A stretch of 64,000 bases of DNA, from the NCBI GenBank assembly GCA_002099625.1, contig GCA_002099625.1_4857.1; one strand, 5' to 3'. Shown in pieces: positions 1 through 64,000 of the stretch. The number at the start of each line of letters is the position of its first letter. Position 1 is the stretch's first letter. A program made the translations under genes and the position numbers. The notes under the pieces are model-generated. The model worked only from the letters and a program-made list of their open reading frames with translations. It did not search any database and was not told where the DNA came from. The stretch comes from Escherichia coli. GTDB lineage: Bacteria > Pseudomonadota > Gammaproteobacteria > Enterobacterales > Enterobacteriaceae.

Positions 1-257
1 CTCGGTGCGTATTCGGGGTCGCCTTTACCTTCCCAATAACCGACCGTTTGTGGATCGATGTAGAAGATTTCTTTTGCTTTTGCATCATTGGGGTCGATTT
101 TGTGGTAACATGAACCGATCATTTTCATTGTCGGAACATCGAATGCCACGTTTGCCAACGTTAAGATGTAGGCATCTGGACGTAAAGCCAGGGTCTCTAA
201 GTCCGTCCCAACAACAACGGTGGGCGTTAAAACAGGCAGAATTTTAGGATATGTCAT
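1..257 (-). CDS. partial CDS (N-terminal ~85 codons; gene continues past window start); possible DEDD-type 3'-5' exonuclease
   Basis: Minus-strand ATG near 257 preceded by GGAGAG RBS; translation MTYPKILPVLTPTVVVGTDLETLALRPDAYILTLANVAFDV... has a D-x-E (DLET) Exo-I-like motif; no stop before window edge; not in ORF track because truncated. Confidence 0.35.
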   Translation of the reverse strand, partial: MTYPKILPVLTPTVVVGTDLETLALRPDAYILTLANVAFDVPTMKMIGSCYHKIDPNDAKAKEIFYIDPQTVGYWEGKGDPEYAP

Positions 258-303
258 TTCAACTCTCCACGAGATTATATATCACACTATTGACTATTAA
301 CGT

Positions 304-340
304 AAAAAAGGAAATCCCCTCTTACCCGAAGGTAAGAGGG
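304..340 (-). terminator. rho-independent terminator (approx coords)
   Basis: 10-bp stem CCCTCTTACC/GGTAAGAGGG with CGAA loop, followed on the minus strand by a T-rich tract; directly after stop of lipoprotein gene. Confidence 0.5.
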
Positions 341-345
341 AGTTT

Positions 346-825
346 TCATTGCACAAGGCAACTACTTTTGTGCCGTTCGTAGGCATGATTAAAAGACTCT
401 CTGTCTTCGCGATAGCTGCGAATGAGAGACTTAATCTGTCGTGACAAATCACGACTAATGTCCTGAGGGCTACGAGAACCAGGGTCGAGATATATCCCGG
501 AGGGTATATCATGAAGAGTGGGGCGAATAAACTCTTCACAAAGCGGTGCGGCCATCGGGGTGCGCCACCCCTTAGCTTCTGCGTAATTGTTCAACGACTT
601 AGCGTACAGATAAACGTAATAAGCATAAGCGTTCACATCCGCAACAAACATTTTCCCTGCCAGCTTTTTCGCCTCAGGACTGTTCCCACCAGCATAAACT
701 GGTGGGTGTTCTAAAGGACGAAAAGGCCAATCTCCGGTTGAGGAGTAATCTGGGTCTACGTGACGGATGGCTCCAGGGCATCCTGTCAACAATAGCACCA
801 GTATCGCCACCAAAAATAACTTCAT
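346..825 (-). CDS. lipoprotein (candidate o-spanin-like / outer-membrane lipoprotein)
   Basis: N-terminus MKLFLVAILVLLLTGC with lipobox LTGC; GAGGAG RBS 6 nt upstream; start overlaps stop of upstream membrane-protein gene. Confidence 0.55.
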   Translation of the reverse strand: MKLFLVAILVLLLTGCPGAIRHVDPDYSSTGDWPFRPLEHPPVYAGGNSPEAKKLAGKMFVADVNAYAYYVYLYAKSLNNYAEAKGWRTPMAAPLCEEFIRPTLHDIPSGIYLDPGSRSPQDISRDLSRQIKSLIRSYREDRESFNHAYERHKSSCLVQ

Positions 826-834
826 GTATGCTCC

Positions 835-1350
835 TCATGGATTATTAAGCGTACTGATAATCTCCTGTCGGAAATCATTTGCCTCCTGCGACCCTACCGG
901 GCGAGAAGCGGCCTGGTATTTCTTGGCAGGTGGGCTAGACGGATTTAACGGTGCCGGCGGTGTTACCGGCTTGAGTTCTACAGGCGGAACCGCGGCCTCA
1001 GTGCCTGTTCCTGTTGGAGATTTGGTACCATCATATGGCGGTCGAGAACCCAGGCACGTGAAGAGACGATCGTACAACTTATTGTTCTCCACTTCGCCAT
1101 GATCGGACTTCTCTTTTAGCTCCTTATAGGATATCTCCAGATACTGAGTACGCGATTGAACGCTAACCAGTGTGTGGTATTGAACAATGTAGGCGTATGA
1201 GACAAATGCAGAGAACGCGATCAGTGCCACTATCACTAGTGTCACTATTTTCCCGGCTCGTGTTACTTTCTCCCCCTCGCCCGGTTTAAATGCTTCCCAC
1301 AGCATTTGTAAGAATGGAAGCAGTTTGAAAACTGATGCTATCATGCTCAC
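835..1350 (-). CDS. membrane protein with single TM and Pro-rich periplasmic tail (candidate i-spanin-like)
   Basis: Hydrophobic segment IVTLVIVALIAFSAFVSYAYIV, then charged helical region and PPAPLNPSSPP; GAGGTG RBS; translationally coupled to downstream lipoprotein; likely start at second Met (1344). Confidence 0.55.
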   Translation of the reverse strand: MSMIASVFKLLPFLQMLWEAFKPGEGEKVTRAGKIVTLVIVALIAFSAFVSYAYIVQYHTLVSVQSRTQYLEISYKELKEKSDHGEVENNKLYDRLFTCLGSRPPYDGTKSPTGTGTEAAVPPVELKPVTPPAPLNPSSPPAKKYQAASRPVGSQEANDFRQEIISTLNNP

Positions 1351-1368
1351 CTCGGAGAGTTTTTAATT

Positions 1369-2748
1369 ATGTATGATTTACAAGGCTTTATTCAAATAGC
1401 GGCTCTGATTGATAATGGCCCTGGCAACACCGCTCCGGTAGGTGAGTTGTCTGAGCTGTCATATTCGTTCGCTAAAAGCAAGCAGTATTTTACTAAAGAA
1501 AATCTGCAGGTGGAACTGGTTGCTTTTACTTCTAAACGTGACGAGTTGCCTATTAAGACCCCGGCCGTCTTTAGCGACCACGTTCTTACTGTTTCCCAAT
1601 GGATCTACCAACAGTCTATCCTGGGCAACTTAAGAAACGACGAAGTTGAATTCCAGCGTTTGCTGTTGGGGCAATTTAATAGTGTCATCAGCGGTGTTCA
1701 GTCTGGCGCGATGATTCAGACTAACAGTAACTGGTTCCCACGTTGGGTCAGTTGGAAACTTGAAACCACAGCAGATAAAGTCGAAGACCCATCTGATGTG
1801 AATAACCAGATTATTCTCTGGTTTGCTGATGAAGATTTCAATCAGGACTATACCGGATTTGAAATTGAAGTCCAAATGCCGATATTACCGGTTGATACTT
1901 TCTTGGCTGTGAAATCTGTAGTCGAAAAGGCAATGGAAGGGTTCAACCTTCCGGATCACCATAATAAGATTAACGAATTAGCTGACGGTTATCCGTACAC
2001 TAGCCTGATTACTAACATCTATACTTGGCACGACCAGGAAGACTTTGATTCCACCTTACCGATACCGATGTCGGCTATCATCTACGGACGCGCGGGTCGT
2101 AACCCGAGCAGGATTAAACAAGCGTTGCGTGATTACATTTTGGCAAACTCCAGTTTTACTGTGGCGTTGGGTGTCAAGGTGTTCCCAGAAATCTTTACGA
2201 CCACCAAGTTCACAATTGTTCCGGGTTGGTCAATTCGTGGGATTCCAAATGAGGAAGACGTTGCGGCATTATACTCGCCGATTCTCCCATATGATTTCTG
2301 GGTCAAAGCAATCTCCCGATTTGGGGAGTGGACTGTTCAAACCATTACGGAAAAAAATAGTGGAGCAATCTCAACTCCAACTACCGATGTAACGGATTTA
2401 CCGTCCATCTATAAATCACTAAACGCTGTAGTTATCGCAGGCCCTGAAAACGATTCACGCAAAACGACCCTGCACGATACGATTCCCGACTACGCATTAA
2501 TCGGCACTAACAATGCAGATATTGCGAGAATGTCGAAGAAAACCACCGAGTGGCTGGACCTGTTCTTCCAGGCGTTAATCGCAGCGGAAGAGTATCACCC
2601 ACATTCCACCCCGCTGGATATCGTGAAGCTCGTAGACGACGTTGATCCTAATGTTTACTTCTACGTCTTCGAATTCGATAACGTGGAGTATCGTGTCTTG
2701 GCCCGCAAAGCTGTTTGGGATGTCCCTGCGGCAGAGCCAGAAGCCTAA
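1369..2748 (+). CDS. hypothetical protein (459 aa)
   Basis: Long ORF, GGAGAG RBS ~8 nt upstream of ATG, tightly followed by next gene. Confidence 0.7.
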   Translation: MYDLQGFIQIAALIDNGPGNTAPVGELSELSYSFAKSKQYFTKENLQVELVAFTSKRDELPIKTPAVFSDHVLTVSQWIYQQSILGNLRNDEVEFQRLLLGQFNSVISGVQSGAMIQTNSNWFPRWVSWKLETTADKVEDPSDVNNQIILWFADEDFNQDYTGFEIEVQMPILPVDTFLAVKSVVEKAMEGFNLPDHHNKINELADGYPYTSLITNIYTWHDQEDFDSTLPIPMSAIIYGRAGRNPSRIKQALRDYILANSSFTVALGVKVFPEIFTTTKFTIVPGWSIRGIPNEEDVAALYSPILPYDFWVKAISRFGEWTVQTITEKNSGAISTPTTDVTDLPSIYKSLNAVVIAGPENDSRKTTLHDTIPDYALIGTNNADIARMSKKTTEWLDLFFQALIAAEEYHPHSTPLDIVKLVDDVDPNVYFYVFEFDNVEYRVLARKAVWDVPAAEPEA

Positions 2749-2758
2749 GGAGGGTTAA

Positions 2759-3382
2759 ATGGCACAACTGTTGCCTAACACGCCTCAGGTTAACCTTGAG
2801 GGGTTGTTCAAGGTTAAGGCACCTTATACGTTGCCGGATAAAGTGATTTATCGTGTTGACGCGGTACAGAACTTTCCGAAACTCCAACGTAACAACATTG
2901 ACGTTTATAACAAGTATTATAAACCTGTCGGCCTAACTCGTGACGACTATATCAGCGACGCTAATGTCGAAGCCTCGATTGTAACATTAAAGTCGAGGGA
3001 CGGTCAAGTCTACGAGTTGCCTGATACGTACATTGAGACGTATCCTGGACTGAACGGGTTAAATTATAGACGCAATGTGGTGGTTATTGACCTGGCATTA
3101 ATACCCGAATACGTCGATGTCACACTGCTAACGAACGACCTGAAAAGCATCTTAGAACGCGGTTTAGGAATCGATGCACGTGTGGACATCACATCGATGG
3201 ATTACGAAGGGACGGTGACGGAAGAAGAACACTTGCAAATGGAAGCGGTGCGTAAAGCCAAAATCCGTGAGCAGATTCCTCTGACAGAACAAGTTGCAAC
3301 ACTCACTAAGCAGAATCAAGAACTGCAGGCGTTGAATGATGCGATGTTGAAAATCCTGAAAGATAATGGGTTAACAAATTAA
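2759..3382 (+). CDS. hypothetical protein with C-terminal coiled coil (207 aa)
   Basis: Strong RBS AAGGAGGG before ATG; C-terminus heptad-like (LTEQVATLTKQNQELQALNDAMLKILK); followed by terminator. Confidence 0.7.
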   Translation: MAQLLPNTPQVNLEGLFKVKAPYTLPDKVIYRVDAVQNFPKLQRNNIDVYNKYYKPVGLTRDDYISDANVEASIVTLKSRDGQVYELPDTYIETYPGLNGLNYRRNVVVIDLALIPEYVDVTLLTNDLKSILERGLGIDARVDITSMDYEGTVTEEEHLQMEAVRKAKIREQIPLTEQVATLTKQNQELQALNDAMLKILKDNGLTN

Positions 3383-3394
3383 AGAAAAAAAGAA

Positions 3395-3436
3395 CTACCT
3401 ACTCCCAAGGGAGTAGGTAGGCTTTTATTTTTTTAT
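3395..3436. terminator. bidirectional rho-independent terminator (approx coords)
   Basis: Stem CTACCTACTCCC/GGGAGTAGGTAG with AAGG loop flanked by A-run upstream and T-run downstream; sits between convergent genes. Confidence 0.65.
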
Positions 3437-3440
3437 CGCA

Positions 3441-4574
3441 TTACTTGCCGATGATATCGCGGACCATTGCTTTGATTGTGGCAGCGGTACGTTTCTTTTT
3501 CGGCAGCTTGCGGATTTCTGCGTACAGTTTATCCAGGTTCAGCGTTTTCTGTACCTGCGCAACAATCTGCATTTGCTCTTCGTCGATCTTCACTTCGACG
3601 GTTTGTTCCTGCATTTTGCCCAGTTCCTGAATCACACTGGAAACCGATACCGGATAAGCTGTTGATTTTGGACGTTCGATACCGAGGGTGACAAAGATTT
3701 CGTCGTCAATAAACACATTTTCGATATCAACCAAGTTTTCCAGAATGATTTCATCGTGGCCTTCATCTTCCGACGCATTCGGGTATGGACGTTTGTAGGT
3801 GTAATCCCACACGTCATAACCGAGTTTATCTGCGAGTTGTACGAAACCTTCCCAGGTTACTTCGCCGGGGTTGATAGTCTGACCACGGAAACCGGGGTTG
3901 GCCGTAAAGACTTTCACCCAGTCGATGTTCGCGATGTTACGGCACTCTTCCAGCGGCGCGTAACGATCTCCCACTTCGTCATTGTCAGTCTCTTCAACAT
4001 GCTCTGCTTCACAACGCTCGAAAGTAACTGAGTGTGGTTTACCGTCACCGAAGATAACGGAGGCAGCACGCCAGTCTTCGATAGTCCACTGGACATGAGT
4101 CAATTCAATGTAACAATGCCCAACCTTAGCACGGCCCTGTGGGGCACTTACTGGTTTAATCAACTCACCTGGTTCGAAGAAGAATCCGTCAGAATGTGCA
4201 ATGGCATACCAGACACCATCAACACCTTCAACGAGAATAGACCAGTTATAAGGCGCGTGGCAATTTTGGAAAGCTACGCCCAGCATACTTCCCCAACGGT
4301 CATCTGGCGAATATTTCAGTGGCGGCAGGTTATCAAACTGAAGAGTTTGAGAAGAAAGGCACAACTTATTACGCAGGTGCGGCAGCGGCAGATAAGCCTC
4401 CACATTGTTATCGACCAGCGCATTGTAAAGATCCGGGTTGATAACACCGGTGCCAGTGACGTGTTGTGCAATCAGAGCTTCTGAATATGCACGAATACCC
4501 TCGTAGCTAAGCACATACGCACGGTCACGTACTACACGAGCCATATCTTCGATTACGGAAATTGGAAATTGCAT
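3441..4574 (-). CDS. hypothetical protein (377 aa from internal ATG)
   Basis: Track ORF 3441..4598 begins with a non-ATG codon; ATG at Met9 (MQFPISV...) has AAGGAC RBS; long acidic protein of unknown function. Confidence 0.65.
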   Translation of the reverse strand: MQFPISVIEDMARVVRDRAYVLSYEGIRAYSEALIAQHVTGTGVINPDLYNALVDNNVEAYLPLPHLRNKLCLSSQTLQFDNLPPLKYSPDDRWGSMLGVAFQNCHAPYNWSILVEGVDGVWYAIAHSDGFFFEPGELIKPVSAPQGRAKVGHCYIELTHVQWTIEDWRAASVIFGDGKPHSVTFERCEAEHVEETDNDEVGDRYAPLEECRNIANIDWVKVFTANPGFRGQTINPGEVTWEGFVQLADKLGYDVWDYTYKRPYPNASEDEGHDEIILENLVDIENVFIDDEIFVTLGIERPKSTAYPVSVSSVIQELGKMQEQTVEVKIDEEQMQIVAQVQKTLNLDKLYAEIRKLPKKKRTAATIKAMVRDIIGK

Positions 4575-4634
4575 GTTAATAGTCCTTATAAAAGTCAATG
4601 GTATTTTCAGATGATTAGTTACTGCTGTAAAAAA

Positions 4635-4901
4635 CTAGTTACGGTCGGAATTAAAGACGTGCCAGGTACTACGCCAGCGAAAGAATCGGGTTATGAAACC
4701 ACGTATGTGGTAGCCTGAGAACAACATCCAGATGGTAAGAAAGAGTTGCGCCCATGGAGACGTGAGTTCCATCAGATGCGCGACGATCGCACCGATCACC
4801 AACATTACCGTAGAGAATAACAAACTATACATCATCGGAATGTTGTGGCTATAGCGTTTCTCCATCCAGTAGAGAAAATTTATTAAACGTTTCACGAACA
4901 C
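4635..4901 (-). CDS. small membrane protein (two predicted TM helices)
   Basis: 88 aa with hydrophobic stretches LLFSTVMLVIGAIVAHL and LFLTIWMLFSGY; lies between a terminator and the next gene. Confidence 0.4.
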   Translation of the reverse strand: MFVKRLINFLYWMEKRYSHNIPMMYSLLFSTVMLVIGAIVAHLMELTSPWAQLFLTIWMLFSGYHIRGFITRFFRWRSTWHVFNSDRN

Positions 4902-4910
4902 ACACCCAAG

Positions 4911-4947
4911 AATTAAATAAAAGGTGGTCAGACCCGAAGGTCTGACC
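4911..4947 (-). terminator. rho-independent terminator (approx coords)
   Basis: Stem GGTCAGACC/GGTCTGACC, loop CGAA, followed on minus strand by T-rich TTTTATTTAATT. Confidence 0.5.
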
Positions 4948-4952
4948 GTTAA

Positions 4953-5546
4953 TTACGCTTCGGCCTCAAAGAACGGCTGGTTCGGTACCACTGCATATTC
5001 GAGCACGAAAAGATGTTCTGGGGCATCTTCTGCTCGCCACAGTTTGTGGCACGTTGCCAGTTTTTCCAGGATGGTCAACCAGCTGAGCTGGCAGAAAGCA
5101 CGATCGCCGAAGAACAGTTTCTGCAGTGCAATCGACACATCCATATACGCCTGTTTGAAGTCGAGTTCTTTATCGTAACCCGCCGACTGTCGCCACGTCA
5201 GCACGAAGCCTGCTTCGGTTTCGTTAATTGCTGGACGTAAACCACAAATCCACATCAGCGCCAGATTAACGTTCCAGTCGAATTCGATACCTTCGTCTTC
5301 GTCATCACCAAACGCCGCGTTTAACGCGTCGTAGAAACCGTGGTTCTCTGCGAACCATTCGCCGTACTCAACGTAGACAGGTGCTTCGACAGCTTCCCCA
5401 TCGGCTTCACCGATAGGACGCTCAACGTAGTTCGGATTGGTTTGAACGTGTTCCGCACCCGCGCGAATCAGTTCGTAAACGTCTTTGGCGGTGATTTGTG
5501 CGGCTGTTTTAAGACCTGGATACCAGGGGCGTGTTACGAGTGTCAA
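4953..5546 (-). CDS. hypothetical acidic protein (197 aa)
   Basis: ORF with AAAGGAG RBS 6 nt before a probable TTG start; overlaps stop of upstream gene by 4 nt. Confidence 0.55.
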   Translation of the reverse strand: MTLVTRPWYPGLKTAAQITAKDVYELIRAGAEHVQTNPNYVERPIGEADGEAVEAPVYVEYGEWFAENHGFYDALNAAFGDDEDEGIEFDWNVNLALMWICGLRPAINETEAGFVLTWRQSAGYDKELDFKQAYMDVSIALQKLFFGDRAFCQLSWLTILEKLATCHKLWRAEDAPEHLFVLEYAVVPNQPFFEAEA

Positions 5547-6265
5547 AGCAATGCTCCTTTCATGATAGTGTTATTTGCCAGTAATGTACCGGCCGCAGGT
5601 GATATTTTGGTGTACAGCGTATCCCAGATTTTCTGAAGTTCGGCGACGCGTTGGTCGTGGTCTTCCTTCGCAAAAGCAAGCTGACGTGTTTCAGCTTTCG
5701 GTGGTGTCATTTTCGCACCGTAGAATGCTGCGTCTTTTCGGTAGCTGGCCATCCAGCGTTTCCCGACCGGTGATTTCTTTTTAATCATCGCAACAGCAGC
5801 ACCCTCACCGAAGCGGTAGCCTAAAGCGATTTCGGCTGTGCTCGGCTTGCGTTTGAGTTGTTTTGTCAGATGATCCTCGATGTGTTTCATGTAAACGGCA
5901 GCAAGCTGTACAGCATACTTCGGTTTATTAAGGTCCGCATTCTTTGGGATGTTAAGTTGTTTCCCATACAGACGTATCATGGAGCGTTTAGTGCCTGTCG
6001 TCATTTGGACAACACTACTAGCACTGCTCGATTTATTCTTACCCACGTTTTTATTAAAACGGGATTCACGATAAATGGTGGTCGCGAGCATCCCGGCATG
6101 TACGCCTTGTTTTCGAGATGCGGTGACGATGAGAGGTTTAATCTCATTGAACTGGTCCTGGATAAGGACGAATTCTTTTTGGTGTTTGTTACTGGTGGTC
6201 TGGTAAGAAGCGTTGCTGTTGAACGTAGTCATTGCTACCAGAAGAAATAAAATGGTGCGAAACAT
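5543..6265 (-). CDS. secreted lytic transglycosylase-like protein (SLT-domain candidate)
   Basis: Signal-peptide-like N-terminus MFRTILFLLVAMTTFNSNA; motif IYRESRFN resembling the SLT catalytic E-S-x-F/W-N block; GGAGA RBS. Confidence 0.5.
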   Translation of the reverse strand: MFRTILFLLVAMTTFNSNASYQTTSNKHQKEFVLIQDQFNEIKPLIVTASRKQGVHAGMLATTIYRESRFNKNVGKNKSSSASSVVQMTTGTKRSMIRLYGKQLNIPKNADLNKPKYAVQLAAVYMKHIEDHLTKQLKRKPSTAEIALGYRFGEGAAVAMIKKKSPVGKRWMASYRKDAAFYGAKMTPPKAETRQLAFAKEDHDQRVAELQKIWDTLYTKISPAAGTLLANNTIMKGALL

Positions 6266-6364
6266 GGATGTATCTCCAAACGGATTTATACTTTTCCGTT
6301 CCCAATCCGGGAAGACGGCGCGGACGGCATTGTGCTCCTTTGTAATGTGCCCTGATGATAATAT

Positions 6365-6865
6365 CTATTTGAAACTATTTGGGATGATTTTCTCTGCTTC
6401 CTTTAGCAGTGTGTCCGGTAAATAGAATCGATAAGTCTGCTCCGTGTGTTGTAGTCGTTTCTGTAAGTGTATAAAGATTTCCAATCGCTCATGGTAACGT
6501 AACCAACCGTTAGCCATCCCTAGGGGCGGTATCGCAATCCCTCCTTCTAAGTCTTCCCCTAGTCGCGCCAGCGCATCAATGCCGGACGTGACATAGTAAA
6601 TCTGCGATTTATAGCGAAAATGGGTTTTAGTAGGAAGGAGTATTACCCCTTCCTCAGGATAACAATAGACCTCACCGATAACGATTTGCTCTTTACGACA
6701 TTTCTGGCGATAGTCATTATAAAGCGATGGGAAGCGTTCTCGGCACGCCAAAGCAATGCCCCTTCCCATTGCACCAACACAGTTAACTGTAACGACCTTG
6801 AAGCGCTCAGGCGCGTTAAACAAGTCGTGGGAGATAACGGCCTCGTCGATCAGTTCGAGTGACAT
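6365..6865 (-). CDS. macro-domain-like protein (candidate ADP-ribose binding/hydrolase)
   Basis: 166 aa; KVVTVNCVGAMGRGIALA resembles the macro-domain V-N-A-A-N...G-G-G-V block; assignment by eye only. Confidence 0.4.
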   Translation of the reverse strand: MSLELIDEAVISHDLFNAPERFKVVTVNCVGAMGRGIALACRERFPSLYNDYRQKCRKEQIVIGEVYCYPEEGVILLPTKTHFRYKSQIYYVTSGIDALARLGEDLEGGIAIPPLGMANGWLRYHERLEIFIHLQKRLQHTEQTYRFYLPDTLLKEAEKIIPNSFK

Positions 6866-7064
6866 CTATTGCCATACCCCATTGTGAAATAACCGGAGAC
6901 TGAAGCAACGATTCCAGCTCAGTAAGAACTCTGGCTTTTGCTTCTTCGCGCAACTTACGGACTTCCGGGTCAGGTTTTCCTGCGCCCAAATATTGGGGTT
7001 CTGTTTGTGGGGTAGGGAAGCCACAGAAAGAACCAACCGTTATTCCGATGATTGTTTTTTGCAT
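6816..7064 (-). CDS. hypothetical small protein (82 aa)
   Basis: Start abuts stop of upstream gene with AAGGAA RBS; 3' end overlaps macro-like gene by ~50 nt. Confidence 0.4.
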   Translation of the reverse strand: MQKTIIGITVGSFCGFPTPQTEPQYLGAGKPDPEVRKLREEAKARVLTELESLLQSPVISQWGMAIDVTRTDRRGRYLPRLV

Positions 7065-7487
7065 TTAGCTATTCCTTTTCACCCAGGCTTGTACCGCTGA
7101 CTCGAAACCTTCGTGTTCGATACCGAGTCGTTTCATTGCCAACATAGTGTTGAGGCTATTCGTAATTTCTTCACGGTAGCGATGGTCGTCCATCTTACGC
7201 CAACACTTCTCCGGGTCAACACCTAGGCGTTGGAGTAGATACGCCTCACGCACCATACCAGGCCGCCAGAACTTAGGACGGGTAATCGCAATTTCAATCA
7301 TCGGCGTCATGTCCAATGTGTGCGCGAGAATACTAACCGGCGTTTCCCCAACTTTATCACGTAGCGCTAAACGTAACCACCACTGAACATTTGCTTTGGT
7401 TTCAGGTAACAGGTCGTAGAATAAGGCTGTTTCTTCTTCTGATAAATGATCGTATAGTGATTTTGTTTCGCGAATAGCGGTAACCAT
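7065..7487 (-). CDS. hypothetical protein (140 aa)
   Basis: ORF in same-strand packed operon. Confidence 0.6.
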   Translation of the reverse strand: MVTAIRETKSLYDHLSEEETALFYDLLPETKANVQWWLRLALRDKVGETPVSILAHTLDMTPMIEIAITRPKFWRPGMVREAYLLQRLGVDPEKCWRKMDDHRYREEITNSLNTMLAMKRLGIEHEGFESAVQAWVKRNS

Positions 7488-7498
7488 TTTAATGCTCC

Positions 7499-7762
7499 TT
7501 AGGGTAAAGTTGCCTCCCAGTCGTGGTGGTGAGGCTCAGGCAGCGTACCAAGCGCTGCTTTAATACACGTACTCAGCGGAGTATCATCGAACGCAACACG
7601 CCCGATAGTACCCACGTTGATGTGTTTAGGATTTACGGGTAAGAACTCCTTCACCCGCTCGTACTCAGCCCAACAGACATCGGTGTTTAAAGCTGAAAAC
7701 CCAGGACGGTGAAACATAAATAGCACTCCTCGCGTAAAAATACCCCACTCATAGTGAGGCAT
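7499..7762 (-). CDS. hypothetical protein (87 aa)
   Basis: ORF in packed minus-strand operon. Confidence 0.5.
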   Translation of the reverse strand: MPHYEWGIFTRGVLFMFHRPGFSALNTDVCWAEYERVKEFLPVNPKHINVGTIGRVAFDDTPLSTCIKAALGTLPEPHHHDWEATLP

Positions 7763-7787
7763 AATCGTAAGGAGTGCTAAAACAGGA

Positions 7788-8303
7788 CTATGCTACCGCA
7801 GTCCTTAAAGGTTCATCTGCTTCCGCAGGAACCTGCTTCTTAAATTCAAGCCATTGTCCGTCTGTAGAGACGGTCTTGTCAAAACCGCGAGCGGTAAAGA
7901 ACGCAATACCAGCTTCCTGGCAAGCGTATATTCCCCCATGCGCACTGGTGAACTGTTCATTCACATCAAGCGCATCAAAAATCTGCGTCATCGTTTTACG
8001 ACGGCGTGCCATTTCAGACACGAACATCGTACGAATCTTCAGAACCCCAGCGATTACGCGATACAAACAGTAACCAACAGGGGTGCCCCCTTCCAGAGCA
8101 ACGCAAGCACGGTTCCCCGCCAACAGTTTCTCCAGAGTGAGGTTCGGAATCTCACCTTTTTCGATATGGAGTATGGTACGTTGGTGGTTCAGAAATTTAT
8201 AATGCAGCCCCAACAGCTGTTTATTTTGTGCTTCCGTTAAATCTGAAGATGAGGAAAGAATGACAATTTCGGCCATGAGCTGAATTCCTAAGTGAGCTTT
8301 CAC
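7788..8303 (-). CDS. hypothetical protein (171 aa; possibly starts at Met10, 8276)
   Basis: Minus ORF consistent with operon direction; first codon appears to be GTG; internal ATG at Met10 has AGGAA RBS. Confidence 0.55.
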   Translation of the reverse strand: MKAHLGIQLMAEIVILSSSSDLTEAQNKQLLGLHYKFLNHQRTILHIEKGEIPNLTLEKLLAGNRACVALEGGTPVGYCLYRVIAGVLKIRTMFVSEMARRRKTMTQIFDALDVNEQFTSAHGGIYACQEAGIAFFTARGFDKTVSTDGQWLEFKKQVPAEADEPLRTAVA

Positions 8304-8422
8304 CTGCGATGAAAGCGAGTAACGAAGAATTGCGTTTGTGTTTTCTTAAGTTTACCGGTAAAGCTTAGCGGTGTATACCGCTGCAGGTAAAGACCAGTTC
8401 TCTATCGGAACCGTGTCTTTAA

Positions 8423-8701
8423 TCAGCAACGTCGTTGAAAACGTCGCGATGCTGAGGTAACCTTCCGTCGCCACATTCGCTCATGGCGCTTCTGATTACC
8501 ACGCCAGTCTTCCCCGACTGTGCGTGAAACTGCAAAATCGTCCGGCCCGCAGACTTCCGCGATGTCTGCTAGAAGGTTCTTTGAAGACCCTATAGCCATC
8601 CCCACGCTCGAAAGAACGATACGCCGGGTTGGCTCGGCCGCCCCTGAACCCACGACCACGGGATCAGAGACTGTTTCACTGTCACATGATACTTCTCCCA
8701 C
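8423..8701 (-). CDS. hypothetical small protein (92 aa)
   Basis: GGAGGG RBS ~10 nt upstream of probable GTG start; basic C-terminus. Confidence 0.35.
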   Translation of the reverse strand: MGEVSCDSETVSDPVVVGSGAAEPTRRIVLSSVGMAIGSSKNLLADIAEVCGPDDFAVSRTVGEDWRGNQKRHERMWRRKVTSASRRFQRRC

Positions 8702-8929
8702 TTCGTAATTACCCTCCTGTTAAAACCAACCTTGCGTCAATGCAAGGATTGCGCCTAGGGCGTATGCGCCTGCTCCTAGTACCAGGCTACAGATGATACA
8801 CCCAACCCACTTCACTAAAATAACCATGATGCCAGAAATGCTCCGATTGCACAGATGATAATCGTAATGCCAAGGTCTGTCCAGGTGGTACCATCATACG
8901 CACCTGTTGCAATCATGGCTGCGTTGACA

Positions 8930-9133
8930 CTATTCACGACTGTCATAAGCCGGGTCCCTTAAACGCGGGGGCTTGCTCCACAGATTACCGAAGTAAACCC
9001 CTTCTAAGAACACCAAAACAACTAAGCCCCAGAAGGCAGGCGTGGCACGAGACAAGAAAATGCCCATCAGCACTACAGTGTGCATTACCACAACTGCCCA
9101 AAACTTTAAACGACCCGGTTTACGTGTTGCCAT
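8930..9133 (-). CDS. small membrane protein (67 aa from internal ATG)
   Basis: Track ORF 8930..9178 begins GTG; Met16 ATG has AAGGA RBS; two hydrophobic helices (FWAVVVMHTVVLMGIFL, FWGLVVLVFLEGVYF). Confidence 0.45.
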   Translation of the reverse strand: MATRKPGRLKFWAVVVMHTVVLMGIFLSRATPAFWGLVVLVFLEGVYFGNLWSKPPRLRDPAYDSRE

Positions 9134-9220
9134 GGAATGCCCATCCTTTCGTGCGGATAATCCAACCCCAGGCACCACGAATCAACCACAGTGCGATACC
9201 GGTTAGTACGATACCTTCAA

Positions 9221-9412
9221 TCATGTCCGTTCCCCTATATCTCGCCACTCACAACGCGTGTCAAAAAGACGTTCTTTAAGAGCAGAGGCTAAATACACAA
9301 CCGCAGCGATAACCACCACGGTTGCACAAAAGGAGAGGTACAGCACCATCACAACAAACTGAAGGAACTGAAAACCCCACCAAGCCCATAAGCGCCAACC
9401 TTTATGATGCAT
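9221..9412 (-). CDS. small membrane protein (63 aa)
   Basis: ATG start overlapping 3' end of upstream ATPase gene; hydrophobic core FVVMVLYLSFCATVVVIAAVVYLA. Confidence 0.45.
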   Translation of the reverse strand: MHHKGWRLWAWWGFQFLQFVVMVLYLSFCATVVVIAAVVYLASALKERLFDTRCEWRDIGERT

Positions 9413-11912
9413 ATTTGATTATTACCCCTTCGTTATACACCGGTGGAAGCGTCACACCTTCTGGTTCTACGACACAGTAGGTGGCTTCGTTAAGTTTAGA
9501 ATGAACTTCCGCTTCATGCGAAACGACCAGCAATTGAGAAAACTCTCCCGACAACGCCAACGATTTAATGAAGTTAACTAATCGGTTTTTGTGTTCTTCA
9601 TCCATGCCTTCAGATGGTTCATCCAATAACAAAGGATAGTTTTGTAAACCAAGTGCTTTATACGCCGTTAAACGAAACATCATGTTGAAAATAATGCGCT
9701 GTGCTTTTGAACCTTTCTTCACATCCGGCACCAGTTCTTCATGGTCTTTTAATCGCACTGGGAATGTATAATCCAAATCCCCGTCGGTTAAATCGCATGG
9801 AATAACCTGCATCGGATATGCCCACACCATCTCAATATACCGATTCATTAAATCCATGATGCGTGTAATCGCAGAATAGAAGTAACGTCTCAGTAAACCT
9901 TTTTCAGGAGAGACCGCGTTAATAATCAATCTGGCGTGGTGATGCTCTTTAAGCAATTCAGCTTGCTCTTTCTCCAGTTCCGCTAAGCGGGCAATAGCGC
10001 CTTCCATTTGTCGAAAACGTTCGCGCGCCGAGGTGTATGCATCTAACTTCGCTTCACGCCGGTTTAATAACTCGCGGACCACGACATTATTAACGGAAAT
10101 GTTCATTTCCGATATTAGATGCTCGTAACCTTTTTGGAAGCGTTCAATTGCATCCTTGGTTTGTTGCAACTGAGCAGTCTCACGTTCCAACTCACTGGCT
10201 TGTTTACGGTATTCTATTAACCGCCGATTAGCCCCATCCAGCTGTGACCGTACGTGTTCGATTTTCTGACTTAATGCGCCGTCGACGTTACCGACCGCAG
10301 CAACCGCTTCCTGCCACTCTCTTTCTGCTGTTGCAAGTTTTGCCGACTGACGTAGGTACATCATAGCCGATTCCATTTCTTCGGTAAAGGCACGTGCAAT
10401 AGCACCATAACGATCACGTGACGTAGTGAAGATATCCAACTCTTGCAGTTTGCGGAAGAACAAACCCACAACAGGATGATTGGAGTAAGACATGACGATT
10501 TCTCGAATCGTTCGTAAACTGCGAACGTCTTCTTCAATCTCTTTGCGGTCACGCAGAAGACTTTCCATTCCGACTTTCAGCTGTTTCTTCCAACCCTCGT
10601 TATCGTTGATCGCATTCTCAATTTCAGGTAGCGACTTGCGAATACCTGGACGGAATCGGTGGTTACATTGGGGGCAATCGACTTCTGCGGTTTCTAAGAA
10701 GTGCTGACGGTCGTGGTACAAACCGTGTAACACATTCTCGCAGCGCTGCAGTTTTTCAGATAGGTCTGCGGAGGTTAAATCCATACCCTGTAAACGTTTC
10801 TCTAACGCGCCCAGACGCTCTGTTGTCTTTAATTGGTCCAGATGCATAGACAACGGCAAGTTCCAGTTACAGGCGTCGTTTAGTGTGCTCTGAATGCTAT
10901 CCACGTCGATGCGGGTACCTTCAAACAGTTCAGGGAACAACCAATTTTGCTGGAATGTCGAAAGTTCCTGTTTTAAGCTGTCGATGGTTTGCTTTAGGCC
11001 GGCGTGATTACGCATCAGGTACGATTGTCGCGATTCCTCGTCCAGTAGCTGGGACAACTCTTTGTTGTACATACTGCATTCGGTCTCGGCTGAAGCTGCT
11101 TGTTCGCGCCATGCCACTACACGACTTTGAAACTCGTTAATCAGCTCGTCGGAAGGCAGTACACCGTACCGTTCCATGATAAGCTTTACAGCTGGCTGTA
11201 ATGACACAATACGTTTTCGGATACTATCAACCGAAACGGCGTTGTCTAGGCCAGGTCTCGCTTCAATTGTGCGGTTTAATTCCTGAAGCTCAGCATCGAG
11301 TTCTTTCAAACGAACTTCTAAACGTGCACGATCTTCTTCATCATCAACGACGCGCATTTTTGCTTCGCCGATTTTTCGTCCGGTGTGTTCGATGGCCCCG
11401 CTTAAACTGGAAGCGAGTTTACGCAAACGTCGATAGCAGCCAACGACATACGTTAAATCCGATTCTGACATTAACGTAAACCATTTGCGACGAACTTCGG
11501 TAGTGGCGTCAGTTAATAAGGTCTCGCCATTAATTAACTCTTTGATTTCTTTGGTGATTCCGGTTAACTGTTCCACCATGGAGTTGTAAACTTTGGCGTT
11601 TACCGAGTCCACAATAGGGACGCCTTTGGTGATATTGAAAATACTACAAGACAAAGAAGACCCACGTCGCAGGACTTCAAACTTAAGACGGTCGTCCCCG
11701 ACTAACGCGTAGTTAGTGTAAGAACCACCTTCACGGAATTCAGATTTTGCTGGAGCTAAGGGGAGAAAAACAGACAGGAGGCTTGTTTTACCGCAACCAT
11801 TGCCACCGAGGATGATGGTAACGGTTGACTTAAGGGTGAAATCAAACGTTTCGATTTCGTGTAACCCCATACCGGTAAATCCTTTCAAAATGATACGTTC
11901 GACCTTGAGCAT
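9402..11912 (-). CDS. Rad50/SbcC-like ABC ATPase with coiled coil and zinc hook
   Basis: N-terminal Walker A GGNGCGKTS; C-terminal signature/Walker B LLLDEPSEGMD and H-loop VVSHE; long heptad-rich middle; central CPQC (C-x-x-C) hook-like motif. Confidence 0.8.
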   Translation of the reverse strand: MLKVERIILKGFTGMGLHEIETFDFTLKSTVTIILGGNGCGKTSLLSVFLPLAPAKSEFREGGSYTNYALVGDDRLKFEVLRRGSSLSCSIFNITKGVPIVDSVNAKVYNSMVEQLTGITKEIKELINGETLLTDATTEVRRKWFTLMSESDLTYVVGCYRRLRKLASSLSGAIEHTGRKIGEAKMRVVDDEEDRARLEVRLKELDAELQELNRTIEARPGLDNAVSVDSIRKRIVSLQPAVKLIMERYGVLPSDELINEFQSRVVAWREQAASAETECSMYNKELSQLLDEESRQSYLMRNHAGLKQTIDSLKQELSTFQQNWLFPELFEGTRIDVDSIQSTLNDACNWNLPLSMHLDQLKTTERLGALEKRLQGMDLTSADLSEKLQRCENVLHGLYHDRQHFLETAEVDCPQCNHRFRPGIRKSLPEIENAINDNEGWKKQLKVGMESLLRDRKEIEEDVRSLRTIREIVMSYSNHPVVGLFFRKLQELDIFTTSRDRYGAIARAFTEEMESAMMYLRQSAKLATAEREWQEAVAAVGNVDGALSQKIEHVRSQLDGANRRLIEYRKQASELERETAQLQQTKDAIERFQKGYEHLISEMNISVNNVVVRELLNRREAKLDAYTSARERFRQMEGAIARLAELEKEQAELLKEHHHARLIINAVSPEKGLLRRYFYSAITRIMDLMNRYIEMVWAYPMQVIPCDLTDGDLDYTFPVRLKDHEELVPDVKKGSKAQRIIFNMMFRLTAYKALGLQNYPLLLDEPSEGMDEEHKNRLVNFIKSLALSGEFSQLLVVSHEAEVHSKLNEATYCVVEPEGVTLPPVYNEGVIIKYAS

Positions 11913-11964
11913 GTTTGCCTTCTAATGAGAAAGTATTAGTCGTTCATATCCAAAAGGCCATGCG

Positions 11965-11997
11965 TAAAAAAGAAGAAATGGAACCCCGAAGGGTTCC
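11965..11997 (-). terminator. rho-independent terminator (approx coords)
   Basis: Stem GGAACCC/GGGTTCC, loop CGAA, T-rich tail on minus strand. Confidence 0.5.
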
Positions 11998-12008
11998 AGA
12001 GAGGAGAG

Positions 12009-12635
12009 TTACTGCGGAATAAACTTACGGTGTCCGAGCGATTCCCAAAAACTGTCGGTGCGCTCTTTGGTTAATTCATACCACGCACGCCCGGCATCAG
12101 AATCGACAACCTTTAACGTTTCAGTAAGCAGGAATTTGAACAGTTCAGCGCTACGACCAGGTGCTACACCGTCGAGATATATCGGAATTAAATAACCGGT
12201 TTTGATTTCTTCGTACGGTTGCGATTGGTGCTGACCAACAACCCAGGCATCAGCAGCGCTACCGACCAAAGTGGTGTTTACAGTTAACTCATCAGAAATC
12301 CAGTTAACTGTATCAGCCATTATTGAATCGCCATTGACGTAGAAGAAAACTAAACGTTTAGGTTGTTCCACCGAACCAGCCAAATCTAATGCAGTAGTTC
12401 CGGTGAAGATCGTATTATTGGGATTACGTTCTGCAATAGGTAGAGCAAACCATGCTTCGAGCTGTTCCCAGCTACGTGGTAATGCTTCTTTAAACCACTT
12501 TACTAGCCGCGGGTATTCCAGAAACCCTTCGACTTCTTCTTCCATCAGATTGATACGCAGTTTGGTATCCTGACGATTCGCTTTCTGACACGTCACCATG
12601 TCGTCAATGAAACGAATCAGGGTAATCTCGTTCAT
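12009..12635 (-). CDS. hypothetical protein (208 aa)
   Basis: Long ORF between two terminators. Confidence 0.65.
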   Translation of the reverse strand: MNEITLIRFIDDMVTCQKANRQDTKLRINLMEEEVEGFLEYPRLVKWFKEALPRSWEQLEAWFALPIAERNPNNTIFTGTTALDLAGSVEQPKRLVFFYVNGDSIMADTVNWISDELTVNTTLVGSAADAWVVGQHQSQPYEEIKTGYLIPIYLDGVAPGRSAELFKFLLTETLKVVDSDAGRAWYELTKERTDSFWESLGHRKFIPQ

Positions 12636-12651
12636 GTTTAATCCTTCTTCA

Positions 12652-12681
12652 ACAAAAAAAGAAGGTAGCCTACGGGCTACC
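12652..12681 (-). terminator. rho-independent terminator (approx coords)
   Basis: Stem GGTAGCC/GGCTACC, loop TACG, followed on minus strand by T7 run. Confidence 0.55.
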
Positions 12682-12689
12682 TCTCGTAT

Positions 12690-13190
12690 TTACAGCCCCA
12701 TATGCATAAGGGAAATGATTGGGACCTTACGGCCACGAATCATTGCATACGGTTCGTACATTTGTGCGTTAGTTTCGAATAACTCACAGGCCGGAATGCG
12801 GTCACCGGTAGAGAGTTGTAAGACTTCAATTTGGTCGCCCCAGAAGTTATTCACTAATACATGGTCGACCGTGTTGTCTTCACGACCTTCTGGGGTGTTG
12901 CAATAAGTGGCTGCAGCGTACCAGCCCTTACGGTATGCTTCATAACCCGCATGAAGCATCCGGTAGTACGGGCGAAGTTGTGGGGCATTCAGAGTAGCAT
13001 CTAGCCACTCGCTGTGAATGGTGTTAATTAATACGGTTGCTTCTGCTGGCCAGTCGGTGCGGTTTAGGGTTAACTCGCCTAACAGCTTTAATTTCCAGCC
13101 AGTGGAAAGAATAGCACGGGTACGTTCGGGATTGACGTTCATCTGAGTAAAGAAAGAAGAACGGGTATCGTCGAGAATGTTCATGTTCAT
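12690..13190 (-). CDS. hypothetical protein (start placed at Met23 of track ORF 12690..13256)
   Basis: Track ORF first codon is non-ATG without RBS; Met23 (MNMNILDD...) has AAGGA RBS 8 nt upstream. Confidence 0.5.
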   Translation of the reverse strand: MNMNILDDTRSSFFTQMNVNPERTRAILSTGWKLKLLGELTLNRTDWPAEATVLINTIHSEWLDATLNAPQLRPYYRMLHAGYEAYRKGWYAAATYCNTPEGREDNTVDHVLVNNFWGDQIEVLQLSTGDRIPACELFETNAQMYEPYAMIRGRKVPIISLMHMGL

Positions 13191-13319
13191 TTGCTTAATC
13201 CTTACGAGTAATAGTCGATTAAAAAGGACCCTGCGGCTAAGTGTTGGGGATATCACCGCAGGGCCAAAGTGAGATGGGTCGTCATCTCACGTTATAACAT
13301 CAGTCTGAAAACTTTTCGG

Positions 13320-13703
13320 TTACTGGTCGAGCGCTACTGAACCACGCACCACCCCTTGCTGTTCAATAACCAGGAGGCGTTGTTTGGTTTTCGTATTGTA
13401 AGCGAGCGACGCGCGAAGCGTCGGGTCGCACGTTATTGTCTCTACTGGCACAATCTCTTGTGCCTTTGAGTTCAACAGAAAGTAGTAACCTGCCGGACAA
13501 GTTTCCTCGCCCTTTGCGTGGACTAGGATGTACTCGTCGTGCCGGCTGACTTCTTCACATCTACCATCGTCACCAGTACAGACTTCGAACGAAGGCGGAT
13601 TGTACTGATACGGTGTGCCTGGTAGTAAATCTTCTACGCTGGTTGTAGCTGAAGCAGAAGCGGTAAAGAACACCGCCACGATAATACCCATAAATCCACG
13701 CAT
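13320..13703 (-). CDS. small secreted protein (signal peptide, Cys-containing)
   Basis: N-terminus MRGFMGIIVAVFFTASASA; AAGGAA RBS; several Cys in mature part. Confidence 0.6.
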   Translation of the reverse strand: MRGFMGIIVAVFFTASASATTSVEDLLPGTPYQYNPPSFEVCTGDDGRCEEVSRHDEYILVHAKGEETCPAGYYFLLNSKAQEIVPVETITCDPTLRASLAYNTKTKQRLLVIEQQGVVRGSVALDQ

Positions 13704-13716
13704 GTTGTTTCCTTAC

Positions 13717-14127
13717 TTAAAAGTCGAGTTTATTGATACCTACGTTTTTCTTAATCGTAGGGTCGTACATGATAACCGTCAGGGCATTATCACCTGGGTC
13801 GCGAGTAAACTCAGCAACGGCTTCACCACTGCAGGCTTGGTTATCATTGTAGTTCATGGATTCGGCTTGCCCGGTTGCCATGTTAATAACCCCGTATTCA
13901 GGGTCGCCACATGCGACACCGCCCATCGTTTTCACTAACAGGTAACGGTTGTTATCGGACATCGCAACGATCTGGCAGCTACCGCCTTGTACGTCAGAGT
14001 TCTGGCACCAGAACGGCCCGCCGTATTCGTGATCGTTAACAACTTTTGGTAACTCGATACTTCCAGCGCGAGCGAAGAAACTAATGGCCAGAGTAGCAAG
14101 TAAAACTGGTAATAAAAAATGTTTCAT
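13717..14127 (-). CDS. small secreted protein (signal peptide, Cys-containing)
   Basis: N-terminus MKHFLLPVLLATLAISFFARA; GAGGTG RBS. Confidence 0.6.
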   Translation of the reverse strand: MKHFLLPVLLATLAISFFARAGSIELPKVVNDHEYGGPFWCQNSDVQGGSCQIVAMSDNNRYLLVKTMGGVACGDPEYGVINMATGQAESMNYNDNQACSGEAVAEFTRDPGDNALTVIMYDPTIKKNVGINKLDF

Positions 14128-14149
14128 AATAGCACCTCAATTTTTTGAG

Positions 14150-14641
14150 TTATTCTGAATAGTCGATTGTTTTGATGGTTTCCATACCGTAGTACATAGC
14201 GATGGAGGCCAGAGTTTTGGTATCCGGTCGCTGTACAAAACCGGCCCTGAAATCTTTGCTGCAAATTTTCTCCACTGATAGTTCATCACGATTAGGGATA
14301 AGCCATAACGCGTCACCATTGTGACGGTCGACTGCACCCCACCAACCACCTGGGCAATCTTTATCGCCAGGACGGTGTACGATAGCGACACGACCGTTGA
14401 AGGATATGTCAACTACACGACACTGTTTCTTAAGCAGCTTACGCGCATTGCACCAGAACGGCTTATCATTAAGATTGATGGTGCGGGTATATGCTGGAAT
14501 GCTGCCGTTAATACTGCCCTGGAACCCGCTGAATTCGTCAGCGTGTGCCTTAGAAATCCGTAGCCCAACAACAACTGCCATCAACAGCACAGTAAAAAGC
14601 ACCACTTTGGCCAAGTGGCGATTAACGTTATTGCATTTCAT
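14150..14641 (-). CDS. small secreted protein (signal peptide; start at Met16 of track ORF)
   Basis: Met16 MKCNNVNRHLAKVVLFTVLLMAVVVGLRISKAHA is signal-like with GGAGA RBS. Confidence 0.6.
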   Translation of the reverse strand: MKCNNVNRHLAKVVLFTVLLMAVVVGLRISKAHADEFSGFQGSINGSIPAYTRTINLNDKPFWCNARKLLKKQCRVVDISFNGRVAIVHRPGDKDCPGGWWGAVDRHNGDALWLIPNRDELSVEKICSKDFRAGFVQRPDTKTLASIAMYYGMETIKTIDYSE

Positions 14642-15029
14642 TTTTAATATCTCCACGATTAAGGGTGATGCGACCGACGAGCACATCGTTGTGATAAAAG
14701 CTCACAGCAACCATATTCGGTAATTCCAGTGGTGACACACTGACCGAGGTGACTTTTGGTTGATTGCACGATATGTCAATCAACCGCTGATACATTTTCA
14801 ATTTCTTATCAGCGATAACCAGCCCTGTGCAGTTCTTACCGTCCGTCAGTCTGTAGATTTGTAACTGTTCGACCTCACGCATCAGTTCTGGTTTTTCATT
14901 CGGCGCAATGCCATAATCCGAATCAGCTGATGTGTATTCAGTCACGTCTGGCTTATCGAAAGCATAAGTTGCTGCAATACCACATGCGGCCAGAACTACT
15001 ACTGCTTGTAAGAACTTCTTGATAGTCAT
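14628..15029 (-). CDS. small secreted protein / putative lipoprotein
   Basis: N-terminus MTIKKFLQAVVVLAACG with lipobox-like LAAC. Confidence 0.6.
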   Translation of the reverse strand: MTIKKFLQAVVVLAACGIAATYAFDKPDVTEYTSADSDYGIAPNEKPELMREVEQLQIYRLTDGKNCTGLVIADKKLKMYQRLIDISCNQPKVTSVSVSPLELPNMVAVSFYHNDVLVGRITLNRGDIKNEMQ

Positions 15030-15051
15030 GTTTTACTCTATAGTCGATTGG

Positions 15052-15083
15052 TTTAAAAAAGAATAGGCTACCCGAGGGTAGCC
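15052..15083 (-). terminator. rho-independent terminator (approx coords)
   Basis: Stem GGCTACC/GGTAGCC, loop CGAG, T-run on minus strand. Confidence 0.55.
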
Positions 15084-15134
15084 AGTTGAGTTAATCTCTT
15101 AACTCTCACCTAGGTAATATATATCTGAGATATT

Positions 15135-15722
15135 TTACAATGTGAAGGTTGTGTTAAGAATACGAAAACCCAATGCTCGCTTAGCGATTTGCATATTTGC
15201 AGGCGTGAAGTCCACCAGTTTGATTTGAACGATCGATAAATCGTAAAGCTTGTGAAGCACTTCGATTTTGTGTCGCCAATCTGTTTTTTGGTGCAGCTCT
15301 ATCGTCGTCGGTAACTCACCCAGTCTCGGCAACTGCGCCCCAAGTAAACGATGATGGACTTTACCGTTTATAGTTGGGGTGCCTTCCGTGACCATCAGTC
15401 GCGCATCGATGTAGTTATTTCGCTTAGCGTACTCCATAAAAGTTTTGACATTTATCTTTTCCTCGTATAGAATGCTGCGAAAGTATTCGTAAATGATGTG
15501 TCCTGCCTCCCTACCGCTTTCCGAGTCTGGAATAACCTTATCGATGAAAATCGCAGAGACCACTTCGCTCCCACGCGAATGCATTGTAATGACCCTATCC
15601 CCGTGCTCTGCGGCAGTTAATAATCCACTCACATCAAGCCCCACCGGAAACAAGCCACGACTACGCATTACGTGCAGGTCTTCTAACTTGTTCTCTTGCA
15701 GTCGTAAAATACGTTCTGTCAT
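15135..15722 (-). CDS. hypothetical protein (195 aa from Met4)
   Basis: GAGGTG RBS 6 nt before internal ATG; track start is GTG. Confidence 0.6.
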   Translation of the reverse strand: MTERILRLQENKLEDLHVMRSRGLFPVGLDVSGLLTAAEHGDRVITMHSRGSEVVSAIFIDKVIPDSESGREAGHIIYEYFRSILYEEKINVKTFMEYAKRNNYIDARLMVTEGTPTINGKVHHRLLGAQLPRLGELPTTIELHQKTDWRHKIEVLHKLYDLSIVQIKLVDFTPANMQIAKRALGFRILNTTFTL

Positions 15723-15754
15723 ATACCACACCTCAAATTAATTTGAGTTAAGTG

Positions 15755-15796
15755 TAAAAAATAAGAGGACTCCAGTAACCGCGAGGGTTACTGGAG
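15755..15796 (-). terminator. rho-independent terminator (approx coords)
   Basis: 11-bp stem CTCCAGTAACC/GGTTACTGGAG with GCGA loop and T-rich tail on minus strand. Confidence 0.6.
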
Positions 15797-15801
15797 ATAA
15801 A

Positions 15802-16329
15802 CTACACACTCAACGTTTCAATGAATTTGATGCGCGCTGGGTGAAATGTGTGATAAACAGTTACTGGCGCGTGCGGGCCTTCGGCTGCGTGTATTGCGCC
15901 ATCGTATCCGCTCAGCAACAGATGGTCATATATCGCACTACAGTTATACGCCACCGATGCCCATAGTGGTAACTTGTCAAACTCTTTAGGGTGTTGGTGG
16001 TAAACCTCCATCAAACCCTTTTCAGGATGACGCTCTTGGATACGCTCCCACTCATTTGTTTCAATGAGCAAGTTCCCTTTCTTCTGTGCAACTGTCTGGT
16101 ATTGATGCGGGGAAAGAATCTCGCGGAAATTACCGATATCGACGAACGGGTCAGTAGGATCGTTGATAAACGGATTGGTGATTTCCAAAGAAACGTGGTT
16201 GATTAGCCAGCTGGGATTCGCTTTAACAATTTCAGCAGGGACATCGATGTCTTTATAGACAACTTGAGAACGTGAAAGGTTAGCCTCAACAAACGGCTTA
16301 TCAGTAACAATATAACCTTCGAGTTTCAT
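15802..16329 (-). CDS. hypothetical protein (175 aa)
   Basis: AAAGGAG RBS; ATG overlaps stop of upstream gene (TAATG). Confidence 0.65.
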   Translation of the reverse strand: MKLEGYIVTDKPFVEANLSRSQVVYKDIDVPAEIVKANPSWLINHVSLEITNPFINDPTDPFVDIGNFREILSPHQYQTVAQKKGNLLIETNEWERIQERHPEKGLMEVYHQHPKEFDKLPLWASVAYNCSAIYDHLLLSGYDGAIHAAEGPHAPVTVYHTFHPARIKFIETLSV

Positions 16330-16892
16330 TATAAGGCTCCTTTAAAGTGATATGTTAAGCTTTCTACGAGATGGCAGGTTTGGCTTTCAAAGAAGTGTAA
16401 AATGGGCTCAATGGGCACACCGCCGAGATTATAGACTATTACGTCCTGCTTTAATCCGGCCTCGACTTCGCTAAGAAACGATTCGGTTGCGAGTTCACTC
16501 TCTGACGAGGAAAGGGTAATCGTTGTTTCCCCGTCGCCGCTGCTACCAGAGACATCCTGTAAACGCAAAACGGTCGGTACAGTTTTACTGATACGAATAT
16601 CTGGCGGGAGTGTAACCTCCAGTAGCGGTGTACGGACTTTACGCGCAAGATAGTTGGTGAATAGATTGGGATCAAGCTCACTGACGCCACAGCAAATGCA
16701 GTTCAGTAAGGTCGACAAGCTTGTCGTTTTGCGTTCAAATATCCCCTTGATCTGTTTGGCTTTATCGCTATAAAGGAACACCAACAGCTGGTCGGGGTTA
16801 TCCGGTAAATCACTTTCAACCCCTTCCCACTCCGGATCGTTGCGGATGTGCTCTTGCCAGATATCGTTTCGAATTTCTAGTAAACGGAACAT
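16329..16892 (-). CDS. hypothetical protein (187 aa)
   Basis: AAGGTG RBS; translationally coupled to neighbours. Confidence 0.65.
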   Translation of the reverse strand: MFRLLEIRNDIWQEHIRNDPEWEGVESDLPDNPDQLLVFLYSDKAKQIKGIFERKTTSLSTLLNCICCGVSELDPNLFTNYLARKVRTPLLEVTLPPDIRISKTVPTVLRLQDVSGSSGDGETTITLSSSESELATESFLSEVEAGLKQDVIVYNLGGVPIEPILHFFESQTCHLVESLTYHFKGAL

Positions 16893-16901
16893 ACGCTCAC
16901 C

Positions 16902-17483
16902 TTACGCAATGTAAATACCACGGTGGTTACGGAAACCGTGTTCTTCGGTAAGGTAACGCGCATAGGTGTGCTCAACGGATGGGGTGTAGCAAACCAGATG
17001 CAGTTCCTGACCTTCAGCTAGGCCCGGTAACATGACGTTTAGCCAATCCATCCCGCCGTTCTGCTGTAACGTATCTTGCGACAGCGTTAGTGGCTGAACA
17101 ATATGCGCTGGGTTACTGTCGTCTTCGCTTTTCGTAAAACGAAGAATAGCCGGACGGGAACCATCTACTAGTACCGTGCGTGGTAAGTCAAAAGCAACCA
17201 CCTTCGCTTTCTGTTCGTAGGATGATTTATAACGACGTAACAGTCCAATATCGGTATCTAGTACGGTAGCCATCACGTTATACAGCATCACTAGACGGTC
17301 GTCGTTATCGGTGGTGACGTGTTTTACGAACACCAACATCGGAACACCTTCGCGTTGGAATACCACGAAGTCTGCTTCTTTGTATTTCTCGCAACCTTCT
17401 ACTACCCGTGGGGCTTTCACGCGATAGCGGCGGGTCAGTTCTTCGTAGTTCATTTCATGTTGTTCAATAATTGGTTGTGGCAT
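16902..17483 (-). CDS. hypothetical protein (193 aa)
   Basis: ORF in coupled operon. Confidence 0.65.
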   Translation of the reverse strand: MPQPIIEQHEMNYEELTRRYRVKAPRVVEGCEKYKEADFVVFQREGVPMLVFVKHVTTDNDDRLVMLYNVMATVLDTDIGLLRRYKSSYEQKAKVVAFDLPRTVLVDGSRPAILRFTKSEDDSNPAHIVQPLTLSQDTLQQNGGMDWLNVMLPGLAEGQELHLVCYTPSVEHTYARYLTEEHGFRNHRGIYIA

Positions 17484-17504
17484 GGTTAAATACTCTTTAC
17501 GGTT

Positions 17505-17533
17505 AAAAAATAAGAAGGGGGTACAAGACCCCC
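17505..17533 (-). terminator. possible terminator hairpin (approx coords)
   Basis: GGGGG/CCCCC stem with 7-nt loop, T-rich tail on minus strand. Confidence 0.4.
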
Positions 17534-17543
17534 GATGACGAGA

Positions 17544-18782
17544 TTACAGTAAACGCAAATCAGCGACAAACAATAGTTGACGGCCGTACTTAGTCACTTC
17601 TTTCCAGCCATTGTTAACACCCCATTTGATGATGGCATCGTAATGCCACTGTTTCAGTTCGTTGGTACCCCACGCATCCCGTACCGCCTTCGCCGACATC
17701 AAATAAGCAGGTTCGGCAACGGAGCGCATTTCAGAATCTGGCAGGCGAGAAACAACGGAACTGTTCACACGTTGCAGTGTACCGGACACTTGCACCCAGA
17801 ATGCGGGCGATACCATATTTGTCGGTCGACAGTCAAATACCCAGGCCGTGTCATTTTCACTGGCCGGGGTCTTACGCTTATAGATGCTTAACAGTATTTC
17901 CGATTGGATAACTTCGCGGAAAACGTTAAGAAGGGTGACGACCTTCTCATTAACCACCTCACCCTTTTCGACCTTATAGTAATCTTTAAGGTTTCCGGGC
18001 TCTGTTATCGGCATTACTGACCAAACATCGGCGTCTAACATCTCACCGAAATAATGGTTAGCGTTTTCATCAGATGTCCAGAACATCGTATTGCCATCAT
18101 TGGCTATGGTGACTAGATCACGCAGTGCTTCCTTGGTGTCTTCGTCAATTTCCACAGGTTTGGCTGCTTCTCGCGGTGCGTTTTTCGTGTAGAATCTGCG
18201 CTTGCTTACCGCTCTATTCCATACGGTAGTAATTTGGTACGCAGTGAATTCGGGGAACTGCTGCACTAACACTTCCGCATCAACATCGAGTCGCTCTGAA
18301 TTAAAGTTTTGTAATTTCTCATTAAACCCTGTATTCAGCTCTCCGCCAGTCCACCAGTTGCTATCGCTTAGTGCAGGCATGTCAGGTGTTAACTCGAACA
18401 CCGGTTTACCGGTCAGCAGAGTAAGAATGTAGTGCACCCACATTGTGTTACCCTCAGCAATGGCGCGTCCGATGTTTTGATTACCCGATAGGTAAGCTAC
18501 CCGCGAATCCCCTTCGAATGTCATGGTTAACTCAACCCACGGCGCTAAGTCAGAGACGTGGTGGCCTAAACGGCACTTTACTTCCCCTTTGTCAAGCAGC
18601 CTCTTTTCGACAACGGTTGAGAGCTTTTGTGGCAGGTACGCACAATCCTGCCACGTTACGTCGCTGTAAGCCATACTCCGAACACTGAACTGCATTCCCA
18701 ACAGTACAATTGAGTTAGTAATTACTGCATTAAAGAATGCTTCTTTCGGTGTCTGGTAAACTAATTCGTATTCGTTATACAT
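17544..18782 (-). CDS. hypothetical protein (412 aa)
   Basis: Long ORF with AAAGGA RBS. Confidence 0.7.
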   Translation of the reverse strand: MYNEYELVYQTPKEAFFNAVITNSIVLLGMQFSVRSMAYSDVTWQDCAYLPQKLSTVVEKRLLDKGEVKCRLGHHVSDLAPWVELTMTFEGDSRVAYLSGNQNIGRAIAEGNTMWVHYILTLLTGKPVFELTPDMPALSDSNWWTGGELNTGFNEKLQNFNSERLDVDAEVLVQQFPEFTAYQITTVWNRAVSKRRFYTKNAPREAAKPVEIDEDTKEALRDLVTIANDGNTMFWTSDENANHYFGEMLDADVWSVMPITEPGNLKDYYKVEKGEVVNEKVVTLLNVFREVIQSEILLSIYKRKTPASENDTAWVFDCRPTNMVSPAFWVQVSGTLQRVNSSVVSRLPDSEMRSVAEPAYLMSAKAVRDAWGTNELKQWHYDAIIKWGVNNGWKEVTKYGRQLLFVADLRLL

Positions 18783-18849
18783 TTGGTATTTCCTTTAAAG
18801 TACACTAAAGTGACCAAAAACTGTTACTAAAGAACAGTTGGTGTTTAAG

Positions 18850-18890
18850 CGACTGTGGGTTTATACACAATGCTCACTAAGATGACATCT
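18850..18890 (-). promoter_or_regulatory. candidate sigma70-like promoter (approx coords)
   Basis: Minus-strand ATGTCA -17 nt- TATAAA in the ~120-bp gap upstream of the 412-aa gene. Confidence 0.2.
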
Positions 18891-18902
18891 ATCTGTAAAA
18901 AC

Positions 18903-19220
18903 TTAGTATACAACCAGTACGATGCAGTCATCGATAGCCAGATTCAGTAATGCGTAGTCGTTACTTAACCGCTGGTAACGCATCCCTTTTTCAAACTGAC
19001 TTAGTTGTTCAGTCGGCATGACGTATACCGCGCTTTGCACTACTCCCGTAAACAGTTCGTTGTAGAACTGGTCTACTTCCCCGACTTTGTAAAAGCGCAT
19101 TCTTTGATTGTTAGCAAAGACGCTGTCTAGCTTCCCGTTACTGGCTTTCTGTACCGCAGTAAAGGCACTGTCTGCATCATTACGCTCTAATGCACTTTTA
19201 ATGGTTTGAAATAAAGACAT
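18903..19220 (-). CDS. hypothetical protein (105 aa)
   Basis: GAGGAG RBS ~10 nt upstream of ATG. Confidence 0.55.
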   Translation of the reverse strand: MSLFQTIKSALERNDADSAFTAVQKASNGKLDSVFANNQRMRFYKVGEVDQFYNELFTGVVQSAVYVMPTEQLSQFEKGMRYQRLSNDYALLNLAIDDCIVLVVY

Positions 19221-19400
19221 GGTACTGCACTCCTCGTTAGGTTAAAAGTCAAGGTCAACTACAAAAAGGATGTCGGTATCCTACGGATACCTCCGTTTAT
19301 GTTCGCATCCAATACATAAACCCCCTTACCCCCGTACTCTCCTCGATTGTCAAACGATGAGATCGAAACGTAAAAAAGTGTAGTATGAGAGGAGGGTGGT

Positions 19401-20333
19401 ATGAATAAATCTAAGTCAGGGTTGCACATCTTCTCGATAGGTATCGTCGCGGAAGATAAACCTCGTGGTGCCACTCGAGTTAAAGTCATCCCTATCGAAG
19501 TTAACTTTATTAATCCTACAGCTGTCGATGCAACAGAGACACCTGTAGAGAAGCAACACAACAGTTTAAGTGGTACTGACAACCTTACTGTAAAGCAAGG
19601 TAATGCCATCACTGCAAAATGGATGAAGTCCAACAGCAACCGGGTTAACCCTCCGGATGTGAAAAAAGAAGACTACGTAAGAATCTGGCGTATCGGTGAA
19701 ACCGATATGTACTTCTGGGAAGATTTAAACAACAGTAACGTTAAGCGACTGGAAGATGGGGTATACGCCTGGTCTGCTGACCCAGTAAACCAGATGGCCG
19801 ATGACCTCTCTAACGCCTACGTACTGAATATCTCCCCGATGGATGGTCACGTTACTTTACGTACCAGTATGACTAACGGTGAGAAAAATGCGTATTTGCT
19901 CCAGCTGAATACCCGTGATGGGTTTTGCCAGTTAGTGGATGACGAAGGGCGTAAGTTCTACCTCAATTCTCCGGAGGATGACTTAGGGTTTGAAAACGCC
20001 TGCCGGTCGAAGATTAATATCAATAAAGAGGACGCTTTCATTTATGCTAAACGTTCTATTAATCTCGAGACAAAGACGATTAACGAGAAGTGCGAAACTC
20101 GCAACTCTACAGCGTCGAAAAACATGGCATGGACGACTGAAGACTGGAAGACCACATGCCCAACGAATCTATTTACCGGTAACCTGGAAGTAGGTAAGAA
20201 TTTCCTCTATAACGGCAAGGGTGAGGGTAAGGGCACATTCACAGTTACCGAATCGGTTATCGGCGGCATCACCTTTACTCTTCACGTACATACTGGCCAT
20301 GGTCCGGGCAACGACACCAGTACACCGCACTAA
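19401..20333 (+). CDS. hypothetical protein (310 aa)
   Basis: Strong RBS GAGAGGAGGG 5-6 nt before ATG. Confidence 0.7.
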   Translation: MNKSKSGLHIFSIGIVAEDKPRGATRVKVIPIEVNFINPTAVDATETPVEKQHNSLSGTDNLTVKQGNAITAKWMKSNSNRVNPPDVKKEDYVRIWRIGETDMYFWEDLNNSNVKRLEDGVYAWSADPVNQMADDLSNAYVLNISPMDGHVTLRTSMTNGEKNAYLLQLNTRDGFCQLVDDEGRKFYLNSPEDDLGFENACRSKININKEDAFIYAKRSINLETKTINEKCETRNSTASKNMAWTTEDWKTTCPTNLFTGNLEVGKNFLYNGKGEGKGTFTVTESVIGGITFTLHVHTGHGPGNDTSTPH

Positions 20334-20365
20334 GTTATTTACGTGTGTGGGGTATAATGTGACAA
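20325..20365 (+). promoter_or_regulatory. candidate promoter with perfect TATAAT -10 box (approx coords)
   Basis: GGGGTATAATG ~185 nt upstream of the small DUF1471-like gene; -35 region weak. Confidence 0.3.
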
Positions 20366-20540
20366 TAAACCCCTAACTGTAACGATAACCCGAATCGCTT
20401 GTGCACAGTTAGCCACTTTTTTCGCACAAAAGCCGGTTTATTGTCAACTAATTTACGAGTCGGGGCAGTTAATATGCCTCGAAGTACAAGTAGTTGAACA
20501 TAGGGTTCTTCTGCTATCATTTGTTAATGGAGATAAGTAA

Positions 20541-20750
20541 ATGAGCATTCGTGAAATCACCGCAGGCAGCGACGTTTCTGGTCTGGTAGAAGCAGGCACC
20601 GTTCAGGTTTCTGGACTGAGCACCGTTACCGAAGTTACCGAAGCGCTGGCTAAGAAAGCCGAAGCTGAAGGCGGCGTAGCATTTAAAGTTACCGCTTGCG
20701 GCGGCAACAACAAAATGTTCGGCAACGCCATCTATTACATAAACGCGTAA
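20541..20750 (+). CDS. small DUF1471 (YdgH/BhsA/McbA)-like protein lacking signal peptide
   Basis: 69 aa; by-eye alignment to BhsA-type mature domain: GTVQVSG...TEALAKKAEAEGGVAFKVT...NNKMFGNAIYY; in-frame stop immediately upstream of ATG excludes an N-terminal signal peptide; GGAGA RBS. Confidence 0.55.
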   Translation: MSIREITAGSDVSGLVEAGTVQVSGLSTVTEVTEALAKKAEAEGGVAFKVTACGGNNKMFGNAIYYINA

Positions 20751-20763
20751 TCGGCCTGCGGGC

Positions 20764-20820
20764 AAAAAAGATATAGGTACCCTACTCCCGTTGGGAGTAG
20801 GGTTTACCTTTTATTTTTTT
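20764..20820. terminator. bidirectional rho-independent terminator (approx coords)
   Basis: Stem ACCCTACTCC/GGAGTAGGGT, loop GTTG, A-run before and T-run after. Confidence 0.65.
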
Positions 20821-22073
20821 CGTGCTTTGTAGCGATGCATTTCAACAAATGGCTTACCCCAAGCCCCGAAAGGCCCGACGATTGCCTGCGCGTCGTTTAC
20901 CAAATTCTGGTTATACCAACGCGCGTTCCCCAACAAAAAGTTTTCCCGGTCGAAGAATGTGGTATTAAAGACCCACTCCCCTTCTTCCCAGGTCGGCCAG
21001 TACCCTACACATTTACCAATACGGTTAAAGATAGGACCTAGCGTCTTCTTCCCATCTGGGTCAGTCGGGTCTTTTAAATAGAACCGGCCCCAGATAGCGT
21101 TGTGGCTTATTCCGTGAATCTCTTTTTCGAGATACGGGTTGTCTATCGTAAAGATAAACGAGGATTCGTGCGTCAGCAACGCTTTTAACGTTTCTGAGTT
21201 ACGAATACGTTGAACGGACGTAGGCGTACTTAAATCACCTACACCGATGGCGTCCCAATCGTAATAGCGACGGGTTTCCAATACAATCTTCGCCACGCTA
21301 AGGTTTGGCAGACTCAGCATAATCGCACGGTCGCTGAAATAGCCCTGCGGTGGCAACCAATGCAGAATACCCCCGATGACGAACCCAACGGTTTTCCCTG
21401 TAATGGAATCGGGTAAGGTCAGCATTAACGAAGAATAGTAATCTCGCGTAGTATCGAGTTTGTTCATCGTTAAACTGGATATGGGGTAGGTCTTTACTTT
21501 ACCGATATTTGCCATCACCAGACAGCCAATGTCTGGCGTATTGGCACGCCGCACGATATTACCAGCGCCGGTTAAGCGAACGCCCACTGGGTCAGATTGG
21601 TGAGGTACCCACTGGCCATTGATGTTGTACAGCACCCCAGTACGGTATTTCTCTTTCCACTCATCGTCGCAGACTACAACAACGTCGTGTGCATCATCGG
21701 GATTGAAGTCCTGAGTGTAATGGTACCCAGGAGGGCACAGGTGCGTTTCTACGGGCACATCTGCATTAATAGACTGGTAGTGTGCCTCAACGAATTCGAG
21801 CTTCGGTAGGCCCTTCCCAAGCGTTGGAATCGCGATTCCTGACTTGGTGTTTAACCAATCTTGCAACGTGTCCGTACGGTTTTGTAAATCAGCCAGGTGA
21901 TACTGGCTATAGAAGGTATATTCAGCACCTAGTGCTTCTAGTCCTACTTCGAAAAAGTGGTAGTTAGCACAAAGGGTATTTAAGGGCTGCGTGACATCGA
22001 TGGTTCCCCAAGTTCGGGTGTCTCGAGAGAAGCCAAAAGCGCTGTCGGCCCGCACTTGATAAGCAGTAGTCAC
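20811..22073 (-). CDS. hypothetical protein (420 aa), divergent from the tail-fibre operon
   Basis: Long ORF with AGAGGA RBS. Confidence 0.7.
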   Translation of the reverse strand: MTTAYQVRADSAFGFSRDTRTWGTIDVTQPLNTLCANYHFFEVGLEALGAEYTFYSQYHLADLQNRTDTLQDWLNTKSGIAIPTLGKGLPKLEFVEAHYQSINADVPVETHLCPPGYHYTQDFNPDDAHDVVVVCDDEWKEKYRTGVLYNINGQWVPHQSDPVGVRLTGAGNIVRRANTPDIGCLVMANIGKVKTYPISSLTMNKLDTTRDYYSSLMLTLPDSITGKTVGFVIGGILHWLPPQGYFSDRAIMLSLPNLSVAKIVLETRRYYDWDAIGVGDLSTPTSVQRIRNSETLKALLTHESSFIFTIDNPYLEKEIHGISHNAIWGRFYLKDPTDPDGKKTLGPIFNRIGKCVGYWPTWEEGEWVFNTTFFDRENFLLGNARWYNQNLVNDAQAIVGPFGAWGKPFVEMHRYKARKK

Positions 22074-22140
22074 TGGCTGTTTCCTCTAAGGATTCGGGTC
22101 ATAGTATGAACTCGACGCCCTCAGAGAAAAGGAGTGTAAA

Positions 22141-25100
22141 ATGGCTGTCGTCCCTGACCCGCACTATCAAGAACCGGGGAATATGCAGACCGGTGAAGCG
22201 GTAACGCCGATCGGTACTAAGTACCGGATGTTGTTCCCCGCACACGCCCCCTTTTATACCACATCCCTGGTGGTCAAGAGTGGCGGCAAGAAATTAACAT
22301 TAGGTGATGATTACGTCATCACCCATGCGTACGTTACGGGCATGGCACGCACTGGCCATGTTTGTCATGGTGGTGTGTGGATTACCAACCCGAAATATCA
22401 GAGTGGCTTTACACTCGATTACCACGCAATTGGCATCGGTGAAGCCACTGCAGAAATGATCGCCGCAGAACGAGAAGCGAATAAAGATCGCTATCCCGTG
22501 GACTGCCAATGGGATAACGTCATTGGGGATTTATATTTCCCACCGGTCGATATTAAGTTCGACTGGGAAAACTGGCGTGGCGAATCCGAGTTGATGGAAG
22601 CCATTGTTGCGGTTGGCGCTAAGCTCGGTGAAGCGATCAGTCGCGTTGACCCGATTGCTCGTAACACGTTAGACCTTCAATATCGCGCCGGTGTCACGCT
22701 TATCACATCCGAGCAGTATGCGACGTACGACGGTACTGGCGGCTACACGTATAACGCGAAACGTCGTCGTTATTCGTTATCTTACCAGAACACGACGTTC
22801 AATGCGTATTCGTTAGCGGTAAAACACCGTTTACCGAGCATTCCACCGGAAACAACGTTAAACCCAGGCGAGTTGATCGATTGGATGCTCTGTTACGCAA
22901 ACGGTGGGACAAGTATCCTGCGTCTTCAGTTGAAGCAACGCGCGATTTATCTTACCTTAACGACGGCGATTGGTTCTGGTTCGTCTAATTACAGCTATAC
23001 GTTGACGACTGGCCTGACCGATACCGAGTTGGCGGGTGATATTGAGCTTAGCGTGGTCAGACGCGAAGGTAACGGCGTTTACGACATTACCGTTAAAACA
23101 AGCAAGCAAACCGTTAACTACAGCTTTAACGTTGACAACCCACCGAGCGAATTTGCACCAGGGTATCAGAAAACTGATGTCGCAAAATGGTTGAAGTTTA
23201 AATCGGGCGTCAACCTAAACTGGTGGGCAGGTGAGAACGATTACGTCCAGATTCGTTCATTACCAGGCGCACCGGCACCTGACGTTAACAACGACGTGTA
23301 CCAGCTGCTGGTAAAATATCACCAGATTGTCGATAAGCTGTACCGTGATGCACCGGCACATACGCACGTGCCGCGCAAGGATAACCCACATCGCGATTCG
23401 TGGGGCGCAATCCGTGCTTTGGAGAATAACGGTATTGCTTCGGACGCGACACTGGTATACGGAAAAACGCAACCGCAGCTGACAGATTACGTTAACAATC
23501 TGTTGCCGAAACTGTCAACGCTGGCGAATAAGCTTTTACGTTTACCGGCGGCTGCACAGTCTATCAACGGCACTTTCGGTATGAGGCCTGGCCTGACTTC
23601 GATAACGTCAGCAGTGGGTACCGATGAGTCTGAAGGAGTGGGTGCACAATTCACGGTTGACCCGAAGGTTATCCGTTTTATTGGACGCGATTCGCAAACC
23701 GTTAACGCCGGGAACAATCCGATTACATGGCAAGGTGGGGCTAACCAACTCATCCTTTATCCGGATTCCCGTGGATTGGAGTTCAACGGTAAGAAACTAT
23801 TGGACCCTACTACGGTCGGGCCGTACCTGCCGGGTAACGAGTCAGGTGGTGATGGACTGTTTTACGGAACATCCACAGCTACTGTAACCATTAACGGCAA
23901 CGGTATTCAGTCTGTTCCGTTCATTTGTACTTTTGTTCCACCGGAGTCCGACGACCTTGGCCTGATGGCTGTCCGTTTGTTGGCTACTGAATTCGGTGAT
24001 CGTGAGGACTTGGCCGCAACGCCGGCACTCATCAAGAAATTGGATCAGCAGTTTACGGGCAAGTTGGTTGCTGTTAAATCGTACATCAACGACATGCCAC
24101 TGACGAGTTCTATTTACATCGATAAAACTAACTTCGGCTTATCGAACGTACAGAACATCCCAGATGTGCAATTGCCGATTTCCCCGCTCCAACGAGCTGA
24201 GCTGGACAAGTACGCAGTCGTCGGTCACACACACACTCCTGCTGCGCTCGGGATTAAGCGTGCAACAACGACGGAGTTCGGTTTAGTACAGTTCGGCACC
24301 GCGGTTGACGATGCCACGCTGGCATTAGACGGCGGTGAGGTCATCCGACAGGCGGACGCCATCACAGAGATAGAGAAGGTTGCGAAGACAGTCGACTCTG
24401 GTGCTTCAATCAACATTATTCGTTACGGTTTACCCGGCACGGACATCATTGAAAACGGCATCACTTACACCGACTGGATGGTTACTATTAAAGCGAACGA
24501 TTATTTCGTTGGTCGCGAGTACAAAGTACCTCTCTCCACATTTAACTTGGCGGAGCTATTCCCAGCGACGCACGAAGATGCTGAGTTTGGCGTGTATGTT
24601 GACGCGGCGGGCGATGACGGCAAGTACATTATCTACGAAAATCCAAACACGGCAGAAACTGAGACGATGACCAAAATAGGTTCCATCATCACCAGTGAAA
24701 CCGGTGTGGTTTTTGTAGAAATCCGCAACGTGACGCGTTTAGGTGAGTTCCGTGAATTAGGCGAGCATATCGAGGATGATAACGCCCATATTCGTCGGGG
24801 CATGACGCAAGCTGAATTCGGATTTACTTACGGTACTGGCGGGCCTGTGTGGTCCACGGGCGCACCGGGTACAAAACGTATAGATGCCGATTGGCGTTAC
24901 GCGCAGGCTAGCAGCTATACACCTATGTTGAAAGCGGACTACGATCCGGCTGCTGATAAATGGACGTTTAAAACAACCAGTTTATCTGTAACCGATTATC
25001 GTTTTGTCCACAACACATTCCCGATGTTCCAGAATAACGGCATTACCGCAACGTGGACACCTTTAACCGCAACAGCGGACAGTGTGCTAGAAACGGTAAT

Positions 25101-25854
25101 TGGGTGTTGCCATCACTCGGCCACGTTCATGCACCGTATTTCTGTACTCGTCGCACGCACCGCAGGACGTATTACCACTCCAGGCGGCGTGAGCACGTAT
25201 GCGGGAATCGCGGTTAACTACGGACGTGCTGCACAGGTTGTTATTGGTCTGAATGGCGTTACTGGTGCCGGCCATGACTGGACGGCACTTAATCCATCGG
25301 TGCGTTTCAGCCACGCGCGAACAGCGGACGGTATTTCGTTCGTGGGAACGATTAACATCGATTCCAAAACGATTAACTTTGAGCTGACGCTAACCGCGAC
25401 AACAAAGACGCTGAAATACACCTTGCAGTCGACCGGCGAGTCGTGGACTGAGGATTTGTCTACCCGTCTCCGTCCTGACTATATCGACTTGACGAAACTG
25501 ATTACCGATCCGAGTACGCCGATTTATCACGGCGTGGGTGGTTTGTTTAGTTCCGACACAGAAGCGCGTTTGACTTACGCTAACCTGAACACGATGCCGA
25601 CAAAGAATCGTTATTACGCCACGTTCCTTGACTATGCGATTAACTATTCCGGCTTAAACCGCGCAAGATTCTTTACTGGCGTGGTGGATGCAGGTTCAAC
25701 GATCAATGAGATGAACAGCGCGATGTGCAACTATTCATACAGTTCGTTCCGACCAGTGGATACAGGTAAAATTCCACTGGTGGCACACCCGTCCAAGATG
25801 ATGACGTTCAATCCGAAAAACACGTCAGGTCGAACACTTATTATTCGTGATTAA
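22141..25854 (+). CDS. tail fibre protein 1 (1237 aa)
   Basis: AAAAGGAG RBS; HTHTPAALGIKRATTTEFGLVQFG resembles the T4-type fibre repeat H-x-H...A-S/T-x-x-x-G-V/L-V; shares N-terminal region pattern with the next three genes. Confidence 0.8.
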   Translation: MAVVPDPHYQEPGNMQTGEAVTPIGTKYRMLFPAHAPFYTTSLVVKSGGKKLTLGDDYVITHAYVTGMARTGHVCHGGVWITNPKYQSGFTLDYHAIGIGEATAEMIAAEREANKDRYPVDCQWDNVIGDLYFPPVDIKFDWENWRGESELMEAIVAVGAKLGEAISRVDPIARNTLDLQYRAGVTLITSEQYATYDGTGGYTYNAKRRRYSLSYQNTTFNAYSLAVKHRLPSIPPETTLNPGELIDWMLCYANGGTSILRLQLKQRAIYLTLTTAIGSGSSNYSYTLTTGLTDTELAGDIELSVVRREGNGVYDITVKTSKQTVNYSFNVDNPPSEFAPGYQKTDVAKWLKFKSGVNLNWWAGENDYVQIRSLPGAPAPDVNNDVYQLLVKYHQIVDKLYRDAPAHTHVPRKDNPHRDSWGAIRALENNGIASDATLVYGKTQPQLTDYVNNLLPKLSTLANKLLRLPAAAQSINGTFGMRPGLTSITSAVGTDESEGVGAQFTVDPKVIRFIGRDSQTVNAGNNPITWQGGANQLILYPDSRGLEFNGKKLLDPTTVGPYLPGNESGGDGLFYGTSTATVTINGNGIQSVPFICTFVPPESDDLGLMAVRLLATEFGDREDLAATPALIKKLDQQFTGKLVAVKSYINDMPLTSSIYIDKTNFGLSNVQNIPDVQLPISPLQRAELDKYAVVGHTHTPAALGIKRATTTEFGLVQFGTAVDDATLALDGGEVIRQADAITEIEKVAKTVDSGASINIIRYGLPGTDIIENGITYTDWMVTIKANDYFVGREYKVPLSTFNLAELFPATHEDAEFGVYVDAAGDDGKYIIYENPNTAETETMTKIGSIITSETGVVFVEIRNVTRLGEFRELGEHIEDDNAHIRRGMTQAEFGFTYGTGGPVWSTGAPGTKRIDADWRYAQASSYTPMLKADYDPAADKWTFKTTSLSVTDYRFVHNTFPMFQNNGITATWTPLTATADSVLETVIGCCHHSATFMHRISVLVARTAGRITTPGGVSTYAGIAVNYGRAAQVVIGLNGVTGAGHDWTALNPSVRFSHARTADGISFVGTINIDSKTINFELTLTATTKTLKYTLQSTGESWTEDLSTRLRPDYIDLTKLITDPSTPIYHGVGGLFSSDTEARLTYANLNTMPTKNRYYATFLDYAINYSGLNRARFFTGVVDAGSTINEMNSAMCNYSYSSFRPVDTGKIPLVAHPSKMMTFNPKNTSGRTLIIRD

Positions 25855-25866
25855 GGAGATTTTTGA

Positions 25867-28800
25867 ATGAAAACGTATCCTTACGATCCTCGGGGTGTAA
25901 ATCCTGAGTGTCACTTCATCGAGGAACGTATCATCGACTCCGACAATCCTAACGATCGGGTGGTGATGCTAGATCATCGCCCGTTTTTCGAAGGATTGGT
26001 GGTAAGGCTCGCCGGCTCGTCCATACCGCTTACCCGCGGGACGGACTATGAGCTGGAGTATGCTTTAACACCGTTGGACGACTCGGTGACGACCCCGGTG
26101 TTTTGCGGGGTGCATCTTATTAACCCTAAACTGCGTGGTGCGGTGGTCTTTGAAGGCCAGATGCTCGGGGGTACGTTTTACAGTGGTTTGATTGAGATGT
26201 TGGATGAGCTAGTTAAGGCACTCAACAATCCAACGGCTGCAGATTGGCTGCTTTTAGGTAATCGTCCTTCCCTGTACCCAGCCACTCCTGCAGCGGTAGC
26301 TTGGTCAGACATGCTGAATAAAAAGTATGTTGCCTCTGCAGTGCATGATGTGGAGTTAGATGCCGGGGCGGCCAACGAGCAGATCCGTGAAAAGCTTACT
26401 GAGCTGAAAGATGCGGTTTTGGGCTTAGGAACTGAAATCGCCACATTTAACTACCCCGGACACATTGCGTCCACTAACCCTCATGGGACTACCGCGGCGC
26501 AGGCCGGTGCGCATCCTGTCAACCTGAAAACGCCAGATACTTTCCTGGCGTATGGAAAGACGTTGCGTCAGTTAACCAACGAGGTCCGTGCACTGGGTCT
26601 GCAACAATCGGATATCGACAAGTACATTTCTAAATGGGTGTCGAAAGAATCCAAAGGGGTGTTTAATGCGACGATATCCGGTACTCGTGCCCTGTTCCGT
26701 TCTCCTGCTGGTGAATCCGAAATTGTGTTCTCTGCTGAGGCATTCACTCTTAAATCTAATGGCTCTGTTGTGTTGGCGTGTGGGTATGCCGACACTACTG
26801 GAACCGTCCGGTTTATGGAGTGGAAAGCAGGCATCAATACATTACGTATTGAGTCGACTGGCAGTGCCTTGGGGATGGATAAGCTGACGCTTAATGGTAC
26901 GACGTTACTGACCACAACTGCTCTCATGGGCTATCAACAAGACCCTGGTACCAGCGGTGGTACCGTTGACCCGGATGACAACAAACTGTACATTAGCGGG
27001 GTGAACGGCATTACTTTCACGGGTAAAGGGTCAAAAGCCGATCCCGTCACCGGGAAGGTCACAGCCAAACCCGCGACGACCTCTGAACCTGGCGTTGTGA
27101 CGTTGACCGATAAGCCGAGCGATGTAGTCAAAGGACAAGCAGCCACCCCGGCTTCGCTCTTACCATACGAGGGTGATCTGTCTTCGTACGTCAGGAAGAC
27201 AACGCTGCTGAATAACCAGCCGATGGACACCGGTAGCCGAACGCTAACGAAAAAGGATTTGGGTCTGGACTTGGCTGATAACACAGCTGACGTCGATAAA
27301 CCACTTTCTGATGCGTTGGCAGAAGCAGTTACCGATCTTAGTGATAAAGGTCACCATCACAACTTCGCCGATTTACAGATCCCAACGGCTTCTCAAACAG
27401 TTCCCGGTATCGCTCGATATTCTACCAACCTAAATAGCTTGTCGGATAATCGCGGCGTTACCCCGAACGTACTGAACGATTTGTCAAAACGTTTAGACGT
27501 AGTTGCAGCTGCGCTAGCAAACGCGAAAGAGGACACCGTGACCGATTTTGCCGCTGTGCGCGGTAAGACTTGGACTGTGGGATCTACACGTACCACAGTC
27601 GCCGTAACGGATTTGAATTATTTCTATCTGTTAAATGGTGCACGTAAAGAGGGGACGGTATCTGGTTCGATAGACCTGCAAACCACACCGATGTTCCAGT
27701 GGTTCTCTCCAGATAACCGTATGGAAAGAACGTGGCAGAACGCGGTAATTAATACCGGTGCCGGTATTGATTTTAGTGGGTTTGAGGTTGCCGTCCCGGA
27801 AACGAACTACGGTGCGCAGATTGGTTTAACGACAACCGGAATGGGTGATTTGTCAGTCGTTAACCTCTTGGCGAAAACGTGGGTTCGTTGCGACTCTGGT
27901 AAGCTGCGGATTTGGGTTCGTGGCGGTGGTGCTGTTTCTGTTTATCTGGACGGTGAAATTATCGGTGCGGGTATTACAGAAGCGGGGTATCTGGAGGCGA
28001 CTGTCAAGGAGGGATGGAAGCAACACTGCTTAGCGTTCCGTGCAGAGTGTAACGATAGCGCTAAAGCGGCTGCAATCCGTTTCACAATCTACGACGGTGA
28101 CTTTGCGGTTGGGGCCTCTGATAAAAACACCAAGGTTGCTCGCCTTCAGGAGTTTGTTAAGACTCCGAACGGTTTAAGGCATTACCTTTACGTGAACATG
28201 ATAACCGATGCGTTATATTCACGCGCCGAACCTATTGTGGACACGGAAGGTATTAACCTGGAACGTGGGTATATCGGCCACATTGATGTCCCTGACGCGG
28301 GATTGGTTGCAGGCACGACTTACGAGTTTGAAACGACATTTGATTTTGGCATGGCGTCCGAACTTAAACGGCACTTCGAAACACGTCTAGCACACGGGGT
28401 GAGTAACACCGACTGGTCGTTGACGGATAACCCGAAAATGCTGCCGTTGAATAAGGTTGATCCATTACCTAAACAATGGCTGTATGCGTATCCAACTAAC
28501 CCGTCTGTATCTGGGGATAACCTCGTTCGTTTAGATCGTGGGTTATTTGATTATAAATTCGTAAGTGCCACCTCGCTCAGGATTCTTCTTGCGGCGGTTG
28601 TTTCCACTGAAAACGCGTCCCCGTATTGCTGGTTTACACCAAGCAACCCGAAAGAAAATGGAATGGCGACATTCGAGGGTTCGGTGGTAATCGACACTGA
28701 TTATCCTGAAGTCCCAAAAACCTCGGACGTCGAAGTTTCATTAAACTTCATGGCCCCTTCTGCTGATGGGAAAGGTAAAACCAGAGTCCTGCGGTGGAGT

Positions 28801-29997
28801 AACTCCCACACCAGTTTAAACTGCGGCTTTATTGCTGCGCCGTACGATAAACCAACCGGAAGAATTGCCACCACACAATCCAGCGTTACTAATACGCTGG
28901 TTGATGCTCCTCGTGTAATCAAGAGCGTGGATGTTCAGTCGCCTGACTGTTTAGACTATCTCCCGGTTTCAATCGCTAGCGAGTTCGCAGCCATTGGTTC
29001 GCGCTGGCTTATTCGTTATCGCTATATTGTTGATACGCAGATACTGCGAATATCGTCGATTAGTAAGATAGGTGGGCAGGCTTCGGCGACTGTTCGTGAG
29101 ATAGAATACGACATTCCGTTTGACGCGATTGATTATTTTAAAGGTGGCGCTTTATCGATTGGTGTTACTGGCCTCGAAACTGGTGAAGGCGTCACAATCA
29201 ACCACGGTTTGATGGACCCTTCCACAACAGAAGTGGATTTAAATCGTTTCCATTATCTACGCTCGCTATTTGAGTCGTATATTGAGCGTTCTCCGGACAG
29301 CCAGTCTTCTGGGCATGAGGAGATGTCGATATCAACCGTCGCGTTCGCGAACTTTGGAGATAACGTCGATAACCCGGTTACGGAATACATCACGATGTCT
29401 GCTGCAAGTGAGGGTTATCCGGAACTTGCACCGAACGGTAAACTCCCCGCACCGTTTTACAAAGGGCTGCAGAAACGTGGTGCTCCGCTACTTGAGTCGG
29501 CTCCTGCAGACTATACGTCTAACGGTGGTGAATGGAAGTACGGCTTTATGCGGGCTTATCGCCCAACTCAAAATGAGCGTTTTGTGTCGGTAAATGGGAC
29601 AATGCTCTCTAACTACCCTGGATATATCATCGTGGGTAGTGAGAAAATTCCGGGTAATGTTATACCTTTCAGTGCATCGACAACAGCTGTTCAGATATCT
29701 GGGACTCTTGCCCGCACGAAACCGATGCAGCCAATTCACATCGTGTTCGTGCCTCCGGAAGGTTCTGTGCCGCCGCTGCAAGCGAAGTTCACTATTAACG
29801 GTGTGGGTAGTAGTGGTAATCCGATGTTCGTGATTACTGAAACGACACCGGTGGAACTTCGCACGGGTGGCGAGACGATTCTCATTGAGAAGCGTAATCC
29901 ATTCCACATCCCCACCAGGACATGGGATTGGATTTTACAAACGTTGGATACTGAACGTAGAAACGAAGGCAACAACTCGGGTGAGTGGGCCTCTTAG
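25867..29997 (+). CDS. tail fibre protein 2 (1376 aa)
   Basis: TAAGGAG RBS; motifs HHHNFADLQIPTASQTVPGIARY and KPATTSEPGVVTLT (fibre-repeat-like). Confidence 0.8.
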   Translation: MKTYPYDPRGVNPECHFIEERIIDSDNPNDRVVMLDHRPFFEGLVVRLAGSSIPLTRGTDYELEYALTPLDDSVTTPVFCGVHLINPKLRGAVVFEGQMLGGTFYSGLIEMLDELVKALNNPTAADWLLLGNRPSLYPATPAAVAWSDMLNKKYVASAVHDVELDAGAANEQIREKLTELKDAVLGLGTEIATFNYPGHIASTNPHGTTAAQAGAHPVNLKTPDTFLAYGKTLRQLTNEVRALGLQQSDIDKYISKWVSKESKGVFNATISGTRALFRSPAGESEIVFSAEAFTLKSNGSVVLACGYADTTGTVRFMEWKAGINTLRIESTGSALGMDKLTLNGTTLLTTTALMGYQQDPGTSGGTVDPDDNKLYISGVNGITFTGKGSKADPVTGKVTAKPATTSEPGVVTLTDKPSDVVKGQAATPASLLPYEGDLSSYVRKTTLLNNQPMDTGSRTLTKKDLGLDLADNTADVDKPLSDALAEAVTDLSDKGHHHNFADLQIPTASQTVPGIARYSTNLNSLSDNRGVTPNVLNDLSKRLDVVAAALANAKEDTVTDFAAVRGKTWTVGSTRTTVAVTDLNYFYLLNGARKEGTVSGSIDLQTTPMFQWFSPDNRMERTWQNAVINTGAGIDFSGFEVAVPETNYGAQIGLTTTGMGDLSVVNLLAKTWVRCDSGKLRIWVRGGGAVSVYLDGEIIGAGITEAGYLEATVKEGWKQHCLAFRAECNDSAKAAAIRFTIYDGDFAVGASDKNTKVARLQEFVKTPNGLRHYLYVNMITDALYSRAEPIVDTEGINLERGYIGHIDVPDAGLVAGTTYEFETTFDFGMASELKRHFETRLAHGVSNTDWSLTDNPKMLPLNKVDPLPKQWLYAYPTNPSVSGDNLVRLDRGLFDYKFVSATSLRILLAAVVSTENASPYCWFTPSNPKENGMATFEGSVVIDTDYPEVPKTSDVEVSLNFMAPSADGKGKTRVLRWSNSHTSLNCGFIAAPYDKPTGRIATTQSSVTNTLVDAPRVIKSVDVQSPDCLDYLPVSIASEFAAIGSRWLIRYRYIVDTQILRISSISKIGGQASATVREIEYDIPFDAIDYFKGGALSIGVTGLETGEGVTINHGLMDPSTTEVDLNRFHYLRSLFESYIERSPDSQSSGHEEMSISTVAFANFGDNVDNPVTEYITMSAASEGYPELAPNGKLPAPFYKGLQKRGAPLLESAPADYTSNGGEWKYGFMRAYRPTQNERFVSVNGTMLSNYPGYIIVGSEKIPGNVIPFSASTTAVQISGTLARTKPMQPIHIVFVPPEGSVPPLQAKFTINGVGSSGNPMFVITETTPVELRTGGETILIEKRNPFHIPTRTWDWILQTLDTERRNEGNNSGEWAS

Positions 29998-29999
29998 GA

Positions 30000-30074
30000 C
30001 GGACTGCCTACGGGCGGGTAGTCCGTAGGTAAACCGCCCTTCCGTTATTGGGAGGGCGGTCTCCGTTTTATTAC
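30000..30074 (+). terminator. tandem hairpins followed by T-run (terminator/attenuator, approx coords)
   Basis: Hairpin 1 CGGACTGCCTACGGGCGGGTAGTCCG; hairpin 2 CCGCCCTTCC-GTTATT-GGGAGGGCGG, then TCTCCGTTTTATTA. Confidence 0.5.
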
Positions 30075-30092
30075 AGATTAGGAGTGTTTGCA

Positions 30093-33000
30093 ATGCCGAG
30101 AGAAGATGCGGCGCAGTTTAACGGTACCCTCAGTACCGCTACTTACCCGAACCGTTATTCGACGGTCATTCCCGTCGAAGCACCGTTCTATCGCATCGGG
30201 TTAACGTTAACCGTTACCGATAAAACAACCGGAACCAAACGCAAGTTAATAGAAGGTCTTGATTATTTCTTAGGACATTACTTCCAGGAATTAGCCGAGG
30301 CTGAGAACGATGCAATATACGGCAGCATAATGCTGCTGAACGCCACAGAGGTAGAATACGAGTTGTTGTCGGTTGGTCGACAGTATCGCATCCCTGCTTC
30401 TGAAATCGGCAAGTATCTGGTTAAGACGGATATGAAAGACCCACGCAACTGCGATTGGTCTGAGCTGATGAAATATCCGCCGATTATCTCGCCAATCGAC
30501 CCGCCAAAAGATCTCGAAGAAGCCATCCTTCGCGATGAGATTGTAAAGGCGCTGGAAGATATCCGACTGGGCATTTTAGAACGTGCCCACGAACTGGATG
30601 AGGCTTTTGCCGAAGTTACCGATTTGATTTATCAGAACGGTAAAAAGGTGTTTGATGACGAAATGTATCAACACCATCTGATTAAAAATGCACATGGTTA
30701 CACCTGTGGCGATATCGGTGCACTCCCTGTGCTCGGTAAGGCCGTGGATGCGACTAAGGCGTTTGGACGTACACTGGCAGAGTTAGTGACGCTAATGTCT
30801 ACCAGCGGTATCCAACAGAAACATGTTGACATGCTTCTGGATAATACCCTGGGTGATTTACTGGGCCGTATGCGTGTTCTGAATAACGACGCGATTACGT
30901 TCCAAACAACGTCTGGCCACGTTATCAGCATGAAGGGTGAGAAGTTCATCATCACCTCGACAAAACCGCTGGTATTAAAAGCTGACCAGGATAACAACGA
31001 ACCGGGTATCGCTACGGAGTTCAGTGCTGGTCTGAACACGCTTTGGGTTCACTCGGGTAAAGCAGGTGACAAGTGGGGCGCTTATGATGCAGGTGTGCTT
31101 GCTCCTGTGTATAACAGCGTCTATCTCGTTACACCGGATATGGTTAAGATGTACTTGACCTCGGTGAAGATACTTCCAGCAAACGCCTACTTCAAGTCCA
31201 GCGACACGTTGAAGATTTACGGCTCTGGTAAAGAAACAAACAAAGTTTACATGAATGCGGAACTGCCTGCAGCAACCACAACTGTGCAGGGCTTGTTTGC
31301 GATTACTAACCTTTCGGCGTCCGCTGCAGCGTCCACAGCGATTTCCCAAAAAGCTGTTACTGACTTGAAGAACAAACTAGACGGATATGTGGACGACACG
31401 TATACGGTCAATGGTAAAGGGTTTGTGTTAGACGAAAACGGTCAAATGCATTTAACATTAACCGCGTCGGATTTCGGTATTGAGAAGATGAACAATACCG
31501 GACCGCTGGAGAAACCGGTTACTAATGCGTTGCGCACCGTGCTATCAGGCAAGGCACTCTCAACACACACCCACACCATTGCTGATCTCGATAACGTGCC
31601 GTACGCATCCACGTCTGTTACAGGTTTGGCTAAACTGTGGGATGCTATTGACACCACAACAGATAAGATGGTTACTGCCCGCCAGGGTTTCTTGCTCGAA
31701 CAGAAAATCGGTACACTGAATGACAAGATTGCTACGTTGTTGCCGGCATGGACCGTTGGCGGATCATCGTACGGCAACAATAACTTCTTGCCTATACCTG
31801 TCCAGGGGAACTACGAAGGGTACACCAAAAACCAAACTTGGCAAAAAGGACTGGCGCGTTACGAGGCTGGTAAGGTTTACTCGTTGCGTAATGGTTCCAA
31901 CGGGAACCCGCCAGGTGACTGGGCTATCTATTACGCCTATGCTGATGTGTCGCCAAGCAATACGCTGGAAAATATGCAGCAGACGTCCGTACGTTATCAC
32001 CCCGCTGGAATGTCGGCGTATCCTGGGGTGAATCTGGTTGCTATTCTGATTACCGGTACAGATGCAATGATCTGCTTAGGCAGTGACTATGCGTATTATC
32101 TGGTCATCTTTGACGGCACCATTGACCATGCAAAACATCATCGCGTTGTTAAAGTTTACTTGGGCGATTACCGAAATGGTAACGCGGCCGGTGTGATTAC
32201 AACCACACCATGGGTTGCCGATCCATCAACAAACGATTTGATCGTTTGCAACGATCGGGTTTATCTACTCCGCACTGTCCTTACCTCCGGTGACTATTTC
32301 GTGAGTATGCGTAGCATCGCACTCAACGAACTTAATCTGGGTGGTAGCAACACGTTTGTGGCGGATGTGTTAACAGGTGGGATGTTAACGTCGGGAGATA
32401 ATATCTACTTGCGTCAGGGTCAGAAACGTTCTGATACAGATGTGTTGGTAGCGCCAGTAACACAAATCTACGCAGATGCATCGGCGAAGTGGAATAGTGC
32501 GCGAAATTTCGTCCATGGTCCGGAATGTAATCACGCGATTGCTGTGGATGGGCTGAACTTTCGTGTTGGTTTAACGCCAACAGTCTGGTTTGCTTCTACT
32601 ACAGGGCAAACTATTAACTTTAAACAATGGGTGTCAAGCTTTGTTGTTGATTGCAGTTCAATGACGGTAACGCTGGAAGGTGCCGATCGATTCCCTATCG
32701 TGGCCGATCTTACCACGGTCCGTTATAACGGCGGGGCTGAGATTGGGATTCCGAGCCGGAAGTGGGGCGAAGGTCAAGCTAATAACCGAACCTTTGCAAC
32801 ATCGCAAGACAAGTATATTGTTTCGCAAGGACATGCAGGCGATCGCGACCTAATGCCTTATGTCACGATTACAACGTTAGATGACGGTGTGAGTTGGTAC
32901 GAGTACCTGTCGTGTGACTACAACTTCACTGCCAGAAGTTTTAGTGCGGTAATGTTAAACCAAGGTCGTGGTTCTATCTACGAGCTGGGTATGGCGTATC

Positions 33001-35276
33001 CGCTGACTCTGGGAGCGAATTCCAGACTTATCTGGTTGTCACAACCGCGTTCCCGTTTGGCAATTGAAGTTGAGTTTGATCCGAACACCACTTACTCAGG
33101 TAAGGCGGGGTATGGCCCAACTAACAATCGTCGTGTAGTAGATTCTATCACGTATGAGAATCTGTCGCAGATGTGCCACATTGTTACACCGGCGTCGCCT
33201 GGTACAGAGTTAAACGGCTGGTATTGCACAGGACCAGAAACATTCCCTTACCACAACGTTTCCGGCACTTTCACGATTCATGCCGATCGATTGACGCTGT
33301 CACAAGCTGAATGGGATAAGATGAAGCAGATGATCATCGACGGAGCACCGGCAGGCGCTGCGAATGGTTATGCTTCGGAATTTATCCTTGCTGCAAATAA
33401 CGCAGGAAAGGCATTGTTTTCCGTTTGGTTCATCGGCATCGGAACGGCCACACCGCTCACATTAGCACAAGTAGCATGTACACGTACTGTGAACAATGTT
33501 AACTTGTTAGATATCTACTACTTTACACTGAAACCAACAATCAGCAACGGGCAGGTAACATTCCCCGCAGCGATATTGGCACTGTTTGACTTCTATAACA
33601 ACCTCGACTATGGCTTGAACTATGCTACGTTGGGAGAGATAACGGGAGGAAAAACACGCCGGCCGGGACAACCTACCATGGTGTCGGTAGATGGTACGCA
33701 GTTCGGGTTGTATCTTCCACACACGTTAACCTTGCGCCAGATTGGCGACTTGGGTGCGCTTAACTACGCTGCTGGTCTTACGCTGTCTAATGGTACCTGG
33801 ACGCGTTCTTCTGCACCACACGGCGTTGGACGTATGGCACCGTCACACACTCCAGTCAGCCCAGCTTATCTGGCTCATCGTGATCAGGTGATGCTACACA
33901 ACTCATCTCTCGACTACGTCTATTGTGGTGGTATCGCAATGTCGTCGAGTGATTTTGTTGCACGTCCGAGTTTCGGTGGGGCGACTGAGACTGTTGTTAT
34001 CGCCGGTGTGGAAACAGCCGAAGGTTGGCTGGTATATGTGACTGAGGAAGTTAACCTGCGTTTCGGCTCGAGCACTTATAAGCTGCCTACGTGGTATATT
34101 GACCTCAGCGCAGCGTTTCCAACAAACCATCAGAACCGGACATTCTACCTGCACGCTAAGGTAGAAAATGGTACACCGAAGTACGTAATGGACGTGGTTC
34201 AACATCCAGACACTGAAACGGAACTCTACATCGGGTATGTTAAAACGGGCTCGTCGCGAGTCGTCGAGACTAACGTCGACCATGCTAAGCGATTGGGGGC
34301 GGTAAAACAGCTGTTGGAACACGCGGCGGTTGAGAATAAGCATGATGTGGAAGTGGGAAGGGATGCAGCAACGGGCAGACTGGCACCATTGCGTAAAGAA
34401 GCGATGGGTCCTTTGTCAGTCGATGCTACGAAAGGCTATCTGGATAGTCAGTTGCTTTATACCGTATCTGACGCACAGCGTCGCGGTAAAGCGATGGTGT
34501 CCAAACGTTTCGAAGGCTTGAAAACTTTGCCGGCGTTTACTCAGGCAAACAAGTCGGGGGCGTTTTGGAAACATCCTACAACAATCGCGACGGTAACGGC
34601 CGACGAGAACAGTGAAGCGACATCGTTGGGTATGGAGTGGGTAGGTATTCCAACGCCCGCTTTCGCTCCGACTTCAACAAACTTGATGGTGGTGGTGCAA
34701 AGTAAATTCGTCGTCCCAGGTACACTGGGAGTAGAAACGACCTTTAATGTCCACGTTGCCCCATGGGAGGCGGTGGATGGCTTTTTCTACAACGTCGAGG
34801 CGGAAGGTACGGATGTTAACATTGACGAAAATCCAGAAGTGTTATTGCCGTCACCACATACCGTGCACCACAAACAGCACTCTCTGCCAGCAGGCGTGCC
34901 GTGCACCTTTACATTTGTCGCGGCGGTAAGTTCTTCAGCGCTCGAAACAGCTAACCAGCATATTTGCTCTTGGCTTTTCACGGACGCTGGGGGTCTACCA
35001 ATCACCACCGATCTTTCGGATAGTAAGATTCAAATCTTACCACAGTCGGGAGAGACCAACGGCACACCAGTTGTTCTGAACAGTCGTAGCTACACGTTTA
35101 CGAATGTGACAGGTGCAATCCCGGTTGTTACCACGGGCGCTCAGGGTTTATTCCCACCACCGATCGTGGCGTGGGATGGCGATGATCTTACGTTAACGAT
35201 TGCGCACGATTGGGTGAACGAGAGAGGACGTCAACAGCCTGATATTATCCAGGTCAATCTTATGTTCCGTACCTAA
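30093..35276 (+). CDS. tail fibre protein 3 (1727 aa from Met16 of track ORF 30048..35276)
   Basis: GGAGTG RBS 6 nt before internal ATG; motifs HTHTIADLDNVPYASTSVTGLAKLW and PAATTTVQGLFAIT. Confidence 0.8.
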   Translation: MPREDAAQFNGTLSTATYPNRYSTVIPVEAPFYRIGLTLTVTDKTTGTKRKLIEGLDYFLGHYFQELAEAENDAIYGSIMLLNATEVEYELLSVGRQYRIPASEIGKYLVKTDMKDPRNCDWSELMKYPPIISPIDPPKDLEEAILRDEIVKALEDIRLGILERAHELDEAFAEVTDLIYQNGKKVFDDEMYQHHLIKNAHGYTCGDIGALPVLGKAVDATKAFGRTLAELVTLMSTSGIQQKHVDMLLDNTLGDLLGRMRVLNNDAITFQTTSGHVISMKGEKFIITSTKPLVLKADQDNNEPGIATEFSAGLNTLWVHSGKAGDKWGAYDAGVLAPVYNSVYLVTPDMVKMYLTSVKILPANAYFKSSDTLKIYGSGKETNKVYMNAELPAATTTVQGLFAITNLSASAAASTAISQKAVTDLKNKLDGYVDDTYTVNGKGFVLDENGQMHLTLTASDFGIEKMNNTGPLEKPVTNALRTVLSGKALSTHTHTIADLDNVPYASTSVTGLAKLWDAIDTTTDKMVTARQGFLLEQKIGTLNDKIATLLPAWTVGGSSYGNNNFLPIPVQGNYEGYTKNQTWQKGLARYEAGKVYSLRNGSNGNPPGDWAIYYAYADVSPSNTLENMQQTSVRYHPAGMSAYPGVNLVAILITGTDAMICLGSDYAYYLVIFDGTIDHAKHHRVVKVYLGDYRNGNAAGVITTTPWVADPSTNDLIVCNDRVYLLRTVLTSGDYFVSMRSIALNELNLGGSNTFVADVLTGGMLTSGDNIYLRQGQKRSDTDVLVAPVTQIYADASAKWNSARNFVHGPECNHAIAVDGLNFRVGLTPTVWFASTTGQTINFKQWVSSFVVDCSSMTVTLEGADRFPIVADLTTVRYNGGAEIGIPSRKWGEGQANNRTFATSQDKYIVSQGHAGDRDLMPYVTITTLDDGVSWYEYLSCDYNFTARSFSAVMLNQGRGSIYELGMAYPLTLGANSRLIWLSQPRSRLAIEVEFDPNTTYSGKAGYGPTNNRRVVDSITYENLSQMCHIVTPASPGTELNGWYCTGPETFPYHNVSGTFTIHADRLTLSQAEWDKMKQMIIDGAPAGAANGYASEFILAANNAGKALFSVWFIGIGTATPLTLAQVACTRTVNNVNLLDIYYFTLKPTISNGQVTFPAAILALFDFYNNLDYGLNYATLGEITGGKTRRPGQPTMVSVDGTQFGLYLPHTLTLRQIGDLGALNYAAGLTLSNGTWTRSSAPHGVGRMAPSHTPVSPAYLAHRDQVMLHNSSLDYVYCGGIAMSSSDFVARPSFGGATETVVIAGVETAEGWLVYVTEEVNLRFGSSTYKLPTWYIDLSAAFPTNHQNRTFYLHAKVENGTPKYVMDVVQHPDTETELYIGYVKTGSSRVVETNVDHAKRLGAVKQLLEHAAVENKHDVEVGRDAATGRLAPLRKEAMGPLSVDATKGYLDSQLLYTVSDAQRRGKAMVSKRFEGLKTLPAFTQANKSGAFWKHPTTIATVTADENSEATSLGMEWVGIPTPAFAPTSTNLMVVVQSKFVVPGTLGVETTFNVHVAPWEAVDGFFYNVEAEGTDVNIDENPEVLLPSPHTVHHKQHSLPAGVPCTFTFVAAVSSSALETANQHICSWLFTDAGGLPITTDLSDSKIQILPQSGETNGTPVVLNSRSYTFTNVTGAIPVVTTGAQGLFPPPIVAWDGDDLTLTIAHDWVNERGRQQPDIIQVNLMFRT

Positions 35277-35323
35277 CAGATAGCGCTATGGGGCAAGGAA
35301 GCCCCAATCAAAGGAGTTTGGCA

Positions 35324-36526
35324 ATGGCCGAAATCATTTATCAGTACCCGCTTGACCTTACCGGGACATTAACGTCGAACGCCGTTACGCGGCGTATTAC
35401 GTTAGGTTCTGGTAAAGTTAACCGGGCTTTTGCATTTCCTGACGGAGCTTTCTACGCGGATACCTTCCGCTTGGCGGCTGCGAATAAACCAGGTGTCTAC
35501 CCGTACAAACGCGGCACAGACTACGAACTGATTTTTGCACATACTGCATATCAGAAAATGACCAAGAACCGCGAAGTGGTCATGGGTGTGGTGGTAACTA
35601 ACTCGGCCATTCCTACTGATATCGAAGTCTCTGCGCAAGTCGTTGGTGGTTTTCAGTCCGCGAACGTCGAAGGTATCCGACAAGCGATTGCGTCGTTGAA
35701 AATTGAAGACCGTGTGGTGGACTTCAAGGATCTTCGAAACGTACCTGATACGTTCCCATCCGCCCCGACGTATAAAGACCTTGGCGATATCTACGGTTTT
35801 GAGTATATCATTACCGTACTCGCTGGGATTAAAGATGCGATTAACTCCGGCTCTGCAGTACAGCTGGAAGAAATCAAAGGTATTCTGGACGGTCTGAAAA
35901 ACGACTTCCTCGATGCCTTAAATGCCCACGTCAACGCCGAAGGTAACGTACACAATCTCGACATTCATCAGGTTAATGGCCTGACGGAGACGGAGATTCG
36001 TGCTCTGATTCAAAGTGTACAGACTGCCATTGACGCCACTATCAAAGATATCGGCGACTTAAGAGCAGCAGACACGGCGTTGGGACAACGCATCGATGCA
36101 GTTGTGGCTTCGTTAGCCGCGTGGAACGACCAGCTTAATGTAGTTGCTCAAAATTACCAGAAAATGTCGTTAGCATTAGCTAACCTTAATTCTCTGGTGT
36201 TGCAATTACAGAAGAAGGTTAACGATCTTCAGTCTGCGCTGAATGAAACAAATCAGCGTGTCACGGATCTTGAGAATCAGGGCAAAGACTTCCAACAGCA
36301 AATTGATAACCTGCAAGGACAAATCAACAGTCTTAAAACTCAGGTTGTAAACAACACCAACGCAATTTCGCAGGCAAACCAGAATCTGGCGAACCATGCG
36401 GCTGCGGATAACCCACACCCGAATTACCTCCATAAACAGTATGGCGGTGTTGTGCAGGCTGCTGTTCACGTCAACAACAACCTCACCTCGCGCGACGATG
36501 TTCAAGCTGAAGCGGGTACTAAGTAA
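35324..36526 (+). CDS. tail-fibre-associated coiled-coil protein (400 aa from Met13)
   Basis: AAGGAG RBS 7 nt before internal ATG; N-terminus resembles those of the three large fibre genes (RGTDYELIF...); long Q/N-rich coiled coil. Confidence 0.7.
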   Translation: MAEIIYQYPLDLTGTLTSNAVTRRITLGSGKVNRAFAFPDGAFYADTFRLAAANKPGVYPYKRGTDYELIFAHTAYQKMTKNREVVMGVVVTNSAIPTDIEVSAQVVGGFQSANVEGIRQAIASLKIEDRVVDFKDLRNVPDTFPSAPTYKDLGDIYGFEYIITVLAGIKDAINSGSAVQLEEIKGILDGLKNDFLDALNAHVNAEGNVHNLDIHQVNGLTETEIRALIQSVQTAIDATIKDIGDLRAADTALGQRIDAVVASLAAWNDQLNVVAQNYQKMSLALANLNSLVLQLQKKVNDLQSALNETNQRVTDLENQGKDFQQQIDNLQGQINSLKTQVVNNTNAISQANQNLANHAAADNPHPNYLHKQYGGVVQAAVHVNNNLTSRDDVQAEAGTK

Positions 36527-36539
36527 CTTGTTTACGAGC

Positions 36540-36580
36540 CGGACTATGTTTATGGACATAGTCCGCTCGTTCTACTTTTT
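36540..36580 (+). terminator. rho-independent terminator/attenuator (approx coords)
   Basis: 9-bp stem CGGACTATG/CATAGTCCG, 8-nt loop, then CTACTTTTTAA; lies between fibre operon and first Cys-rich peptide gene. Confidence 0.5.
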
Positions 36581-36591
36581 AAGGAAGCGTA

Positions 36592-36984
36592 ATGGCGATA
36601 TCTATTAAAGACGTCAGAAACCGCGTCCAGATAGTCGAAGCTAACATGGCGACAGGCCCCCGTATCGACGCGCAAGTGGCCTCTAAAGCCCATAATGCGG
36701 CAGACCGATTTGGGGGTTGGACGAAAGCACAGCTAGATTGCGGCGGGACATGTTCTTGGACGTGCTCTAACGGTTGCTCGCATGGCTGTTCGAGCTGTTC
36801 AGGAAGCTGTTCTGCTTCTTGTATCGGTAGCTGTTCTTCGACGTGTGGCGGTAACTGTTCTGGTTGCTCTGGTTGTTCTGGTGGTTGCAGTAGTAGCTGT
36901 ACCGGTAACTGTTCAGGTGGTTGCGGCGGCTCTTGTTCCGCAAACTGCTCCGGGGCCTGCTCCGGCGGCTGTTCAGGTCGCTAA
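36592..36984 (+). CDS. Cys/Ser/Gly-rich precursor-like peptide P1 (130 aa): ~50-aa leader-like N-terminus plus 21-Cys repeat core
   Basis: AAGGAAG RBS; N-terminus MAISIKDVRNRVQIVEAN...; core DCGGTCSWTCSNGCSHGCSSCSGSC... with Cys every 3-4 residues; ends CSANCSGACSGGCSG. Confidence 0.65.
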   Translation: MAISIKDVRNRVQIVEANMATGPRIDAQVASKAHNAADRFGGWTKAQLDCGGTCSWTCSNGCSHGCSSCSGSCSASCIGSCSSTCGGNCSGCSGCSGGCSSSCTGNCSGGCGGSCSANCSGACSGGCSGR

Positions 36985-36994
36985 GGGGGATTAA

Positions 36995-37399
36995 ATGGCA
37001 ATTGGATTAAAAGAACTGAATAACCGATTAAACACGATCGATGCAAACGCTTTAAAGAACACCACGAATGTGCAAAACTACATTCGCAATAAAGCTACGA
37101 ATAACGCCGACTTGTTCGCAGGTCAAGGCCGTTCGCACTATGACTGTGGCGGCACATGCTCTTTTAGTTGCTCGAGTTGTTCTGGCGGGTGTACTGGGTC
37201 CGCTACGGGTGGTTGTGGGTCGACTTGTTCCGCAAACTGTGTATCGGGCTGTAGCAGCAGCTGTACGGGCTGTAGCTCTTCGTGCTCGGGTGGTTGTAGC
37301 GGCACGTGCACAGGCAGCTGTTCTGGGGGTTGTGGTAAATCCTGCTCCGCAAACTGCTCAGGTGCGTGCTCTGGTGGTTGTTCAGGTCCTAACTCCTAA
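36995..37399 (+). CDS. Cys/Ser/Gly-rich precursor-like peptide P2 (134 aa)
   Basis: RBS AAGGGGG; N-terminus MAIGLKELNNRLNTIDAN... paralogous to P1; core about 21 Cys; same C-terminal CSANCSGACSGGCSG block. Confidence 0.65.
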   Translation: MAIGLKELNNRLNTIDANALKNTTNVQNYIRNKATNNADLFAGQGRSHYDCGGTCSFSCSSCSGGCTGSATGGCGSTCSANCVSGCSSSCTGCSSSCSGGCSGTCTGSCSGGCGKSCSANCSGACSGGCSGPNS

Positions 37400-37414
37400 C
37401 TGACGGAGGCTTAT

Positions 37415-37621
37415 GTGATCAGTCTCAAGGCTATTCGAAACCGTCTCGTTACGGCAGAAGGTTACATTACAACCGCACAGGCAAACAACTATATCGCTAA
37501 CCAGGGCACCGTGTCAACCACGAACAACCTGGCTGGTTTACCGCTTTCCCACTATAACTGTAATGGTGGGTGTAGCTGGTCCTGCAGCGGAAGCTGTAGC
37601 CGTGGAGCGGGGAATCGATAA
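37415..37621 (+). CDS. short precursor-like peptide P3 (68 aa, 4 Cys), probable GTG start
   Basis: RBS ACGGAGG; N-terminus (M)ISLKAIRNRLVTAEG shares leader motif with P1/P2; core NCNGGCSWSCSGSCS. Confidence 0.5.
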   Translation: MISLKAIRNRLVTAEGYITTAQANNYIANQGTVSTTNNLAGLPLSHYNCNGGCSWSCSGSCSRGAGNR

Positions 37622-37643
37622 CAGAAAACGTTCGGAGTATTAA

Positions 37644-38531
37644 ATGAAAAACGATTTGCATCTTGCGTATAAAACCACATTCAACCACCCGCTGCATCTA
37701 TCTTCCCCAGACTCGGTGCGTGCACACCTCGCTGACAAAGTCAGACTGATTGCACAGATTCCTGGTGAGTGGCCAAAGGTTCGTGGTCGCTTCTTGACCG
37801 ACAAGAAGAACTACACCGTAGAAAATACGTTTAAGATCCGTGATATGGTTGCAGAGGCCATCGTTATCTTTAACGGCGATGGTAACTCTCGCGGCGTGTT
37901 AGTCGACGGTAAGTATTTCTTCAGTGAAGGGATTTTGAACAACAGCGTCGATTTAGAACTGATGTTTACACCGTTTGACGAACTTGAAGCAAAACCGATG
38001 GCGCGCCGTTGGTGGAGTCCGGACTATCTGGGCTCGTTCCCTTACTACTTTGTACTGGTACCTGCCGATACGGAAACGTATTTCGACACCGAACCATACA
38101 TCGATATCGAGGGGTATAAAGAACTCGGCATCACCCGTTTAGCGGACATGATGGCGTATAGCTATAAGTTCGTGTGGGATAAAAAGCGTTCTGTCTGGTA
38201 TGCGCTGACTGACGATTTTGAAATCACCAAGCGTATTCGTAAGCCGTGGATGCAACACCTGGTTCAAACTCGATATGGGGATTACCCGGCGACAGAAGCG
38301 GATTTGAGTAAGCTGGTAAGTTTCCTCTTAACGAAGGTGGATTTAACGAAAGAAGAAGCAGAAGCTGTTTCTGAGATTCGTGGTCGTTCGGTAACGTTGG
38401 CCGATTTGAAACGTCTGAACGAAAGACACGCCGACCTGAACAAAATTTTAGCTGCCTATCACGACCCGATGTTACTGGTGCCTGGCGCTAACGTAGACGA
38501 AGATCCTTTATTCGCCATTGATTATATTTAA
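37644..38531 (+). CDS. hypothetical protein (295 aa) in peptide/rSAM operon
   Basis: ORF with RBS, between peptide genes and rSAM genes; no motif recognised. Confidence 0.65.
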   Translation: MKNDLHLAYKTTFNHPLHLSSPDSVRAHLADKVRLIAQIPGEWPKVRGRFLTDKKNYTVENTFKIRDMVAEAIVIFNGDGNSRGVLVDGKYFFSEGILNNSVDLELMFTPFDELEAKPMARRWWSPDYLGSFPYYFVLVPADTETYFDTEPYIDIEGYKELGITRLADMMAYSYKFVWDKKRSVWYALTDDFEITKRIRKPWMQHLVQTRYGDYPATEADLSKLVSFLLTKVDLTKEEAEAVSEIRGRSVTLADLKRLNERHADLNKILAAYHDPMLLVPGANVDEDPLFAIDYI

Positions 38532-38553
38532 AAATATACTGGAGCAACCTGCA

Positions 38554-39468
38554 ATGACAGATCAAGTAGAATCCAGGATCTCGTCTGAACTGTACGACAA
38601 ACCGTCAATTCTGTCGGTTGTCGCAACTTCTAAGTGTAACTTAGACTGTAGCTTCTGTGGAGGGGCTTATTACATGGATAGAGAAGATACTTCTCGTGAG
38701 TTTCAACGTGAAGAGATTCTCTCGATTTTAGAGAAGAATCCGGATATCGGTGAGATTCATTGGACGGGCGGTGAGCCGCTGTTAGCGCAGCGTAAGATTG
38801 AAGACTTCGTGAACGAGTTGAAGGAGTCTCATCCGAACCTCCGTCATCACATGTACACCAACGGTTTAAAGATGCGTAAATCACATCTGCCGTTGCTGAA
38901 ACAGTTCGACCTTATCTTTGTGTCCATTGACGGCTACAAGAAGTCGGAACGTCCGTTTATGAACTTTGTAAACGGTGGTAATCACGAAGCGCTGGAAGTG
39001 CTGTACGAGCTGGACAATTATTACACCTGGGGTGTGATGACGCGTGACCAGTTAGGCGATAAACGCTGGTACGAAGATTTCATCGAGCTGCACCGAGCAA
39101 TCTATCATTACCGTCCAGGTGGTGTGTCGTTGTTGTTTGATGCGATGATGCCGAAACCGTTATCGCCAGACCACGTCATGAACTTCATGTACGGGTATTG
39201 GAAAATACTCGACAATATCGAACGCCTTAACATGCAGAACGACTCTGAATGTGGGCTTGCGATCAGTAAAATGTTCGATACCGAGTGCAACACGTGCAGT
39301 GAAGTGCTGTGGCTTAACGCCGACGGTACGCAGGAGCAAATTCAGAACGCCCCAGAGATATTGGAAGTCGGCTGTAATCGCCTGGCGCGTTCTATCGGCG
39401 TTGATGCGTATAACTACATCAACCGTGTAATTTCTGCTAAGCGTAAACGGGCGGCGAACAATGAGTAA
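38554..39468 (+). CDS. radical SAM enzyme 1 (304 aa from Met13)
   Basis: CNLDCSFCGG (C-x3-C-x2-C) near N-terminus; WTGGEPLL glycine-rich SAM motif; additional C-terminal Cys (C-x12-C-x2-C...C) suggesting an auxiliary cluster. Confidence 0.75.
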   Translation: MTDQVESRISSELYDKPSILSVVATSKCNLDCSFCGGAYYMDREDTSREFQREEILSILEKNPDIGEIHWTGGEPLLAQRKIEDFVNELKESHPNLRHHMYTNGLKMRKSHLPLLKQFDLIFVSIDGYKKSERPFMNFVNGGNHEALEVLYELDNYYTWGVMTRDQLGDKRWYEDFIELHRAIYHYRPGGVSLLFDAMMPKPLSPDHVMNFMYGYWKILDNIERLNMQNDSECGLAISKMFDTECNTCSEVLWLNADGTQEQIQNAPEILEVGCNRLARSIGVDAYNYINRVISAKRKRAANNE

Positions 39469-40789
39469 TAGCGAACAGCAAATCCAGTACACACCACGCA
39501 CGTATCAGGTTGTGACTAACCTGTCATGTAACCTGGACTGCGAATACTGCTACGAGCGTAAATATCCGCGTAACAACAAAGTAGCAGACGTGATTGATTT
39601 TATCCACGCTTGTTTCGAGCGTGATAAAGATATCCCGAACGTTGAAGTCATCATCGATATCATCGGTGGTGAGCCGTTCATGCAGCCTAAACTTCTTTTG
39701 GCGGCCTTTGAAACCGCAGAGAAGTTATGCGCAGAACACAATCGCCCGTATATGTTCAGTATCTCCACGAACGGTACGCTTCTGGACCGTCCGCTGAACA
39801 AAGAAATTATCGAGCGCTGGAAAGACAAACTGTCTATTGGGGTCTCCATCGATGGTTTACCTGAAGTCCATGACAAATATCGTATCTTTACCACGACGCG
39901 TGAAGGGTCGTACGAAGCTGCGGTACGCGGTTACAATTATCTGAAGAGTGTTGGCATCGCTGAACTGGGCGTAAAAGCGACGTTTACGATCGATACATTG
40001 CCGCACTATGCCGCCAGCATGAAATCGTTAATTGACATGTCCGGCGGTGGTACCATTTCTGGTAATGTAACGTACGAAGATATCCTGCCGCGCCATATGG
40101 CGTTGGATATCGCGAACCAGATGATGGACGTGATGGACTACTGGATTGAGAAGGGTCTGCACACCAACCCGCGTAACACGATTACACACATCATCCCGGA
40201 TGGCCTGAACTTTATGGCAACTTGGGACCCGGATTGGCGTGACAAACTCTTGCACGACGACTCTGTTCGTCTCGACCCAGAACGCCTGAAACCGTACTGC
40301 GGTACGTTGACGCACATGACCTGTCTCGGCTTTGATCGCAAGATTTACGGTTGTAACCGTTTCATGTCCACGGTAACTTCCCGCTCTGCTGTAGCGGAAC
40401 TGGTCGGTCGTGAGTTTGTGAGTCTGGACGGTGGTAAGCTGTTAGAAGAGATTCAAACGCAGTACACCAACTACCCAGAAACCTGTTTAGGGTGTCCGAT
40501 GAAGCACAGCTGCGGTAGCTGCGCAGCAGCATCGTACGAAAACGGTGAAGGTACACTGGAAGACCGTAAAGCGTATCACGCCGAGCGTCGTCAGTGTGGT
40601 TGGACTACTGCGAAGCTGATGGCGGCGGAATATTGGTATCAAAAAACTGGTACGACTCGCGCATCAGATTTGCACGATAAATCCATGTGCTATTGTTCAC
40701 GTTGTGTACGCCAACGTGCCGAAGCAGAAAAATTACAAAACGGAGCCCAGAATGAAGTCAATACTGATTCACAATTTTACGAAGCGTAA
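39461..40789 (+). CDS. radical SAM enzyme 2 with SPASM-like C-terminal domain (442 aa)
   Basis: CNLDCEYC (C-x3-C-x2-C); IIGGEPF; C-terminal Cys cluster CGTLTHMTC...C...CLGCPMKHSCGSC typical of SPASM/twitch; start overlaps rSAM1 stop by 8 nt. Confidence 0.8.
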   Translation: MSNSEQQIQYTPRTYQVVTNLSCNLDCEYCYERKYPRNNKVADVIDFIHACFERDKDIPNVEVIIDIIGGEPFMQPKLLLAAFETAEKLCAEHNRPYMFSISTNGTLLDRPLNKEIIERWKDKLSIGVSIDGLPEVHDKYRIFTTTREGSYEAAVRGYNYLKSVGIAELGVKATFTIDTLPHYAASMKSLIDMSGGGTISGNVTYEDILPRHMALDIANQMMDVMDYWIEKGLHTNPRNTITHIIPDGLNFMATWDPDWRDKLLHDDSVRLDPERLKPYCGTLTHMTCLGFDRKIYGCNRFMSTVTSRSAVAELVGREFVSLDGGKLLEEIQTQYTNYPETCLGCPMKHSCGSCAAASYENGEGTLEDRKAYHAERRQCGWTTAKLMAAEYWYQKTGTTRASDLHDKSMCYCSRCVRQRAEAEKLQNGAQNEVNTDSQFYEA

Positions 40790-41318
40790 ACTGCACTTGG
40801 TCGATCGCTTCCTGCGCAAAAGCAAGCTGTACAATGTGCACGCAATTGTGGCAGGGGAAGACTTCACTGATGAAATCCAAAGCCTGTTGATTAAATACGG
40901 GCTGAATGTGATGATCCCGGTCTACTGCGTTGAGAAAGGACACGAGTCTGTCGCGGAAATCGAAAAGCGCAACCCTGGCTTTGAGAAGCGACTGCTTGCA
41001 TACCCACGCCACAAAATCGAACTGCTACGTCACTCTATTGATGAAGCCAGTCCTGAAAGTTTAGTGGCATTGGGCTTGTCATTCCCGCGGATGCGTATTC
41101 GTAACTTACGCTCCAATAACCCGGTTGACGCTTATTACACAGAACGTCAAATCTTCGAAGAACACCTGCTCCCGCAGTTGGAAGAAGAAGAGCAACACAA
41201 CATTTCTCTGTTGTGGGCCGGTAACCTCGATCAGGACTTCCAGATGCTGGACTTCGGTTTGTTGTTAGAACTTGGCCTGATTGAGGAGGACGAATGTCTG
41301 TTACTGACAAAAGCTTAA
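40752..41318 (+). CDS. hypothetical protein (188 aa from Met17)
   Basis: ACGGAG RBS before internal ATG; overlaps rSAM2 3' end. Confidence 0.55.
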   Translation: MKSILIHNFTKRKLHLVDRFLRKSKLYNVHAIVAGEDFTDEIQSLLIKYGLNVMIPVYCVEKGHESVAEIEKRNPGFEKRLLAYPRHKIELLRHSIDEASPESLVALGLSFPRMRIRNLRSNNPVDAYYTERQIFEEHLLPQLEEEEQHNISLLWAGNLDQDFQMLDFGLLLELGLIEEDECLLLTKA

Positions 41319-41965
41319 CGAACGAAGAGATCCGCGCCCGTTATTTCCAGCGCGATTTGCCGATTGATCGTCACGGTAATTTCATGGAACGAATCGGTGC
41401 GCAGGATCAGGGTCGTACTGGATTTTGTGCATTACTCCATTACCATCTCATCGAAGGGATGTCTGATAAAGAAGCCCTGGCACGCATGAAGCTGTATGAG
41501 ATGTCGGAGATTGAAGCTAACTTCACATTGAAACGCACGAAAGAGTTTATTGCTAATGTGCTGGAGATTGACCTCGACGAAATTCGCGGGAATCTGAAAT
41601 CTACCGCACGTTACATTTACGAAGACGTGCAGAAGATGCTGTTGGAACTTGACCATCGCTACGAAGATGAGCGCCATGGTTATATCGAGTTTGAAGGTAG
41701 CCACTTTCAAGCCGATGAATCGTCGCGTACCATCCTCGGTCAATATATTCAGGCGGATACCGCACCAGAATACTGGCTCGATACGCTGAATACTAAGCAC
41801 AGTCCGTTTACAGTAGACCAATGTAAAGCGTTGTTGGCCGCTATTGTTGCACGTGACCAAGTGTTGCACTCAGCAATGGCAGATAACAAACGCCAAATCC
41901 GTGAGTTGGCTGAAAAGCGCGATTACACTGGATTAAAAACATTGTCCGAATCTCTCGGCATGTAA
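41294..41965 (+). CDS. hypothetical protein (223 aa), last gene of operon
   Basis: GAGGAGGA RBS; followed by strong terminator. Confidence 0.6.
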   Translation: MSVTDKSLTNEEIRARYFQRDLPIDRHGNFMERIGAQDQGRTGFCALLHYHLIEGMSDKEALARMKLYEMSEIEANFTLKRTKEFIANVLEIDLDEIRGNLKSTARYIYEDVQKMLLELDHRYEDERHGYIEFEGSHFQADESSRTILGQYIQADTAPEYWLDTLNTKHSPFTVDQCKALLAAIVARDQVLHSAMADNKRQIRELAEKRDYTGLKTLSESLGM

Positions 41966-41967
41966 GC

Positions 41968-42024
41968 AAAGAAAATAAAGGCCCTACCTCCCCGAAGGGA
42001 GGTAGGTACCTTTTATTTATTTCT
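41968..42024. terminator. bidirectional rho-independent terminator (approx coords)
   Basis: 10-bp stem CCTACCTCCC/GGGAGGTAGG, GAA loop, A-run before and TTTTATTTATTT after. Confidence 0.7.
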
Positions 42025-42046
42025 TAGAAACTACTAAGTTGTTTTG

Positions 42047-42574
42047 TTAAACGAATCCGTCCAGTTCACCGTTGGTGGTGCTCAGGTCAGTTTTAACGAC
42101 TGGCTGCGTTACAGTATAAACTGCAAGGCTGGCAGGCTGGTATTTAATGTGGCCTTCTTTCACCTTAACAGTGATGATTTTCTCACCACTGTCGCCGTCC
42201 TCGCGTGTAATGGTGAGTTCAGACAATGCAAACGCATCTTCCGTTTTACCGGCAGCAATTAGATCTGCGTTGACAAAAGCAAGCACTTCTTCATCGGTAT
42301 CCCATTCTGCCTGGTCAGCGGTCACTGCTTTCGCACCGATAATGTTCAATGAATTGAGGCGGGTATAATGCAGCTCTTTCTCGCCAGTAAAGTTAGCGGA
42401 TTCCGCGGTGGCAGTGATGGTGAGTTTGGAGTTGCGAGTGTCTCCAGAATCTGCTGGTGAATAGTCGGCAACAGCGCCGAATGTAACGTCAGCAGAAGTT
42501 AACGGACTAGACAGTCCGCTGTTTGCAGCATTAAACAGCGCAACGAGTTGGTCTTTTGCAGAGATGACTGCCAT
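42047..42574 (-). CDS. small member of the fibre-like paralog family (175 aa) with C-terminal NGELDGF motif
   Basis: N-terminus MAVISAKDQLVALFNAAN resembles family N-termini; ends TTNGELDGFV; AAGGAA RBS. Confidence 0.65.
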   Translation of the reverse strand: MAVISAKDQLVALFNAANSGLSSPLTSADVTFGAVADYSPADSGDTRNSKLTITATAESANFTGEKELHYTRLNSLNIIGAKAVTADQAEWDTDEEVLAFVNADLIAAGKTEDAFALSELTITREDGDSGEKIITVKVKEGHIKYQPASLAVYTVTQPVVKTDLSTTNGELDGFV

Positions 42575-42697
42575 GGTTGTTTCCTTATAGTAGGTTTGTG
42601 GTGCATACTAAATCATTCTAAAAAATACATAGTGGGCTTAATATGACAGTAAAGTTGGCTGTTAAACAAGAAATTTTTTACCACTGAAAGGTACTCT

Positions 42698-43189
42698 ATG
42701 AAACGTCTATTTATCGTATTCGCGATTATAAACCTGTTGGCCGGTTGTGTTCAGTCGCCAAGCAACATAGGACAATTTAGCGCCACACCAGTAAAGAATC
42801 ACGACTTGGTGATTTATACATGCACAGGGACGCAGGAGAAGTTTATAGACTACCGTCCGGTTCTGGACAATCTACAGATGATGCCGCGGTCAGTAACAGT
42901 AATGGATGTGGGTGCAAACTGGGTAGCAACGTGGGACGGTGGCAAACTTGAGTCACCGATGATGTTTAAAGATGTGGTTGGCAAAATCGACGGGAATGTT
43001 AACACCACCACGGGCGAGCGTTATTACCGTATTAATAAAACAGCAAACGATAGCCCAACTTATTCTTTTTCGGATGTGAACCCACATACCGGGGAAGGTA
43101 AAGGGATGACATTCTTTCGCTGCAGCGCCGGCTTTATCGACGAAGTTCCTACGCCGATTATGATTGTTCCGTTAGAAGAAAATAAATAA
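42698..43189 (+). CDS. lipoprotein (163 aa)
   Basis: MKRLFIVFAIINLLAGC lipobox LAGC; isolated plus-strand gene with own terminator. Confidence 0.65.
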   Translation: MKRLFIVFAIINLLAGCVQSPSNIGQFSATPVKNHDLVIYTCTGTQEKFIDYRPVLDNLQMMPRSVTVMDVGANWVATWDGGKLESPMMFKDVVGKIDGNVNTTTGERYYRINKTANDSPTYSFSDVNPHTGEGKGMTFFRCSAGFIDEVPTPIMIVPLEENK

Positions 43190-43234
43190 TGCTTACCCAC
43201 TCCCGTAAGGGGAGTGGGTATGGGCTTTATTTAC
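43186..43234 (+). terminator. rho-independent terminator (approx coords)
   Basis: Stem ACCCACTCCC/GGGAGTGGGT, loop GTAA, followed by GGGCTTTATTT. Confidence 0.6.
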
Positions 43235-43239
43235 CCTCT

Positions 43240-43285
43240 AAAACGCTCTGTAACGCTCTCTAAACGCATTAAACGTCTTGGATGA
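43240..43285. repeat. four tandem ~10-bp direct repeats, core AACGC (approx coords)
   Basis: CTAAAACGCTCTG / TAACGCTCTC / TAAACGCATT / AAACGTCTTG in convergent intergenic region. Confidence 0.3.
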
Positions 43286-43314
43286 TAAATGATATTACTT
43301 TTGATTAAAGTGGC

Positions 43315-43830
43315 TTAGATTTTAACTAGCTTGCTCCAATCGATGGGTTGTTGTTTAACCACTTTAACGGTACCACGTGTCGGTGACCAGAAAGTGATAT
43401 CAGGCTGGTTGCGTACGTCAACATGCAGCCAGGTAATATCGCACTCGATAAAGTGAATAAACGGAAACTCGTTAGGGTTCGCGGCAATATAGTCGTGTAC
43501 TTTCTGCAACGGAGTATCAAGCATTGTTGCATCAAACGCATTGCCGAATTTATGCATACTGCCTGATTCCGCGTACAGTTTGTTTGCACGAGTTTGCCAA
43601 TCGCCACCCTTTGGTTTCTCTTGATTAATAAAGAACTGCAGGGTACGCAGACTACGCTGTTGCTGGGAACTGGTTAAAATCACCATCCGCCCAAAACGAT
43701 TACGAATCTGTTGGAGCGAGATTAGCAGTAACGGATTAAGGAAACGAATAGCACCTTCACCGTATTTCGCGATGTACTCCTGCGGCATCAACTCTTTTAA
43801 CGCGAAGTTGGCAGGATTCGGATGAAACAT
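43315..43830 (-). CDS. LAS-type zinc peptidase (peptidase M15-like; candidate endolysin L-alanyl-D-glutamate peptidase)
   Basis: SMHKFGNAFDA matches S-x-H-x-x-G-x-A-x-D zinc-binding block; downstream LHVDVR (H-x-D); AAGGAG RBS. Confidence 0.6.
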   Translation of the reverse strand: MFHPNPANFALKELMPQEYIAKYGEGAIRFLNPLLLISLQQIRNRFGRMVILTSSQQQRSLRTLQFFINQEKPKGGDWQTRANKLYAESGSMHKFGNAFDATMLDTPLQKVHDYIAANPNEFPFIHFIECDITWLHVDVRNQPDITFWSPTRGTVKVVKQQPIDWSKLVKI

Positions 43831-43839
43831 TTTCTCTCC

Positions 43840-44481
43840 TTAAGGGGTAGTCAGGAACGCACGTTTGATATTCAAATACTGCACGTTTACCGGTTGCCCA
43901 TTAGTAATGTCAACACGTTCGTGTTCAGGAATCGCTAACGTACGCGACGTTCTAAAGAACAGGTAGTTGCGATTATAGGACAACGTCTTTTCTACCGGCC
44001 GGCTATAAACCACCTTAGAGTTATCGTCTACATAGGACGGCCAACCAAACTCGTGAACGGCATGGTAGAAGGACTTACGAATAAAGGTATCAACGCCTAA
44101 TGCCTCCATGATACGTAAGAACATCAGGTCAGCGAATGTTTTGTCACATGCACGAGATAGATTACCTTCGACAGTGTCAGGGTAAAAGCCTACCGATGAA
44201 CGTTTCTGGTAAAACAAATCATGCACACAAGCGGCAGCGGCCCAAGGCCCATCCGGATGCAGGATAGGACGTAACGCTTCTGGAATGCTTGCCAGGTCCG
44301 TCACAAATCCTCTCGGTACCGTTACCCATAACGGGGTATCCGGATGCACACCTGCTAATGCTACCATCGCATCCATTCCGGTCTGTTCACGATAGAGGCT
44401 GCGCAACGTAAACTCGAAATGGAAATCATCCGTGAGGATAAACCACGGCTTCTCTAACAACTTATACTCAAGTGCTTCCAT
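43840..44481 (-). CDS. hypothetical protein, DUF1353-like (213 aa)
   Basis: Motif PRGFVTDLASIP...HDLFY reminiscent of DUF1353 phage proteins; GTGAGG RBS. Confidence 0.5.
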   Translation of the reverse strand: MEALEYKLLEKPWFILTDDFHFEFTLRSLYREQTGMDAMVALAGVHPDTPLWVTVPRGFVTDLASIPEALRPILHPDGPWAAAACVHDLFYQKRSSVGFYPDTVEGNLSRACDKTFADLMFLRIMEALGVDTFIRKSFYHAVHEFGWPSYVDDNSKVVYSRPVEKTLSYNRNYLFFRTSRTLAIPEHERVDITNGQPVNVQYLNIKRAFLTTP

Positions 44482-44488
44482 ACTGACC

Positions 44489-44581
44489 TCACGTCATATA
44501 ACGCACGAGCATCGTGAGGACCATTAATCCCAGTAAAATGGGCATTAAGCCTTTCGGCCAGTCGTCGTTGTCGTATTGCAT
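44489..44581 (-). CDS. possible small TM peptide (30 aa; approx coords)
   Basis: GGAGGG RBS 7 nt before ATG; MQYDNDDWPKGLMPILLGLMVLTMLVRYMT has one hydrophobic helix; below ORF-track size cutoff. Confidence 0.25.
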   Translation of the reverse strand: MQYDNDDWPKGLMPILLGLMVLTMLVRYMT

Positions 44582-44697
44582 GGCTTTACCCTCCGACAGA
44601 AGATCGCGCGTAATAGTTTGAAGAACCCAGAATCGTAATACGTTTCCGGAACGGTTTGTACTTCGGGGAACTTAGGCGGAGTTGGACGGTGGGTCAT
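44545..44697 (-). CDS. possible small protein (50 aa; approx coords)
   Basis: AAGGAG RBS 8 nt before ATG; overlaps neighbouring small ORFs out of frame. Confidence 0.2.
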   Translation of the reverse strand: MTHRPTPPKFPEVQTVPETYYDSGFFKLLRAIFCRRVKPCNTTTTTGRKA

Positions 44698-44773
44698 TAC
44701 GTTTTCTCCTTGCGGCAAAAACAAGGGCGCGCCAGATAGCTTTCATTAAGGCAGCAAACCAATTCTGTTTCAT
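44672..44773 (-). CDS. possible small basic/amphipathic peptide (33 aa; approx coords)
   Basis: ATG overlaps the lysozyme-gene stop (ATGA); MKQNWFAALMKAIWRALVFAARRKR. Confidence 0.2.
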   Translation of the reverse strand: MKQNWFAALMKAIWRALVFAARRKRNDPPSNSA

Positions 44774-45387
44774 TTGCACACCCCCAACTTAGCCACGTAG
44801 TCTGGCATTTCATGATAGACGCGGCCATACCAGCCGTAAGTAAACTCTTCGTTATCCTCACGCCCTTCACTGATTTCCGTGTAATACGCAACCTGATGAC
44901 AGGTTAAAGCGAACATCAGTCGATTCAGGCCCTCTTCCCCACGGGCTTTGATGAAGCCTTCTAACGCTGTTAACGTACGTGGCCCGATACCACCATCGGC
45001 ATCGATATCATCGTATAGTTTACCCTGACGGTTTAATACGTTCAGAATACGTTGCAGGGACTTGATACAGTTACCGCGTCCTGCGTTAATGCCGAAATCA
45101 AACATTCGGTCAGCTAGCAGGACATTCATTTTCATAATCTGGTCTAAACGCATTCGCTGCCACCAGAGCTTGTTGTAAATGTCTAACGCGATTTCTAAGC
45201 TCAGGTCACGCATATCCCCTTTATAGCCATATTCGCGCGCAGTGAGTTCGGTGACACCGCGGTTCGTTGCTTTGCCCAAATCTTTCGGGTTATTAACGTA
45301 ACCGGCTTCGATGTTTACTTTGGCACGAATAATGCCCTCTTTACTCCAACGATCGACCACGATAACCTCCTGAGTTGATAGGGTCAT
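44770..45387 (-). CDS. GH108-like lysozyme with C-terminal PG_binding_3-like domain (206 aa from Met13; candidate endolysin)
   Basis: EAGYVNNPKDLGKATNRGVTELT resembles the GH108 E-G-G-Y-V-N-D-P-x-D-x-G-G-x-T block; DADGGIGPRTLTAL resembles the D-G-x-x-G-P-x-T PG-binding motif; track start lies inside terminator hairpin, Met13 follows it. Confidence 0.65.
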   Translation of the reverse strand: MTLSTQEVIVVDRWSKEGIIRAKVNIEAGYVNNPKDLGKATNRGVTELTAREYGYKGDMRDLSLEIALDIYNKLWWQRMRLDQIMKMNVLLADRMFDFGINAGRGNCIKSLQRILNVLNRQGKLYDDIDADGGIGPRTLTALEGFIKARGEEGLNRLMFALTCHQVAYYTEISEGREDNEEFTYGWYGRVYHEMPDYVAKLGVCK

Positions 45388-45389
45388 AA

Positions 45390-45420
45390 AAAGAAAGCCT
45401 CTTCCCCACAGGGAAGAGGG
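45390..45420 (-). terminator. rho-independent terminator (approx coords)
   Basis: Stem CCTCTTCCC/GGGAAGAGG, loop CACA, T-rich tail on minus strand. Confidence 0.5.
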
Positions 45421-45465
45421 CATGGGTTATCTTCAGGCTTTAAACCCGTCAAGTTCCTCGTTAAA

Positions 45466-47643
45466 TTACGATAACGGTATCGTTGGCCGCACCCACGGTT
45501 TAGGGGCAGATTTGGTATACGGATTACATTCCATCATTTTACCGAGATACGCATCGTAATACACGAAGCGATCGACGTAGAACTTCTCCACCGGTGCACT
45601 ACTGGTAGCCGATTTCACCCGGTTGCGTTCCACAGCGAGGCTAATCGCCCCGGTAGGTGCGGGTTTTAGCGTGAACATTACCGCGCGGTTGTAACGCCAA
45701 GTGTCGTGCACAATATCAAACTCCGATACACAGTGTGCCATGATACCAAACAATGTGGTGGCTGGTAAGTTGGCTACAGCATCGCCGTATGGTGTTCCCA
45801 CCAAACCGCCGGGTATGTTTTGCTTTTTGAACAGCGTACCTGAAATAATCGTACCTAAGAACTCCACAACTACAGGTTTGGTTGGGTCGGTGACTTTATC
45901 TATCCCATCCGCACTGGCCAATCGGTTGGCATCTAAATCTGCGAGGTAGTCGAGGAACTCTTGGTACTCGTCGGTGACATTCGGTTTCACCGTTCCGACG
46001 GATACCCAGTTGACGATACTTTTATTCCCACCGACGGCTTCGCCTGCCATCCCAGGGCGAGTCCATGACATCCCGTCTTCACGACCGTAGACATAGACTG
46101 GCGAGCCGGTAGCCGGGGTGTTCCATTGCTCGAACGCTGTATATCGTCCCGGCTGGCCCCAATCCCCACCCGGACCGCCATAGTAGCGACTCTGGTAGCC
46201 GGTAAATTGTGCGACGACTAACTGGGTAGCACCGCCTTTGTCACGGGACCCAGCTAAGCCGTTACGGTTATTGGTGCCGCTGGGCACCGCCGCGCCTGGC
46301 CCGAGAGGCGCACCACCAGCTCCACCGATCTTGGTGGTGCTAAACGCATAGTAGTCGCCCCCACCCCCACCACCGGCGATGGTGCCGTAGTTTTCGATGG
46401 TGACTTTGCCGCGGAAGGTATCGGTAATGTGGATTGCGTCAGCTCCGTCTGCTGATGTGTTCGCAGGCAGAGAATAGACCATACCCGAACCACCACGACC
46501 AAGAATGGTTCCCCGGTTAACGAAGTTCCAAACCACCTCGCCAATTTGCGGCAATTCGTCGATAACGAACGTCGGTTTCAGGTTGCTGTCGCGATAAACG
46601 AAAGCCCCCGCATCTACGGTCACGTTAACAAACAAACGCCCGCACGCCGCATGGTTGGTCAACGTTGTGGCCCAGTAGCTGTCCGAAACTTGCGACGTGG
46701 TTGTGTAATTCAGGTTAAGGGTTTGCTCGTTATCTTGATAGCGTGCCACATTCAACGTGGCACTGCCCATGACTTTGTACGAACCCTCCACGGGTGCCAA
46801 TTGCACTTGTCTTGGCCACTCGCCTGTCAAGTTCTCTACAGGAGCAATTTCGTTTACATCAAAAACACTCCGAATGCCGAGTGTCTCGATGGCCAGAGCA
46901 TCGTGCAGGCTACCGGTGAAATCATCCGGGACGTATGTGGTTTTGCCTGCATATGTCTCGAGTTTGTTACGTGAAAAGAACACATACTTCGTCCCAAACA
47001 TCCCGCTCCCCGGTCTAGCGGTCAAAGCCACGACGCTGTTATACGCAGAGGTTTGGCCTATATCCTCCGGGGACATCGGGGCGCTGACATCGACTTTATC
47101 AAGATCCACGATCCGTTTGGCTGCATTAGAGTAGAAGTTAATCCACTGCTGTTTATTCGCAGCCTTTAGCGTGAGAATGATATTGGTAACAGTGTAGACG
47201 GTGTTGATATCCACGTCGCCGTTTATCACATCTAGCGTTTGGCTGCCGTACCAGACAAGACTTGTCTGTTTCGCCTGGAACGTGATGCGCGCAGCATTGT
47301 TTGTCCAAGTGATAGGCAGGTCTTCAAAGTCGTCGGTTAAAAAGGTAATCCCCAGTAAAGTGTCTAAATGCGGCAACAGTTCGTGAATGGATGCACAAGT
47401 GGGAATGGCATCCAACTTAACCTTAGCGAAATAATCAGCAATATTTTGCTTCGTGACTTGGGCCGTAATTTGACCGTAACTTGAATACCCCGGACCCCCT
47501 GTCAGTGTGACGTCTAGGGTTTTTTCGTCATGATGCTCCACGGACACCAGGCGAACGTTAGCGGGGTCTACTGCTTTGGCGACCGCGTTTTTACGGTTGA
47601 GCGACCGAATCACGGTCGCCACTAAATCAGGAGTGTAGGACAT
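45466..47643 (-). CDS. fibre-like paralog family member, long form with Gly-rich region (725 aa)
   Basis: AAGGTG RBS; family-type N-terminus; Gly-rich segment GGGGGGDYY...GGAGGAPLGPGAAVPSG. Confidence 0.75.
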   Translation of the reverse strand: MSYTPDLVATVIRSLNRKNAVAKAVDPANVRLVSVEHHDEKTLDVTLTGGPGYSSYGQITAQVTKQNIADYFAKVKLDAIPTCASIHELLPHLDTLLGITFLTDDFEDLPITWTNNAARITFQAKQTSLVWYGSQTLDVINGDVDINTVYTVTNIILTLKAANKQQWINFYSNAAKRIVDLDKVDVSAPMSPEDIGQTSAYNSVVALTARPGSGMFGTKYVFFSRNKLETYAGKTTYVPDDFTGSLHDALAIETLGIRSVFDVNEIAPVENLTGEWPRQVQLAPVEGSYKVMGSATLNVARYQDNEQTLNLNYTTTSQVSDSYWATTLTNHAACGRLFVNVTVDAGAFVYRDSNLKPTFVIDELPQIGEVVWNFVNRGTILGRGGSGMVYSLPANTSADGADAIHITDTFRGKVTIENYGTIAGGGGGGDYYAFSTTKIGGAGGAPLGPGAAVPSGTNNRNGLAGSRDKGGATQLVVAQFTGYQSRYYGGPGGDWGQPGRYTAFEQWNTPATGSPVYVYGREDGMSWTRPGMAGEAVGGNKSIVNWVSVGTVKPNVTDEYQEFLDYLADLDANRLASADGIDKVTDPTKPVVVEFLGTIISGTLFKKQNIPGGLVGTPYGDAVANLPATTLFGIMAHCVSEFDIVHDTWRYNRAVMFTLKPAPTGAISLAVERNRVKSATSSAPVEKFYVDRFVYYDAYLGKMMECNPYTKSAPKPWVRPTIPLS

Positions 47644-47657
47644 GGTGACACCTTAGT

Positions 47658-48977
47658 CTATAGCGGTGGATACCAAGGGACCGGGGCGGTTTTGCTATAT
47701 GGACTGTAGACCATATAGCCGCCTTTGCTTGGGTCGTAATAGATGAAATAGTTACAGTAATTCGAGTAAATACTCGTCATTTGTTTGGATTGGTATCCGT
47801 TACGGTATAGTCCCTGGTAAGTAATAGCTGATGTCGTGGTGGTGTAAGCAGTGTGGTACAGTACCCGACGCCGGTTAGCAATACTTTCTTGGAACATTTC
47901 TTCGGTCGGAAACGCGTGTTGCATCAGCCGTCGAATACTCCCGGTACAGTATCGAGTGCCATACGGGGAACCCGTTAAATCATCCGCTGTTTCAGGCGCT
48001 TCCGCCCGAGTCAACACGTACTCGTTTTGATACAACGTGACGCTCATCGAATTTGAGCTGGTTTCCCGGAACCTCATGTAACGCGCATAACGTTCGACGT
48101 CCTCTTCCTGCGCCAAATAGGCCACGTTATTTTTCGGACCAAAGTGCAAGAAGAACGGACGGCGGAGATTACCCATATCCTCAGGTGGCGTCAACTTCAC
48201 GCAGTAATTGTACTCCCCACGCATATCAGGGTCTAAGCCTGGGTTGTTATTGCGTGTAGCGACATACCCATAGAGGTCATACGGGTTATCAGTAGCAGCA
48301 TTACCGATAGTGAACGGGATGCCCGACCATGCCGACAGCGCCGCGATGAACTGGGTCATGTACGAGTTACTGTTTAGTCGCAGCGGGGTACCCATCGGGA
48401 TATTGATTATCTGTTGGGTGTACATGCTCCAGTCGAGTCGATAGACCGTGCTGTAAACATCCATGGGTTCCCAAGCTCCGGTTTCGGTGGTGTGGTACAA
48501 GTCGGCAAAGCTGGGCTCTTCACGAATAAAGCTAATTGGAATGTGACCCGTGAATGCGGGGTTATCCGATTTAATCGCCACCGTCCGATCGCCCGTTGCC
48601 ACAGTGATCATTGCAAACTGGCTGTCAGGATACGTTAAATCGTCAGCAGTAAGCACCAGCCCACAAGCTGCGGAAATCCGATCGATGATGTCGCGGTAGG
48701 ACGTCGCCCGATAAGGTACTTTAACCGGTACGCTGACGCCTTTAAAATACTGCGAAAGGTTTAAGCGGTCGTAGTAGATGTCCATCTTACCGCTGTAACC
48801 ACCACCCTGTAATCCGTTTACCACTATACGGCTGTTGCGGCCATCGCGCAAGGCATTGGTTAAAGGACCTTGTAATAACGCCACGTTGGTTGCGTTGAGT
48901 GGTTTCTTGAGCTGCGGGTTATCACGATTAATCTGATCCCAAACCAGCTGCATGACAGGTTTGTTATAGTTGATCAT
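47658..48977 (-). CDS. fibre-like paralog family member (439 aa)
   Basis: N-terminus MINYNKPVMQLVWDQINRDNPQL...GRNS...YYDRLNLSQYF carries the family NRDNP / YYDRLNL motifs. Confidence 0.75.
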   Translation of the reverse strand: MINYNKPVMQLVWDQINRDNPQLKKPLNATNVALLQGPLTNALRDGRNSRIVVNGLQGGGYSGKMDIYYDRLNLSQYFKGVSVPVKVPYRATSYRDIIDRISAACGLVLTADDLTYPDSQFAMITVATGDRTVAIKSDNPAFTGHIPISFIREEPSFADLYHTTETGAWEPMDVYSTVYRLDWSMYTQQIINIPMGTPLRLNSNSYMTQFIAALSAWSGIPFTIGNAATDNPYDLYGYVATRNNNPGLDPDMRGEYNYCVKLTPPEDMGNLRRPFFLHFGPKNNVAYLAQEEDVERYARYMRFRETSSNSMSVTLYQNEYVLTRAEAPETADDLTGSPYGTRYCTGSIRRLMQHAFPTEEMFQESIANRRRVLYHTAYTTTTSAITYQGLYRNGYQSKQMTSIYSNYCNYFIYYDPSKGGYMVYSPYSKTAPVPWYPPL

Positions 48978-48987
48978 TGCAACGTCC

Positions 48988-49028
48988 TAAAAAAAGAAAA
49001 TAGGCCCCGAAGGGCCTATTTTTAGCTG
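48988..49028 (-). terminator. rho-independent terminator (approx coords)
   Basis: Stem TAGGCCC/GGGCCTA, loop CGAA, flanked by A/T runs. Confidence 0.55.
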
Positions 49029-49051
49029 TTATGGTGAAGTACGCTATCCCT

Positions 49052-49144
49052 TTAACTCCAGCTGATTCGACCTGCGTGTTGGGGATTATCCCGCTGAATG
49101 AGCCGACACAACAGCTCAAGTGCAGTGGATGAGTAAAACCCCAT
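49052..49144 (-). pseudogene. decayed remnant of a paralog-family gene (N-terminal ~30 codons fused to degenerate 3' end; approx coords)
   Basis: Minus-strand RBS+ATG gives MGFYSSTALELLCRLIQRDNPQHAGRISWS-stop, matching N-termini of the 480/498-aa paralogs; the following ~35 nt resemble the 3' end of gene 59342..60169. Confidence 0.4.
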
Positions 49145-49155
49145 ATTAGCTCCTG

Positions 49156-50058
49156 TTAGCTAAGAACCAGTTCGATAACGTGGACTACCGACGCGCTATT
49201 GGTCGAAGAGGTGTACGATGGTAAGTCTGGTGAGCCGCTGCGATAATACCACGGGCTGGCGTTGTCATAACCGTTGGCAAACAATGTTGCGGTTGACTCG
49301 GTTGGACTACTGCCGGAGCGCGTCGGTAAGTCGCCAAAACGTCTTACGATGCCCGCGTACCGGAACAAGCTTGCGAACGTGTTGTGCCACTCGCCGTCTT
49401 GAAAATAACCACCGCTGCTTAGGTAGGTGCTGTGCCCATAACTGTAGTCTCCGAGTCGAGGCAAACGTACCACATACTCGTAACCGTCTTTATTAAATGT
49501 CCGACGCTGGTTAGTGGTAGTGACGCTCCGCGGCGGGAAACCGTAGTCATCTGTTCCCCAGGCCAGACCTTGCTGGTATTGTTCGTTCCACGTCGTCCCT
49601 AAACGGGTCACCGTGTCAGGAATGAACAGAATGCGTCCTTTGAAAACGAATTTATGGAACAATGTTGGAGCTTGGTTCCAGGCATTAAAGCCAATTAAAC
49701 CATTCAGCTCGGCATGGTTAAGAATAAATTCTTCGTTTGTCAGTGTGCCAAAGTAGCCACGATGCCAGTCGCCACGAATAAGTTCCTGTGGGCCGGGTCC
49801 TGTCATTGGAAAGTCGCCCTGTACAATCGGCAGCCCCATAACCTTTTCAGTGCCCTTTACCGCCACGATGCGATATTGATACGTTTTATACGCTTCGGTG
49901 GTCTTGTCCTCGTACGTCGTTGTGTTACCTGGTAGTGTTACAATAGGTTCCCCCGGTGCTACTGGGTTAACATTTTGTCTGGGGTTGTCGTAACGATAGA
50001 TTTCAATGGAATCCAAAGTCTGACCTGGCTGTTGTTTCCAGTTTAAGATAATCGACAT
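49156..50058 (-). CDS. module gene A1: fibre-like protein with FN3-like N-terminus (300 aa)
   Basis: GGAG RBS; motif FPMTGPGPQELIRGDWHRGYFGT shared with A2/A3 and the C genes. Confidence 0.75.
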   Translation of the reverse strand: MSIILNWKQQPGQTLDSIEIYRYDNPRQNVNPVAPGEPIVTLPGNTTTYEDKTTEAYKTYQYRIVAVKGTEKVMGLPIVQGDFPMTGPGPQELIRGDWHRGYFGTLTNEEFILNHAELNGLIGFNAWNQAPTLFHKFVFKGRILFIPDTVTRLGTTWNEQYQQGLAWGTDDYGFPPRSVTTTNQRRTFNKDGYEYVVRLPRLGDYSYGHSTYLSSGGYFQDGEWHNTFASLFRYAGIVRRFGDLPTRSGSSPTESTATLFANGYDNASPWYYRSGSPDLPSYTSSTNSASVVHVIELVLS

Positions 50059-50061
50059 GTT

Positions 50062-51060
50062 TTACTCCACTAACTCGATAACGAATGCGTACAAACCGAC
50101 CTTCTCAGCACTGTCAATTAACGTAACTTGGGAGAGGTTACGTTTCGACGTATTGGTTATACTTGAATCGATAGGCGCAGACCCACGAACCAGAACTAAT
50201 CCCGATTCAGGATCACGTTCCTGGCACAAGAAACCTTTGCCTTGGTAAGCGCCACCGCTCCCATAAATGGACGCTGGACTAATATTAGTCCAGTTAGGGA
50301 GCATTTGTTTGTTAGGGATGCAATCAGCGAACGGATAAACAAAGTCGTTATATTCGCAGCGACCATATTCCAAGTCATCATGGTCTGCGTTTCGTAACGA
50401 TTCATCCAACGTCATTACTGTCGGTTCGTCCCCGTCGGTTAAACCGCGCAGCAATCGCATCCGATAGGTGTCGCCTTGCCATTCAAACAACCCACTCTGG
50501 TCAACACCTGCCAGATCCCCACGTCCGTTATCAGGACCAAATCCGTCTACGCCGTATACAAGACCCGCGTTATAAATGTCATTCCACGAGTAAAGTGTAG
50601 AGTTAAATCGTCCGCCGTTGTACATCATGTAGTAAACTTTACCATGACGATAAAACTTGTTCATGATTAGCGTGCCCGTGCCCGATATCCCTGTTAATGC
50701 ACGAAAGCCTGCAGGCAACGCGTCATAGGTCATCTGTTCTTCGAACGGCAACTGCCCCAGAAACGCCAAGTCGTCAGTATCGGAATAGTTAATCTGGTCG
50801 ACGCCACCCACACCACGACGGTTTTTAATGACAATGGATTTTTGTGGACTACCTACGGTACGACCGTTAACAGTTACTGTTAAAAGATACCAGTAACGGG
50901 TGTTAAGAATAACGGTTTCGTCCGTCCATTCCGTTTCGCCATTACTTAAAGTTGCAATAGGGGCTGGTAATGCGGCTGTATTTATTTTAGCCGTGCCCCG
51001 ATAAATGTTAACAATTGAACCTGCCGGATTTTCATTTTTCCAGCGTAGTGTGAAAGCCAT
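50062..51060 (-). CDS. module gene B1: fibre-like protein (332 aa)
   Basis: AAGGAG RBS; N-terminus MAFTLRWKNENPAGSIVNIYRGT paralogous to B2/B3. Confidence 0.75.
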   Translation of the reverse strand: MAFTLRWKNENPAGSIVNIYRGTAKINTAALPAPIATLSNGETEWTDETVILNTRYWYLLTVTVNGRTVGSPQKSIVIKNRRGVGGVDQINYSDTDDLAFLGQLPFEEQMTYDALPAGFRALTGISGTGTLIMNKFYRHGKVYYMMYNGGRFNSTLYSWNDIYNAGLVYGVDGFGPDNGRGDLAGVDQSGLFEWQGDTYRMRLLRGLTDGDEPTVMTLDESLRNADHDDLEYGRCEYNDFVYPFADCIPNKQMLPNWTNISPASIYGSGGAYQGKGFLCQERDPESGLVLVRGSAPIDSSITNTSKRNLSQVTLIDSAEKVGLYAFVIELVE

Positions 51061-51070
51061 CTGTTACTCC

Positions 51071-52513
51071 TTAGAAGCCGTTCAACTCACCGTTCGCGGT
51101 TGCTAAATCTGTTTTAAGTGGAGGTTTTGCCTGAGTAGGCGGTAGTGGACGCGGTGCGTCGACGTGTGGTTCAAGTACAACCATCGGCCTAACTGTACCT
51201 ACGCTGTTCGACACTGTCGATAACGGCAGCGCAGTATCGACGTTTGGTTCACCCACCACAATCGGGCTGATAGGTTCTTCCACCTGTTCCGCAGTTGTTG
51301 CTAGAGGTCTCGGCGCATCTGTTGTCGCAACCACGACTGCAAGAGGGCGAATGCTATCAGGTTGTGGTGATGGTACATTAGGAATAACCCTAACGCGCCA
51401 CACAACATCCCCTTCCACATCAGCTAAAGGTAAGACGATGTCGTCCTTATTGATTTCCTCTAAAACAGGCCACCAGTAAGTGGTATCTGTAAGGGTTACC
51501 CATTCAACTGAGCCACCGCGCATATTGCAACGTTGTACTTTAACAGGGTTACCCCCGGTTAACAGTTGTTGCGTGAAGAAGACGGTGGTTCTGGTTAACG
51601 TGGTGTCATTTGCCCAGTCGCCGCCCGTAGAACCGTCACCGAGTTGTGAAATAAGCCACAACGGTGTGGCCTTTGATAAATCAGGGCTAACCGGAACGGA
51701 GACGCGGTAATAATGCGTCTTGTTATTCTCAGTTTTCGTGACAATCAAAGCCTGGTCAACAGGTTCGATACCGTCTGGATACGGACCAGCGTCACCTGTA
51801 CCGAAAATGGCACCCGCTTGATAAAGGGCCGTCCAGGTTGCTGTTAACGTTCCGGTAGTCGGTAGATAAACAATCTTACCATCCTTGAAAAATTTCAACC
51901 ATTCGAAAGTCATTTTCGTTGGGGCAACATCAGGACGAATTAGGTTGTTTAGTTCAGCAAAGGTAAATAACTCTTGCTGAGAAACGTGGCCGAAGTATCC
52001 GTTTGTGCTGTCCCCTGCCAACAAATATTTATTGCCTGGCCCAGAATCTGGATAGTAGCCCACGGCTTCATTCAAATAATCGACCGGGATATAGCCGCGA
52101 TAGCATACGCTATTATACACGGTTAAATTAATACGTGTTGGCGTTGCCAGCGATTTGATAGGCGCGTCTACCGACTGTACACTGCTATCAGATAACCAAA
52201 CACCGTATAAATCGCGTAGAGCTGGGAGAAGATCCCGCACGGTCTTGGCCGTTTGTGGTACGTAGATGCGCGGAGCTATTTTAAATAGATCTGATAATGT
52301 TAAACGGTCGTAATAAACCGTGCACTCCCCAGAGAAACCTTTACCGGGTTTTCCTACCAACGTAATTACCGTGTTACGACCATTCTTAGTGGTCTCGGCA
52401 GGAATACCCCTCACCCCAATCGAATCAGCGCTGATTCTTCCTGCGAGTTCAGGGTTATCCCTTACGACTTGCTGGCAGAGTAATTCCAGTTCGGGTGCGC
52501 TATACAATCCCAT
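51071..52513 (-). CDS. module gene C1: fibre-like family protein with C-terminal NGELNGF (480 aa)
   Basis: AGGAGA RBS; N-terminus MGLYSAPELELLCQQVVRDNPELAG...YYDRLTLSDLF; PRPL repeats near C-terminus. Confidence 0.75.
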   Translation of the reverse strand: MGLYSAPELELLCQQVVRDNPELAGRISADSIGVRGIPAETTKNGRNTVITLVGKPGKGFSGECTVYYDRLTLSDLFKIAPRIYVPQTAKTVRDLLPALRDLYGVWLSDSSVQSVDAPIKSLATPTRINLTVYNSVCYRGYIPVDYLNEAVGYYPDSGPGNKYLLAGDSTNGYFGHVSQQELFTFAELNNLIRPDVAPTKMTFEWLKFFKDGKIVYLPTTGTLTATWTALYQAGAIFGTGDAGPYPDGIEPVDQALIVTKTENNKTHYYRVSVPVSPDLSKATPLWLISQLGDGSTGGDWANDTTLTRTTVFFTQQLLTGGNPVKVQRCNMRGGSVEWVTLTDTTYWWPVLEEINKDDIVLPLADVEGDVVWRVRVIPNVPSPQPDSIRPLAVVVATTDAPRPLATTAEQVEEPISPIVVGEPNVDTALPLSTVSNSVGTVRPMVVLEPHVDAPRPLPPTQAKPPLKTDLATANGELNGF

Positions 52514-52524
52514 GAAGTCTCCTG

Positions 52525-53424
52525 TTAAGGCAGAACGAGTTCAAGTACCGCAATGGAGCGTATTGTAGTGGTACCGTAGTTACTCCACGACGGCGACTCA
52601 GGGTAAGGTGGACGGTTGTACCACTGACTGGACGTGTTATTCATAGCCGCAAAGAATGCAGATTGTTGGGCAGTAACCGAATCGATTGGACCGACCGGAA
52701 GGTCGTCAAAGCGCGGAAACTGCCCACTGTAGTTGTACAGGCGCGCGAAGGTGTTAAACCACTCACCGTCGAGATACAACTCAGTGTTACCGCTTCCAAC
52801 GTAAGACGTCCAGTATTTGTAGTCGAACAAATACGGCAAGCGCACCACGTATTCGTAACCGTTCTTCGCCACCGTGCGGCGTTGGTTACGTGCAGTAGCC
52901 CAGCCCGGTACATATCCATTGCCATCCTGGCCGTACATCATCCCCTGGTTATAAATGAACTGCGGGCTAGCGTTTATTATCGAGTTATCGGACATAAACA
53001 GAATACGGTTTTTGTAAATGAATTTATGCCAGGCACCAACGGCGGAACTGAACATATTCACCACGAGGCCGTTCAGTTCCGTGTTAGTGAATAACTCTGC
53101 CGGCGTTACTGTTCCAAAGTATCCAGCGTGCCAGTCGCCGTATAACAGCTTCTGGGGGCCAGGCCCGGTGTCTAAAAAGAACCCTTGGGCGGTAGGGGTG
53201 TTGAAGACACGCTCACCGTCTTTAACCGCAGCTATCCAATAACGGTAAGTGGTGTTGTTTTCCACAGCGTTGTCTTCGTACGATGTAGCGTCACCCGGAA
53301 GGGTTGCCAGAGGCGTTCCCGGTGCATTAACATCAATGGTGGCGTTGCCAGGCGTCTTGCGATAGATTTCGATGTTATCGAGCGCCTGTGGCTTCCGTTG
53401 TGCAAAGTTTAATGTAATAGGCAT
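52525..53424 (-). CDS. module gene A2 (299 aa from Met13 of track ORF)
   Basis: GAGGA RBS before internal ATG; LDTGPGPQKLLYGDWHAGYFGT. Confidence 0.75.
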   Translation of the reverse strand: MPITLNFAQRKPQALDNIEIYRKTPGNATIDVNAPGTPLATLPGDATSYEDNAVENNTTYRYWIAAVKDGERVFNTPTAQGFFLDTGPGPQKLLYGDWHAGYFGTVTPAELFTNTELNGLVVNMFSSAVGAWHKFIYKNRILFMSDNSIINASPQFIYNQGMMYGQDGNGYVPGWATARNQRRTVAKNGYEYVVRLPYLFDYKYWTSYVGSGNTELYLDGEWFNTFARLYNYSGQFPRFDDLPVGPIDSVTAQQSAFFAAMNNTSSQWYNRPPYPESPSWSNYGTTTIRSIAVLELVLP

Positions 53425-53426
53425 GA

Positions 53427-54416
53427 TTAATCCTCGATAAGCTCGATTACTGGAATCCAAATACCGCCCACGGTCGCACCAGGGACATGTTGTATACGCT
53501 GGAGGTTATCCACGGTATCAGTGGAATCCGCCGCCGCCCATCCGCGCGTCAGCCCCAACTTACTGTCTGGGTCAAACTCCTGACAATGCGCCCCACGGCC
53601 TGCCACCAGCGATCCGTTTCCGAATATGCTGGAGTTCGACCACTTTATCAGGGACATCACTTTTTTCTTTTCTGGGAACCAGCTACTTATCCCATAGATG
53701 AGTCGGTTGTATTCGCTATCGGCAGTATACGGTGACGCGTCATGGAGTTTACCGTTCCACTGTGCGTCGAGTGTCATGACCGGGCTTTCACTGTCGAGCG
53801 TTAACCCGCGCAGCAGGCGCATCCGATAGCGGTCACCCAACCACGTAAACTCCCCAGCCTGGTCAACGTCAGGTAAATCACCATGACCGCCTTCCGGACC
53901 AGGTCCCGCCACACCGTACAGCAAACCCGCGTTATAAATCGCATCACGGCTATACAGCGTGTTGCCGTTCACACGAAGACCACTAAACAGATACAGAATT
54001 TTACCGTCTAGCTGGAACTTCATCAAGCCCGGCTTAACAGTTGGGTCGTATCCAGAAAGGGCCACAAACCCTGGCGGATAATCACCCGCGCTAGGTAATT
54101 CACCGTACGCCACGTACCCGTAATACGCAAAGCGGTCATCACCGTACAGTGGAGCCACGATGCCGATACCGCGACGGTTCTGAATCAGAATTGATTTCTG
54201 CGGACTGAACAGTGTCCGACTTCCCACTGTCACGGTGGTCATGTAGTAATACGTTGTCCCCAGTATCGCTGTTCGGTCAGTATACTCAGTTTCCCCGTTA
54301 GTGAACGTTGCCAGGGGTTCAGGTAATGCCGTACGCACCAGAGGTTTGGTGTCGCGGTACAGCTTCACGGTCGAAGCCCCAGGGTTATTGTTCGTCCAAC
54401 GAATTGTAAAAGCCAT
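53427..54416 (-). CDS. module gene B2 (329 aa)
   Basis: Paralog of B1/B3 (MAFTIRWTNNNPGASTVKLYRDT). Confidence 0.75.
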   Translation of the reverse strand: MAFTIRWTNNNPGASTVKLYRDTKPLVRTALPEPLATFTNGETEYTDRTAILGTTYYYMTTVTVGSRTLFSPQKSILIQNRRGIGIVAPLYGDDRFAYYGYVAYGELPSAGDYPPGFVALSGYDPTVKPGLMKFQLDGKILYLFSGLRVNGNTLYSRDAIYNAGLLYGVAGPGPEGGHGDLPDVDQAGEFTWLGDRYRMRLLRGLTLDSESPVMTLDAQWNGKLHDASPYTADSEYNRLIYGISSWFPEKKKVMSLIKWSNSSIFGNGSLVAGRGAHCQEFDPDSKLGLTRGWAAADSTDTVDNLQRIQHVPGATVGGIWIPVIELIED

Positions 54417-54428
54417 TGTCGTTACCTC

Positions 54429-55925
54429 TTATTGGAATCCATCCAACTCACCGTTAGTATCGCCCAGAGTAATTTTTGAAGGTTGGGCGATTTGGTCAGT
54501 CGTGAGAATAATCGGTCTAATCTTAACGCTAGCCATACCTGTTACCGCGACGGAATATGCACGTTCATCATTGTCCGTCGTGGCAAGCAGAGGACGTGGT
54601 GAGTCTGATGACGCTTCCCGCACCCAGGCAGGGGTGGCAGTTTCGGTGTTGTCGGTGTTGAAAACTAACGGACGTGGATTCGCTGCGGCGGAGGTTTCCG
54701 TAATAGGCACCACACGAAGCGATTCATTTTGGTCGATGTCCGTCAGAGTAACCACGGACGGTGCCCATGTTAGTTCTGCACCTTCGTCAATCAACGGCAC
54801 AGGTTCATTGGCAATATCAAACATCTCCAGGATTGGCCAAAAGCCAGAAGAGGTGTAGATGTAGGTGTTTGAACGATAGCTCCCACTGATAGACTGGTAA
54901 TACGCTTGGTCGGCACCGAACTGGTGTCGTAACCACACGTAATCCAGGAAGTTAGCATCAGTCGTGCTAAGAGTTCCCCATTCCCCATATACGTTCACCG
55001 ACCCCAATTTGCTGGTCAGTGACAGGATAGAGGTGATTGACGGCGGTTTACTCCAATCAGGCGCGGCGGCGTTCTCGGTGTAATACGGGATAGACATTCT
55101 GAAATAATGCGTTCCTTCATCATCCCGTTTTACCATGTATTTCAACTGTTCAACATCGACAGGTGTGTAAGTCGACTTCGGGCGAGGTCCTGCGTCTCCG
55201 GAATCAAATATTGCACCCTTGTTGTACAGGTCTGCCCAGGTAACGTTGCAAATCGCACGGGTCGGAACAAACACTACCGCCCCATTCAGAAAGAATTTGA
55301 GCCACTTGATAGCGTAGCGGTTAGGCCAGTTGGTGCCGTTATAAAGGGCATACACCATTTCATCAGATGTGAATAACTCTTCCGCGCTTACCAGCCCAAA
55401 GAATCCGTATAACTCATTACCAGCCATTAATCCTTTTGGCCCAGGACCCGACTTCGGATACATCGCAATCGGTTCGTAAACATAGGTCATCTTGCATGAC
55501 CCGGTATAGCACAAGGAGTTAGCGTGCGCCGTCAGAGTTACAGTTTCCGGCGTAGCGTATTTCATTAATGCAACGTTTGGACTGGTGATATCACTCGCGG
55601 TTAAGTTCAACCCATTCAATTCATTGAACGCCGGTAACGCTTCCGCATGGGTTTGTGCGCTACGTGGAATACTCACCATATTCGGGCCAGACTTAAATAG
55701 ACTGGCCAGATTCAACCGGTCGTAATATACCGTTATTTCCCCAGCAAATCCTTTACCGGGTTTTCCTACCAACGTAATCTGTGTGTTTCGTCCGTTAACG
55801 TTTCTCGCAACAGGAACACCCCTGACCCCAACGGAGTCAGCGGTGATTTTTCCTGCTAAACTGGGATTGTCACGCACAATTTGTTGGCAGAGCAGTTCCA
55901 TTGAAGGTTCTGTATACAACCCCAT
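54429..55925 (-). CDS. module gene C2 with C-terminal NGELDGF (498 aa)
   Basis: ACGGAG RBS; N-terminus MGLYTEPSMELLCQQIVRDNPSLAG; SPRPL repeats. Confidence 0.75.
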   Translation of the reverse strand: MGLYTEPSMELLCQQIVRDNPSLAGKITADSVGVRGVPVARNVNGRNTQITLVGKPGKGFAGEITVYYDRLNLASLFKSGPNMVSIPRSAQTHAEALPAFNELNGLNLTASDITSPNVALMKYATPETVTLTAHANSLCYTGSCKMTYVYEPIAMYPKSGPGPKGLMAGNELYGFFGLVSAEELFTSDEMVYALYNGTNWPNRYAIKWLKFFLNGAVVFVPTRAICNVTWADLYNKGAIFDSGDAGPRPKSTYTPVDVEQLKYMVKRDDEGTHYFRMSIPYYTENAAAPDWSKPPSITSILSLTSKLGSVNVYGEWGTLSTTDANFLDYVWLRHQFGADQAYYQSISGSYRSNTYIYTSSGFWPILEMFDIANEPVPLIDEGAELTWAPSVVTLTDIDQNESLRVVPITETSAAANPRPLVFNTDNTETATPAWVREASSDSPRPLLATTDNDERAYSVAVTGMASVKIRPIILTTDQIAQPSKITLGDTNGELDGFQ

Positions 55926-55938
55926 GGCTTTTACTCCG

Positions 55939-56862
55939 TTACGGTAAGACTAATTCGAAAGCAAAGAAAATTGTTACAGCAACACCCACTCCTGATGAGT
56001 TGGTAATCCCCGCCGGGGCATAACCGTACGCATAAGCGAAAAGGTTGCTGTTCCATAAAGGAGCTAGCACGGCTGCACCTGTTTCGTTAGGCTGGGCAGT
56101 TGAACCTTGCGGCGGTATTGAATCGATGGCACCAAGACCAATAGGCGGGAACTGTGCACCGACAGGATACAAACGGCCCATTGTGTTTCGCCATTCGCCG
56201 TTGTTGTAATCCTGTCCTGAGAGAGCCGCGTCGTACGGGACTGCGTAAGGTAATCGGATACGGTACGTACGACCATCCTTCGTGACCTTACAATCTTGTT
56301 TAGTCGCCGTGGCTCCCTGCGGGACTATGATCCCGTTATCATCGGTCCCGTACATCATCCCGTACTGATACGCCATCTGTACCGAGTTGGTTTTCGAATG
56401 CATCGTCGCTGGGAAGAAGACAATTCTCCCACGGAAAATAAACTTGTGCCATTCCTGAGGGTCGTAGGTAAACATGTTTCCCTGCTGCGCAGTTAACATG
56501 AGTTTTAACTCGGCAGTATTAAAGAACTCTGTATTCGGTACTGTACCGAAATAACCTGAAGCCCAGTCACCTCGCAAAATAGTTTGCGGTCCCGGTCCAG
56601 TGTCTGGATAGAACCCTTGCGTAATCGGATTGCCGATAAGTCGTTCACTGTCTTTTACAGCAGCTACCCAATAACGATAAGTTGTATTCTTCGTCAGAGT
56701 ATCAATATCGTCTACGAACTCTACCGCGTTGCCTGATAAAGTTGCGTGGGGCGTGCCTGGATTGTAAACGTCGATTGTTGCGTTCCAACCTTCCTTGCGG
56801 TAGATTTCAATCGCGGTAAGACCTTTGCTGGCTTGGGACGGCCAGCTTAACCGTATAGTCAT
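55939..56862 (-). CDS. module gene A3 (307 aa)
   Basis: AAGGGG RBS; YPDTGPGPQTILRGDWASGYFGT. Confidence 0.75.
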   Translation of the reverse strand: MTIRLSWPSQASKGLTAIEIYRKEGWNATIDVYNPGTPHATLSGNAVEFVDDIDTLTKNTTYRYWVAAVKDSERLIGNPITQGFYPDTGPGPQTILRGDWASGYFGTVPNTEFFNTAELKLMLTAQQGNMFTYDPQEWHKFIFRGRIVFFPATMHSKTNSVQMAYQYGMMYGTDDNGIIVPQGATATKQDCKVTKDGRTYRIRLPYAVPYDAALSGQDYNNGEWRNTMGRLYPVGAQFPPIGLGAIDSIPPQGSTAQPNETGAAVLAPLWNSNLFAYAYGYAPAGITNSSGVGVAVTIFFAFELVLP

Positions 56863-56871
56863 GACTGCCCC

Positions 56872-57870
56872 TTACTCGACCAGTTCAAAGATAGGGTAGT
56901 AACGCCCTTTCGTGGTGGGTGATAAATAGTTTATACGCTGAATCGCTGATACGGGTGTTCCACCGGCATTGTTAAAGATACCACGATGGAGCACACGGTC
57001 TTCCGCGGTGTCGTGTTCCATACAGAGAACTCCGGCACCGAAATACGTTGCCGAGGTTCCCAAATTAGCCTGTCCCAGATAAGTATAACCGATTGTTGCC
57101 CAGTTAGCCCAACGTTGTTTCTTCGGCACCTCGTTAACCATCGTGTAAAGTAAATCGTTATACTCGCACGGGTTGGTTAGAGAAGCGATTTCATCGTGGG
57201 TTTTCCCATTGTAGTCAGCCACGAAAGGATACGCAGGAGACTCGCTAGACGTCGTCAGGCCGCGAGGAAGACGCATAATGTACGTATCCCCTTTGTGGAC
57301 TATCTTAGCGTCTTGTGGAGTGGCCGGTAGCGTTCCATGGCCGTTCTCTGGGCCAGCATCGCCTGTACCATAGACTAAACCAGCTTGATAGAGGGAAGCC
57401 CAGTCCACAGGCGTATTCGGGAACTGCGACGTATTAGATAGCATGTAATAGATCTTCCCGTTTCGGGTAAATTTATACAACGCCACACGATCGGTTAATA
57501 GATTAGGGAACATCGCCAAAAATGCAGGTGGCATTTGCGACGGAAGCCATTGTTCGTCGTAAGGAACCGCACCCATAAACCCTAAACGGTCGTTACCGTT
57601 TAGAATAGTCATTGGGCCAATCCCACGCTTTATCTCAATGGTGTATTTCTGGCTAGACGATGCCACTGTTTTACCGTTGGCGGTTACCGTCAGAAGGTAA
57701 TAATAGGTTGCGCCTGGTGCGGCGGTGGTATCACGCCATTCTGTCTCGCCATTTGAGAGCGTTGCAATCGGTTCAGGCAAAGCGCTCGGTGTGATATCTT
57801 TAACGTCACGGTAGATTTTTACTACCGTAGAGATTACGTTTGGATTTTTCCAACGCAAAGTAAAAGACAT
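56872..57870 (-). CDS. module gene B3 (332 aa)
   Basis: Paralog of B1/B2 (MSFTLRWKNPNVISTVVKIYRDV). Confidence 0.75.
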   Translation of the reverse strand: MSFTLRWKNPNVISTVVKIYRDVKDITPSALPEPIATLSNGETEWRDTTAAPGATYYYLLTVTANGKTVASSSQKYTIEIKRGIGPMTILNGNDRLGFMGAVPYDEQWLPSQMPPAFLAMFPNLLTDRVALYKFTRNGKIYYMLSNTSQFPNTPVDWASLYQAGLVYGTGDAGPENGHGTLPATPQDAKIVHKGDTYIMRLPRGLTTSSESPAYPFVADYNGKTHDEIASLTNPCEYNDLLYTMVNEVPKKQRWANWATIGYTYLGQANLGTSATYFGAGVLCMEHDTAEDRVLHRGIFNNAGGTPVSAIQRINYLSPTTKGRYYPIFELVE

Positions 57871-57881
57871 GGATGATACCT

Positions 57882-59294
57882 CTACTTAAAGCCGTTCAGT
57901 TCACCGTTAAGAGACGTTAACGATGTCTTGTCGGGTGGCGTATACATTTCAGCGGTAGCCGCAATGGGTTGGAAGTCGACTGTCTTCGGCAGCATTAAAG
58001 CAGGCGGATGCAGTGCGAAACTGTTTTCTGAAGTAACAACTACCGGTTCGAAATCGGTAGTATCTGGATTACCGAGCACCAACGGCTTGAGACTAAACGT
58101 GTTTTCTGCGGACACGCTGCACGGTTGGAGACTGTAATCTACCGCACCATGGATATCTTCTAAACCCAAGGTAACTGTGGACTTATCCACCAACTCTAGC
58201 ACCGGGAACCAGTAGTAGTTGCCTGCGCTCGATGATTTTCCTAAGTTTGTCCAACTGGCTCCAGACAACGTCGCCATGCGATGATTGGCGACGTTGGTGT
58301 TCAGTGTATCTTTCAATAAACAGAACAGCGTCCAGTAACTGTTAATCGGTTTGTCCCACGTTCCATTATACAGAAAGTTGAACATCTCAAACTCACTACC
58401 TGCTAACTCAGCGGCAGTTGGGGTGCCGCTGACGTATGGGTCTTTCCCGGCACTAGGTAGACGAACACGGAAGTAAAACCTTTTGTTGTCTGCGCCTGTA
58501 AAGCTAATGATGCGTCCCTGGTTAACGGGCGTCGCCGCAGGGTATTTACCATTATCGTCTGTTCCGTAAACGAGTCCGTTTGTATATAACGTATTCCAGG
58601 AGATGGAGCTAGCGACAGGACTAATCGGGAGGTAAATAACCCTACCCTGGTAAAAGAACTTGTACCAACCTTCGGCACCAGAATGTACCGGTGGTAACGC
58701 ACCGGCCGATATAGTGGCATTAAGAAGTTGAGAGTGTGTAAACAACTCTGCAATTGTGGTTGTTCCGAAATAACCCGCGATAGTGTTACCTTGCAGCAAC
58801 GTTTTAGGGCCAGGTCCAGAATCGGGGTAAATTGCACCACTCGGGACGGTATAACGTATCGTTAAGCTGCCTGTAAACGCAGGGCAATTACCTGAGATAT
58901 TTAATTTCAACGTCTGCGGCGAAGCGCTCGGTTTAGGTAAACTTGCGTCAGGTGACTGCAAATCAGAAGCAACTAATGTAAGCCCCAATGCGTCGTTTAT
59001 TGCAGGTAGCGCGTCTCGTACCGTTAAGACTGTATCTTTGATAGCCACAGTCGGCACAAAATTAAATAAAGTGGCCAGGTTAATCCGGTCGTAGTACACG
59101 GTAACATTACCTTGTACACCTGTCCCTGGATACCCGGTGAAAACAGCTTTGGTGTTACGTTGGTTTAACGTAACTGAAGTTGGGCCGCTGGTTAAAGCAG
59201 CGATAGCCGGCGTCAGCTTAACAACTAAATCAGGATTATCCCGATTGACTTGGTCGTATACAAGCAGTGCCGACTCCTTCGAGTAAAATAGCAT
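57882..59294 (-). CDS. module gene C3 with C-terminal NGELNGF (470 aa)
   Basis: CGGAG RBS; N-terminus ...VYDQVNRDNPDL...YYDRINLATLF. Confidence 0.75.
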   Translation of the reverse strand: MLFYSKESALLVYDQVNRDNPDLVVKLTPAIAALTSGPTSVTLNQRNTKAVFTGYPGTGVQGNVTVYYDRINLATLFNFVPTVAIKDTVLTVRDALPAINDALGLTLVASDLQSPDASLPKPSASPQTLKLNISGNCPAFTGSLTIRYTVPSGAIYPDSGPGPKTLLQGNTIAGYFGTTTIAELFTHSQLLNATISAGALPPVHSGAEGWYKFFYQGRVIYLPISPVASSISWNTLYTNGLVYGTDDNGKYPAATPVNQGRIISFTGADNKRFYFRVRLPSAGKDPYVSGTPTAAELAGSEFEMFNFLYNGTWDKPINSYWTLFCLLKDTLNTNVANHRMATLSGASWTNLGKSSSAGNYYWFPVLELVDKSTVTLGLEDIHGAVDYSLQPCSVSAENTFSLKPLVLGNPDTTDFEPVVVTSENSFALHPPALMLPKTVDFQPIAATAEMYTPPDKTSLTSLNGELNGFK

Positions 59295-59310
59295 AGGGAC
59301 TCCGCATCGC

Positions 59311-59340
59311 CAAAAGATGGGGCTCCGAAGAGCCCCTACA
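59311..59340 (-). terminator. possible terminator hairpin (approx coords)
   Basis: Stem GGGGCTC/GAGCCCC, loop CGAA; weak T tract on minus strand. Confidence 0.3.
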
Positions 59341-59341
59341 C

Positions 59342-60169
59342 TTAGCTGTTATAGTGGTAGTACGCCACGCCTTTCACGCCTTCCTCATCGATACCCGTTT
59401 GGATAACCACGCGGTCGTACGATTTGTTAGCGAACTGTGCGGTGGAAGTCGGCACATCCTGAACGGTGTTACTGTTCAGTGGCCCCGCGTAGTTCGGAAT
59501 ACCCAGGTCATCCAACACCTTACGCAAACCAGCCCACTGCGGTAGGCCAGAAGCATCTACTGTCAGTAGGTTTTTATACGCGGTAAAGTCAATACCGTAC
59601 GTCAACAAATCAATACACTTCTTACCGAGAGACGGTGAAATAGGCTCTTGAATCGCATTCAAGACATCTGATTTCACCGAAGTGTCTAGTACCGGTAAAC
59701 CACGGTTATAACGCAACGTCGCAGAACCGATATAAGCCGGAGATGTCGATAGCGCTGCAATGGTCTGTGTATTGGTGTAATTTGGGGTATTGGCACCCGC
59801 CAGTGAGTAGTTTTGGATATCGATTGCGGAGAAGTTTACTCCGTAGGTATCCAAGAGCACCGAAAAGGCTGAGTGGAGGTTGGGAGCGTCAAACGTGACG
59901 AACTGCGCCTGGACGGAAGGACCCCACGGCAATAACCGCGCTAAGTTCACACGGTCGTAGTAAACGGTGATTGCGTCTCGAAATCCGGAACCCTGAATAC
60001 CGCGCAAGCGTGCCGACGTATTGCGGTTGTTGGAAGCTGCATTAACGGGAACCTGTGTCACTTTCTCCACGTAGCAGTTTGCCGGCGACGCTTTAATAGG
60101 TAGGTTTGGGTTATCCCGGTTAATGAGGTCAAAGACCAACTCGTTTGACGGCTTAGCATAGTTGATCAT
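59342..60169 (-). CDS. fibre-like paralog family, short form (275 aa from Met2)
   Basis: GAGGT RBS; N-terminus MINYAKPSNELVFDLINRDNPNL...YYDRVNLARLL; C-terminus ...YYHYNS. Confidence 0.75.
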   Translation of the reverse strand: MINYAKPSNELVFDLINRDNPNLPIKASPANCYVEKVTQVPVNAASNNRNTSARLRGIQGSGFRDAITVYYDRVNLARLLPWGPSVQAQFVTFDAPNLHSAFSVLLDTYGVNFSAIDIQNYSLAGANTPNYTNTQTIAALSTSPAYIGSATLRYNRGLPVLDTSVKSDVLNAIQEPISPSLGKKCIDLLTYGIDFTAYKNLLTVDASGLPQWAGLRKVLDDLGIPNYAGPLNSNTVQDVPTSTAQFANKSYDRVVIQTGIDEEGVKGVAYYHYNS

Positions 60170-60172
60170 CAA

Positions 60173-61060
60173 TTATACCTCGCTTGGATCGTCCAGATCG
60201 TTGAACTGGAGATACAACGTTCCGACGATGGTGGTACAAGTAACAGGCAGTTTCAACACCAGCGCATACTTGTACTTCGCGTTTGTCGGCATTGCAACAG
60301 GGTCATTCAAACCAACGCTGACAACCTCCGCGCCCGCCAAACCGTAGGAAGCGGAGGTGGTCGCTACCCATGCAGTACCCGTGATATCTTTCAGCAGGTT
60401 AACCATATCCGTTAACGGCTGTCCGGACAGAATACCCGGCACGTATGCCAGCAACTCATCACGGTATTTGGTGAAGTTGTACGGGTAGGAATAAACCTCT
60501 GCAATGACCGCAGTAACGGTTTCGGAACCCATCTGACCGTTCGGGTATTTCAGACCGGTCAGGACGTTAGTGGTGACTGCAGAGACTAACGACTCATCGC
60601 CTTTCACGACTTTAAATGTCGCCTGTCCAACCCAACCGATAGACTCAGGATGTGCAACAACACGCACAGTTCCTTCGGTCTTATCACCGTTCCATTCGAT
60701 ATCTGCGTCCTGCAGGTCAGCTTCTTCCAGAACAAAACCGTAACGTTGGTTCAGTCCAGGAATGGCCGCATACAAGGTTTCGTTGGATGGGCCGATCGCC
60801 AACGTGTCACCAATCAGCACTAACAAGTCTTCGATTTTCATGCGGTTGTAGAAGACATTTTTCTTACCCGACCAGGTAGAGCCCGTTACCCCATCTGCCG
60901 TAATTTTAATTTGCGTGTTACGGTTAGTCAGCGTTTCCTTCTCCGTACCACGGATGTCCTTTGGCGAGGACCAGATGATGTCAGTCATCTTAACAGCAAG
61001 CGAGTTCTGTGCGTTCACTGCTGCCAACAGGACGTCTTTAGAAGGTTGATAAATAGCCAT
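60173..61060 (-). CDS. fibre-like paralog family, short form (295 aa)
   Basis: AGGAA RBS; family N-terminus MAIYQPSKDVLLAAVNAQN; C-terminus ...LYLQFNDL. Confidence 0.75.
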   Translation of the reverse strand: MAIYQPSKDVLLAAVNAQNSLAVKMTDIIWSSPKDIRGTEKETLTNRNTQIKITADGVTGSTWSGKKNVFYNRMKIEDLLVLIGDTLAIGPSNETLYAAIPGLNQRYGFVLEEADLQDADIEWNGDKTEGTVRVVAHPESIGWVGQATFKVVKGDESLVSAVTTNVLTGLKYPNGQMGSETVTAVIAEVYSYPYNFTKYRDELLAYVPGILSGQPLTDMVNLLKDITGTAWVATTSASYGLAGAEVVSVGLNDPVAMPTNAKYKYALVLKLPVTCTTIVGTLYLQFNDLDDPSEV

Positions 61061-61070
61061 TCGCTAATTC

Positions 61071-61910
61071 CTAGTTGTTGTAGTGCAACATACACTCGCC
61101 GATTACTTTCGGGTCGTTCTGAATGCCGGTAATCAGCAATACGTTATCGTACGCTTTATTGGCGGTCGCCAACTCACTCGTTTTGTAGCGGGTAATTGTG
61201 CAGTTCGTCGGATCAAACGACGGTACCCCACGTGCGACCAATGTGGCCATCAGATTGGACGTGTAACCCAAATCAAAGTTACTTCCTACGTCCATTCGTC
61301 CGTTCTTAAACGAGGCCATAACCTGCACTTCATCAGTAAAGTCTTCCCCGTACGTCAAGAAGCCCATGTATTTCTTACCAGTGCTTGCTGCTGCAGGGTG
61401 GTTCAAAGCCGACAAGATGTCGTTTACCACGAGGTCTTCGAGACTATTCTTACCCCGGATAGACATAAAGGTGATGCTGCCAGTGTATTGGATACAGCTA
61501 GCGTTAATACGCATCGTGTTGTTTACGTTCAGATAAACGTATTGTTCTGGGATATCGTCTGCAACCAGGTTTAATCCATAACGACCGTTCAGGTTCTGCG
61601 CAAACGCAGTACGTTTCGACTCCACGTTCAACCAACCGTAGGCATTCGGTGCAGTTACCTGAGGTGTCATGTTCTTAAATAAGTCGTTCAGCGACAAGCG
61701 CTTATAACGGAACGTCTGAGGACCGATATAGCCACGACCTTGACGACCACGAATGATAATCTCAGTATTGGCACCGCTTGCTGTCGGTGTGATTGCTTTC
61801 GGCGTACCGATGATAGCATTGTCTAAACCCATCGGTAGAACAGCATCCGGGTTTTCGGCATTAATCGCATCGTACAGATATTGTCGCTGAGACAGACTAT
61901 ATAAAGCCAT
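61071..61910 (-). CDS. fibre-like paralog family, short form (279 aa from Met7)
   Basis: GAGGAGG RBS 6 nt before internal ATG; C-terminus ...CMLHYNN. Confidence 0.75.
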   Translation of the reverse strand: MALYSLSQRQYLYDAINAENPDAVLPMGLDNAIIGTPKAITPTASGANTEIIIRGRQGRGYIGPQTFRYKRLSLNDLFKNMTPQVTAPNAYGWLNVESKRTAFAQNLNGRYGLNLVADDIPEQYVYLNVNNTMRINASCIQYTGSITFMSIRGKNSLEDLVVNDILSALNHPAAASTGKKYMGFLTYGEDFTDEVQVMASFKNGRMDVGSNFDLGYTSNLMATLVARGVPSFDPTNCTITRYKTSELATANKAYDNVLLITGIQNDPKVIGECMLHYNN

Positions 61911-61979
61911 AATAGCCTCCTCGGCCAAAAAAGAAAGGAGTAGCCAGGAGGAGGATTTCCTCCTCCCAGCGAGGCCTAA

Positions 61980-62891
61980 TTAGGCATTAAAGTGCAGGTA
62001 CATGACGCCCTGGAAGTTGGTGCACAGAGTGTCATCCAGCTGCAGCAGCAGAACCTGGTTGTAAGCAGTGTTTGCACCTTCAACCGGTTTCTTAGGATCG
62101 TCGCCTGAAGCGGTGCCGTCGTCAGCAGTAGAACCAACGTACAACACGTTAGCACCTTTCAGGTTATAATCCGCAGGCTCATCAGATGCAACCCACAGTT
62201 CCGGCACAACTTTATTCAGCTCAACCGGGAATGCAGAGTCGCCAGCGATAACACCTTTCGTCTGTACTTTCAGGAATGCTGCGATTGCTGTGCAGTCTAC
62301 ACCGTAAGAGTAGATGTAACCCTGACCCTTCGCTTCGCTTGCACCATCTGGGTAAACCAGGCCGTCGAGCTTGGTTTGTGTTACCACCAGATTCAGACGT
62401 TCACCAACTTGAGGCTTAGCACCGATTTTAACCGGGATGCTGCCCAGATAAGCATAGCAGTCTTCTTTGAAGGTAATGACGTGGTCAACCGGTGCTGGGT
62501 CCGGATCGTTCGGGTTAGTCAGCGGCGGGTTGGTATTTTCCGGAATAGCCGCCGGAACGATATCGTCTTCGGTCAGCTTCAATCCGTATTGGGTGTTCAG
62601 GGTCGTCAGCAGGTCGGTGGTGGTTTTCGGCAGTTTAACGTCGAGGTATGCTGTTACATTACGGAACAGCGCACTGCCTTCCAGGCGATTATAAGTCACG
62701 TCCTGAGTACCGATGTACCCGGAGTTCTTTTTCGCAGTCAGGGTCATGCTGGTATTGCGATCGGCACCTCCATCGACAATAGGGGTCGGTGTGCCGAGCG
62801 TTATTTTAGAAAGTTCCAGTTCTGCGTCTGGGTTTTTCTCATTAATAAAATCCAGAACCAGCTGATCGGACGTTTTGTTTAAAGGTTTCAT
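61980..62891 (-). CDS. fibre-like paralog family, short form (303 aa)
   Basis: AAGGAAG RBS; C-terminus ...VMYLHFNA. Confidence 0.75.
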   Translation of the reverse strand: MKPLNKTSDQLVLDFINEKNPDAELELSKITLGTPTPIVDGGADRNTSMTLTAKKNSGYIGTQDVTYNRLEGSALFRNVTAYLDVKLPKTTTDLLTTLNTQYGLKLTEDDIVPAAIPENTNPPLTNPNDPDPAPVDHVITFKEDCYAYLGSIPVKIGAKPQVGERLNLVVTQTKLDGLVYPDGASEAKGQGYIYSYGVDCTAIAAFLKVQTKGVIAGDSAFPVELNKVVPELWVASDEPADYNLKGANVLYVGSTADDGTASGDDPKKPVEGANTAYNQVLLLQLDDTLCTNFQGVMYLHFNA

Positions 62892-62912
62892 TCTTACTTC
62901 CTTTACTCAGGA

Positions 62913-63758
62913 TTAATCAGGGTCGTTGTAGTGCAAATACAAACGCCCGCCAAAATTCAGACAGTACAACGACAGCTCCACAATCAGCACGTTGTCGACT
63001 GCTGGGTTGGTTGGTAATTCCGCTTTGTTACGCCCGTTATAGACGACGACAGCTTCACGAAGGTTAAAGTCGATTGGGTTACGGTACGTTGTCCAGTTAT
63101 CACCGGTGACCGTTTTGAGAATCTGCGCCAGACGTTCTGCGGTTATCGCAGCACCTAGTCGTTGAAATTCCTCCGCGAAATTATCAAAGCGCCAGGGATA
63201 CGAATAAACTGCACCTTGACCGACCTTGATGTTGAAATACGGATACTCGTAAGGTGTCACTGTTAAGGGTTCGAAGTTTGCAGGAAGCAACGCATCGCCT
63301 GGTAACAGCTGTACCTGTTGTTGCCCTATCCAACCTAAAGAAGTGGGCGTGGCAATCAGATCCACACGCCATGTCTTCCTGTCGATTTCGGTATTCACCA
63401 CATCTGCGGGTTTAAGGCTGAGACCGTAATACTGGTTAATTAACCCGACCACGTCATGCATCTGGTAAACAGCGTCGAGACGTGCAGGAACACGTAGAGG
63501 TTGAATCCCGTCTGGGTCGGTAAACATGTCTGCGAAGTCAACACGATCGTAATACACGGTAGTGGCACCGATAGCATTAGCGGTGGCCAAAGCCTGAATG
63601 CGCACCATCGCGTTATGACCATTGGCTTTTGCCAGGTCTTCGTCAGACGTCGGTATCGCAGGGACACCGAAAACCACATCTTCGACTTTTAAATCGAGAT
63701 TGTTTTCGACGTTAACCTCCGCGATAATAATCTTTTCAGCAGTGGCTAAAAGTGGCAT
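62913..63758 (-). CDS. fibre-like paralog family, short form (281 aa)
   Basis: AAGGA RBS; ...TTVYYDRVDFADMF; C-terminus ...RLYLHYNDPD. Confidence 0.75.
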   Translation of the reverse strand: MPLLATAEKIIIAEVNVENNLDLKVEDVVFGVPAIPTSDEDLAKANGHNAMVRIQALATANAIGATTVYYDRVDFADMFTDPDGIQPLRVPARLDAVYQMHDVVGLINQYYGLSLKPADVVNTEIDRKTWRVDLIATPTSLGWIGQQQVQLLPGDALLPANFEPLTVTPYEYPYFNIKVGQGAVYSYPWRFDNFAEEFQRLGAAITAERLAQILKTVTGDNWTTYRNPIDFNLREAVVVYNGRNKAELPTNPAVDNVLIVELSLYCLNFGGRLYLHYNDPD

Positions 63759-63768
63759 GTCAAAATCC

Positions 63769-64000
63769 TTATATCGGGAGATAGTGAAGGATGAGATTAC
63801 CGGCGTAGTTGCTGTCCGCAGCTAGCTTGATAATCGCCACACGCTGATAATCGGGGTTGTAACTATCGTTCGGTGTGACTGAAGTTATCCCCATATATCG
63901 TGCACCTTGAAGCGCAATTTGTTCAGGTTGCGCAGTCGCCCCCGTCACATATGCAAACTTTAATGGCACCACTTCGTTAAGCAATTCAACATCCGCCGCG
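63769..64000 (-). CDS. partial CDS: 3' end of a further short-form paralog (start beyond window end)
   Basis: Stop at 63769; C-terminal residues ...AGNLILHYLPI match the family L-H-Y-N-type C-terminus; open to window edge. Confidence 0.6.
   Translation of the reverse strand, partial: AADVELLNEVVPLKFAYVTGATAQPEQIALQGARYMGITSVTPNDSYNPDYQRVAIIKLAADSNYAGNLILHYLPI

Follow-up and report, generated by a model that had tools for sequence, protein, structure and literature searches.

The tail module of a jumbo Salmonella phage contains a lone small gene for a domain that is exported to the periplasm in its bacterial relatives, and the question that this locus raises is what such a domain does in a phage. 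The DNA analysed is a stretch of 64,000 nucleotides (the window) from an SPN3US-like, phiKZ-related jumbo Salmonella phage, and it is 98.7–99.1% identical to SPN3US-type phages. Its open reading frame at 20541–20750 (+ strand; 69 amino acids, 7 kDa) is SPN3US gp172 (98.6% identity to SPN3US_0172/YP_009153466.1) and encodes a leaderless DUF1471 domain of the YdgH/BhsA/McbA-like kind. This DUF1471 identity is already public in the RefSeq label 'DUF1471 domain-containing protein', and the gain of the present analysis is therefore one of interpretation, not discovery. We conclude that gp172 is most likely an accessory cassette that is open to exchange and whose product is made in the cytoplasm.

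We used profile and structure searches to place gp172 among known proteins. A word-indexed homologue search reached close phage relatives only; it took an exhaustive profile search to reach bacterial family members and the remaining phage alleles. The original prediction had assigned the protein to DUF1471 from its sequence, and this is borne out by Pfam profile PF07338, which gp172 matches over residues 16–66 above the gathering score (43.5 bits against 27; E=3.3e-11) and which other phage alleles match at 50.8–68.1 bits. The AlphaFold2 model of gp172 (pLDDT 84.8) has a beta-alpha-beta-beta (strand-helix-strand-strand) arrangement, and six of its seven best Foldseek matches in the PDB are solved DUF1471 domains, of YdgH, SrfN, STM1478 and YahO, with TM scores of up to 0.77 (0.65–0.77 against 4EVU, 2MA8, 2M2J, 2NOC and 2MA4). 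The similarity of gp172 to DUF1471 is far above chance. A defence-system search with PADLOC gave no match to gp172.

The prediction had further likened gp172 to the mature domain of BhsA/McbA family proteins, and the NCBIfam alignments indeed begin at about profile position 29 of 85. Several related GenBank records name gp172 homologues BhsA. Despite these labels we reject BhsA or McbA orthology because the scores lie under every named-family cut-off. No equivalog cut-off for BhsA, McbA, YbiJ, YhcN or YahO is reached by gp172 (McbA, 41 against 110; BhsA, 39.3 against 90; YbiJ, 29.7 against 110). Over the phage alleles, BhsA scores are 39–60 bits against 90 and McbA scores 30–48 against 110; the alleles other than gp172 score 45.7–60.4 against the BhsA cut-off of 90. 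The alignments span only profile positions of about 29–85.

Comparison with the bacterial DUF1471 proteins (BhsA/YcfR, McbA/YbiM, YbiJ, YhcN, YahO, SrfN, YdgH and RclB) shows a common single domain of about 55 residues, a profile match above the Pfam gathering score and the same predicted beta-alpha-beta-beta fold. Both are also restricted to the Enterobacterales sphere, as the hosts of the carrier phages are Salmonella, Escherichia, Erwinia, Cronobacter or Proteus in every record with the gene. Unlike the bacterial proteins, those of the phages have a phage-specific conserved N-terminus, MSI(R/K)E, and the gene lies in a phage tail module with phage-type promoter motifs.

Another difference concerns export. 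A Sec signal peptide and a periplasmic location are stated for DUF1471 members (PMC11705850), whereas gp172 has no Sec leader and no export. Positions 20529–20540 (+ strand), read directly from the sequence, hold a Shine-Dalgarno GGAG (20529–20532), with the ATG 8 nt further on, and an in-frame TAA (20538–20540) that abuts the ATG with no codon between. Because of this stop a signal peptide is impossible for gp172, as had been claimed for it. Eight other phage homologues are likewise leaderless, and since a usable upstream start is found in none of the nine, a hidden start or signal peptide further upstream can be rejected. The N-terminus of gp172, MSIREITAGSDVSG, is hydrophilic (Kyte–Doolittle (KD) maximum, 1.13; bacterial median, 2.5). 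With no signal peptide possible, the protein is made, and folds, in the cytoplasm of the infected cell.

The gene has a fixed place in the tail module. Its upstream neighbour, outside the gp172 unit, is gp173 (19401–20333, + strand), the central tail spike or cell-puncturing protein, which belongs to PHROG 3216 'baseplate assembly protein' (E=2e-122) and in a phmmer search of the PDB matches the phiKZ gp164 spike (6ORJ/9XPH; E=3e-27). Downstream and convergent lies the gene for baseplate protein gp171 (20811–22073, − strand; PHROG 3337), which matches phiKZ gp130 in the same kind of search (9XQD; E=4e-11) and was placed in the 'Tail' class by the 2023 virion proteome (PMC10052503). Leaderless homologues occupy this one slot, after the spike gene and before the phiKZ gp130-like baseplate gene, in Seoulvirus, Machinavirus, Derbicusvirus, Wellingtonvirus and Erskinevirus, in the order spike, spacer, DUF1471 gene, convergent gp171-like gene and large tail protein. 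Wellingtonvirus has one extra small open reading frame on each side of the DUF1471 gene and a tandem paralogue with a disordered tail. Mass-spectrometric peptides, purifying selection on the phage DUF1471 genes (dN/dS 0.10–0.25) and synteny in five genera together rule out a chance open reading frame or dead remnant: gp172 is a genuine, translated single-gene cassette. It also belongs to the tail module of these genera, conserved and in synteny, and is not a recent acquisition from a host.

Two allele types, A and B, are 40–48% identical to each other, and the way they are distributed does not agree with how similar the flanking spike and gp171 genes are. The two types are thus exchanged independently of those genes. 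No gp172 homologue was found in the 165–205-kb part of phiKZ, spike gene included, or among solved PDB chains, the phiKZ baseplate entries among them. In a neighbour-joining tree of phage and bacterial DUF1471 domains, the domains are too short and the signal too noisy to separate a single from a multiple origin.

How is the gene transcribed? The original prediction had named a perfect TATAAT (20353–20358, + strand) as its −10 box, and this part did not hold up. A scan of positions 19000–22500 for sigma-70 promoters returned no site and no −35 box for the TATAAT, which is directly preceded by GGG instead of the extended −10 TGn. The hexamer is not enriched in the window (20 copies against 28.7 expected), is replaced by GATAAT or absent at this position in relatives, and lies 183 nt from the gp172 ATG with a hairpin and a T-run between. 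Phages of the phiKZ type transcribe with their own RNA polymerases, independently of host RNA polymerase (PMC7598289). On these grounds we reject a sigma-70 promoter at the TATAAT.

The hexamer instead lies inside the spacer of a promoter-like motif, P1 (20338–20361, + strand), of the form TTTAC-N15-TGTG (TTTAC GTGTGTGGGGTATAA TGTG), its last T being the first T of TGTG. A second motif, P2 (20452–20476, + strand; TTTAC-N16-TATG), stands 65 nt 5' of the ATG; by analogy the putative starts are G20361 and G20476, respectively. The P1 element is also present just after the stop codon of the spike gene in pEa_SNUABM_29, SPAsTU and Caitlin. P2 lies 65–90 nt 5' of the gene in SPN3US, pEa_SNUABM_29, Caitlin, Kwan, phiEaH2, SPAsTU and Machina, with diverging flanks; it was not found in CR5, and four of the five genera that were compared retain it. 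In the SPN3US genome TTTAC-N15-T(A/G)TG occurs 26 times, 18 of them in the 7.3% of the genome that is non-coding, and each of the other spacings from 8 to 25 occurs only 1–7 times. The genes behind the motif are mostly non-structural (tmk, HTH, GNAT, SMC-like and exoribonuclease genes), and it also heads operons of head-packaged proteins (virion RNA polymerase gp218 and head protein gp248). It differs from the early-type motif TTCAGATATATATTACYTAGGTGA / TATATTAC, of which there is no copy upstream of gp172.

The motif statistics, and the analogy with phiKZ, suggest that P1 and P2 resemble the phiKZ middle-promoter class. The phiKZ middle promoter reads AAanTTACc centred near −24, in some cases with TATG at +1 (PMC4666361). 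Shared features are an A/T-preceded TTAC element 15–16 nt 5' of T(A/G)TG, which, with the G taken as +1, puts TTTAC at roughly −23 to −19, and the mostly non-structural genes, plus virion RNA polymerase genes, found behind it. The SPN3US-type motif differs in its TTTAC(G/A) core, in its strict N15 spacing and in tolerating TGTG beside TATG. The literature searched contained no promoter map for SPN3US-type phages.

At its other end the unit is closed by a bidirectional intrinsic terminator (20764–20819) common to gp172 and the convergent gp171. An A-run, a stem-loop at 20779–20803 (ACCCTACTCCC GTT GGGAGTAGGGT) with an 11-bp G+C-rich stem, and a T-run make up the element, and the T-run doubles as codons for the last lysines of gp171. 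Its folding is strong (z=−4.05; 0 of 200 shuffles fold equally well), Machina and CR5 keep a hairpin here but with different stem sequences, and the equivalent terminator of pEa_SNUABM_29 scored on both strands. A strong bidirectional terminator and a monocistronic unit had both been claimed for this locus, and both claims stand: gp172 is an insulated single gene that ends at this element. Between P1 and P2 lies a weak hairpin (CTAACTGT...ACAGTTAG) followed by T6 (20375–20424, + strand; −9.4 kcal/mol, z=−1.4), in the place of which Erwinia relatives have a clean intrinsic terminator (L004, 2875–2896; L003, 2903–2926). The 207-nt leader as a whole is not unusual in its folding (z=−1.9) and has no match among the known RNA elements of Rfam.

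The explanation that we favour, with a probability of about one half, is that gp172 is an exchangeable accessory cassette: a leaderless DUF1471 protein, transcribed by phage RNA polymerase, that acts as a small host-directed binding domain. Transcription would be by the phage's own RNA polymerase, not host sigma-70, with P1, P2 or both (TTTAC-N15/16-T(A/G)TG) acting as middle-class-like promoters, and the transcript would stop at the terminator shared with the convergent baseplate gene; its own promoters and terminator would insulate gp172 from the late tail operons that flank it. The gene was probably acquired from the Enterobacterales-specific DUF1471 family by an ancestor of the enterobacterial jumbo-phage clade, with loss of its leader. 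Given an allele distribution at odds with the similarity of the spike and gp171 genes, it may now serve as an accessory module open to exchange and not as a structural partner tied to the genes beside it. The protein would most likely be a small soluble binding domain for a host envelope-related or stress-related component, and part of the pool may travel with virions. We know of no binding partner or phenotype for any phage DUF1471 protein, and a literature search for phage-encoded BhsA or DUF1471 gave no report of a phage copy among the matches listed.

An accessory cassette of this kind shares with phage morons its lone position between two tail genes, its own promoter-like elements and terminator, a domain related to a host family, and alleles that swap between phages apart from their flanks. 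It differs in being fixed at one locus in five genera under purifying selection, in its probable transcription by phage rather than host RNA polymerase, and in the lytic lifestyle of its phages, which leaves no lysogenic-conversion rationale. Some observations count against the accessory reading. The fixed spot by the spike gene in five genera could mean a functional tie to the tail; the gp172 level in a 2017 virion proteome and a possible technical cause of its non-detection in 2023 point towards the virion; and the promoter motif also precedes the operons of the head-packaged gp218 and gp248.

These observations bear on a possible but less likely alternative, in which gp172 is a low-copy tail or baseplate protein, or an ejected virion protein, that tail contraction would carry to the outer-membrane/periplasm zone, the usual workplace of DUF1471 domains, there to aid penetration or modify the envelope. 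A virion protein assembled in the cytoplasm would need no leader, and YdgH, a DUF1471 member, needs the periplasm to function (PMC11705850). In CsCl-purified virions analysed in 2017, gp172 was detected with 4 unique peptides, 6 spectra, 81% coverage and an SC/M of 0.86, alongside 8 spectra for gp173 (34.6 kDa) and 35 for gp171 (47.6 kDa) (PMC5694885). This SC/M is comparable to those of the tail proteins gp170 and gp171, so gp172 could be a true, stoichiometric tail component. Of the wild-type virion proteins, moreover, it alone was missing from 47(am1) particles (PMC5694885). Against this, gp172 is not among the 102 phage proteins in Table S2 of the more stringent 2023 study of double-gradient virions (PMC10052503). 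That non-detection may be technical, as the proteins were run on a 1-cm gel and none smaller than 10.5 kDa was identified. The two allele types do not track the spike or gp171, and gp172 has a putative non-late promoter class and a terminator of its own instead of sharing a transcript with the tail genes. The promoter class is in itself no bar to packaging, because the same motif heads the gp218 and gp248 operons.

A place in the virion might also be suggested by position, since gp172 directly follows the spike gene in all five genera and the corresponding slot in phiKZ holds the spike-tip gene gp163.1. Both are small genes (69 amino acids for gp172, 88 for gp163.1) immediately 3' of homologous spike genes, and gp172 is a possible virion protein. 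However, gp163.1 has a PAAR_motif (PF05488, 28.7 bits), whereas gp172 has the DUF1471 fold and no PAAR match; and gp163.1 shares an operon with gp164, at a distance of 9 nt, whereas gp172 lies 207 nt past the spike gene with its own promoter-like motifs. No gp163.1 homologue was found in SPN3US (best tblastn E=0.73). The C-terminus of gp173 can be aligned with that of the self-capped needle of Mu gp45 (HVHTGH against HIHRGD), so that the SPN3US-type spike bears its own Mu gp45-like HxH apex and needs no tip protein. We therefore reject the idea that gp172 is a PAAR-like spike tip, and the lack of a PAAR match and the spike's own apex also weigh against gp172 as a virion protein.

A more specific version, which we consider unlikely, makes gp172 an injected periplasmic effector. 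It would be packaged in the tail or the ejected set, perhaps in a gp47-dependent manner, and delivered mechanically to the envelope or to the early infection vesicle, a structure of inner-membrane origin, so arriving without Sec in the compartment in which the host family acts. The A and B alleles would then be the outcome of an arms race with some variable component of the host envelope.

Chaperones are often found among the small acidic proteins whose genes adjoin those of tail fibres or spikes, and gp172 could in principle be a small assembly chaperone or adaptor for gp173, gp171 or the gp168–170 fibre paralogues that is largely missing from finished virions. Its conserved place in the tail module would fit such a role, and the inconsistent virion detection is compatible with carry-over. 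We nevertheless regard this as quite improbable. There is no likeness to known tail assembly chaperone families, the sole PHROG match being to family 8068, of unknown function (E=5e-33); alleles are exchanged independently of the putative clients; the promoter class is mostly common to non-structural genes; and DUF1471 domains in isolation are monomers for which no chaperone role is known.

Least credible is the original prediction's model of a host-derived moron, transcribed by sigma-70 from the TATAAT, whose product acts in the cytoplasm, as decoy or regulator, on the host BhsA/McbA stress and biofilm network: the hexamer is present and the gene is indeed leaderless, DUF1471-like and monocistronic with a terminator, but the promoter evidence given above, the scores well under the BhsA and McbA family cut-offs and the lack of any known cytoplasmic partner for DUF1471 proteins all count against it.

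DUF1471 is a large Enterobacterales-specific family tied to stress, biofilm and outer-membrane permeability, and its molecular function is unknown (PMC11705850). The gp172 subfamily has given up export and yet has been kept at one locus by the tail spike across a clade of nucleus-forming jumbo phages. If gp172 were an injected effector, it could be the first molecular handle on DUF1471 binding. The promoter analysis yields testable predictions on transcription in SPN3US-type phages, for which it proposes two motif classes. For SPN3US, a model made genetically tractable by the existence of amber mutants, gp172 adds a candidate host-interaction gene, and for the family as a whole it offers a minimal, natural 7-kDa DUF1471 variant that is useful for finding binding partners.

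Over the 901 bases around gp172, identity is 99.1% to Salmonella phages SPLA5c and SEGD1 and 98.7% to SPN3US, a phiKZ-related Seoulvirus jumbo phage of 240 kb that codes for multisubunit RNA polymerases of its own, virion and non-virion. The 69-aa ORF at 20541-20750 (+) is the counterpart of SPN3US_0172 (gp172). Because RefSeq names YP_009153466.1 'DUF1471 domain-containing protein' and records of phages Kwan, Wellington, Stratton and SPAsTU give their homologs as 'multiple stress resistance protein BhsA', the domain assignment is already public. gp172 represents a phage variant, without leader, of a known family; database annotation and one proteomics paper had already made part of this known.

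The original prediction of a DUF1471 (BhsA/McbA-like) product is borne out by Pfam PF07338, which matches residues 16-66 (E=3.3e-11; score 43.5 bits, gathering threshold 27), and by the modelled fold. PHROG 8068, a family of unknown function, matches end to end (E=5e-33). An AlphaFold2 model computed from nine phage homologs (pLDDT 84.8) has the order strand-helix-strand-strand, and six of its seven top Foldseek matches in the PDB are solved DUF1471 domains (YdgH, SrfN, STM1478 and YahO; TM 0.65-0.77), the remaining one being the related selenium-binding protein. The phage proteins nevertheless score far under the NCBIfam equivalog cut-offs (for BhsA, 39-60 bits where 90 are required), which rules out gp172 as a BhsA or McbA ortholog.

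An in-frame TAA (20538-20540) abuts the gp172 ATG at 20541, which follows a Shine-Dalgarno GGAG (20529-20532) by 8 nt, so that no N-terminal extension is possible in the window. In eight other phage homologs, the 4-39 in-frame codons 5' of the start contain no start codon, or just an ATG 2-4 codons upstream. The predicted absence of a signal peptide therefore holds across these phages, as does the claim that it sets gp172 apart from host homologs: 60 bacterial DUF1471 representatives are longer pre-proteins of 80-90 aa with the domain at ~28-85, and alignments of the phage proteins to the BhsA, McbA, YbiJ, YhcN and YahO models start only at about profile position 29 of 85. The first 30 residues of the phage proteins are hydrophilic, with a Kyte-Doolittle 9-residue maximum of 0.4-2.0 against a median of 2.5 for the bacterial set. 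A periplasmic leader, which gp172 lacks, is a described feature of the bacterial family, and YdgH needs its periplasmic location to function (PMC11705850). Within allele types, dN/dS of the gp172 homologs is 0.10-0.25. gp172 is a translated, selected, leaderless protein of the DUF1471 fold.

The position of gp172 beside the spike gene is conserved. Upstream lies gp173 (19401-20333, +), the central tail spike (phiKZ gp164, PDB 6ORJ/9XPH, E=3e-27), and downstream the convergent gp171 (20811-22073, -), a match to phiKZ gp130 (9XQD), the outer-baseplate connector beneath which fibres are attached (PMC13250141); both are classed as 'Tail' in a 2023 SPN3US virion proteome (PMC10052503). The order of spike, 200-400-bp spacer, leaderless DUF1471 gene (66-78 aa), convergent gp171-like gene and large tail protein recurs in Seoulvirus, Machinavirus, Derbicusvirus (CR5), Wellingtonvirus (Kwan), Erskinevirus (phiEaH2) and metagenomic contigs, with one additional small ORF on either side of the DUF1471 gene in Wellingtonvirus. 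Searches with tblastn found homologs in 32, 14 and 29 phage records (partly overlapping lists), all from Enterobacterales hosts. Among 71 relatives found by an exhaustive profile search over 1.84 billion representatives, the leaderless ones are phage proteins, together with a few gene calls that lack their 5' end or begin at a wrong start; the remainder are typical bacterial pre-proteins. CR5-type leaderless DUF1471 proteins are also deposited as 'Salmonella enterica' on contigs of ~224 kb, a jumbo-phage genome size, which suggests that assemblies of Salmonella isolates often take in CR5-like jumbo phages, either as contaminants or from a carrier state.

gp172 makes up a one-gene unit, and the bidirectional terminator at its end is conserved. 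As predicted, this terminator is strong: an 11-bp stem at 20779-20803, flanked by a 5' A-run and a 3' T-run, has a folding z-score of -4.05, and none of the shuffled sequences folds equally well. It is common to gp172 and gp171, the T-run holding the final codons of gp171.

The TATAAT at 20353-20358 (+), proposed as the gp172 -10 box, fared differently. It lacks a -35 partner, becomes GATAAT in pEa_SNUABM_29 and is missing in Caitlin and SPAsTU, and the window has 20 copies of the hexamer where 28.7 are expected. A scan of 19000-22500 returned no sigma-70-like sites, and gp172 has no usable sigma-70 promoter. All sequence features of the original prediction, a correct observation, stand; the significance given to the TATAAT does not.

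That hexamer is instead part of the spacer (TTTAC GTGTGTGGGGTATAA TGTG) of a conserved, promoter-like element in which TTTAC is followed 15-16 nt on by T(A/G)TG. A count over the complete genome of SPN3US gives 26 copies of the N15 form, 18 of which fall in non-coding DNA (7.3% of the sequence), against 1-7 matches at each other spacing from 8 to 25. P1 (20338-20361, +; TTTAC-N15-TGTG) begins five bases after the spike stop codon, and P2 (20452-20476, +; TTTAC-N16-TATG) ends 65 nt 5' of the gp172 ATG. P2 recurs 65-90 nt upstream of the gene in SPN3US, pEa_SNUABM_29, Caitlin, Kwan, phiEaH2, SPAsTU and Machina amid divergent neighbouring sequence; in CR5 it was not found. Further window copies lie at 36531-36554 and 42677-42700 (+) and at 306-283 and 11968-11945 (-). 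The N15 class stands mainly 5' of non-structural genes (thymidylate kinase, HTH protein, GNAT, SMC-like protein, exoribonuclease) and also heads an operon with virion-RNAP subunit gp218 and head protein gp248.

With the final G as +1, TTTAC occupies -23 to -19, the same geometry as phiKZ middle promoters, which have AAanTTACc centred near -24 and some of which carry TATG at the start (PMC4666361). From the motif statistics and this analogy, we infer that gp172 is probably transcribed by a phage polymerase as a middle-class-like gene. The DNA upstream of gp172 lacks a second, extended motif of early type that occurs in SPN3US, TTCAGATATATATTACYTAGGTGA. Its core is presumably the phiKZ early-promoter element TATATTAC; SPN3US (NC_027402.1) has four perfect copies (56299, 65418, 94244 and 223282) and degenerate ones 5' of RNA-polymerase genes, with copies before the genes at 15768 and 29014, and a variant lies at window ~18899 (-). 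Both classes stand in tandem before some SPN3US genes, for instance that for an HTH protein at 94310. In the literature searched, SPN3US-type phages have no published promoter map.

Several smaller features accompany these motifs. A hairpin with a T-run lies 60-190 nt after P1 and ends just 5' of P2 (window 20361-20424; 2750-2900 and 2740-2930 in the Erwinia phage loci L004 and L003); it is clean in Erwinia phages and weak in Salmonella phages, and the region has no Rfam match. The arrangement could mark off a short non-coding RNA that lies between spike gene and gp172, or the hairpin could be the terminator of the spike operon. A 61-aa ATG ORF (20335-20520, -) spans the whole spacer; it shares sequence with the conserved promoter-like motifs and very probably is no real gene. 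Elsewhere, TTTAC-N15-TATG lies 38 nt 5' of a 130-aa ORF (36592-36984, +; PHROG 6085, E=5e-40) that corresponds to NC_027402.1 143828-144220 (-), where the RefSeq SPN3US record has no annotated CDS.

gp172 alleles have been exchanged among phages. Type A (window/SPN3US, pEa_SNUABM_29, Caitlin; 73-81% mutual identity) and type B (SPAsTU, Machina, phiEaH2; 83-88%) are just 40-48% identical to each other, and this split conflicts with the similarity of the flanking genes. Identities for spike, gp171 and DUF1471 are 73%, 84.5% and 42% between SPN3US-type phages and SPAsTU, 78%, 72% and 45% between Caitlin and Machina, and 65%, 62% and 84% between SPAsTU and Machina. The putative promoter and 5' leader track the phage lineage; the coding sequence tracks the allele type. 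Wellingtonvirus adds a tandem paralog directly 3' of its 73-aa DUF1471 gene, Kwan gp190 (3787-4347 of the Kwan locus), a leaderless DUF1471 domain to which a C-terminal tail of ~120 residues is fused, acidic, of low complexity and disordered in appearance.

Such exchange argues against gp172 being in close structural contact, and co-evolving, with the spike or gp171. The main rival reading, less likely than the one we favour, is that gp172 is a true low-copy virion component brought to the envelope mechanically. The evidence on gp172 as a virion protein conflicts. Mass spectrometry of SPN3US virions purified in CsCl gave Thomas and colleagues 6 gp172 spectra with 4 unique peptides (81% coverage, SC/M 0.86), a mass-normalised abundance similar to that of gp170 and gp171; they called gp172 'the smallest SPN3US virion protein' and found it to be the sole wild-type virion protein missing from 47(am1) particles (PMC5694885). 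However, it is not among the 102 phage proteins, trace non-virion ones included, of the 2023 proteome, for which virions went through two CsCl gradients and an instrument of higher sensitivity was used; its gels, though, were run just ~1 cm, and 10.5 kDa was the smallest protein detected (PMC10052503). A loose or low-copy association with virions is possible.

In phiKZ, the slot that gp172 occupies, directly after the spike gene, belongs to gp163.1, a separate PAAR-like protein that caps the spike, but a role for gp172 as a tip protein is ruled out because its fold differs, it has its own promoter-like motifs and the SPN3US-type spike carries its own apex. The gp173 C-terminus (window 20100-20333) aligns with the Mu gp45 needle, including its HxH motif (HVHTGH against HIHRGD). 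tblastn detected no PAAR homolog in SPN3US, so the two lineages have different spike-tip solutions.

We favour, with a probability of about 0.5, the reading of gp172 as an accessory binding module, exchangeable between phages and produced in the cytoplasm. The phage RNA polymerase would transcribe it from P1 and P2 as a middle-like gene, and its role would be accessory and host-directed, without export, possibly with loose or low-copy association with virions. Its pattern of exchange is typical of accessory, host-interaction genes.

Follow-up and report, generated by a model that had tools for sequence, protein, structure and literature searches.

The closest described systems to the locus analysed here are the fibre complex of phage phiKZ and the gp167–gp171 proteins of phage SPN3US. 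According to the phiKZ atlas, 12 fibres dock under gp130, and each fibre base is made of six gp131-like N-domains and a six-helix bundle, in which three copies of gp131 are joined by single copies of three paralogs, gp133, gp134 and gp135 (PMC13250141). In SPN3US, gp168, gp169 and gp170 have been grouped as "Paralog family C" and described as baseplate or fibre candidates similar to phiKZ gp131; they are of low abundance in the virion, and their absence from tail-less particles assigns them to the tail and not to the head (PMC5694885, PMC5105663). Within this set gp168 is "expected essential" (PMC5694885, PMC5105663), gp171 is essential and tail-associated (PMC5105663), and gp167 is listed in the SPN3US proteome as a virion protein with no head assignment. 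The reported receptor of SPN3US is the flagella (PMC11428620).

The window, that is, the whole 64-kb stretch of DNA analysed here, corresponds to an SPN3US-like chimallivirus, with 96–98% nucleotide identity to SPN3US-group phages across the full 14.4 kb of the cassette (96.3% across 100% of the query in the comparison with one such phage). Judged by sequence, the cassette lies in the genome of an SPN3US-type nucleus-forming jumbo phage of the genus Seoulvirus. It comprises four consecutive large open reading frames on the plus strand, as the initial annotation had described, and these are real genes with Shine-Dalgarno-backed starts: aGGAG precedes each of the four (22141, 25867, 30093 and 35324). 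The products are referred to as P1 to P4 (Table 1), and P1–P3 collectively as the giants. The mechanical reading frame of P3 opens at TTG 30048 and that of P4 encodes 412 aa; for P3, the ATG at 30093 is supported as the true start by a GC-rich hairpin in the preceding spacer, which overlaps the TTG. A scan of the region for sigma-70 promoters returned fewer matches than shuffled sequences, a deficit that is expected since the phage uses its own RNA polymerases.

Table 1. Genes, sequence elements, domain layouts and sites of variation in the fibre cassette (positions are those of the window).
Feature	Position	Strand	Description
Docking protein, SPN3US gp171 ortholog / phiKZ gp130 homolog	20811..22073	-	420 aa; divergent from the cassette, just upstream
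P1, gp170 ortholog	22141..25854	+	1237 aa; SD and ATG; full-length match to phrog_7557
P2, gp169 ortholog	25867..29997	+	1376 aa
P3, gp168 ortholog	30093..35276	+	1727 aa from ATG; full-length match to phrog_7449
P4, gp167 ortholog	35324..36526	+	400 aa from second ATG; match to phrog_2163
Hairpin, gp169–gp168 intergenic spacer	30033..30060	+	GC-rich, 12 bp; best terminator-like match of the region
P1 layout			N-module aa 1-195; lineage-variable insertion aa ~196-393; shared shaft aa ~394-726; distal aa 727-1237
P2 layout			N-module aa 1-200; shaft to aa ~560; distal aa 561-1376
P3 layout, N-terminal half			N-domain aa ~10-130; long helix aa 141-195; shaft to aa ~560
P3 layout, distal			propeller-like aa ~586-1054; helices aa 1071-1103; beta-sandwich aa ~1107-1399 (partly common to P1)
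P3 layout, C-terminal			flexible linker aa 1403-1468; C-terminal beta domain(s) aa 1470-1725
P4 layout			gp131-like N-module aa 1-200; coiled coil aa ~215-360; short His-rich C-terminus
P1 H-T-H	24226..24234	+	aa 696-698; then A-T-T-T-E-F-G-L at aa 708; H696 invariant, H698 nearly so (ortholog alignment)
P2 H-H-H	27352..27360	+	aa 496-498; then A-S-Q-T-V-P-G-I at aa 508; H496 and H498 invariant in 23 orthologs
P3 H-T-H	31566..31574	+	aa 492-494; then A-S-T-S-V-T-G-L at aa 505; H492 and H494 invariant (61 gp168 and gp169 ortholog sequences)
P3 variation hotspot 1	32193..32492	+	aa 701-800, inside propeller-like region; 21/80 substitutions vs SPN3US
P3 variation hotspot 2	33843..33992	+	aa 1251-1300; 9 substitutions vs SPN3US, 8 vs Proteus phage 7
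P3 variation hotspot 3	35043..35192	+	aa 1651-1700, C-terminal beta domain; 7 substitutions vs each comparator

The five genes correspond one-to-one with SPN3US_0170 to SPN3US_0167 and SPN3US_0171, in the same order and with identical lengths. Amino acid identity to the SPN3US proteins is 97.8% for P1, 98.3% for P2, 95.4% for P3, 99.5% for P4 and 99.8% for the gp171 ortholog, and on this sequence evidence P1–P4 are the orthologs of gp170, gp169, gp168 and gp167, respectively. The best PHROG matches of the four are full-length (phrog_7557, 8078, 7449 and 2163). The gp167–gp170 cassette is already known as a set of baseplate or fibre candidates and does not represent a new kind of system. The initial annotation was therefore right to call the products fibre-class proteins, but their kinship runs through the phiKZ gp131-type family instead of T4.

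The divergent neighbour resembles phiKZ gp130, whose structure is solved. In a phmmer search of the whole PDB, the gp171 ortholog matched 9xqd_L, "PHIKZ130", with an E-value of 4.1e-11 (aa 19-401 against 16-413); blastp against phiKZ gp130 gave 67 bits, and phrog_3337 was matched as well. The same divergent arrangement of a gp130 homolog and fibre genes was found in phiKZ, Erskinevirus, Machinavirus, Wellingtonvirus, Derbicusvirus and one Vibrio phage.

A similar N-terminal region carrying a G-x-D-Y motif had been noted in all four proteins, and our alignments bear this out, extending it to a module of ~200 aa common to P1–P4. Pairs of these N-modules reached profile–profile probabilities of 94.7–99.0%, the four-way alignment contains the invariant columns F38, G55, D57, Y58, N83, G98 and E101, and the probability of finding G-x-D-Y within aa 41–75 by chance is about 0.5–0.9% per protein. 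Homology also extends to the N-module of phiKZ gp131/133/134/135, where hhalign gives probabilities of 98–99.7% (99.7% for P4, whose closest phiKZ relative is gp135 at 63 bits), and sequence or profile comparison detects the gp131-type N-terminal domain in the cassette proteins. In a monomer AF2 model of P3 aa 1-600, the N-domain (aa ~10-130) was predicted with pLDDT 81–90 and the following long helix (aa 141-195), as needed for a helical bundle, with pLDDT ~70–79; the rest, including shaft residues 200–600, was modelled at low confidence. Foldseek returned no significant match for this model in a PDB copy that holds gp131 aa 374-771 only (4GBF), without the gp131 N-domain. A profile search with the N-module recovered 3068 cluster representatives; among the 150 listed, which range from 219 to 2164 aa, the match is N-terminal or nearly so, with one exception: a protein of 262 aa that aligns only to the tail of the profile.

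P1 and P3 are paralogous over three segments. Beyond the N-module, all three giants have in common a shaft of about 290 aa, flanked on either side by a conserved histidine cluster. The first cluster lies just after the helix, around N-[PA]-H, and reads H-x6-H in P2 and P3 and H-x-H-x7-H in P1. The other is an H-x-H followed 9–13 aa later by A-[ST]-x4-G-hydrophobic. This second motif had been described as a repeat with three residues between the A-S/T pair and the glycine; each giant does have one such site, but the spacing is four residues and the motif is not repeated. The combination is expected by chance at about 1e-3 per protein and is conserved in seven genomes from several genera. Across these genomes the shaft measures 281–293 aa, and the three giants always occur together in the same order. 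We regard the histidine clusters as putative inter-chain metal sites.

The distal parts of the giants evolve much faster than their anchors. Relative to phiEaH2, anchor and shaft are 60–90% identical and the distal parts 15–40%; the insertion in P1 is 15–24% identical and its flanking parts 75–91%, and P4 is uniformly 81% identical. An AF2 model of P3 aa 560-1727 (pLDDT 85.6, pTM 0.68) shows propeller-like and beta-sandwich domains, with beta-propeller glycosidases, sialidases, lectins, phage receptor-binding proteins and CBM-like sandwiches as its best fold matches; the seven-bladed propeller of gp131 (4GBF) is not among the top ones. The analysis pinpointed neither catalytic nor binding residues in the cassette proteins. 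Single-sequence PDB searches with all four proteins retrieved nothing relevant, the P4 matches being coiled-coil noise, and profile searches with the gp168, gp169 and gp170 ortholog alignments yielded nothing solid, the sole lead being a sub-threshold lectin-like match of the gp169 profile (E 0.016). Homolog searches with gp170 and gp169 returned mainly near-identical copies in assemblies of Salmonella and E. coli. Within-species substitutions in P3 are clustered in three hotspots (Table 1); in the first, the comparison with Proteus phage 7 places 11 of 41 substitutions, 10 of them in aa 751-800.

P4 has many coiled-coil Pfam matches at aa 213-373 of its 412-aa reading frame. HMM searches assigned none of the four proteins to tape-measure or baseplate-hub classes. 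The only hints of such an identity, which we reject, were weak PHROG tape-measure matches (E 1.5e-4 and 1.6e-3) on the P4 coiled coil.

The 12 further fibre-like paralogs claimed downstream turned out to be an unrelated family. The region contains 15 minus-strand reading frames (47658–63758) assigned to DUF7941 and PHROGs 1037, 3589 and 1062, and blastp revealed no similarity to the four fibre proteins at E<0.1. They correspond to SPN3US Paralog family B, which is reported from tail-less particles and labelled "Head" in the SPN3US proteome. Elsewhere in the window, another protein bears a bona fide Gp38 adhesin domain; it too is reported in heads, not tails.

We propose, with a probability of roughly 0.8, that the region is the peripheral baseplate–fibre cassette of an SPN3US-type jumbo phage, with phiKZ-type anchoring and docked beneath the gp130 homolog. 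Its baseplate location and docking are suggested by homology at 20–28% identity. Each of the four proteins would start with a phiKZ-gp131-type anchor, consisting of a ~130-aa beta domain with G-x-D-Y and a ~50-aa helix. On the model of the homologous phiKZ virion structure, six anchor modules and their helices would form a bundle docked beneath the gp171 ortholog at the baseplate's outer edge. The giants would then extend into the common shaft and, past it, diverge into large, fast-evolving domains that may contact the host, in gp168 a propeller-like domain together with beta-sandwich domains. A candidate target is the flagella, the reported SPN3US receptor, possibly along with a cell-surface receptor, and the short gp167 would act as a conserved coiled-coil strut.

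Two other views of what these proteins are have little to recommend them. In the initial annotation they were placed with the tail fibres of T4, long or short, as kin of gp12, gp34 and gp37 made up of metal-binding H-x-H repeats. This is very improbable, even though each giant has an H-x-H followed by A-[ST]-x4-G, sub-threshold Pfam matches occur in P1 (PF03406, E 0.15) and P3 (PF12789, E 0.015), and the phiKZ authors compare their fibres functionally to T4 short fibres (PMC13250141). The PF03406 match of P1 reaches 12.1 bits, below the cut-off of 22, and P2, P3 and P4 have none; H-x-H counts in P1–P4 are 2, 1, 1 and 0, not above those of shuffled sequences and without tandem repeats, whereas T4 gp37 has 8 (gp34 none). 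Blastp against a four-sequence database of T4 gp34–37, which does not include gp12, gave a best E of 0.23, and T4 fibres were absent from the PDB sequence and fold matches. As far as sequence comparison reaches, membership of the T4 family is largely refuted. It is likewise improbable, if less extremely so, that the giants mainly form structural baseplate periphery, as scaffold or "star lobe" mass, and leave adsorption to other proteins. The gp168 distal model is indeed a compact multi-domain body and not a thin fibre, none of the four proteins has a recognisable receptor-binding or enzymatic Pfam domain, and the Gp38 adhesin domain sits on a different protein. That protein is, however, a head component by report, the homologous phiKZ proteins form fibres, and comparison of Salmonella with Erwinia phages shows strong divergence of the distal parts next to conserved anchors. 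The clustering of within-species substitutions also counts against a purely structural role, because such hotspots are the usual signature of host-contact surfaces.

How the chains of the proposed cassette combine is less certain. Phage fibres are as a rule homotrimers, and each of the four proteins could form one of its own, giving several separate fibre or spike types (e.g., six of each) with individual receptor specificities; we consider this possible, at somewhat less than even odds. It would accommodate the insertion of 200 aa in P1 alone and spectral counts that fit 18 copies of each protein within error. It agrees less well with the phiKZ precedent of single copies of three paralogs in a six-chain base, with the constant co-occurrence, order and nearly equal shafts of the giants, and with the abundance of gp167. 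The latter has 1.35–1.9 times the SC/M of the giants; after calibration this becomes about 24–34 copies against about 8–21 for gp168/169/170, or ~2–3 times the copy number, an effect hardly larger than the scatter of the method, in which sheath and tube lie 1.4-fold apart at equal copy number. We lean towards three gp167 and one each of gp168, gp169 and gp170 per base, in 12 fibres, and give separate homotrimers about equal weight. A more specific proposal, tentative and on balance rather unlikely, is that the giants co-assemble 1:1:1 as a heterotrimeric shaft splaying into three different receptor-binding heads, with a gp167 homotrimer completing the six-chain base. Mixed histidine sites would then keep the chains in register, one H-x-H per chain would supply six ligands for one octahedral metal ion, and the base would mirror that of phiKZ. 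Shaft lengths in the seven genomes speak, if anything, slightly against such a heterotrimer and for homotrimers: the one clear indel, 8 aa in P3 of SPAsTU relative to the window, has no counterpart in P1 or P2. If true, the heterotrimer would yield one fibre with three specificities, e.g., for the flagellum and cell-surface receptors.

The cassette genes are likely host-range determinants of broad-host-range, flagellum-dependent, nucleus-forming Salmonella jumbo phages, which are being explored for biocontrol. Our analysis links them to the 2026 phiKZ baseplate structure, places gp167 in the same anchoring family as the giants, defines a conserved histidine-bracketed shaft module and singles out the gp168 hotspots as candidate sites of receptor contact. 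It also removes two wrong leads, T4 kinship and the downstream paralogs as fibres.

Compared with known systems, the cassette resembles T4 gp12, gp34 and gp37 (PF03406; H-x-H iron sites in the gp37 needle) in probably encoding baseplate-attached host-adsorption fibres, and in both cases H-x-H could ligate metal between chains; it differs in sequence and profile membership, in having a single H-x-H per chain and not a series, and in its anchoring module. With the phiKZ fibre complex (gp131, gp133, gp134 and gp135 under gp130; Nat Commun 2026, PDB 9XQD; 4GBF) it shares the homologous N-module and following helix, N-P-H-type motifs after the helix and an identical divergent gene arrangement. Its giants of 1237–1727 aa are, however, far larger than the phiKZ fibre proteins (457–771 aa), and three giants and one short protein stand in place of one medium and three short ones. 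No counterpart of the shaft with its conserved H-x-H was detected in phiKZ gp131–135, the distal domains show no sequence relationship, and phiKZ gp132 has no equivalent here. The Erwinia jumbo phages phiEaH2, pEa_SNUABM_8, Kwan and Phobos and the Vibrio phage pVp-JHP1101 share the five-gene cassette and its landmarks, namely G-x-D-Y and an H-x-H near aa 490, but differ in their distal domains, at only 15–40% identity; in pVp-JHP1101, P1 lacks the insertion and an extra annotated "tail fiber assembly protein" precedes the short paralog. Closest of all is SPN3US, with the same genes, order and lengths at 95.4–99.8% amino acid identity, gp171 included. Relative to it the window is a strain variant, whose 80 amino acid differences in gp168 are concentrated in the three hotspots, and whereas the published SPN3US paralog family is limited to gp168–170, gp167 here bears the same N-module as well.

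The 14.4-kb region aligned over its full length with SPN3US-group jumbo phages (genus Seoulvirus); nucleotide identity reached 98.2% with Salmonella phage 1252 and was 96.3% with SPN3US. Its genes matched those of the annotated SPN3US record one to one and are named here after their orthologs, gp170, gp169 and gp168 (the three giants) and the shorter gp167. All four ORFs of the initial annotation were present, and the lengths given there for gp168 and gp167 were reproduced from the ATG codons at 30093 and 35324, each preceded by an aGGAG Shine-Dalgarno sequence; mechanical ORF starts for these genes were TTG 30048 and ATG 35288. The hairpin in the gp169-gp168 spacer overlaps TTG 30048, which further supports the ATG start of gp168. 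Lying inside the fibre operon, this hairpin could be an attenuator or an RNA-stability element, and a comparable palindromic hairpin was found immediately after the gp171 ortholog's stop codon.

In SPN3US, gp168, gp169 and gp170 constitute 'Paralog family C', similar to phiKZ gp131, and are low-abundance virion proteins missing from a tail-less mutant; among the products of the cassette, gp171 is essential and associated with the tail, and gp168 is rated 'expected essential' (PMC5694885, PMC5105663). SPN3US gp167 is a virion protein without head assignment. The cassette is a known system, namely the SPN3US orthologs of phiKZ-type peripheral fibres. The initial observation was confirmed in part, and its reading of these products as fibre proteins is partly supported: it stands in phiKZ-type form, without the kinship to T4 and the additional downstream fibre paralogs that it included.

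Features of the fibre cassette and its neighbours
Feature	Position (nt)	Strand	Description
69-aa ORF	20541-20750	plus	Between baseplate gene and gp171 ortholog
Palindromic hairpin	20779-20803		
SPN3US_0171 ortholog (gp171)	20811-22073	minus	Divergent; 99.8% aa identity to SPN3US
SPN3US_0170 ortholog (gp170)	22141-25854	plus	97.8% aa identity to SPN3US; H-x-H at aa 696; shaft bracketed by H407/H409/H417 and H696/H698
SPN3US_0169 ortholog (gp169)	25867-29997	plus	98.3% aa identity to SPN3US; H-x-H at aa 496; shaft bracketed by H199/H206 and H496/H498
GC-rich 12-bp hairpin	30033-30060		T-rich tail after; in 95-nt gp169-gp168 spacer
SPN3US_0168 ortholog (gp168)	30093-35276	plus	1727 aa; 95.4% aa identity to SPN3US; H-x-H at aa 492; shaft bracketed by H194/H201 and H492/H494
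SPN3US_0167 ortholog (gp167)	35324-36526	plus	400 aa; 99.5% aa identity to SPN3US
Tandem ~130-aa ORFs	36592-36984, 36995-37399	plus	Directly after gp167
Two adjoining radical-SAM-domain genes (SPN3US gp164, gp163)	38518-40789	plus	~2 kb downstream of fibre cassette
gp157	43840-44481	minus	DUF1353 / phrog_1158 'tail assembly chaperone'
gp155 ortholog	45466-47643	minus	725 aa; DUF7941 fused to Pfam GP38 adhesin domain
Fifteen tandem paralogous ORFs	47658-63758	minus	276-498 aa; DUF7941; phrog_1037, 3589, 1062, 2935

The N-terminal similarity of the four proteins proved genuine by alignment, HMM and profile-profile comparison. Within this N-module, the residues F38, G55, D57, Y58, N83, G98 and E101 (gp170 numbering) were invariant in the four-way alignment. 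An HMM of gp168 orthologs detected both gp169 (E 4e-43) and gp170 (E 7e-35), with E-values computed for a database nominally one million in size. When the first 200 aa were compared profile to profile, with seven genomes per ortholog group, every pair of N-modules, gp167 included, scored 94.7-99.0% probability, and each of the four scored 97.9-99.7% against a phiKZ gp131/133/134/135 profile; the closest phiKZ relative of gp167 was gp135 (63 bits). Searched against the whole PDB, the gp171 ortholog matched PHIKZ130, solved as chain 9xqd_L, with E 4.1e-11. According to the 2026 phiKZ atlas, twelve peripheral fibres dock beneath gp130, each fibre base combines a six-helix bundle with six gp131-like N-domains, and the proposed fibre composition is three gp131 plus gp133, gp134 and gp135 (PMC13250141). 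AF2 modelling of gp168 aa 1-600 yielded a confident beta domain (aa 10-130, pLDDT 81-90) followed by a long helix (aa 141-195), predicted elements that agree with this fibre-base description. Confidence was low in the shaft beyond the helix, which is to be expected when an oligomeric fibre is modelled as a monomer. To the known system, these comparisons add the membership of gp167 in the anchoring family and an explicit tie of the cassette to the solved gp130.

A search of 1.84 billion proteins with a profile built from the four N-modules returned 3068 cluster representatives, of which 2058 matched at E<=1e-10. Of the 150 matches listed, which ranged from 219 to 2164 aa, every one had the module at or close to the N-terminus except a 262-aa protein, which aligned with the profile tail only. 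Judged from these sequences, the N-module appears to be a widespread anchoring adaptor to which interchangeable distal parts are attached. The five-gene cassette was also found in phiEaH2, SPAsTU, pEa_SNUABM_8, Kwan, Phobos and one Vibrio phage. Against phiEaH2, anchors and shafts were 60-90% identical, distal parts 15-40% and an insertion in gp170 (aa 196-393) 15-24%; gp167 and gp171 were uniformly ~81% identical. Within the SPN3US species, substitutions fell mostly in gp168 (80, versus 27, 24 and 2 in the other three), clustering in three hotspots (aa 701-800, 1251-1300 and 1651-1700) that recurred in a comparison with Proteus phage 7. Such a pattern is typical of proteins that combine a conserved region for attachment with tips that contact the host.

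The distal part of gp168 (aa 560-1727) gave a confident AF2 model (pLDDT 85.6, pTM 0.68), predicted to comprise a propeller-like domain and sandwich domains; fold matches were weak, and we draw no catalytic inference from them. The phiKZ gp131 propeller (4GBF) was not among the best 60 fold matches of this model. The sandwich region is partly common to gp170, whose aa 787-1044 corresponded to positions 1299-1487 of the gp168-ortholog HMM, and blastp aligned gp168 aa 1282-1417 with gp170 aa 740-883. For gp169, a profile search against the PDB returned a sub-threshold lectin-like match alone (E 0.016), and gp167 consists of the N-module and then a long coiled coil. The predicted distal fold of gp168, together with its variation hotspots, is a further addition of this work.

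The H-x-H motif, initially read as a T4-type fibre repeat, was real in the three giants but occurred as a single site in each: one H-x-H, with A-[ST]-x4-G-hydrophobic 9-13 residues further on. By chance, roughly one in a thousand shuffles of each protein would contain this combination. It was located at ~aa 480-496 in 7/7 genomes examined, or at ~aa 690 in gp170 orthologs because they carry the 200-aa insertion, and its histidines were invariant across alignments of 61, 23 and 10 orthologs, or nearly so in the case of gp170 H698. Counts of H-x-H itself (2, 1, 1 and 0 per protein) showed no excess over the shuffled expectation; in T4 fibres, gp37 has eight and gp34 none. The suggested Pfam family PF03406 scored 12.1 bits, in gp170 only (cut-off 22), and PF12789 matched gp168 at E 0.015. 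The proteins had no similarity to T4 gp34-37 (best E 0.23, four-sequence database), and T4 fibres were absent among PDB sequence, profile and fold matches. On these grounds we rejected membership in the T4 fibre-repeat family. A functional analogy with T4 is possible, in which inter-chain histidines would hold a metal.

The dozen further fibre paralogs proposed downstream correspond to the fifteen minus-strand DUF7941 ORFs, to which the four fibre proteins showed no similarity. In SPN3US these form Paralog family B, whose members occur in particles lacking tails and are classed as head proteins of unknown function; as they are a separate, head-labelled family, the picture of fibres upstream of more fibres is unsupported. 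The gp155 ortholog combines the DUF7941 domain of the head paralogs (aa 11-154, E 2e-23) with PF05268 'GP38 tail fibre adhesin' (aa 373-553, E 4.8e-18; 66 bits, cut-off 25), and its adhesin region contains the glycine-rich motifs GRGGSGM, GGGGGGDYY, GGAGGAPLGPGAA and GGPGGDWGQPG. SPN3US gp155 has been assigned to the head, so this ortholog may be an adhesin carried on the head. The gene for gp157, another listed head protein, is two genes away.

Other neighbours were also observed. The 69-aa ORF, annotated in related phage records as a DUF1471 / BhsA-like stress protein, is a small protein of bacterial type within the phage tail region, and its counterpart SPN3US gp172 (7 kDa) has been detected in virions. 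The Erwinia phages pEa_SNUABM_8 and Kwan carry radical-SAM genes at the equivalent position. The tandem ORFs after gp167 matched each other by blastp at E<1e-5, and SPN3US records annotate this stretch in part only (a 336-nt hypothetical, SPN3US_0166). Proteins with 98-100% identity to gp170 were found in scores of Salmonella enterica and E. coli isolate assemblies at NCBI, on contigs of ~240 kb. A second lineage encodes a 1393-aa gp169 homolog; its contigs, of ~222 kb, come from many assemblies of Salmonella and a single one of Shigella. Such contigs in many isolate assemblies suggest that sequenced isolates often bring jumbo phages with them, in a carrier state or pseudolysogeny.

By homology, the N-modules and helices would form a bundle that docks beneath the gp171 ortholog, at the rim of the baseplate. 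From there the three giants would run on through a ~290-aa shaft bracketed by conserved histidines, a module described here, and their variable distal domains would contact the host; flagella have been reported as the SPN3US receptor (PMC11428620). Published spectral counts, calibrated on capsid, sheath, tube and portal proteins, gave ~8-21 copies of gp168, gp169 and gp170, ~24-34 of gp167 and ~5-8 of gp171, with large method scatter. Within this scatter, the estimates fit twelve fibres, each with three gp167 and one of each giant. Separate homotrimers would also fall within it, and one gp168 shaft indel had no mirror in its paralogs.

The cassette of Vibrio phage pVp-JHP1101 differs in encoding a 131-aa annotated 'tail fiber assembly protein' (L011, 18626-19021) between the third giant and the short paralog, whereas the window has no such gene at the corresponding position. 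In phiKZ the genes are arranged as in the window, with gp130 encoded on the minus strand and the fibre paralogs on the plus strand, and the fibre composition proposed for phiKZ would be mirrored by mixed fibres of three gp167 and one of each giant.

What the first reader, a model, noticed from the sequence alone, without database searches (positions are those of the whole stretch)
36526..36600. Terminator hairpin sits immediately upstream of the first peptide gene with no obvious promoter
A 9-bp stem plus T-run lies ~15 nt after the stop of the 400-aa fibre-associated gene, and the RBS and ATG of P1 follow within ~15 nt. No room remains for a canonical promoter, so the peptide/rSAM operon is probably expressed by partial read-through of the late fibre transcript (attenuator-like) or from a phage-specific promoter embedded in the upstream gene. 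Either way its expression would be tied to late, structural timing.
Basis: inference. Interest (0 to 1): 0.4.

Follow-up and report, generated by a model that had tools for sequence, protein, structure and literature searches.

The report
Phage promoter nested inside terminator hairpin
The hairpin between a tail-fibre-associated gene and the first cysteine-rich peptide gene of this SPN3US-like giant phage looks like an ordinary terminator, but its loop carries the four-letter start signal (TATG) used by the RNA polymerase of the related giant phage phiKZ, so it most likely ends one transcript and starts the next.

Summary
After the TAA stop of gp099 (36524-36526) lies a 16-bp hairpin with one bulge (36534-36570). 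It is followed by TCTACTTTTT, the ribosome site AAGGAAG and the P1 start codon at 36592.

[quoted passage not shown] The lack of room for a sigma-70 promoter is therefore not informative.

- **Terminator.** The hairpin plus T-rich tail has the same design as about 16 other terminators in the window. It is kept in at least 9 lineages of 4 genera, with compensatory stem changes.
- **Loop.** Unlike control terminators, whose loops drift, this loop always reads TATGG. An invariant (T/A)AC lies 15-16 nt upstream of it.
- **Known signals.** TATG, with transcription starting at the G, is the phiKZ late-promoter signal. AT-rich plus TAC near -22 is its middle-promoter signal.
- **Wider support.** Across four genera TATG ties with the Shine-Dalgarno core as the most position-conserved intergenic 4-mer. 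T[TA]AC-N15/16-TATG occurs 15 times in 9.7 kb of intergenic DNA, against 1.5 expected.

Best reading: a terminator for the fibre transcript with a phage promoter nested in it, predicted start G36554, 38-nt leader. No transcript data exist, so this is inference. Read-through is not excluded.

The parts
35324..36526 (+). Upstream gene, the homologue of SPN3US gp099 (virion structural / 'viral fiber' protein with a coiled-coil C-terminal half). Its transcript is what the hairpin would terminate.
   Evidence: 98.4% nucleotide identity to NC_027402 gp099. Pfam gives only coiled-coil hits. The stop codon TAA is at 36524-36526.
36531..36535 (+). TTTAC, the upstream half of the bipartite motif. TAC lies at -21 to -19 relative to G36554. 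A36534 and C36535 are also the two outermost pairs of the stem.
   Evidence: AC is invariant in 15 sequences. TTTAC-N15-TATG occurs 5 times in the window against 0.54 expected. T[TA]AC-N15/16-TATG occurs 15 times in intergenic DNA against 1.5 expected. phiKZ middle promoters have TACT centred at -22 after an A-rich run (PMC8244752).
36534..36550 (+). 5' arm of the hairpin, ACGAGC-C-GGACTATGTT. C36540 is bulged. A second TATG at 36545-36548 is not conserved across lineages.
   Evidence: Compensatory changes across lineages are shown.
36551..36554 (+). TATG in the apical loop. This is the predicted start-site motif of the phage non-virion RNA polymerase, with G36554 as +1 (NC_027402 position 144258, complement strand).
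   Evidence: TATGG is invariant in 15 sequences from at least 9 lineages while the stems vary. The loops of control terminators vary. TATG is position-conserved in 6 of 11 orthologous intergenic regions, against 0-1 for its letter permutations. In phiKZ the late promoter is T(-3)ATG(+1) (PMC4666361, PMC12809450).
36555..36570 (+). 3' arm of the hairpin, GACATAGTCC-GCTCGT. On the promoter reading it would be the first 16 nt of the P1 mRNA after the +1 G.
36571..36580 (+). T-rich tail TCTACTTTTT, with 7 T in 10 nt.
   Evidence: About 16 other terminators in the window have the same hairpin, short spacer and T-run layout. All lineages keep a T-rich tail or a TTAT-type tail. The phiKZ terminator motif is a hairpin followed by YTTATK (PMC10914365).
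36581..36587 (+). Shine-Dalgarno sequence AAGGAAG of P1.
   Evidence: AAGG is invariant and the spacing to the ATG is conserved.
36592..36984 (+). P1, a 130-aa Cys-rich (CxxxC-repeat) peptide gene and the first gene of the predicted transcription unit. It is not annotated in SPN3US RefSeq.
   Evidence: It is conserved by tblastn in other lineages at 67-79% identity. It matches TIGR04114 below the curated cut-off. No CDS is annotated at this position in NC_027402.
36995..41965 (+). The rest of the co-oriented block that the predicted promoter would serve: P2, P3, gp101, two radical-SAM genes (gp102, gp103), gp104 and gp105.
   Evidence: The gene order is conserved in all lineages examined.
41983..42023 (.). 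Bidirectional terminator after gp105, CCTACCTCCC-CGAA-GGGAGGTAGG followed by a T-rich tail. It is the likely 3' end of the unit.

Best explanation
The 65-nt spacer holds two overlapping signals of the phage's own transcription system.

1. **Terminator.** The hairpin (36534-36570) plus its T-rich tail is an intrinsic terminator of the type this phage uses throughout. It ends, wholly or in part, transcripts that come through gp096-gp099.

2. **Promoter.** Nested in the same DNA is a phiKZ-type promoter for the non-virion RNA polymerase. It has an AT-rich run ending in TAC at -21 to -19 (36531-36535) and TATG at -3 to +1 in the loop (36551-36554). Transcription would start at G36554.

3. **Consequence.** An RNA that starts in the loop lacks the 5' arm and cannot form the terminator hairpin. 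It would run on through the T tract into P1, with a 38-nt leader carrying the ribosome site. It would continue through P2, P3, gp101 and the two radical-SAM genes to the terminator after gp105. The peptide/rSAM operon would thus be insulated from the fibre transcript and have its own start.

**What is shown:** the structure, its conservation with compensatory changes, the invariance of TATGG and AC, and the recurrence and conservation of both motifs in intergenic DNA of four genera.

**What is inferred:** that the SPN3US-group polymerase uses TATG as phiKZ does, the exact start site, the efficiency of termination, and the timing.
For: **Identity of the phage**
- The window is 97.7% identical to Salmonella phage SPN3US, genus Seoulvirus.

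**Terminator**
- About 16 other intergenic hairpins in the window have the same design: a stem, a 2-6 nt spacer and a T run, often ending in TTTTTAC.
- phiKZ and 201phi2-1 3' ends map to hairpin + TTAT motifs (PMC10914365, PMC11512511).
- The hairpin is present at the same place in 15 sequences, with 11-17 bp and -13 to -25 kcal/mol.
- The arms co-vary. Cognate arm pairs fold at a mean of -21.0 kcal/mol. Arms swapped between clades fold at -10.0.
- The covariation score is 0.223 against 0.090 in shuffles (0 of 500 reach it). Five pairs show double-sided changes, and slid-partner controls score lower.

**Promoter**
- The loop TATGG and the upstream AC are invariant.
- Loops of three control terminators (after gp097, gp105, gp107) vary freely in the same lineages.
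- TATG ties with the Shine-Dalgarno core GGAG as the most position-conserved 4-mer in 11 orthologous upstream regions of four genera (6 of 11). Its 11 letter permutations score 0-1.
- TTTAC-N15-TATG occurs 5 times in the window against 0.54 expected.
- T[TA]AC-N15/16-TATG occurs 15 times in 9.7 kb of intergenic DNA against 1.5 +/- 1.2 expected. Of 28 matches overall, 15 lie in the roughly 4.5% of sequence that is intergenic.
- Orthologous bipartite sites precede the gp094 homologues in all four genera.

**Match to phiKZ**
- The phiKZ late promoter is T(-3)ATG(+1) with all four bases essential, read on the non-template strand (PMC4666361, PMC12809450).
- The phiKZ middle promoter has TACT centred at -22 after an A-rich run, and 5' leaders are mostly 31-40 nt (PMC8244752). 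Here the leader is 38 nt, and 34-41 nt in relatives.
Against: - I found no transcript data for SPN3US or any relative. The start site, the termination and the use of TATG by this polymerase are all inferred.
- Other conserved TATG sites (gp093, gp095/096, gp106, gp107) lack the TTAC half, and most read TATGA rather than TATGG. The motif classes are therefore not resolved.
- Two of the five TTTAC-N15-TATG matches in the window use the annotated start codon as the ATG (gp074, gp107). These may simply reflect a compact T-tract, ribosome site and ATG layout.
- TATG is not generally enriched in terminator loops, so the nesting is a local feature, not a rule.
- The T run is 5 nt from the stem, and in Kwan and SNUABM_11 the tail is weak (CTTATTAAA). 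Termination may be inefficient there.
- In phiKZ, adding the middle-promoter motif to a late promoter lowered transcription in vitro threefold (PMC4666361).
Confidence: 0.5

Rival explanations
1. It is a plain, partly leaky intrinsic terminator. P1 and the rSAM genes are expressed only by read-through of the fibre transcript. The conserved loop sequence serves some other purpose or is fortuitous.
For: - The hairpin plus T-rich tail has the phage's usual terminator design.
- The T run is spaced 5 nt from the stem, and the tail is weak in some genera, which would make it leaky.
- gp098 lies behind a double terminator with no conserved TATG, so read-through or antitermination must occur in this block.
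- Antitermination has been proposed for 201phi2-1 (PMC11512511).
Against: - It does not explain the invariance of TATGG and of AC 15-16 nt upstream across four genera, while the stems change and the loops of other terminators drift.
- It does not explain why the same bipartite motif recurs in intergenic DNA about 10 times above expectation.
Confidence: 0.2
2. It is an RNA-level element. The hairpin, in the gp099-P1 transcript, would be a binding or processing site. Candidates are an RNase III-type cleavage site separating the two messages, or a loop bound by a phage or host regulator. The loop UAUGG would be the recognised sequence.
For: - It is a long hairpin with a single bulge or mismatch in mid-stem in every lineage, unlike the perfect stems of other terminators.
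- The loop sequence is conserved.
- It sits 11 nt before the ribosome site.
Against: - No Rfam family matches.
- 16 bp is short for RNase III (my own knowledge).
- This reading does not explain the conserved AC outside or at the base of the stem at a fixed distance.
- It does not explain the recurrence of TTAC-N15/16-TATG at sites that lack hairpins.
- The GGA (CsrA-type) reading of the loop fails in the Erwinia phages, where the loop is followed by GGC.
Confidence: 0.12
3. It is a structured-DNA promoter only. The inverted repeat exists to melt or extrude and so present TATG single-stranded to the polymerase, and it does not terminate anything.
For: - phiKZ nvRNAP binds TATG of the non-template strand in a pocket. 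What else defines a promoter is unknown, and ease of strand separation has been proposed (PMC12809450).
- The DNA hairpin is stable (-15 kcal/mol, z = -8.1).
- The repeat has an AT-rich centre.
Against: - Other conserved TATG sites have no comparable hairpin.
- The T-rich tail is conserved after the stem, as in true terminators.
- A gene end lies 7 nt upstream, which is where this phage usually places terminators.
Confidence: 0.1

Closest known systems
phiKZ late promoters of the non-virion RNA polymerase (5'-TATG-3' with +1 at G; PMC4666361, PMC12809450)
   Same: The four-base motif is the same, and it is invariant here as expected if all four bases matter. It lies on the coding strand. The leader is 38 nt, within the phiKZ norm of 31-40 nt. 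The phage belongs to the same jumbo-phage group.
   Different: Here the motif lies in the apical loop of a terminator hairpin and is paired with a TAC element at -21 to -19. The +2 base is G. No start site has been mapped in any SPN3US-group phage.
phiKZ middle promoters (A-rich run + TACT centred about -22; AAAATTACC in P78M; PMC8244752, PMC4666361)
   Same: An AT-rich run ending in TAC lies about 20 nt upstream of the predicted start. The spacing is fixed at N15, or N16 in two lineages.
   Different: The run is T-rich rather than A-rich. It is combined with TATG, which phiKZ middle promoters are not described as needing. In phiKZ the middle element reduced late-promoter activity in vitro.
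Intrinsic terminators of phiKZ and 201phi2-1 (GC hairpin followed by YTTATK; PMC10914365, PMC11512511)
   Same: A stem-loop just after a stop codon is followed by a T-rich or TTAT-type tail. The design matches the other terminators in this window.
   Different: - The stem is less GC-rich (about 50%) and carries a bulge.
- The loop is not a UUCG- or GNRA-type tetraloop but a conserved TATG.
- The T run starts 5 nt after the stem.
Promoter-proximal terminators in 201phi2-1 (T055/T056 just downstream of P033/P034 before the capsid gene; PMC11512511)
   Same: A promoter and a terminator lie within a few tens of nucleotides of each other before a structural gene block in a phiKZ-like phage.
   Different: There the terminator lies downstream of the start and can act on the new transcript, like an attenuator. 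Here the start is predicted inside the hairpin, so the new transcript escapes it.
Phage N4 virion RNA polymerase hairpin promoters (PMC4496689)
   Same: A phage polymerase promoter associated with an inverted repeat that can form a DNA hairpin.
   Different: - N4 hairpins are short, with a 5-7 bp stem and a 3-nt loop.
- They are centred at -11 and read on the template strand.
- They need gyrase and SSB, and the enzyme is a single-subunit polymerase.
- Here the stem is 16 bp and the start is in the loop. Other sites with the same motif have no hairpin.

Membership tests
Intrinsic (factor-independent) terminator | A stable stem-loop in the RNA just downstream of a gene end, on the sense strand | tested here: met
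   16 bp starting 7 nt after the stop codon. The 81-nt RNA folds at -25.7 kcal/mol (z = -3.6), and the hairpin alone scores -23.2 kcal/mol. It is conserved with compensatory changes.
Intrinsic (factor-independent) terminator | A U-rich tract directly after the stem | tested here: inconclusive
   The tail is UCUACUUUUU, with 7 U in 10 nt, but the U5 run starts 5 nt after the stem. The simple scanner missed it. The same spaced layout is seen in the phage's other terminators. The tail is weak in Kwan and SNUABM_11.
Intrinsic (factor-independent) terminator | Transcript 3' ends map to the tract | not testable with these tools
   I found no RNA data for SPN3US-group phages.
phiKZ-type nvRNAP late promoter | 5'-TATG-3' on the non-template strand, with all four bases required | tested here: met
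   TATG lies at 36551-36554 on the coding strand. TATGG is invariant in 15 sequences from at least 9 lineages. TATG is the most position-conserved non-SD 4-mer in orthologous intergenic regions.
phiKZ-type nvRNAP late promoter | Transcription starts at the G of TATG | not testable with these tools
   This needs 5'-end mapping or in vitro transcription. The predicted leader of 38 nt fits the phiKZ range (PMC8244752).
phiKZ-type nvRNAP late promoter | The phage encodes a homologous non-virion multisubunit polymerase whose beta-lobe pocket reads TATG | not tested
   The polymerase genes lie outside the window. SPN3US is described as a phiKZ-family phage with RNAP subunit homologues (PMC5312081, PMC7598289). 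The pocket residues were not compared.
phiKZ-type middle promoter | An AT-rich run plus TAC(T) centred about 22 nt upstream of the start | tested here: met
   TTTAC lies at 36531-36535, with TAC at -21 to -19 relative to G36554. AC is invariant. The bipartite motif is enriched in intergenic DNA. The run is T-rich, not A-rich.
Sigma-70 promoter | -35 and -10 hexamers with 16-18 nt spacing upstream of P1 | tested here: not met
   No match lies between 36400 and 36600. Only 3 matches occur in 9 kb, against 9.4 expected.
Attenuator (leader-peptide or riboswitch type) | An alternative antiterminator pairing, a leader ORF or a ligand-binding domain upstream of the terminator | tested here: not met
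   - Only 7 nt separate the stop codon from the hairpin.
- No Rfam match was found.
- The small ORF from the loop ATG is out of frame with P1, and its length is not conserved (my reading of the sequences).
N4-type hairpin promoter | A short hairpin (5-7 bp stem, 3-nt loop) centred at -11 and read on the template strand | tested here: not met
   The stem is 16 bp and the predicted start lies in the loop. The motif is on the non-template strand (PMC4496689).

The most novel reading that the evidence does not exclude
The inverted repeat is not just a terminator that happens to house a promoter. It is a working part of a toggle. On this reading, melting or cruciform extrusion of the AT-rich centre presents TATG single-stranded to the beta-lobe pocket of the non-virion polymerase. 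That would supply the 'missing' specificity that the 4-bp phiKZ-type promoter lacks. The same sequence in RNA stops polymerases arriving from upstream. One palindrome would thus couple the end of the fibre transcript to the start of the peptide/rSAM transcript.
Probability: 0.12. Interest if true: 0.7.

Novelty: new variant of a known kind. Interest (0 to 1): 0.4.

Why it matters
- **A testable promoter consensus.** I found no promoter map for SPN3US or its relatives in Seoulvirus, Erskinevirus, Machinavirus and Wellingtonvirus in the papers searched. This locus and the comparative tests behind it give concrete predictions: TATG at the start site, often preceded by T-rich-TAC 15-16 nt upstream. 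They also give a set of predicted start sites.
- **How a tiny promoter can be packed.** The locus shows how a 4-bp start-site promoter can fit inside a terminator loop, so that a 65-nt spacer both ends one unit and begins the next.
- **A defined transcription unit.** It delimits the unit for a CxxxC-repeat peptide/radical-SAM operon. SPN3US RefSeq leaves P1 and P3 of that operon unannotated and calls a wrong-frame CDS (gp100) across P2.
- **Relevance to an open question.** If the hairpin itself helps promoter recognition, it would bear on what defines phiKZ-type late promoters beyond TATG.

Tried and rejected
- **TATG in the loop as a general class of terminator.** Rejected. Among 205 terminator-like hairpins in 7 sources, TATG is no more common in loops than its letter permutations. 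The hits are the P1 orthologues plus one other hairpin, gp075|gp074 at 7743-7759.
- **CsrA-type GGA loop.** The window loop reads AUGGA, but the Erwinia phages have AUGGC. Rejected.
- **Upstream ORF from the loop ATG.** It is out of frame with P1 and has no ribosome site. Its length differs between genera, 18, 17 or 8 codons by my reading of the sequences. Rejected.
- **TATG upstream of gp099 (35287-35290) as a promoter.** It is conserved only in the Seoulvirus sequences (window, STsAS, SNUABM_29). It reads TGTG in Erskinevirus and is absent elsewhere. Not supported.
- **TTTTTAC as a promoter in its own right.** It mostly closes terminator T tracts. It is kept only as the upstream half of the bipartite motif.
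- **Rfam.** No hit at gathering scores, and only chance-level hits at E up to 10.
- **Covariance model of the element.** It found only the one orthologous site per genome and no further copies.
- **RNAalifold consensus.** It fails on the re-aligned set, because bulges shift the register between clades. I used arm-swap energies and pair counts instead.
- **Literature.** I found no SPN3US transcriptome or promoter paper. The supplementary promoter tables of the phiKZ study are not held, and the original phiKZ transcription paper is not held.
- **Hairpins at other bipartite sites.** Only the gp094 site (8 bp) has a clear one. A hairpin is therefore not a general requirement.
Full report
**What the window is**

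The region 35000-38000 is 97.7% identical to Salmonella phage SPN3US (NC_027402, 142812-145812, opposite strand). It matches 34 other Seoulvirus genomes at 95-99%. More distant relatives with the same gene order exist in Erskinevirus (phiEaH2, Asesino), Machinavirus (Huxley, Parshik, ChrisDB, SNUABM_4, pSal-SNUABM-04), Wellingtonvirus (Kwan, SNUABM_11) and several IMG/VR contigs.

**The observation**

- The stop codon of the 400-aa gene (SPN3US gp099, a virion structural protein with a coiled-coil C-terminal half) is at 36524-36526.
- A perfect 10-nt inverted repeat lies at 36540-36549 and 36556-36565.
- Folding extends it to 16 bp with one bulged C, spanning 36534-36570, with loop UAUG at 36551-36554.
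- The 81-nt RNA folds at -25.7 kcal/mol (z = -3.6). The DNA form folds at -15 kcal/mol (z = -8.1). No shuffle did as well in either case.
- Then follow TCTACTTTTT (36571-36580), AAGGAAG (36581-36587) and the P1 ATG (36592).

The stem is longer than stated, and the T run is set 5 nt away from it.

**Is it a terminator?**

I mapped the SPN3US genes onto the window and folded every intergenic spacer. About 16 spacers carry a hairpin followed, after 2-6 nt, by a T run. Examples are TTCTTATTTTTTAAC after gp091, TCCTCTTATTTTTTACA after gp088 and TACCTTTTATTT after gp105.

This is the phage's standard gene-end signal. It resembles the hairpin + YTTATK motif at mapped 3' ends in phiKZ and 201phi2-1 (PMC10914365, PMC11512511). 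The hairpin after gp099 has the same layout.

It sits at the same position in all 15 orthologous spacers examined, with 11-17 bp, -13 to -25 kcal/mol and a T-rich or TTAT-type tail.

The stem sequences differ between clades but stay complementary:
- ACGAGC..GCTCGT in the window and its closest relatives;
- GAGGAC..GTCCTC;
- ATGAGGTGC..GCGTCCTCAT;
- CACGGGCC..GGCCCGTG;
- AGGAGGAAC..GTTCCTCCT.

Joining each 5' arm to the 3' arm of another clade raises the mean fold energy from -21.0 to -10.0 kcal/mol. On a model-based alignment the covariation score is 0.223 against 0.090 in shuffles (0 of 500). Five pairs show double-sided changes, and slid-partner controls score lower.

The helix is therefore under selection. 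That it stops transcription is inferred from its form and position.

**What is unusual: the loop**

In every lineage the apex reads (T/A)TATGG.

As a control I compared three other terminators (after gp097, gp105 and gp107) in the IMG/VR lineages and Huxley. Their stems and T tracts are kept, but their loops drift: CGAA, GTAAA, TTCG and TATTAC at one site, and GTAAG, TTA, TTCG and TATTA at another. The commonest loop words among 205 terminator-like hairpins are of the TTCG type.

A second invariant block, AC at the end of an AT-rich run, lies at the 5' base of the stem. It is 15 nt before TATG (16 nt in Wellingtonvirus).

**What TATG and TAC mean in this group**

In phiKZ:
- Late promoters are defined only by 5'-T(-3)ATG(+1)-3'.
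- All four bases are needed by the purified non-virion polymerase (PMC4666361).
- Middle promoters carry an A-rich run and TACT centred about -22. An example is AAAATTACC (PMC8244752, PMC4666361).
- Leaders are mostly 31-40 nt (PMC8244752).

Taking G36554 as +1, TAC falls at -21 to -19 and the P1 leader is 38 nt (34-41 nt in relatives). The two invariant blocks thus coincide with the two known phiKZ promoter elements at about the right spacing.

**Does this phage group use these motifs?**

I found no transcript map, so I tested conservation. I fetched syntenic 50-kb stretches of phiEaH2, Kwan and Huxley and extracted the regions upstream of orthologous genes.

*Four-letter words.* Among all 256 four-letter words, TATG ties with the Shine-Dalgarno core GGAG as the most position-conserved word in 11 intergenic regions. 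It is conserved in 6 of 11: gp093, gp095, gp096, P1, gp106 and gp107. Its 11 letter permutations score 0-1. gp095 and gp096 share one spacer, where TCATAGTATGA gives back-to-back TATG on the two strands.

*The bipartite pattern.*
- TTTAC-N15-TATG occurs 5 times in the window against 0.54 expected (0 of 100 shuffles reach 5).
- T[TA]AC-N15/16-TATG occurs 15 times in 94 intergenic regions (9.7 kb) of the four genomes. The expectation is 1.5 +/- 1.2, with a maximum of 6 in 500 shuffles.
- Those 15 are more than half of the 28 matches in 214 kb.
- Orthologous bipartite sites precede the gp094 homologues in all four genera. P1 has one in all lineages, though phiEaH2 and Asesino read AAAC.

*Caveats.*
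- In two window matches the ATG is the annotated start codon (gp074, gp107).
- The strongly conserved TATG sites before baseplate and fibre genes lack the TAC half.
- There may therefore be two promoter classes, and the timing of the P1 class is open.

**Putting it together**

The most economical reading is a composite element.

- Polymerases arriving from gp096-gp099 transcribe both arms, form the hairpin and stop in the T tract.
- Polymerases that initiate at the loop TATG make an RNA beginning GGACAUAGUCCGCUCGU.... This RNA has no 5' arm, so it cannot form the terminator. It continues into P1, P2, P3, gp101, the two radical-SAM genes, gp104 and gp105. It would end at the bidirectional terminator at 41983-42023.
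- The downstream genes are a CxxxC-repeat peptide system. P1 and P2 match TIGR04114 below its cut-off. gp103 matches the CXXX-repeat maturase TIGR04115 and PapB-type models, also below their cut-offs.

**Why the nesting is local, not a rule**

TATG is not enriched in terminator loops in general. At other sites the two signals lie in tandem, as hairpin, then T-tract-TAC, then N15, then TATG (for example before gp080 at 11945-11968). A covariance model of the element finds only the one orthologous copy per genome.

**Rivals**

1. *Leaky terminator with expression by read-through alone.* This remains possible as a contribution. gp098 follows a double terminator with no conserved TATG. It leaves the two invariant blocks unexplained.
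2. *RNA processing or protein-binding site.* This would fit the conserved loop and the constant mid-stem bulge. It has no support from Rfam. It does not explain the fixed-distance TAC or the recurrence of the motif at sites without hairpins.
3. *Structured-DNA promoter with no terminator role.* This is the most novel reading. It is weakened by the conserved T-rich tail and by hairpin-less sites elsewhere.

**Verdict**

There is a terminator-type hairpin and a phage-specific promoter, but the promoter is inside the hairpin, not in the upstream gene. 'Late' timing is not established.
- Everything about function is inference from structure, conservation and analogy with phiKZ.
- This is a new variant of known kinds of signal, of moderate interest. 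Its main value is a concrete, testable promoter prediction for a well-used model jumbo phage.

Noticed in passing
window 36592-36984, 36995-37399, 37415-37621 (and 37068-37403): SPN3US RefSeq (NC_027402) does not annotate P1 or P3. Its gp100 is an ORF in the wrong frame lying across P2. P1-P3 share a paralogous ~50-aa leader (28-44% identity), followed by CxxxC repeats in P1 and P2 and a short Cys-rich tail in P3. P1 and P2 match TIGR04114 below its cut-off. gp103 matches the CXXX-repeat rSAM maturase TIGR04115 and PapB-type models, also below their cut-offs.
   Followed up: partly
window 22099-22109: The spacer between the divergent genes gp095 and gp096 holds the palindrome TCATAGTATGA. This gives TATG on both strands back to back. 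It is invariant in four genera and is probably a pair of divergent late promoters.
   Followed up: partly
window 35290-35305: A small hairpin, GGGGC-AAGGAA-GCCCC, lies just before the gp099 ribosome site. It is conserved with compensatory stem changes, and its loop keeps A-N-GGA-N. Together with the Shine-Dalgarno GGA this resembles paired CsrA-type sites. It has no T tract.
   Followed up: no
window 29995-30075: Two strong tandem hairpins plus TTTTATTAC follow gp097 and are conserved in all lineages. No conserved TATG precedes gp098. gp098 and gp099 therefore seem to depend on read-through or antitermination.
   Followed up: partly
window 7740-7762 (- strand): This is a second hairpin with TATG(A) at its apex, ATGCCTCACT-ATG-AGTGGGGTAT, followed by TTTTTAC, a ribosome site and the gp074 start. 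It may be a second nested terminator/promoter. Its conservation in other genera was not checked.
   Followed up: no
window 42642-42700: Upstream of gp107, a TATGAC conserved in four genera is followed in the window by a small hairpin (ACAG..CTGT) and TTTTTTAC before the ribosome site. This is a promoter-proximal, terminator-like arrangement, as reported before the 201phi2-1 capsid gene.
   Followed up: partly
window 8475-8814: This 340-nt 'intergenic' gap in the SPN3US annotation has a very stable predicted fold (-128 kcal/mol, z = -2.7). It also holds unannotated ORFs on the - strand, including a 35-aa membrane-like ORF at 8720-8827 and a 92-aa ORF. No tRNA or Rfam hit was found.
   Followed up: partly
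window 36540; loci L002-L021 at the orthologous hairpin: Every lineage's P1-upstream hairpin has one bulge or mismatch in mid-stem. The phage's other terminators have perfect stems. This is unexplained.
   Followed up: no
L022/L030 about 4621-4720 (IMGVR_UViG_3300045988_153628): In a distant relative (gp099 homologue at 27% identity), the gene is followed by a perfect 12-bp hairpin and then ATTTATGG in place of a T tract. TATGG again lies next to a terminator, but outside the loop.
   Followed up: no
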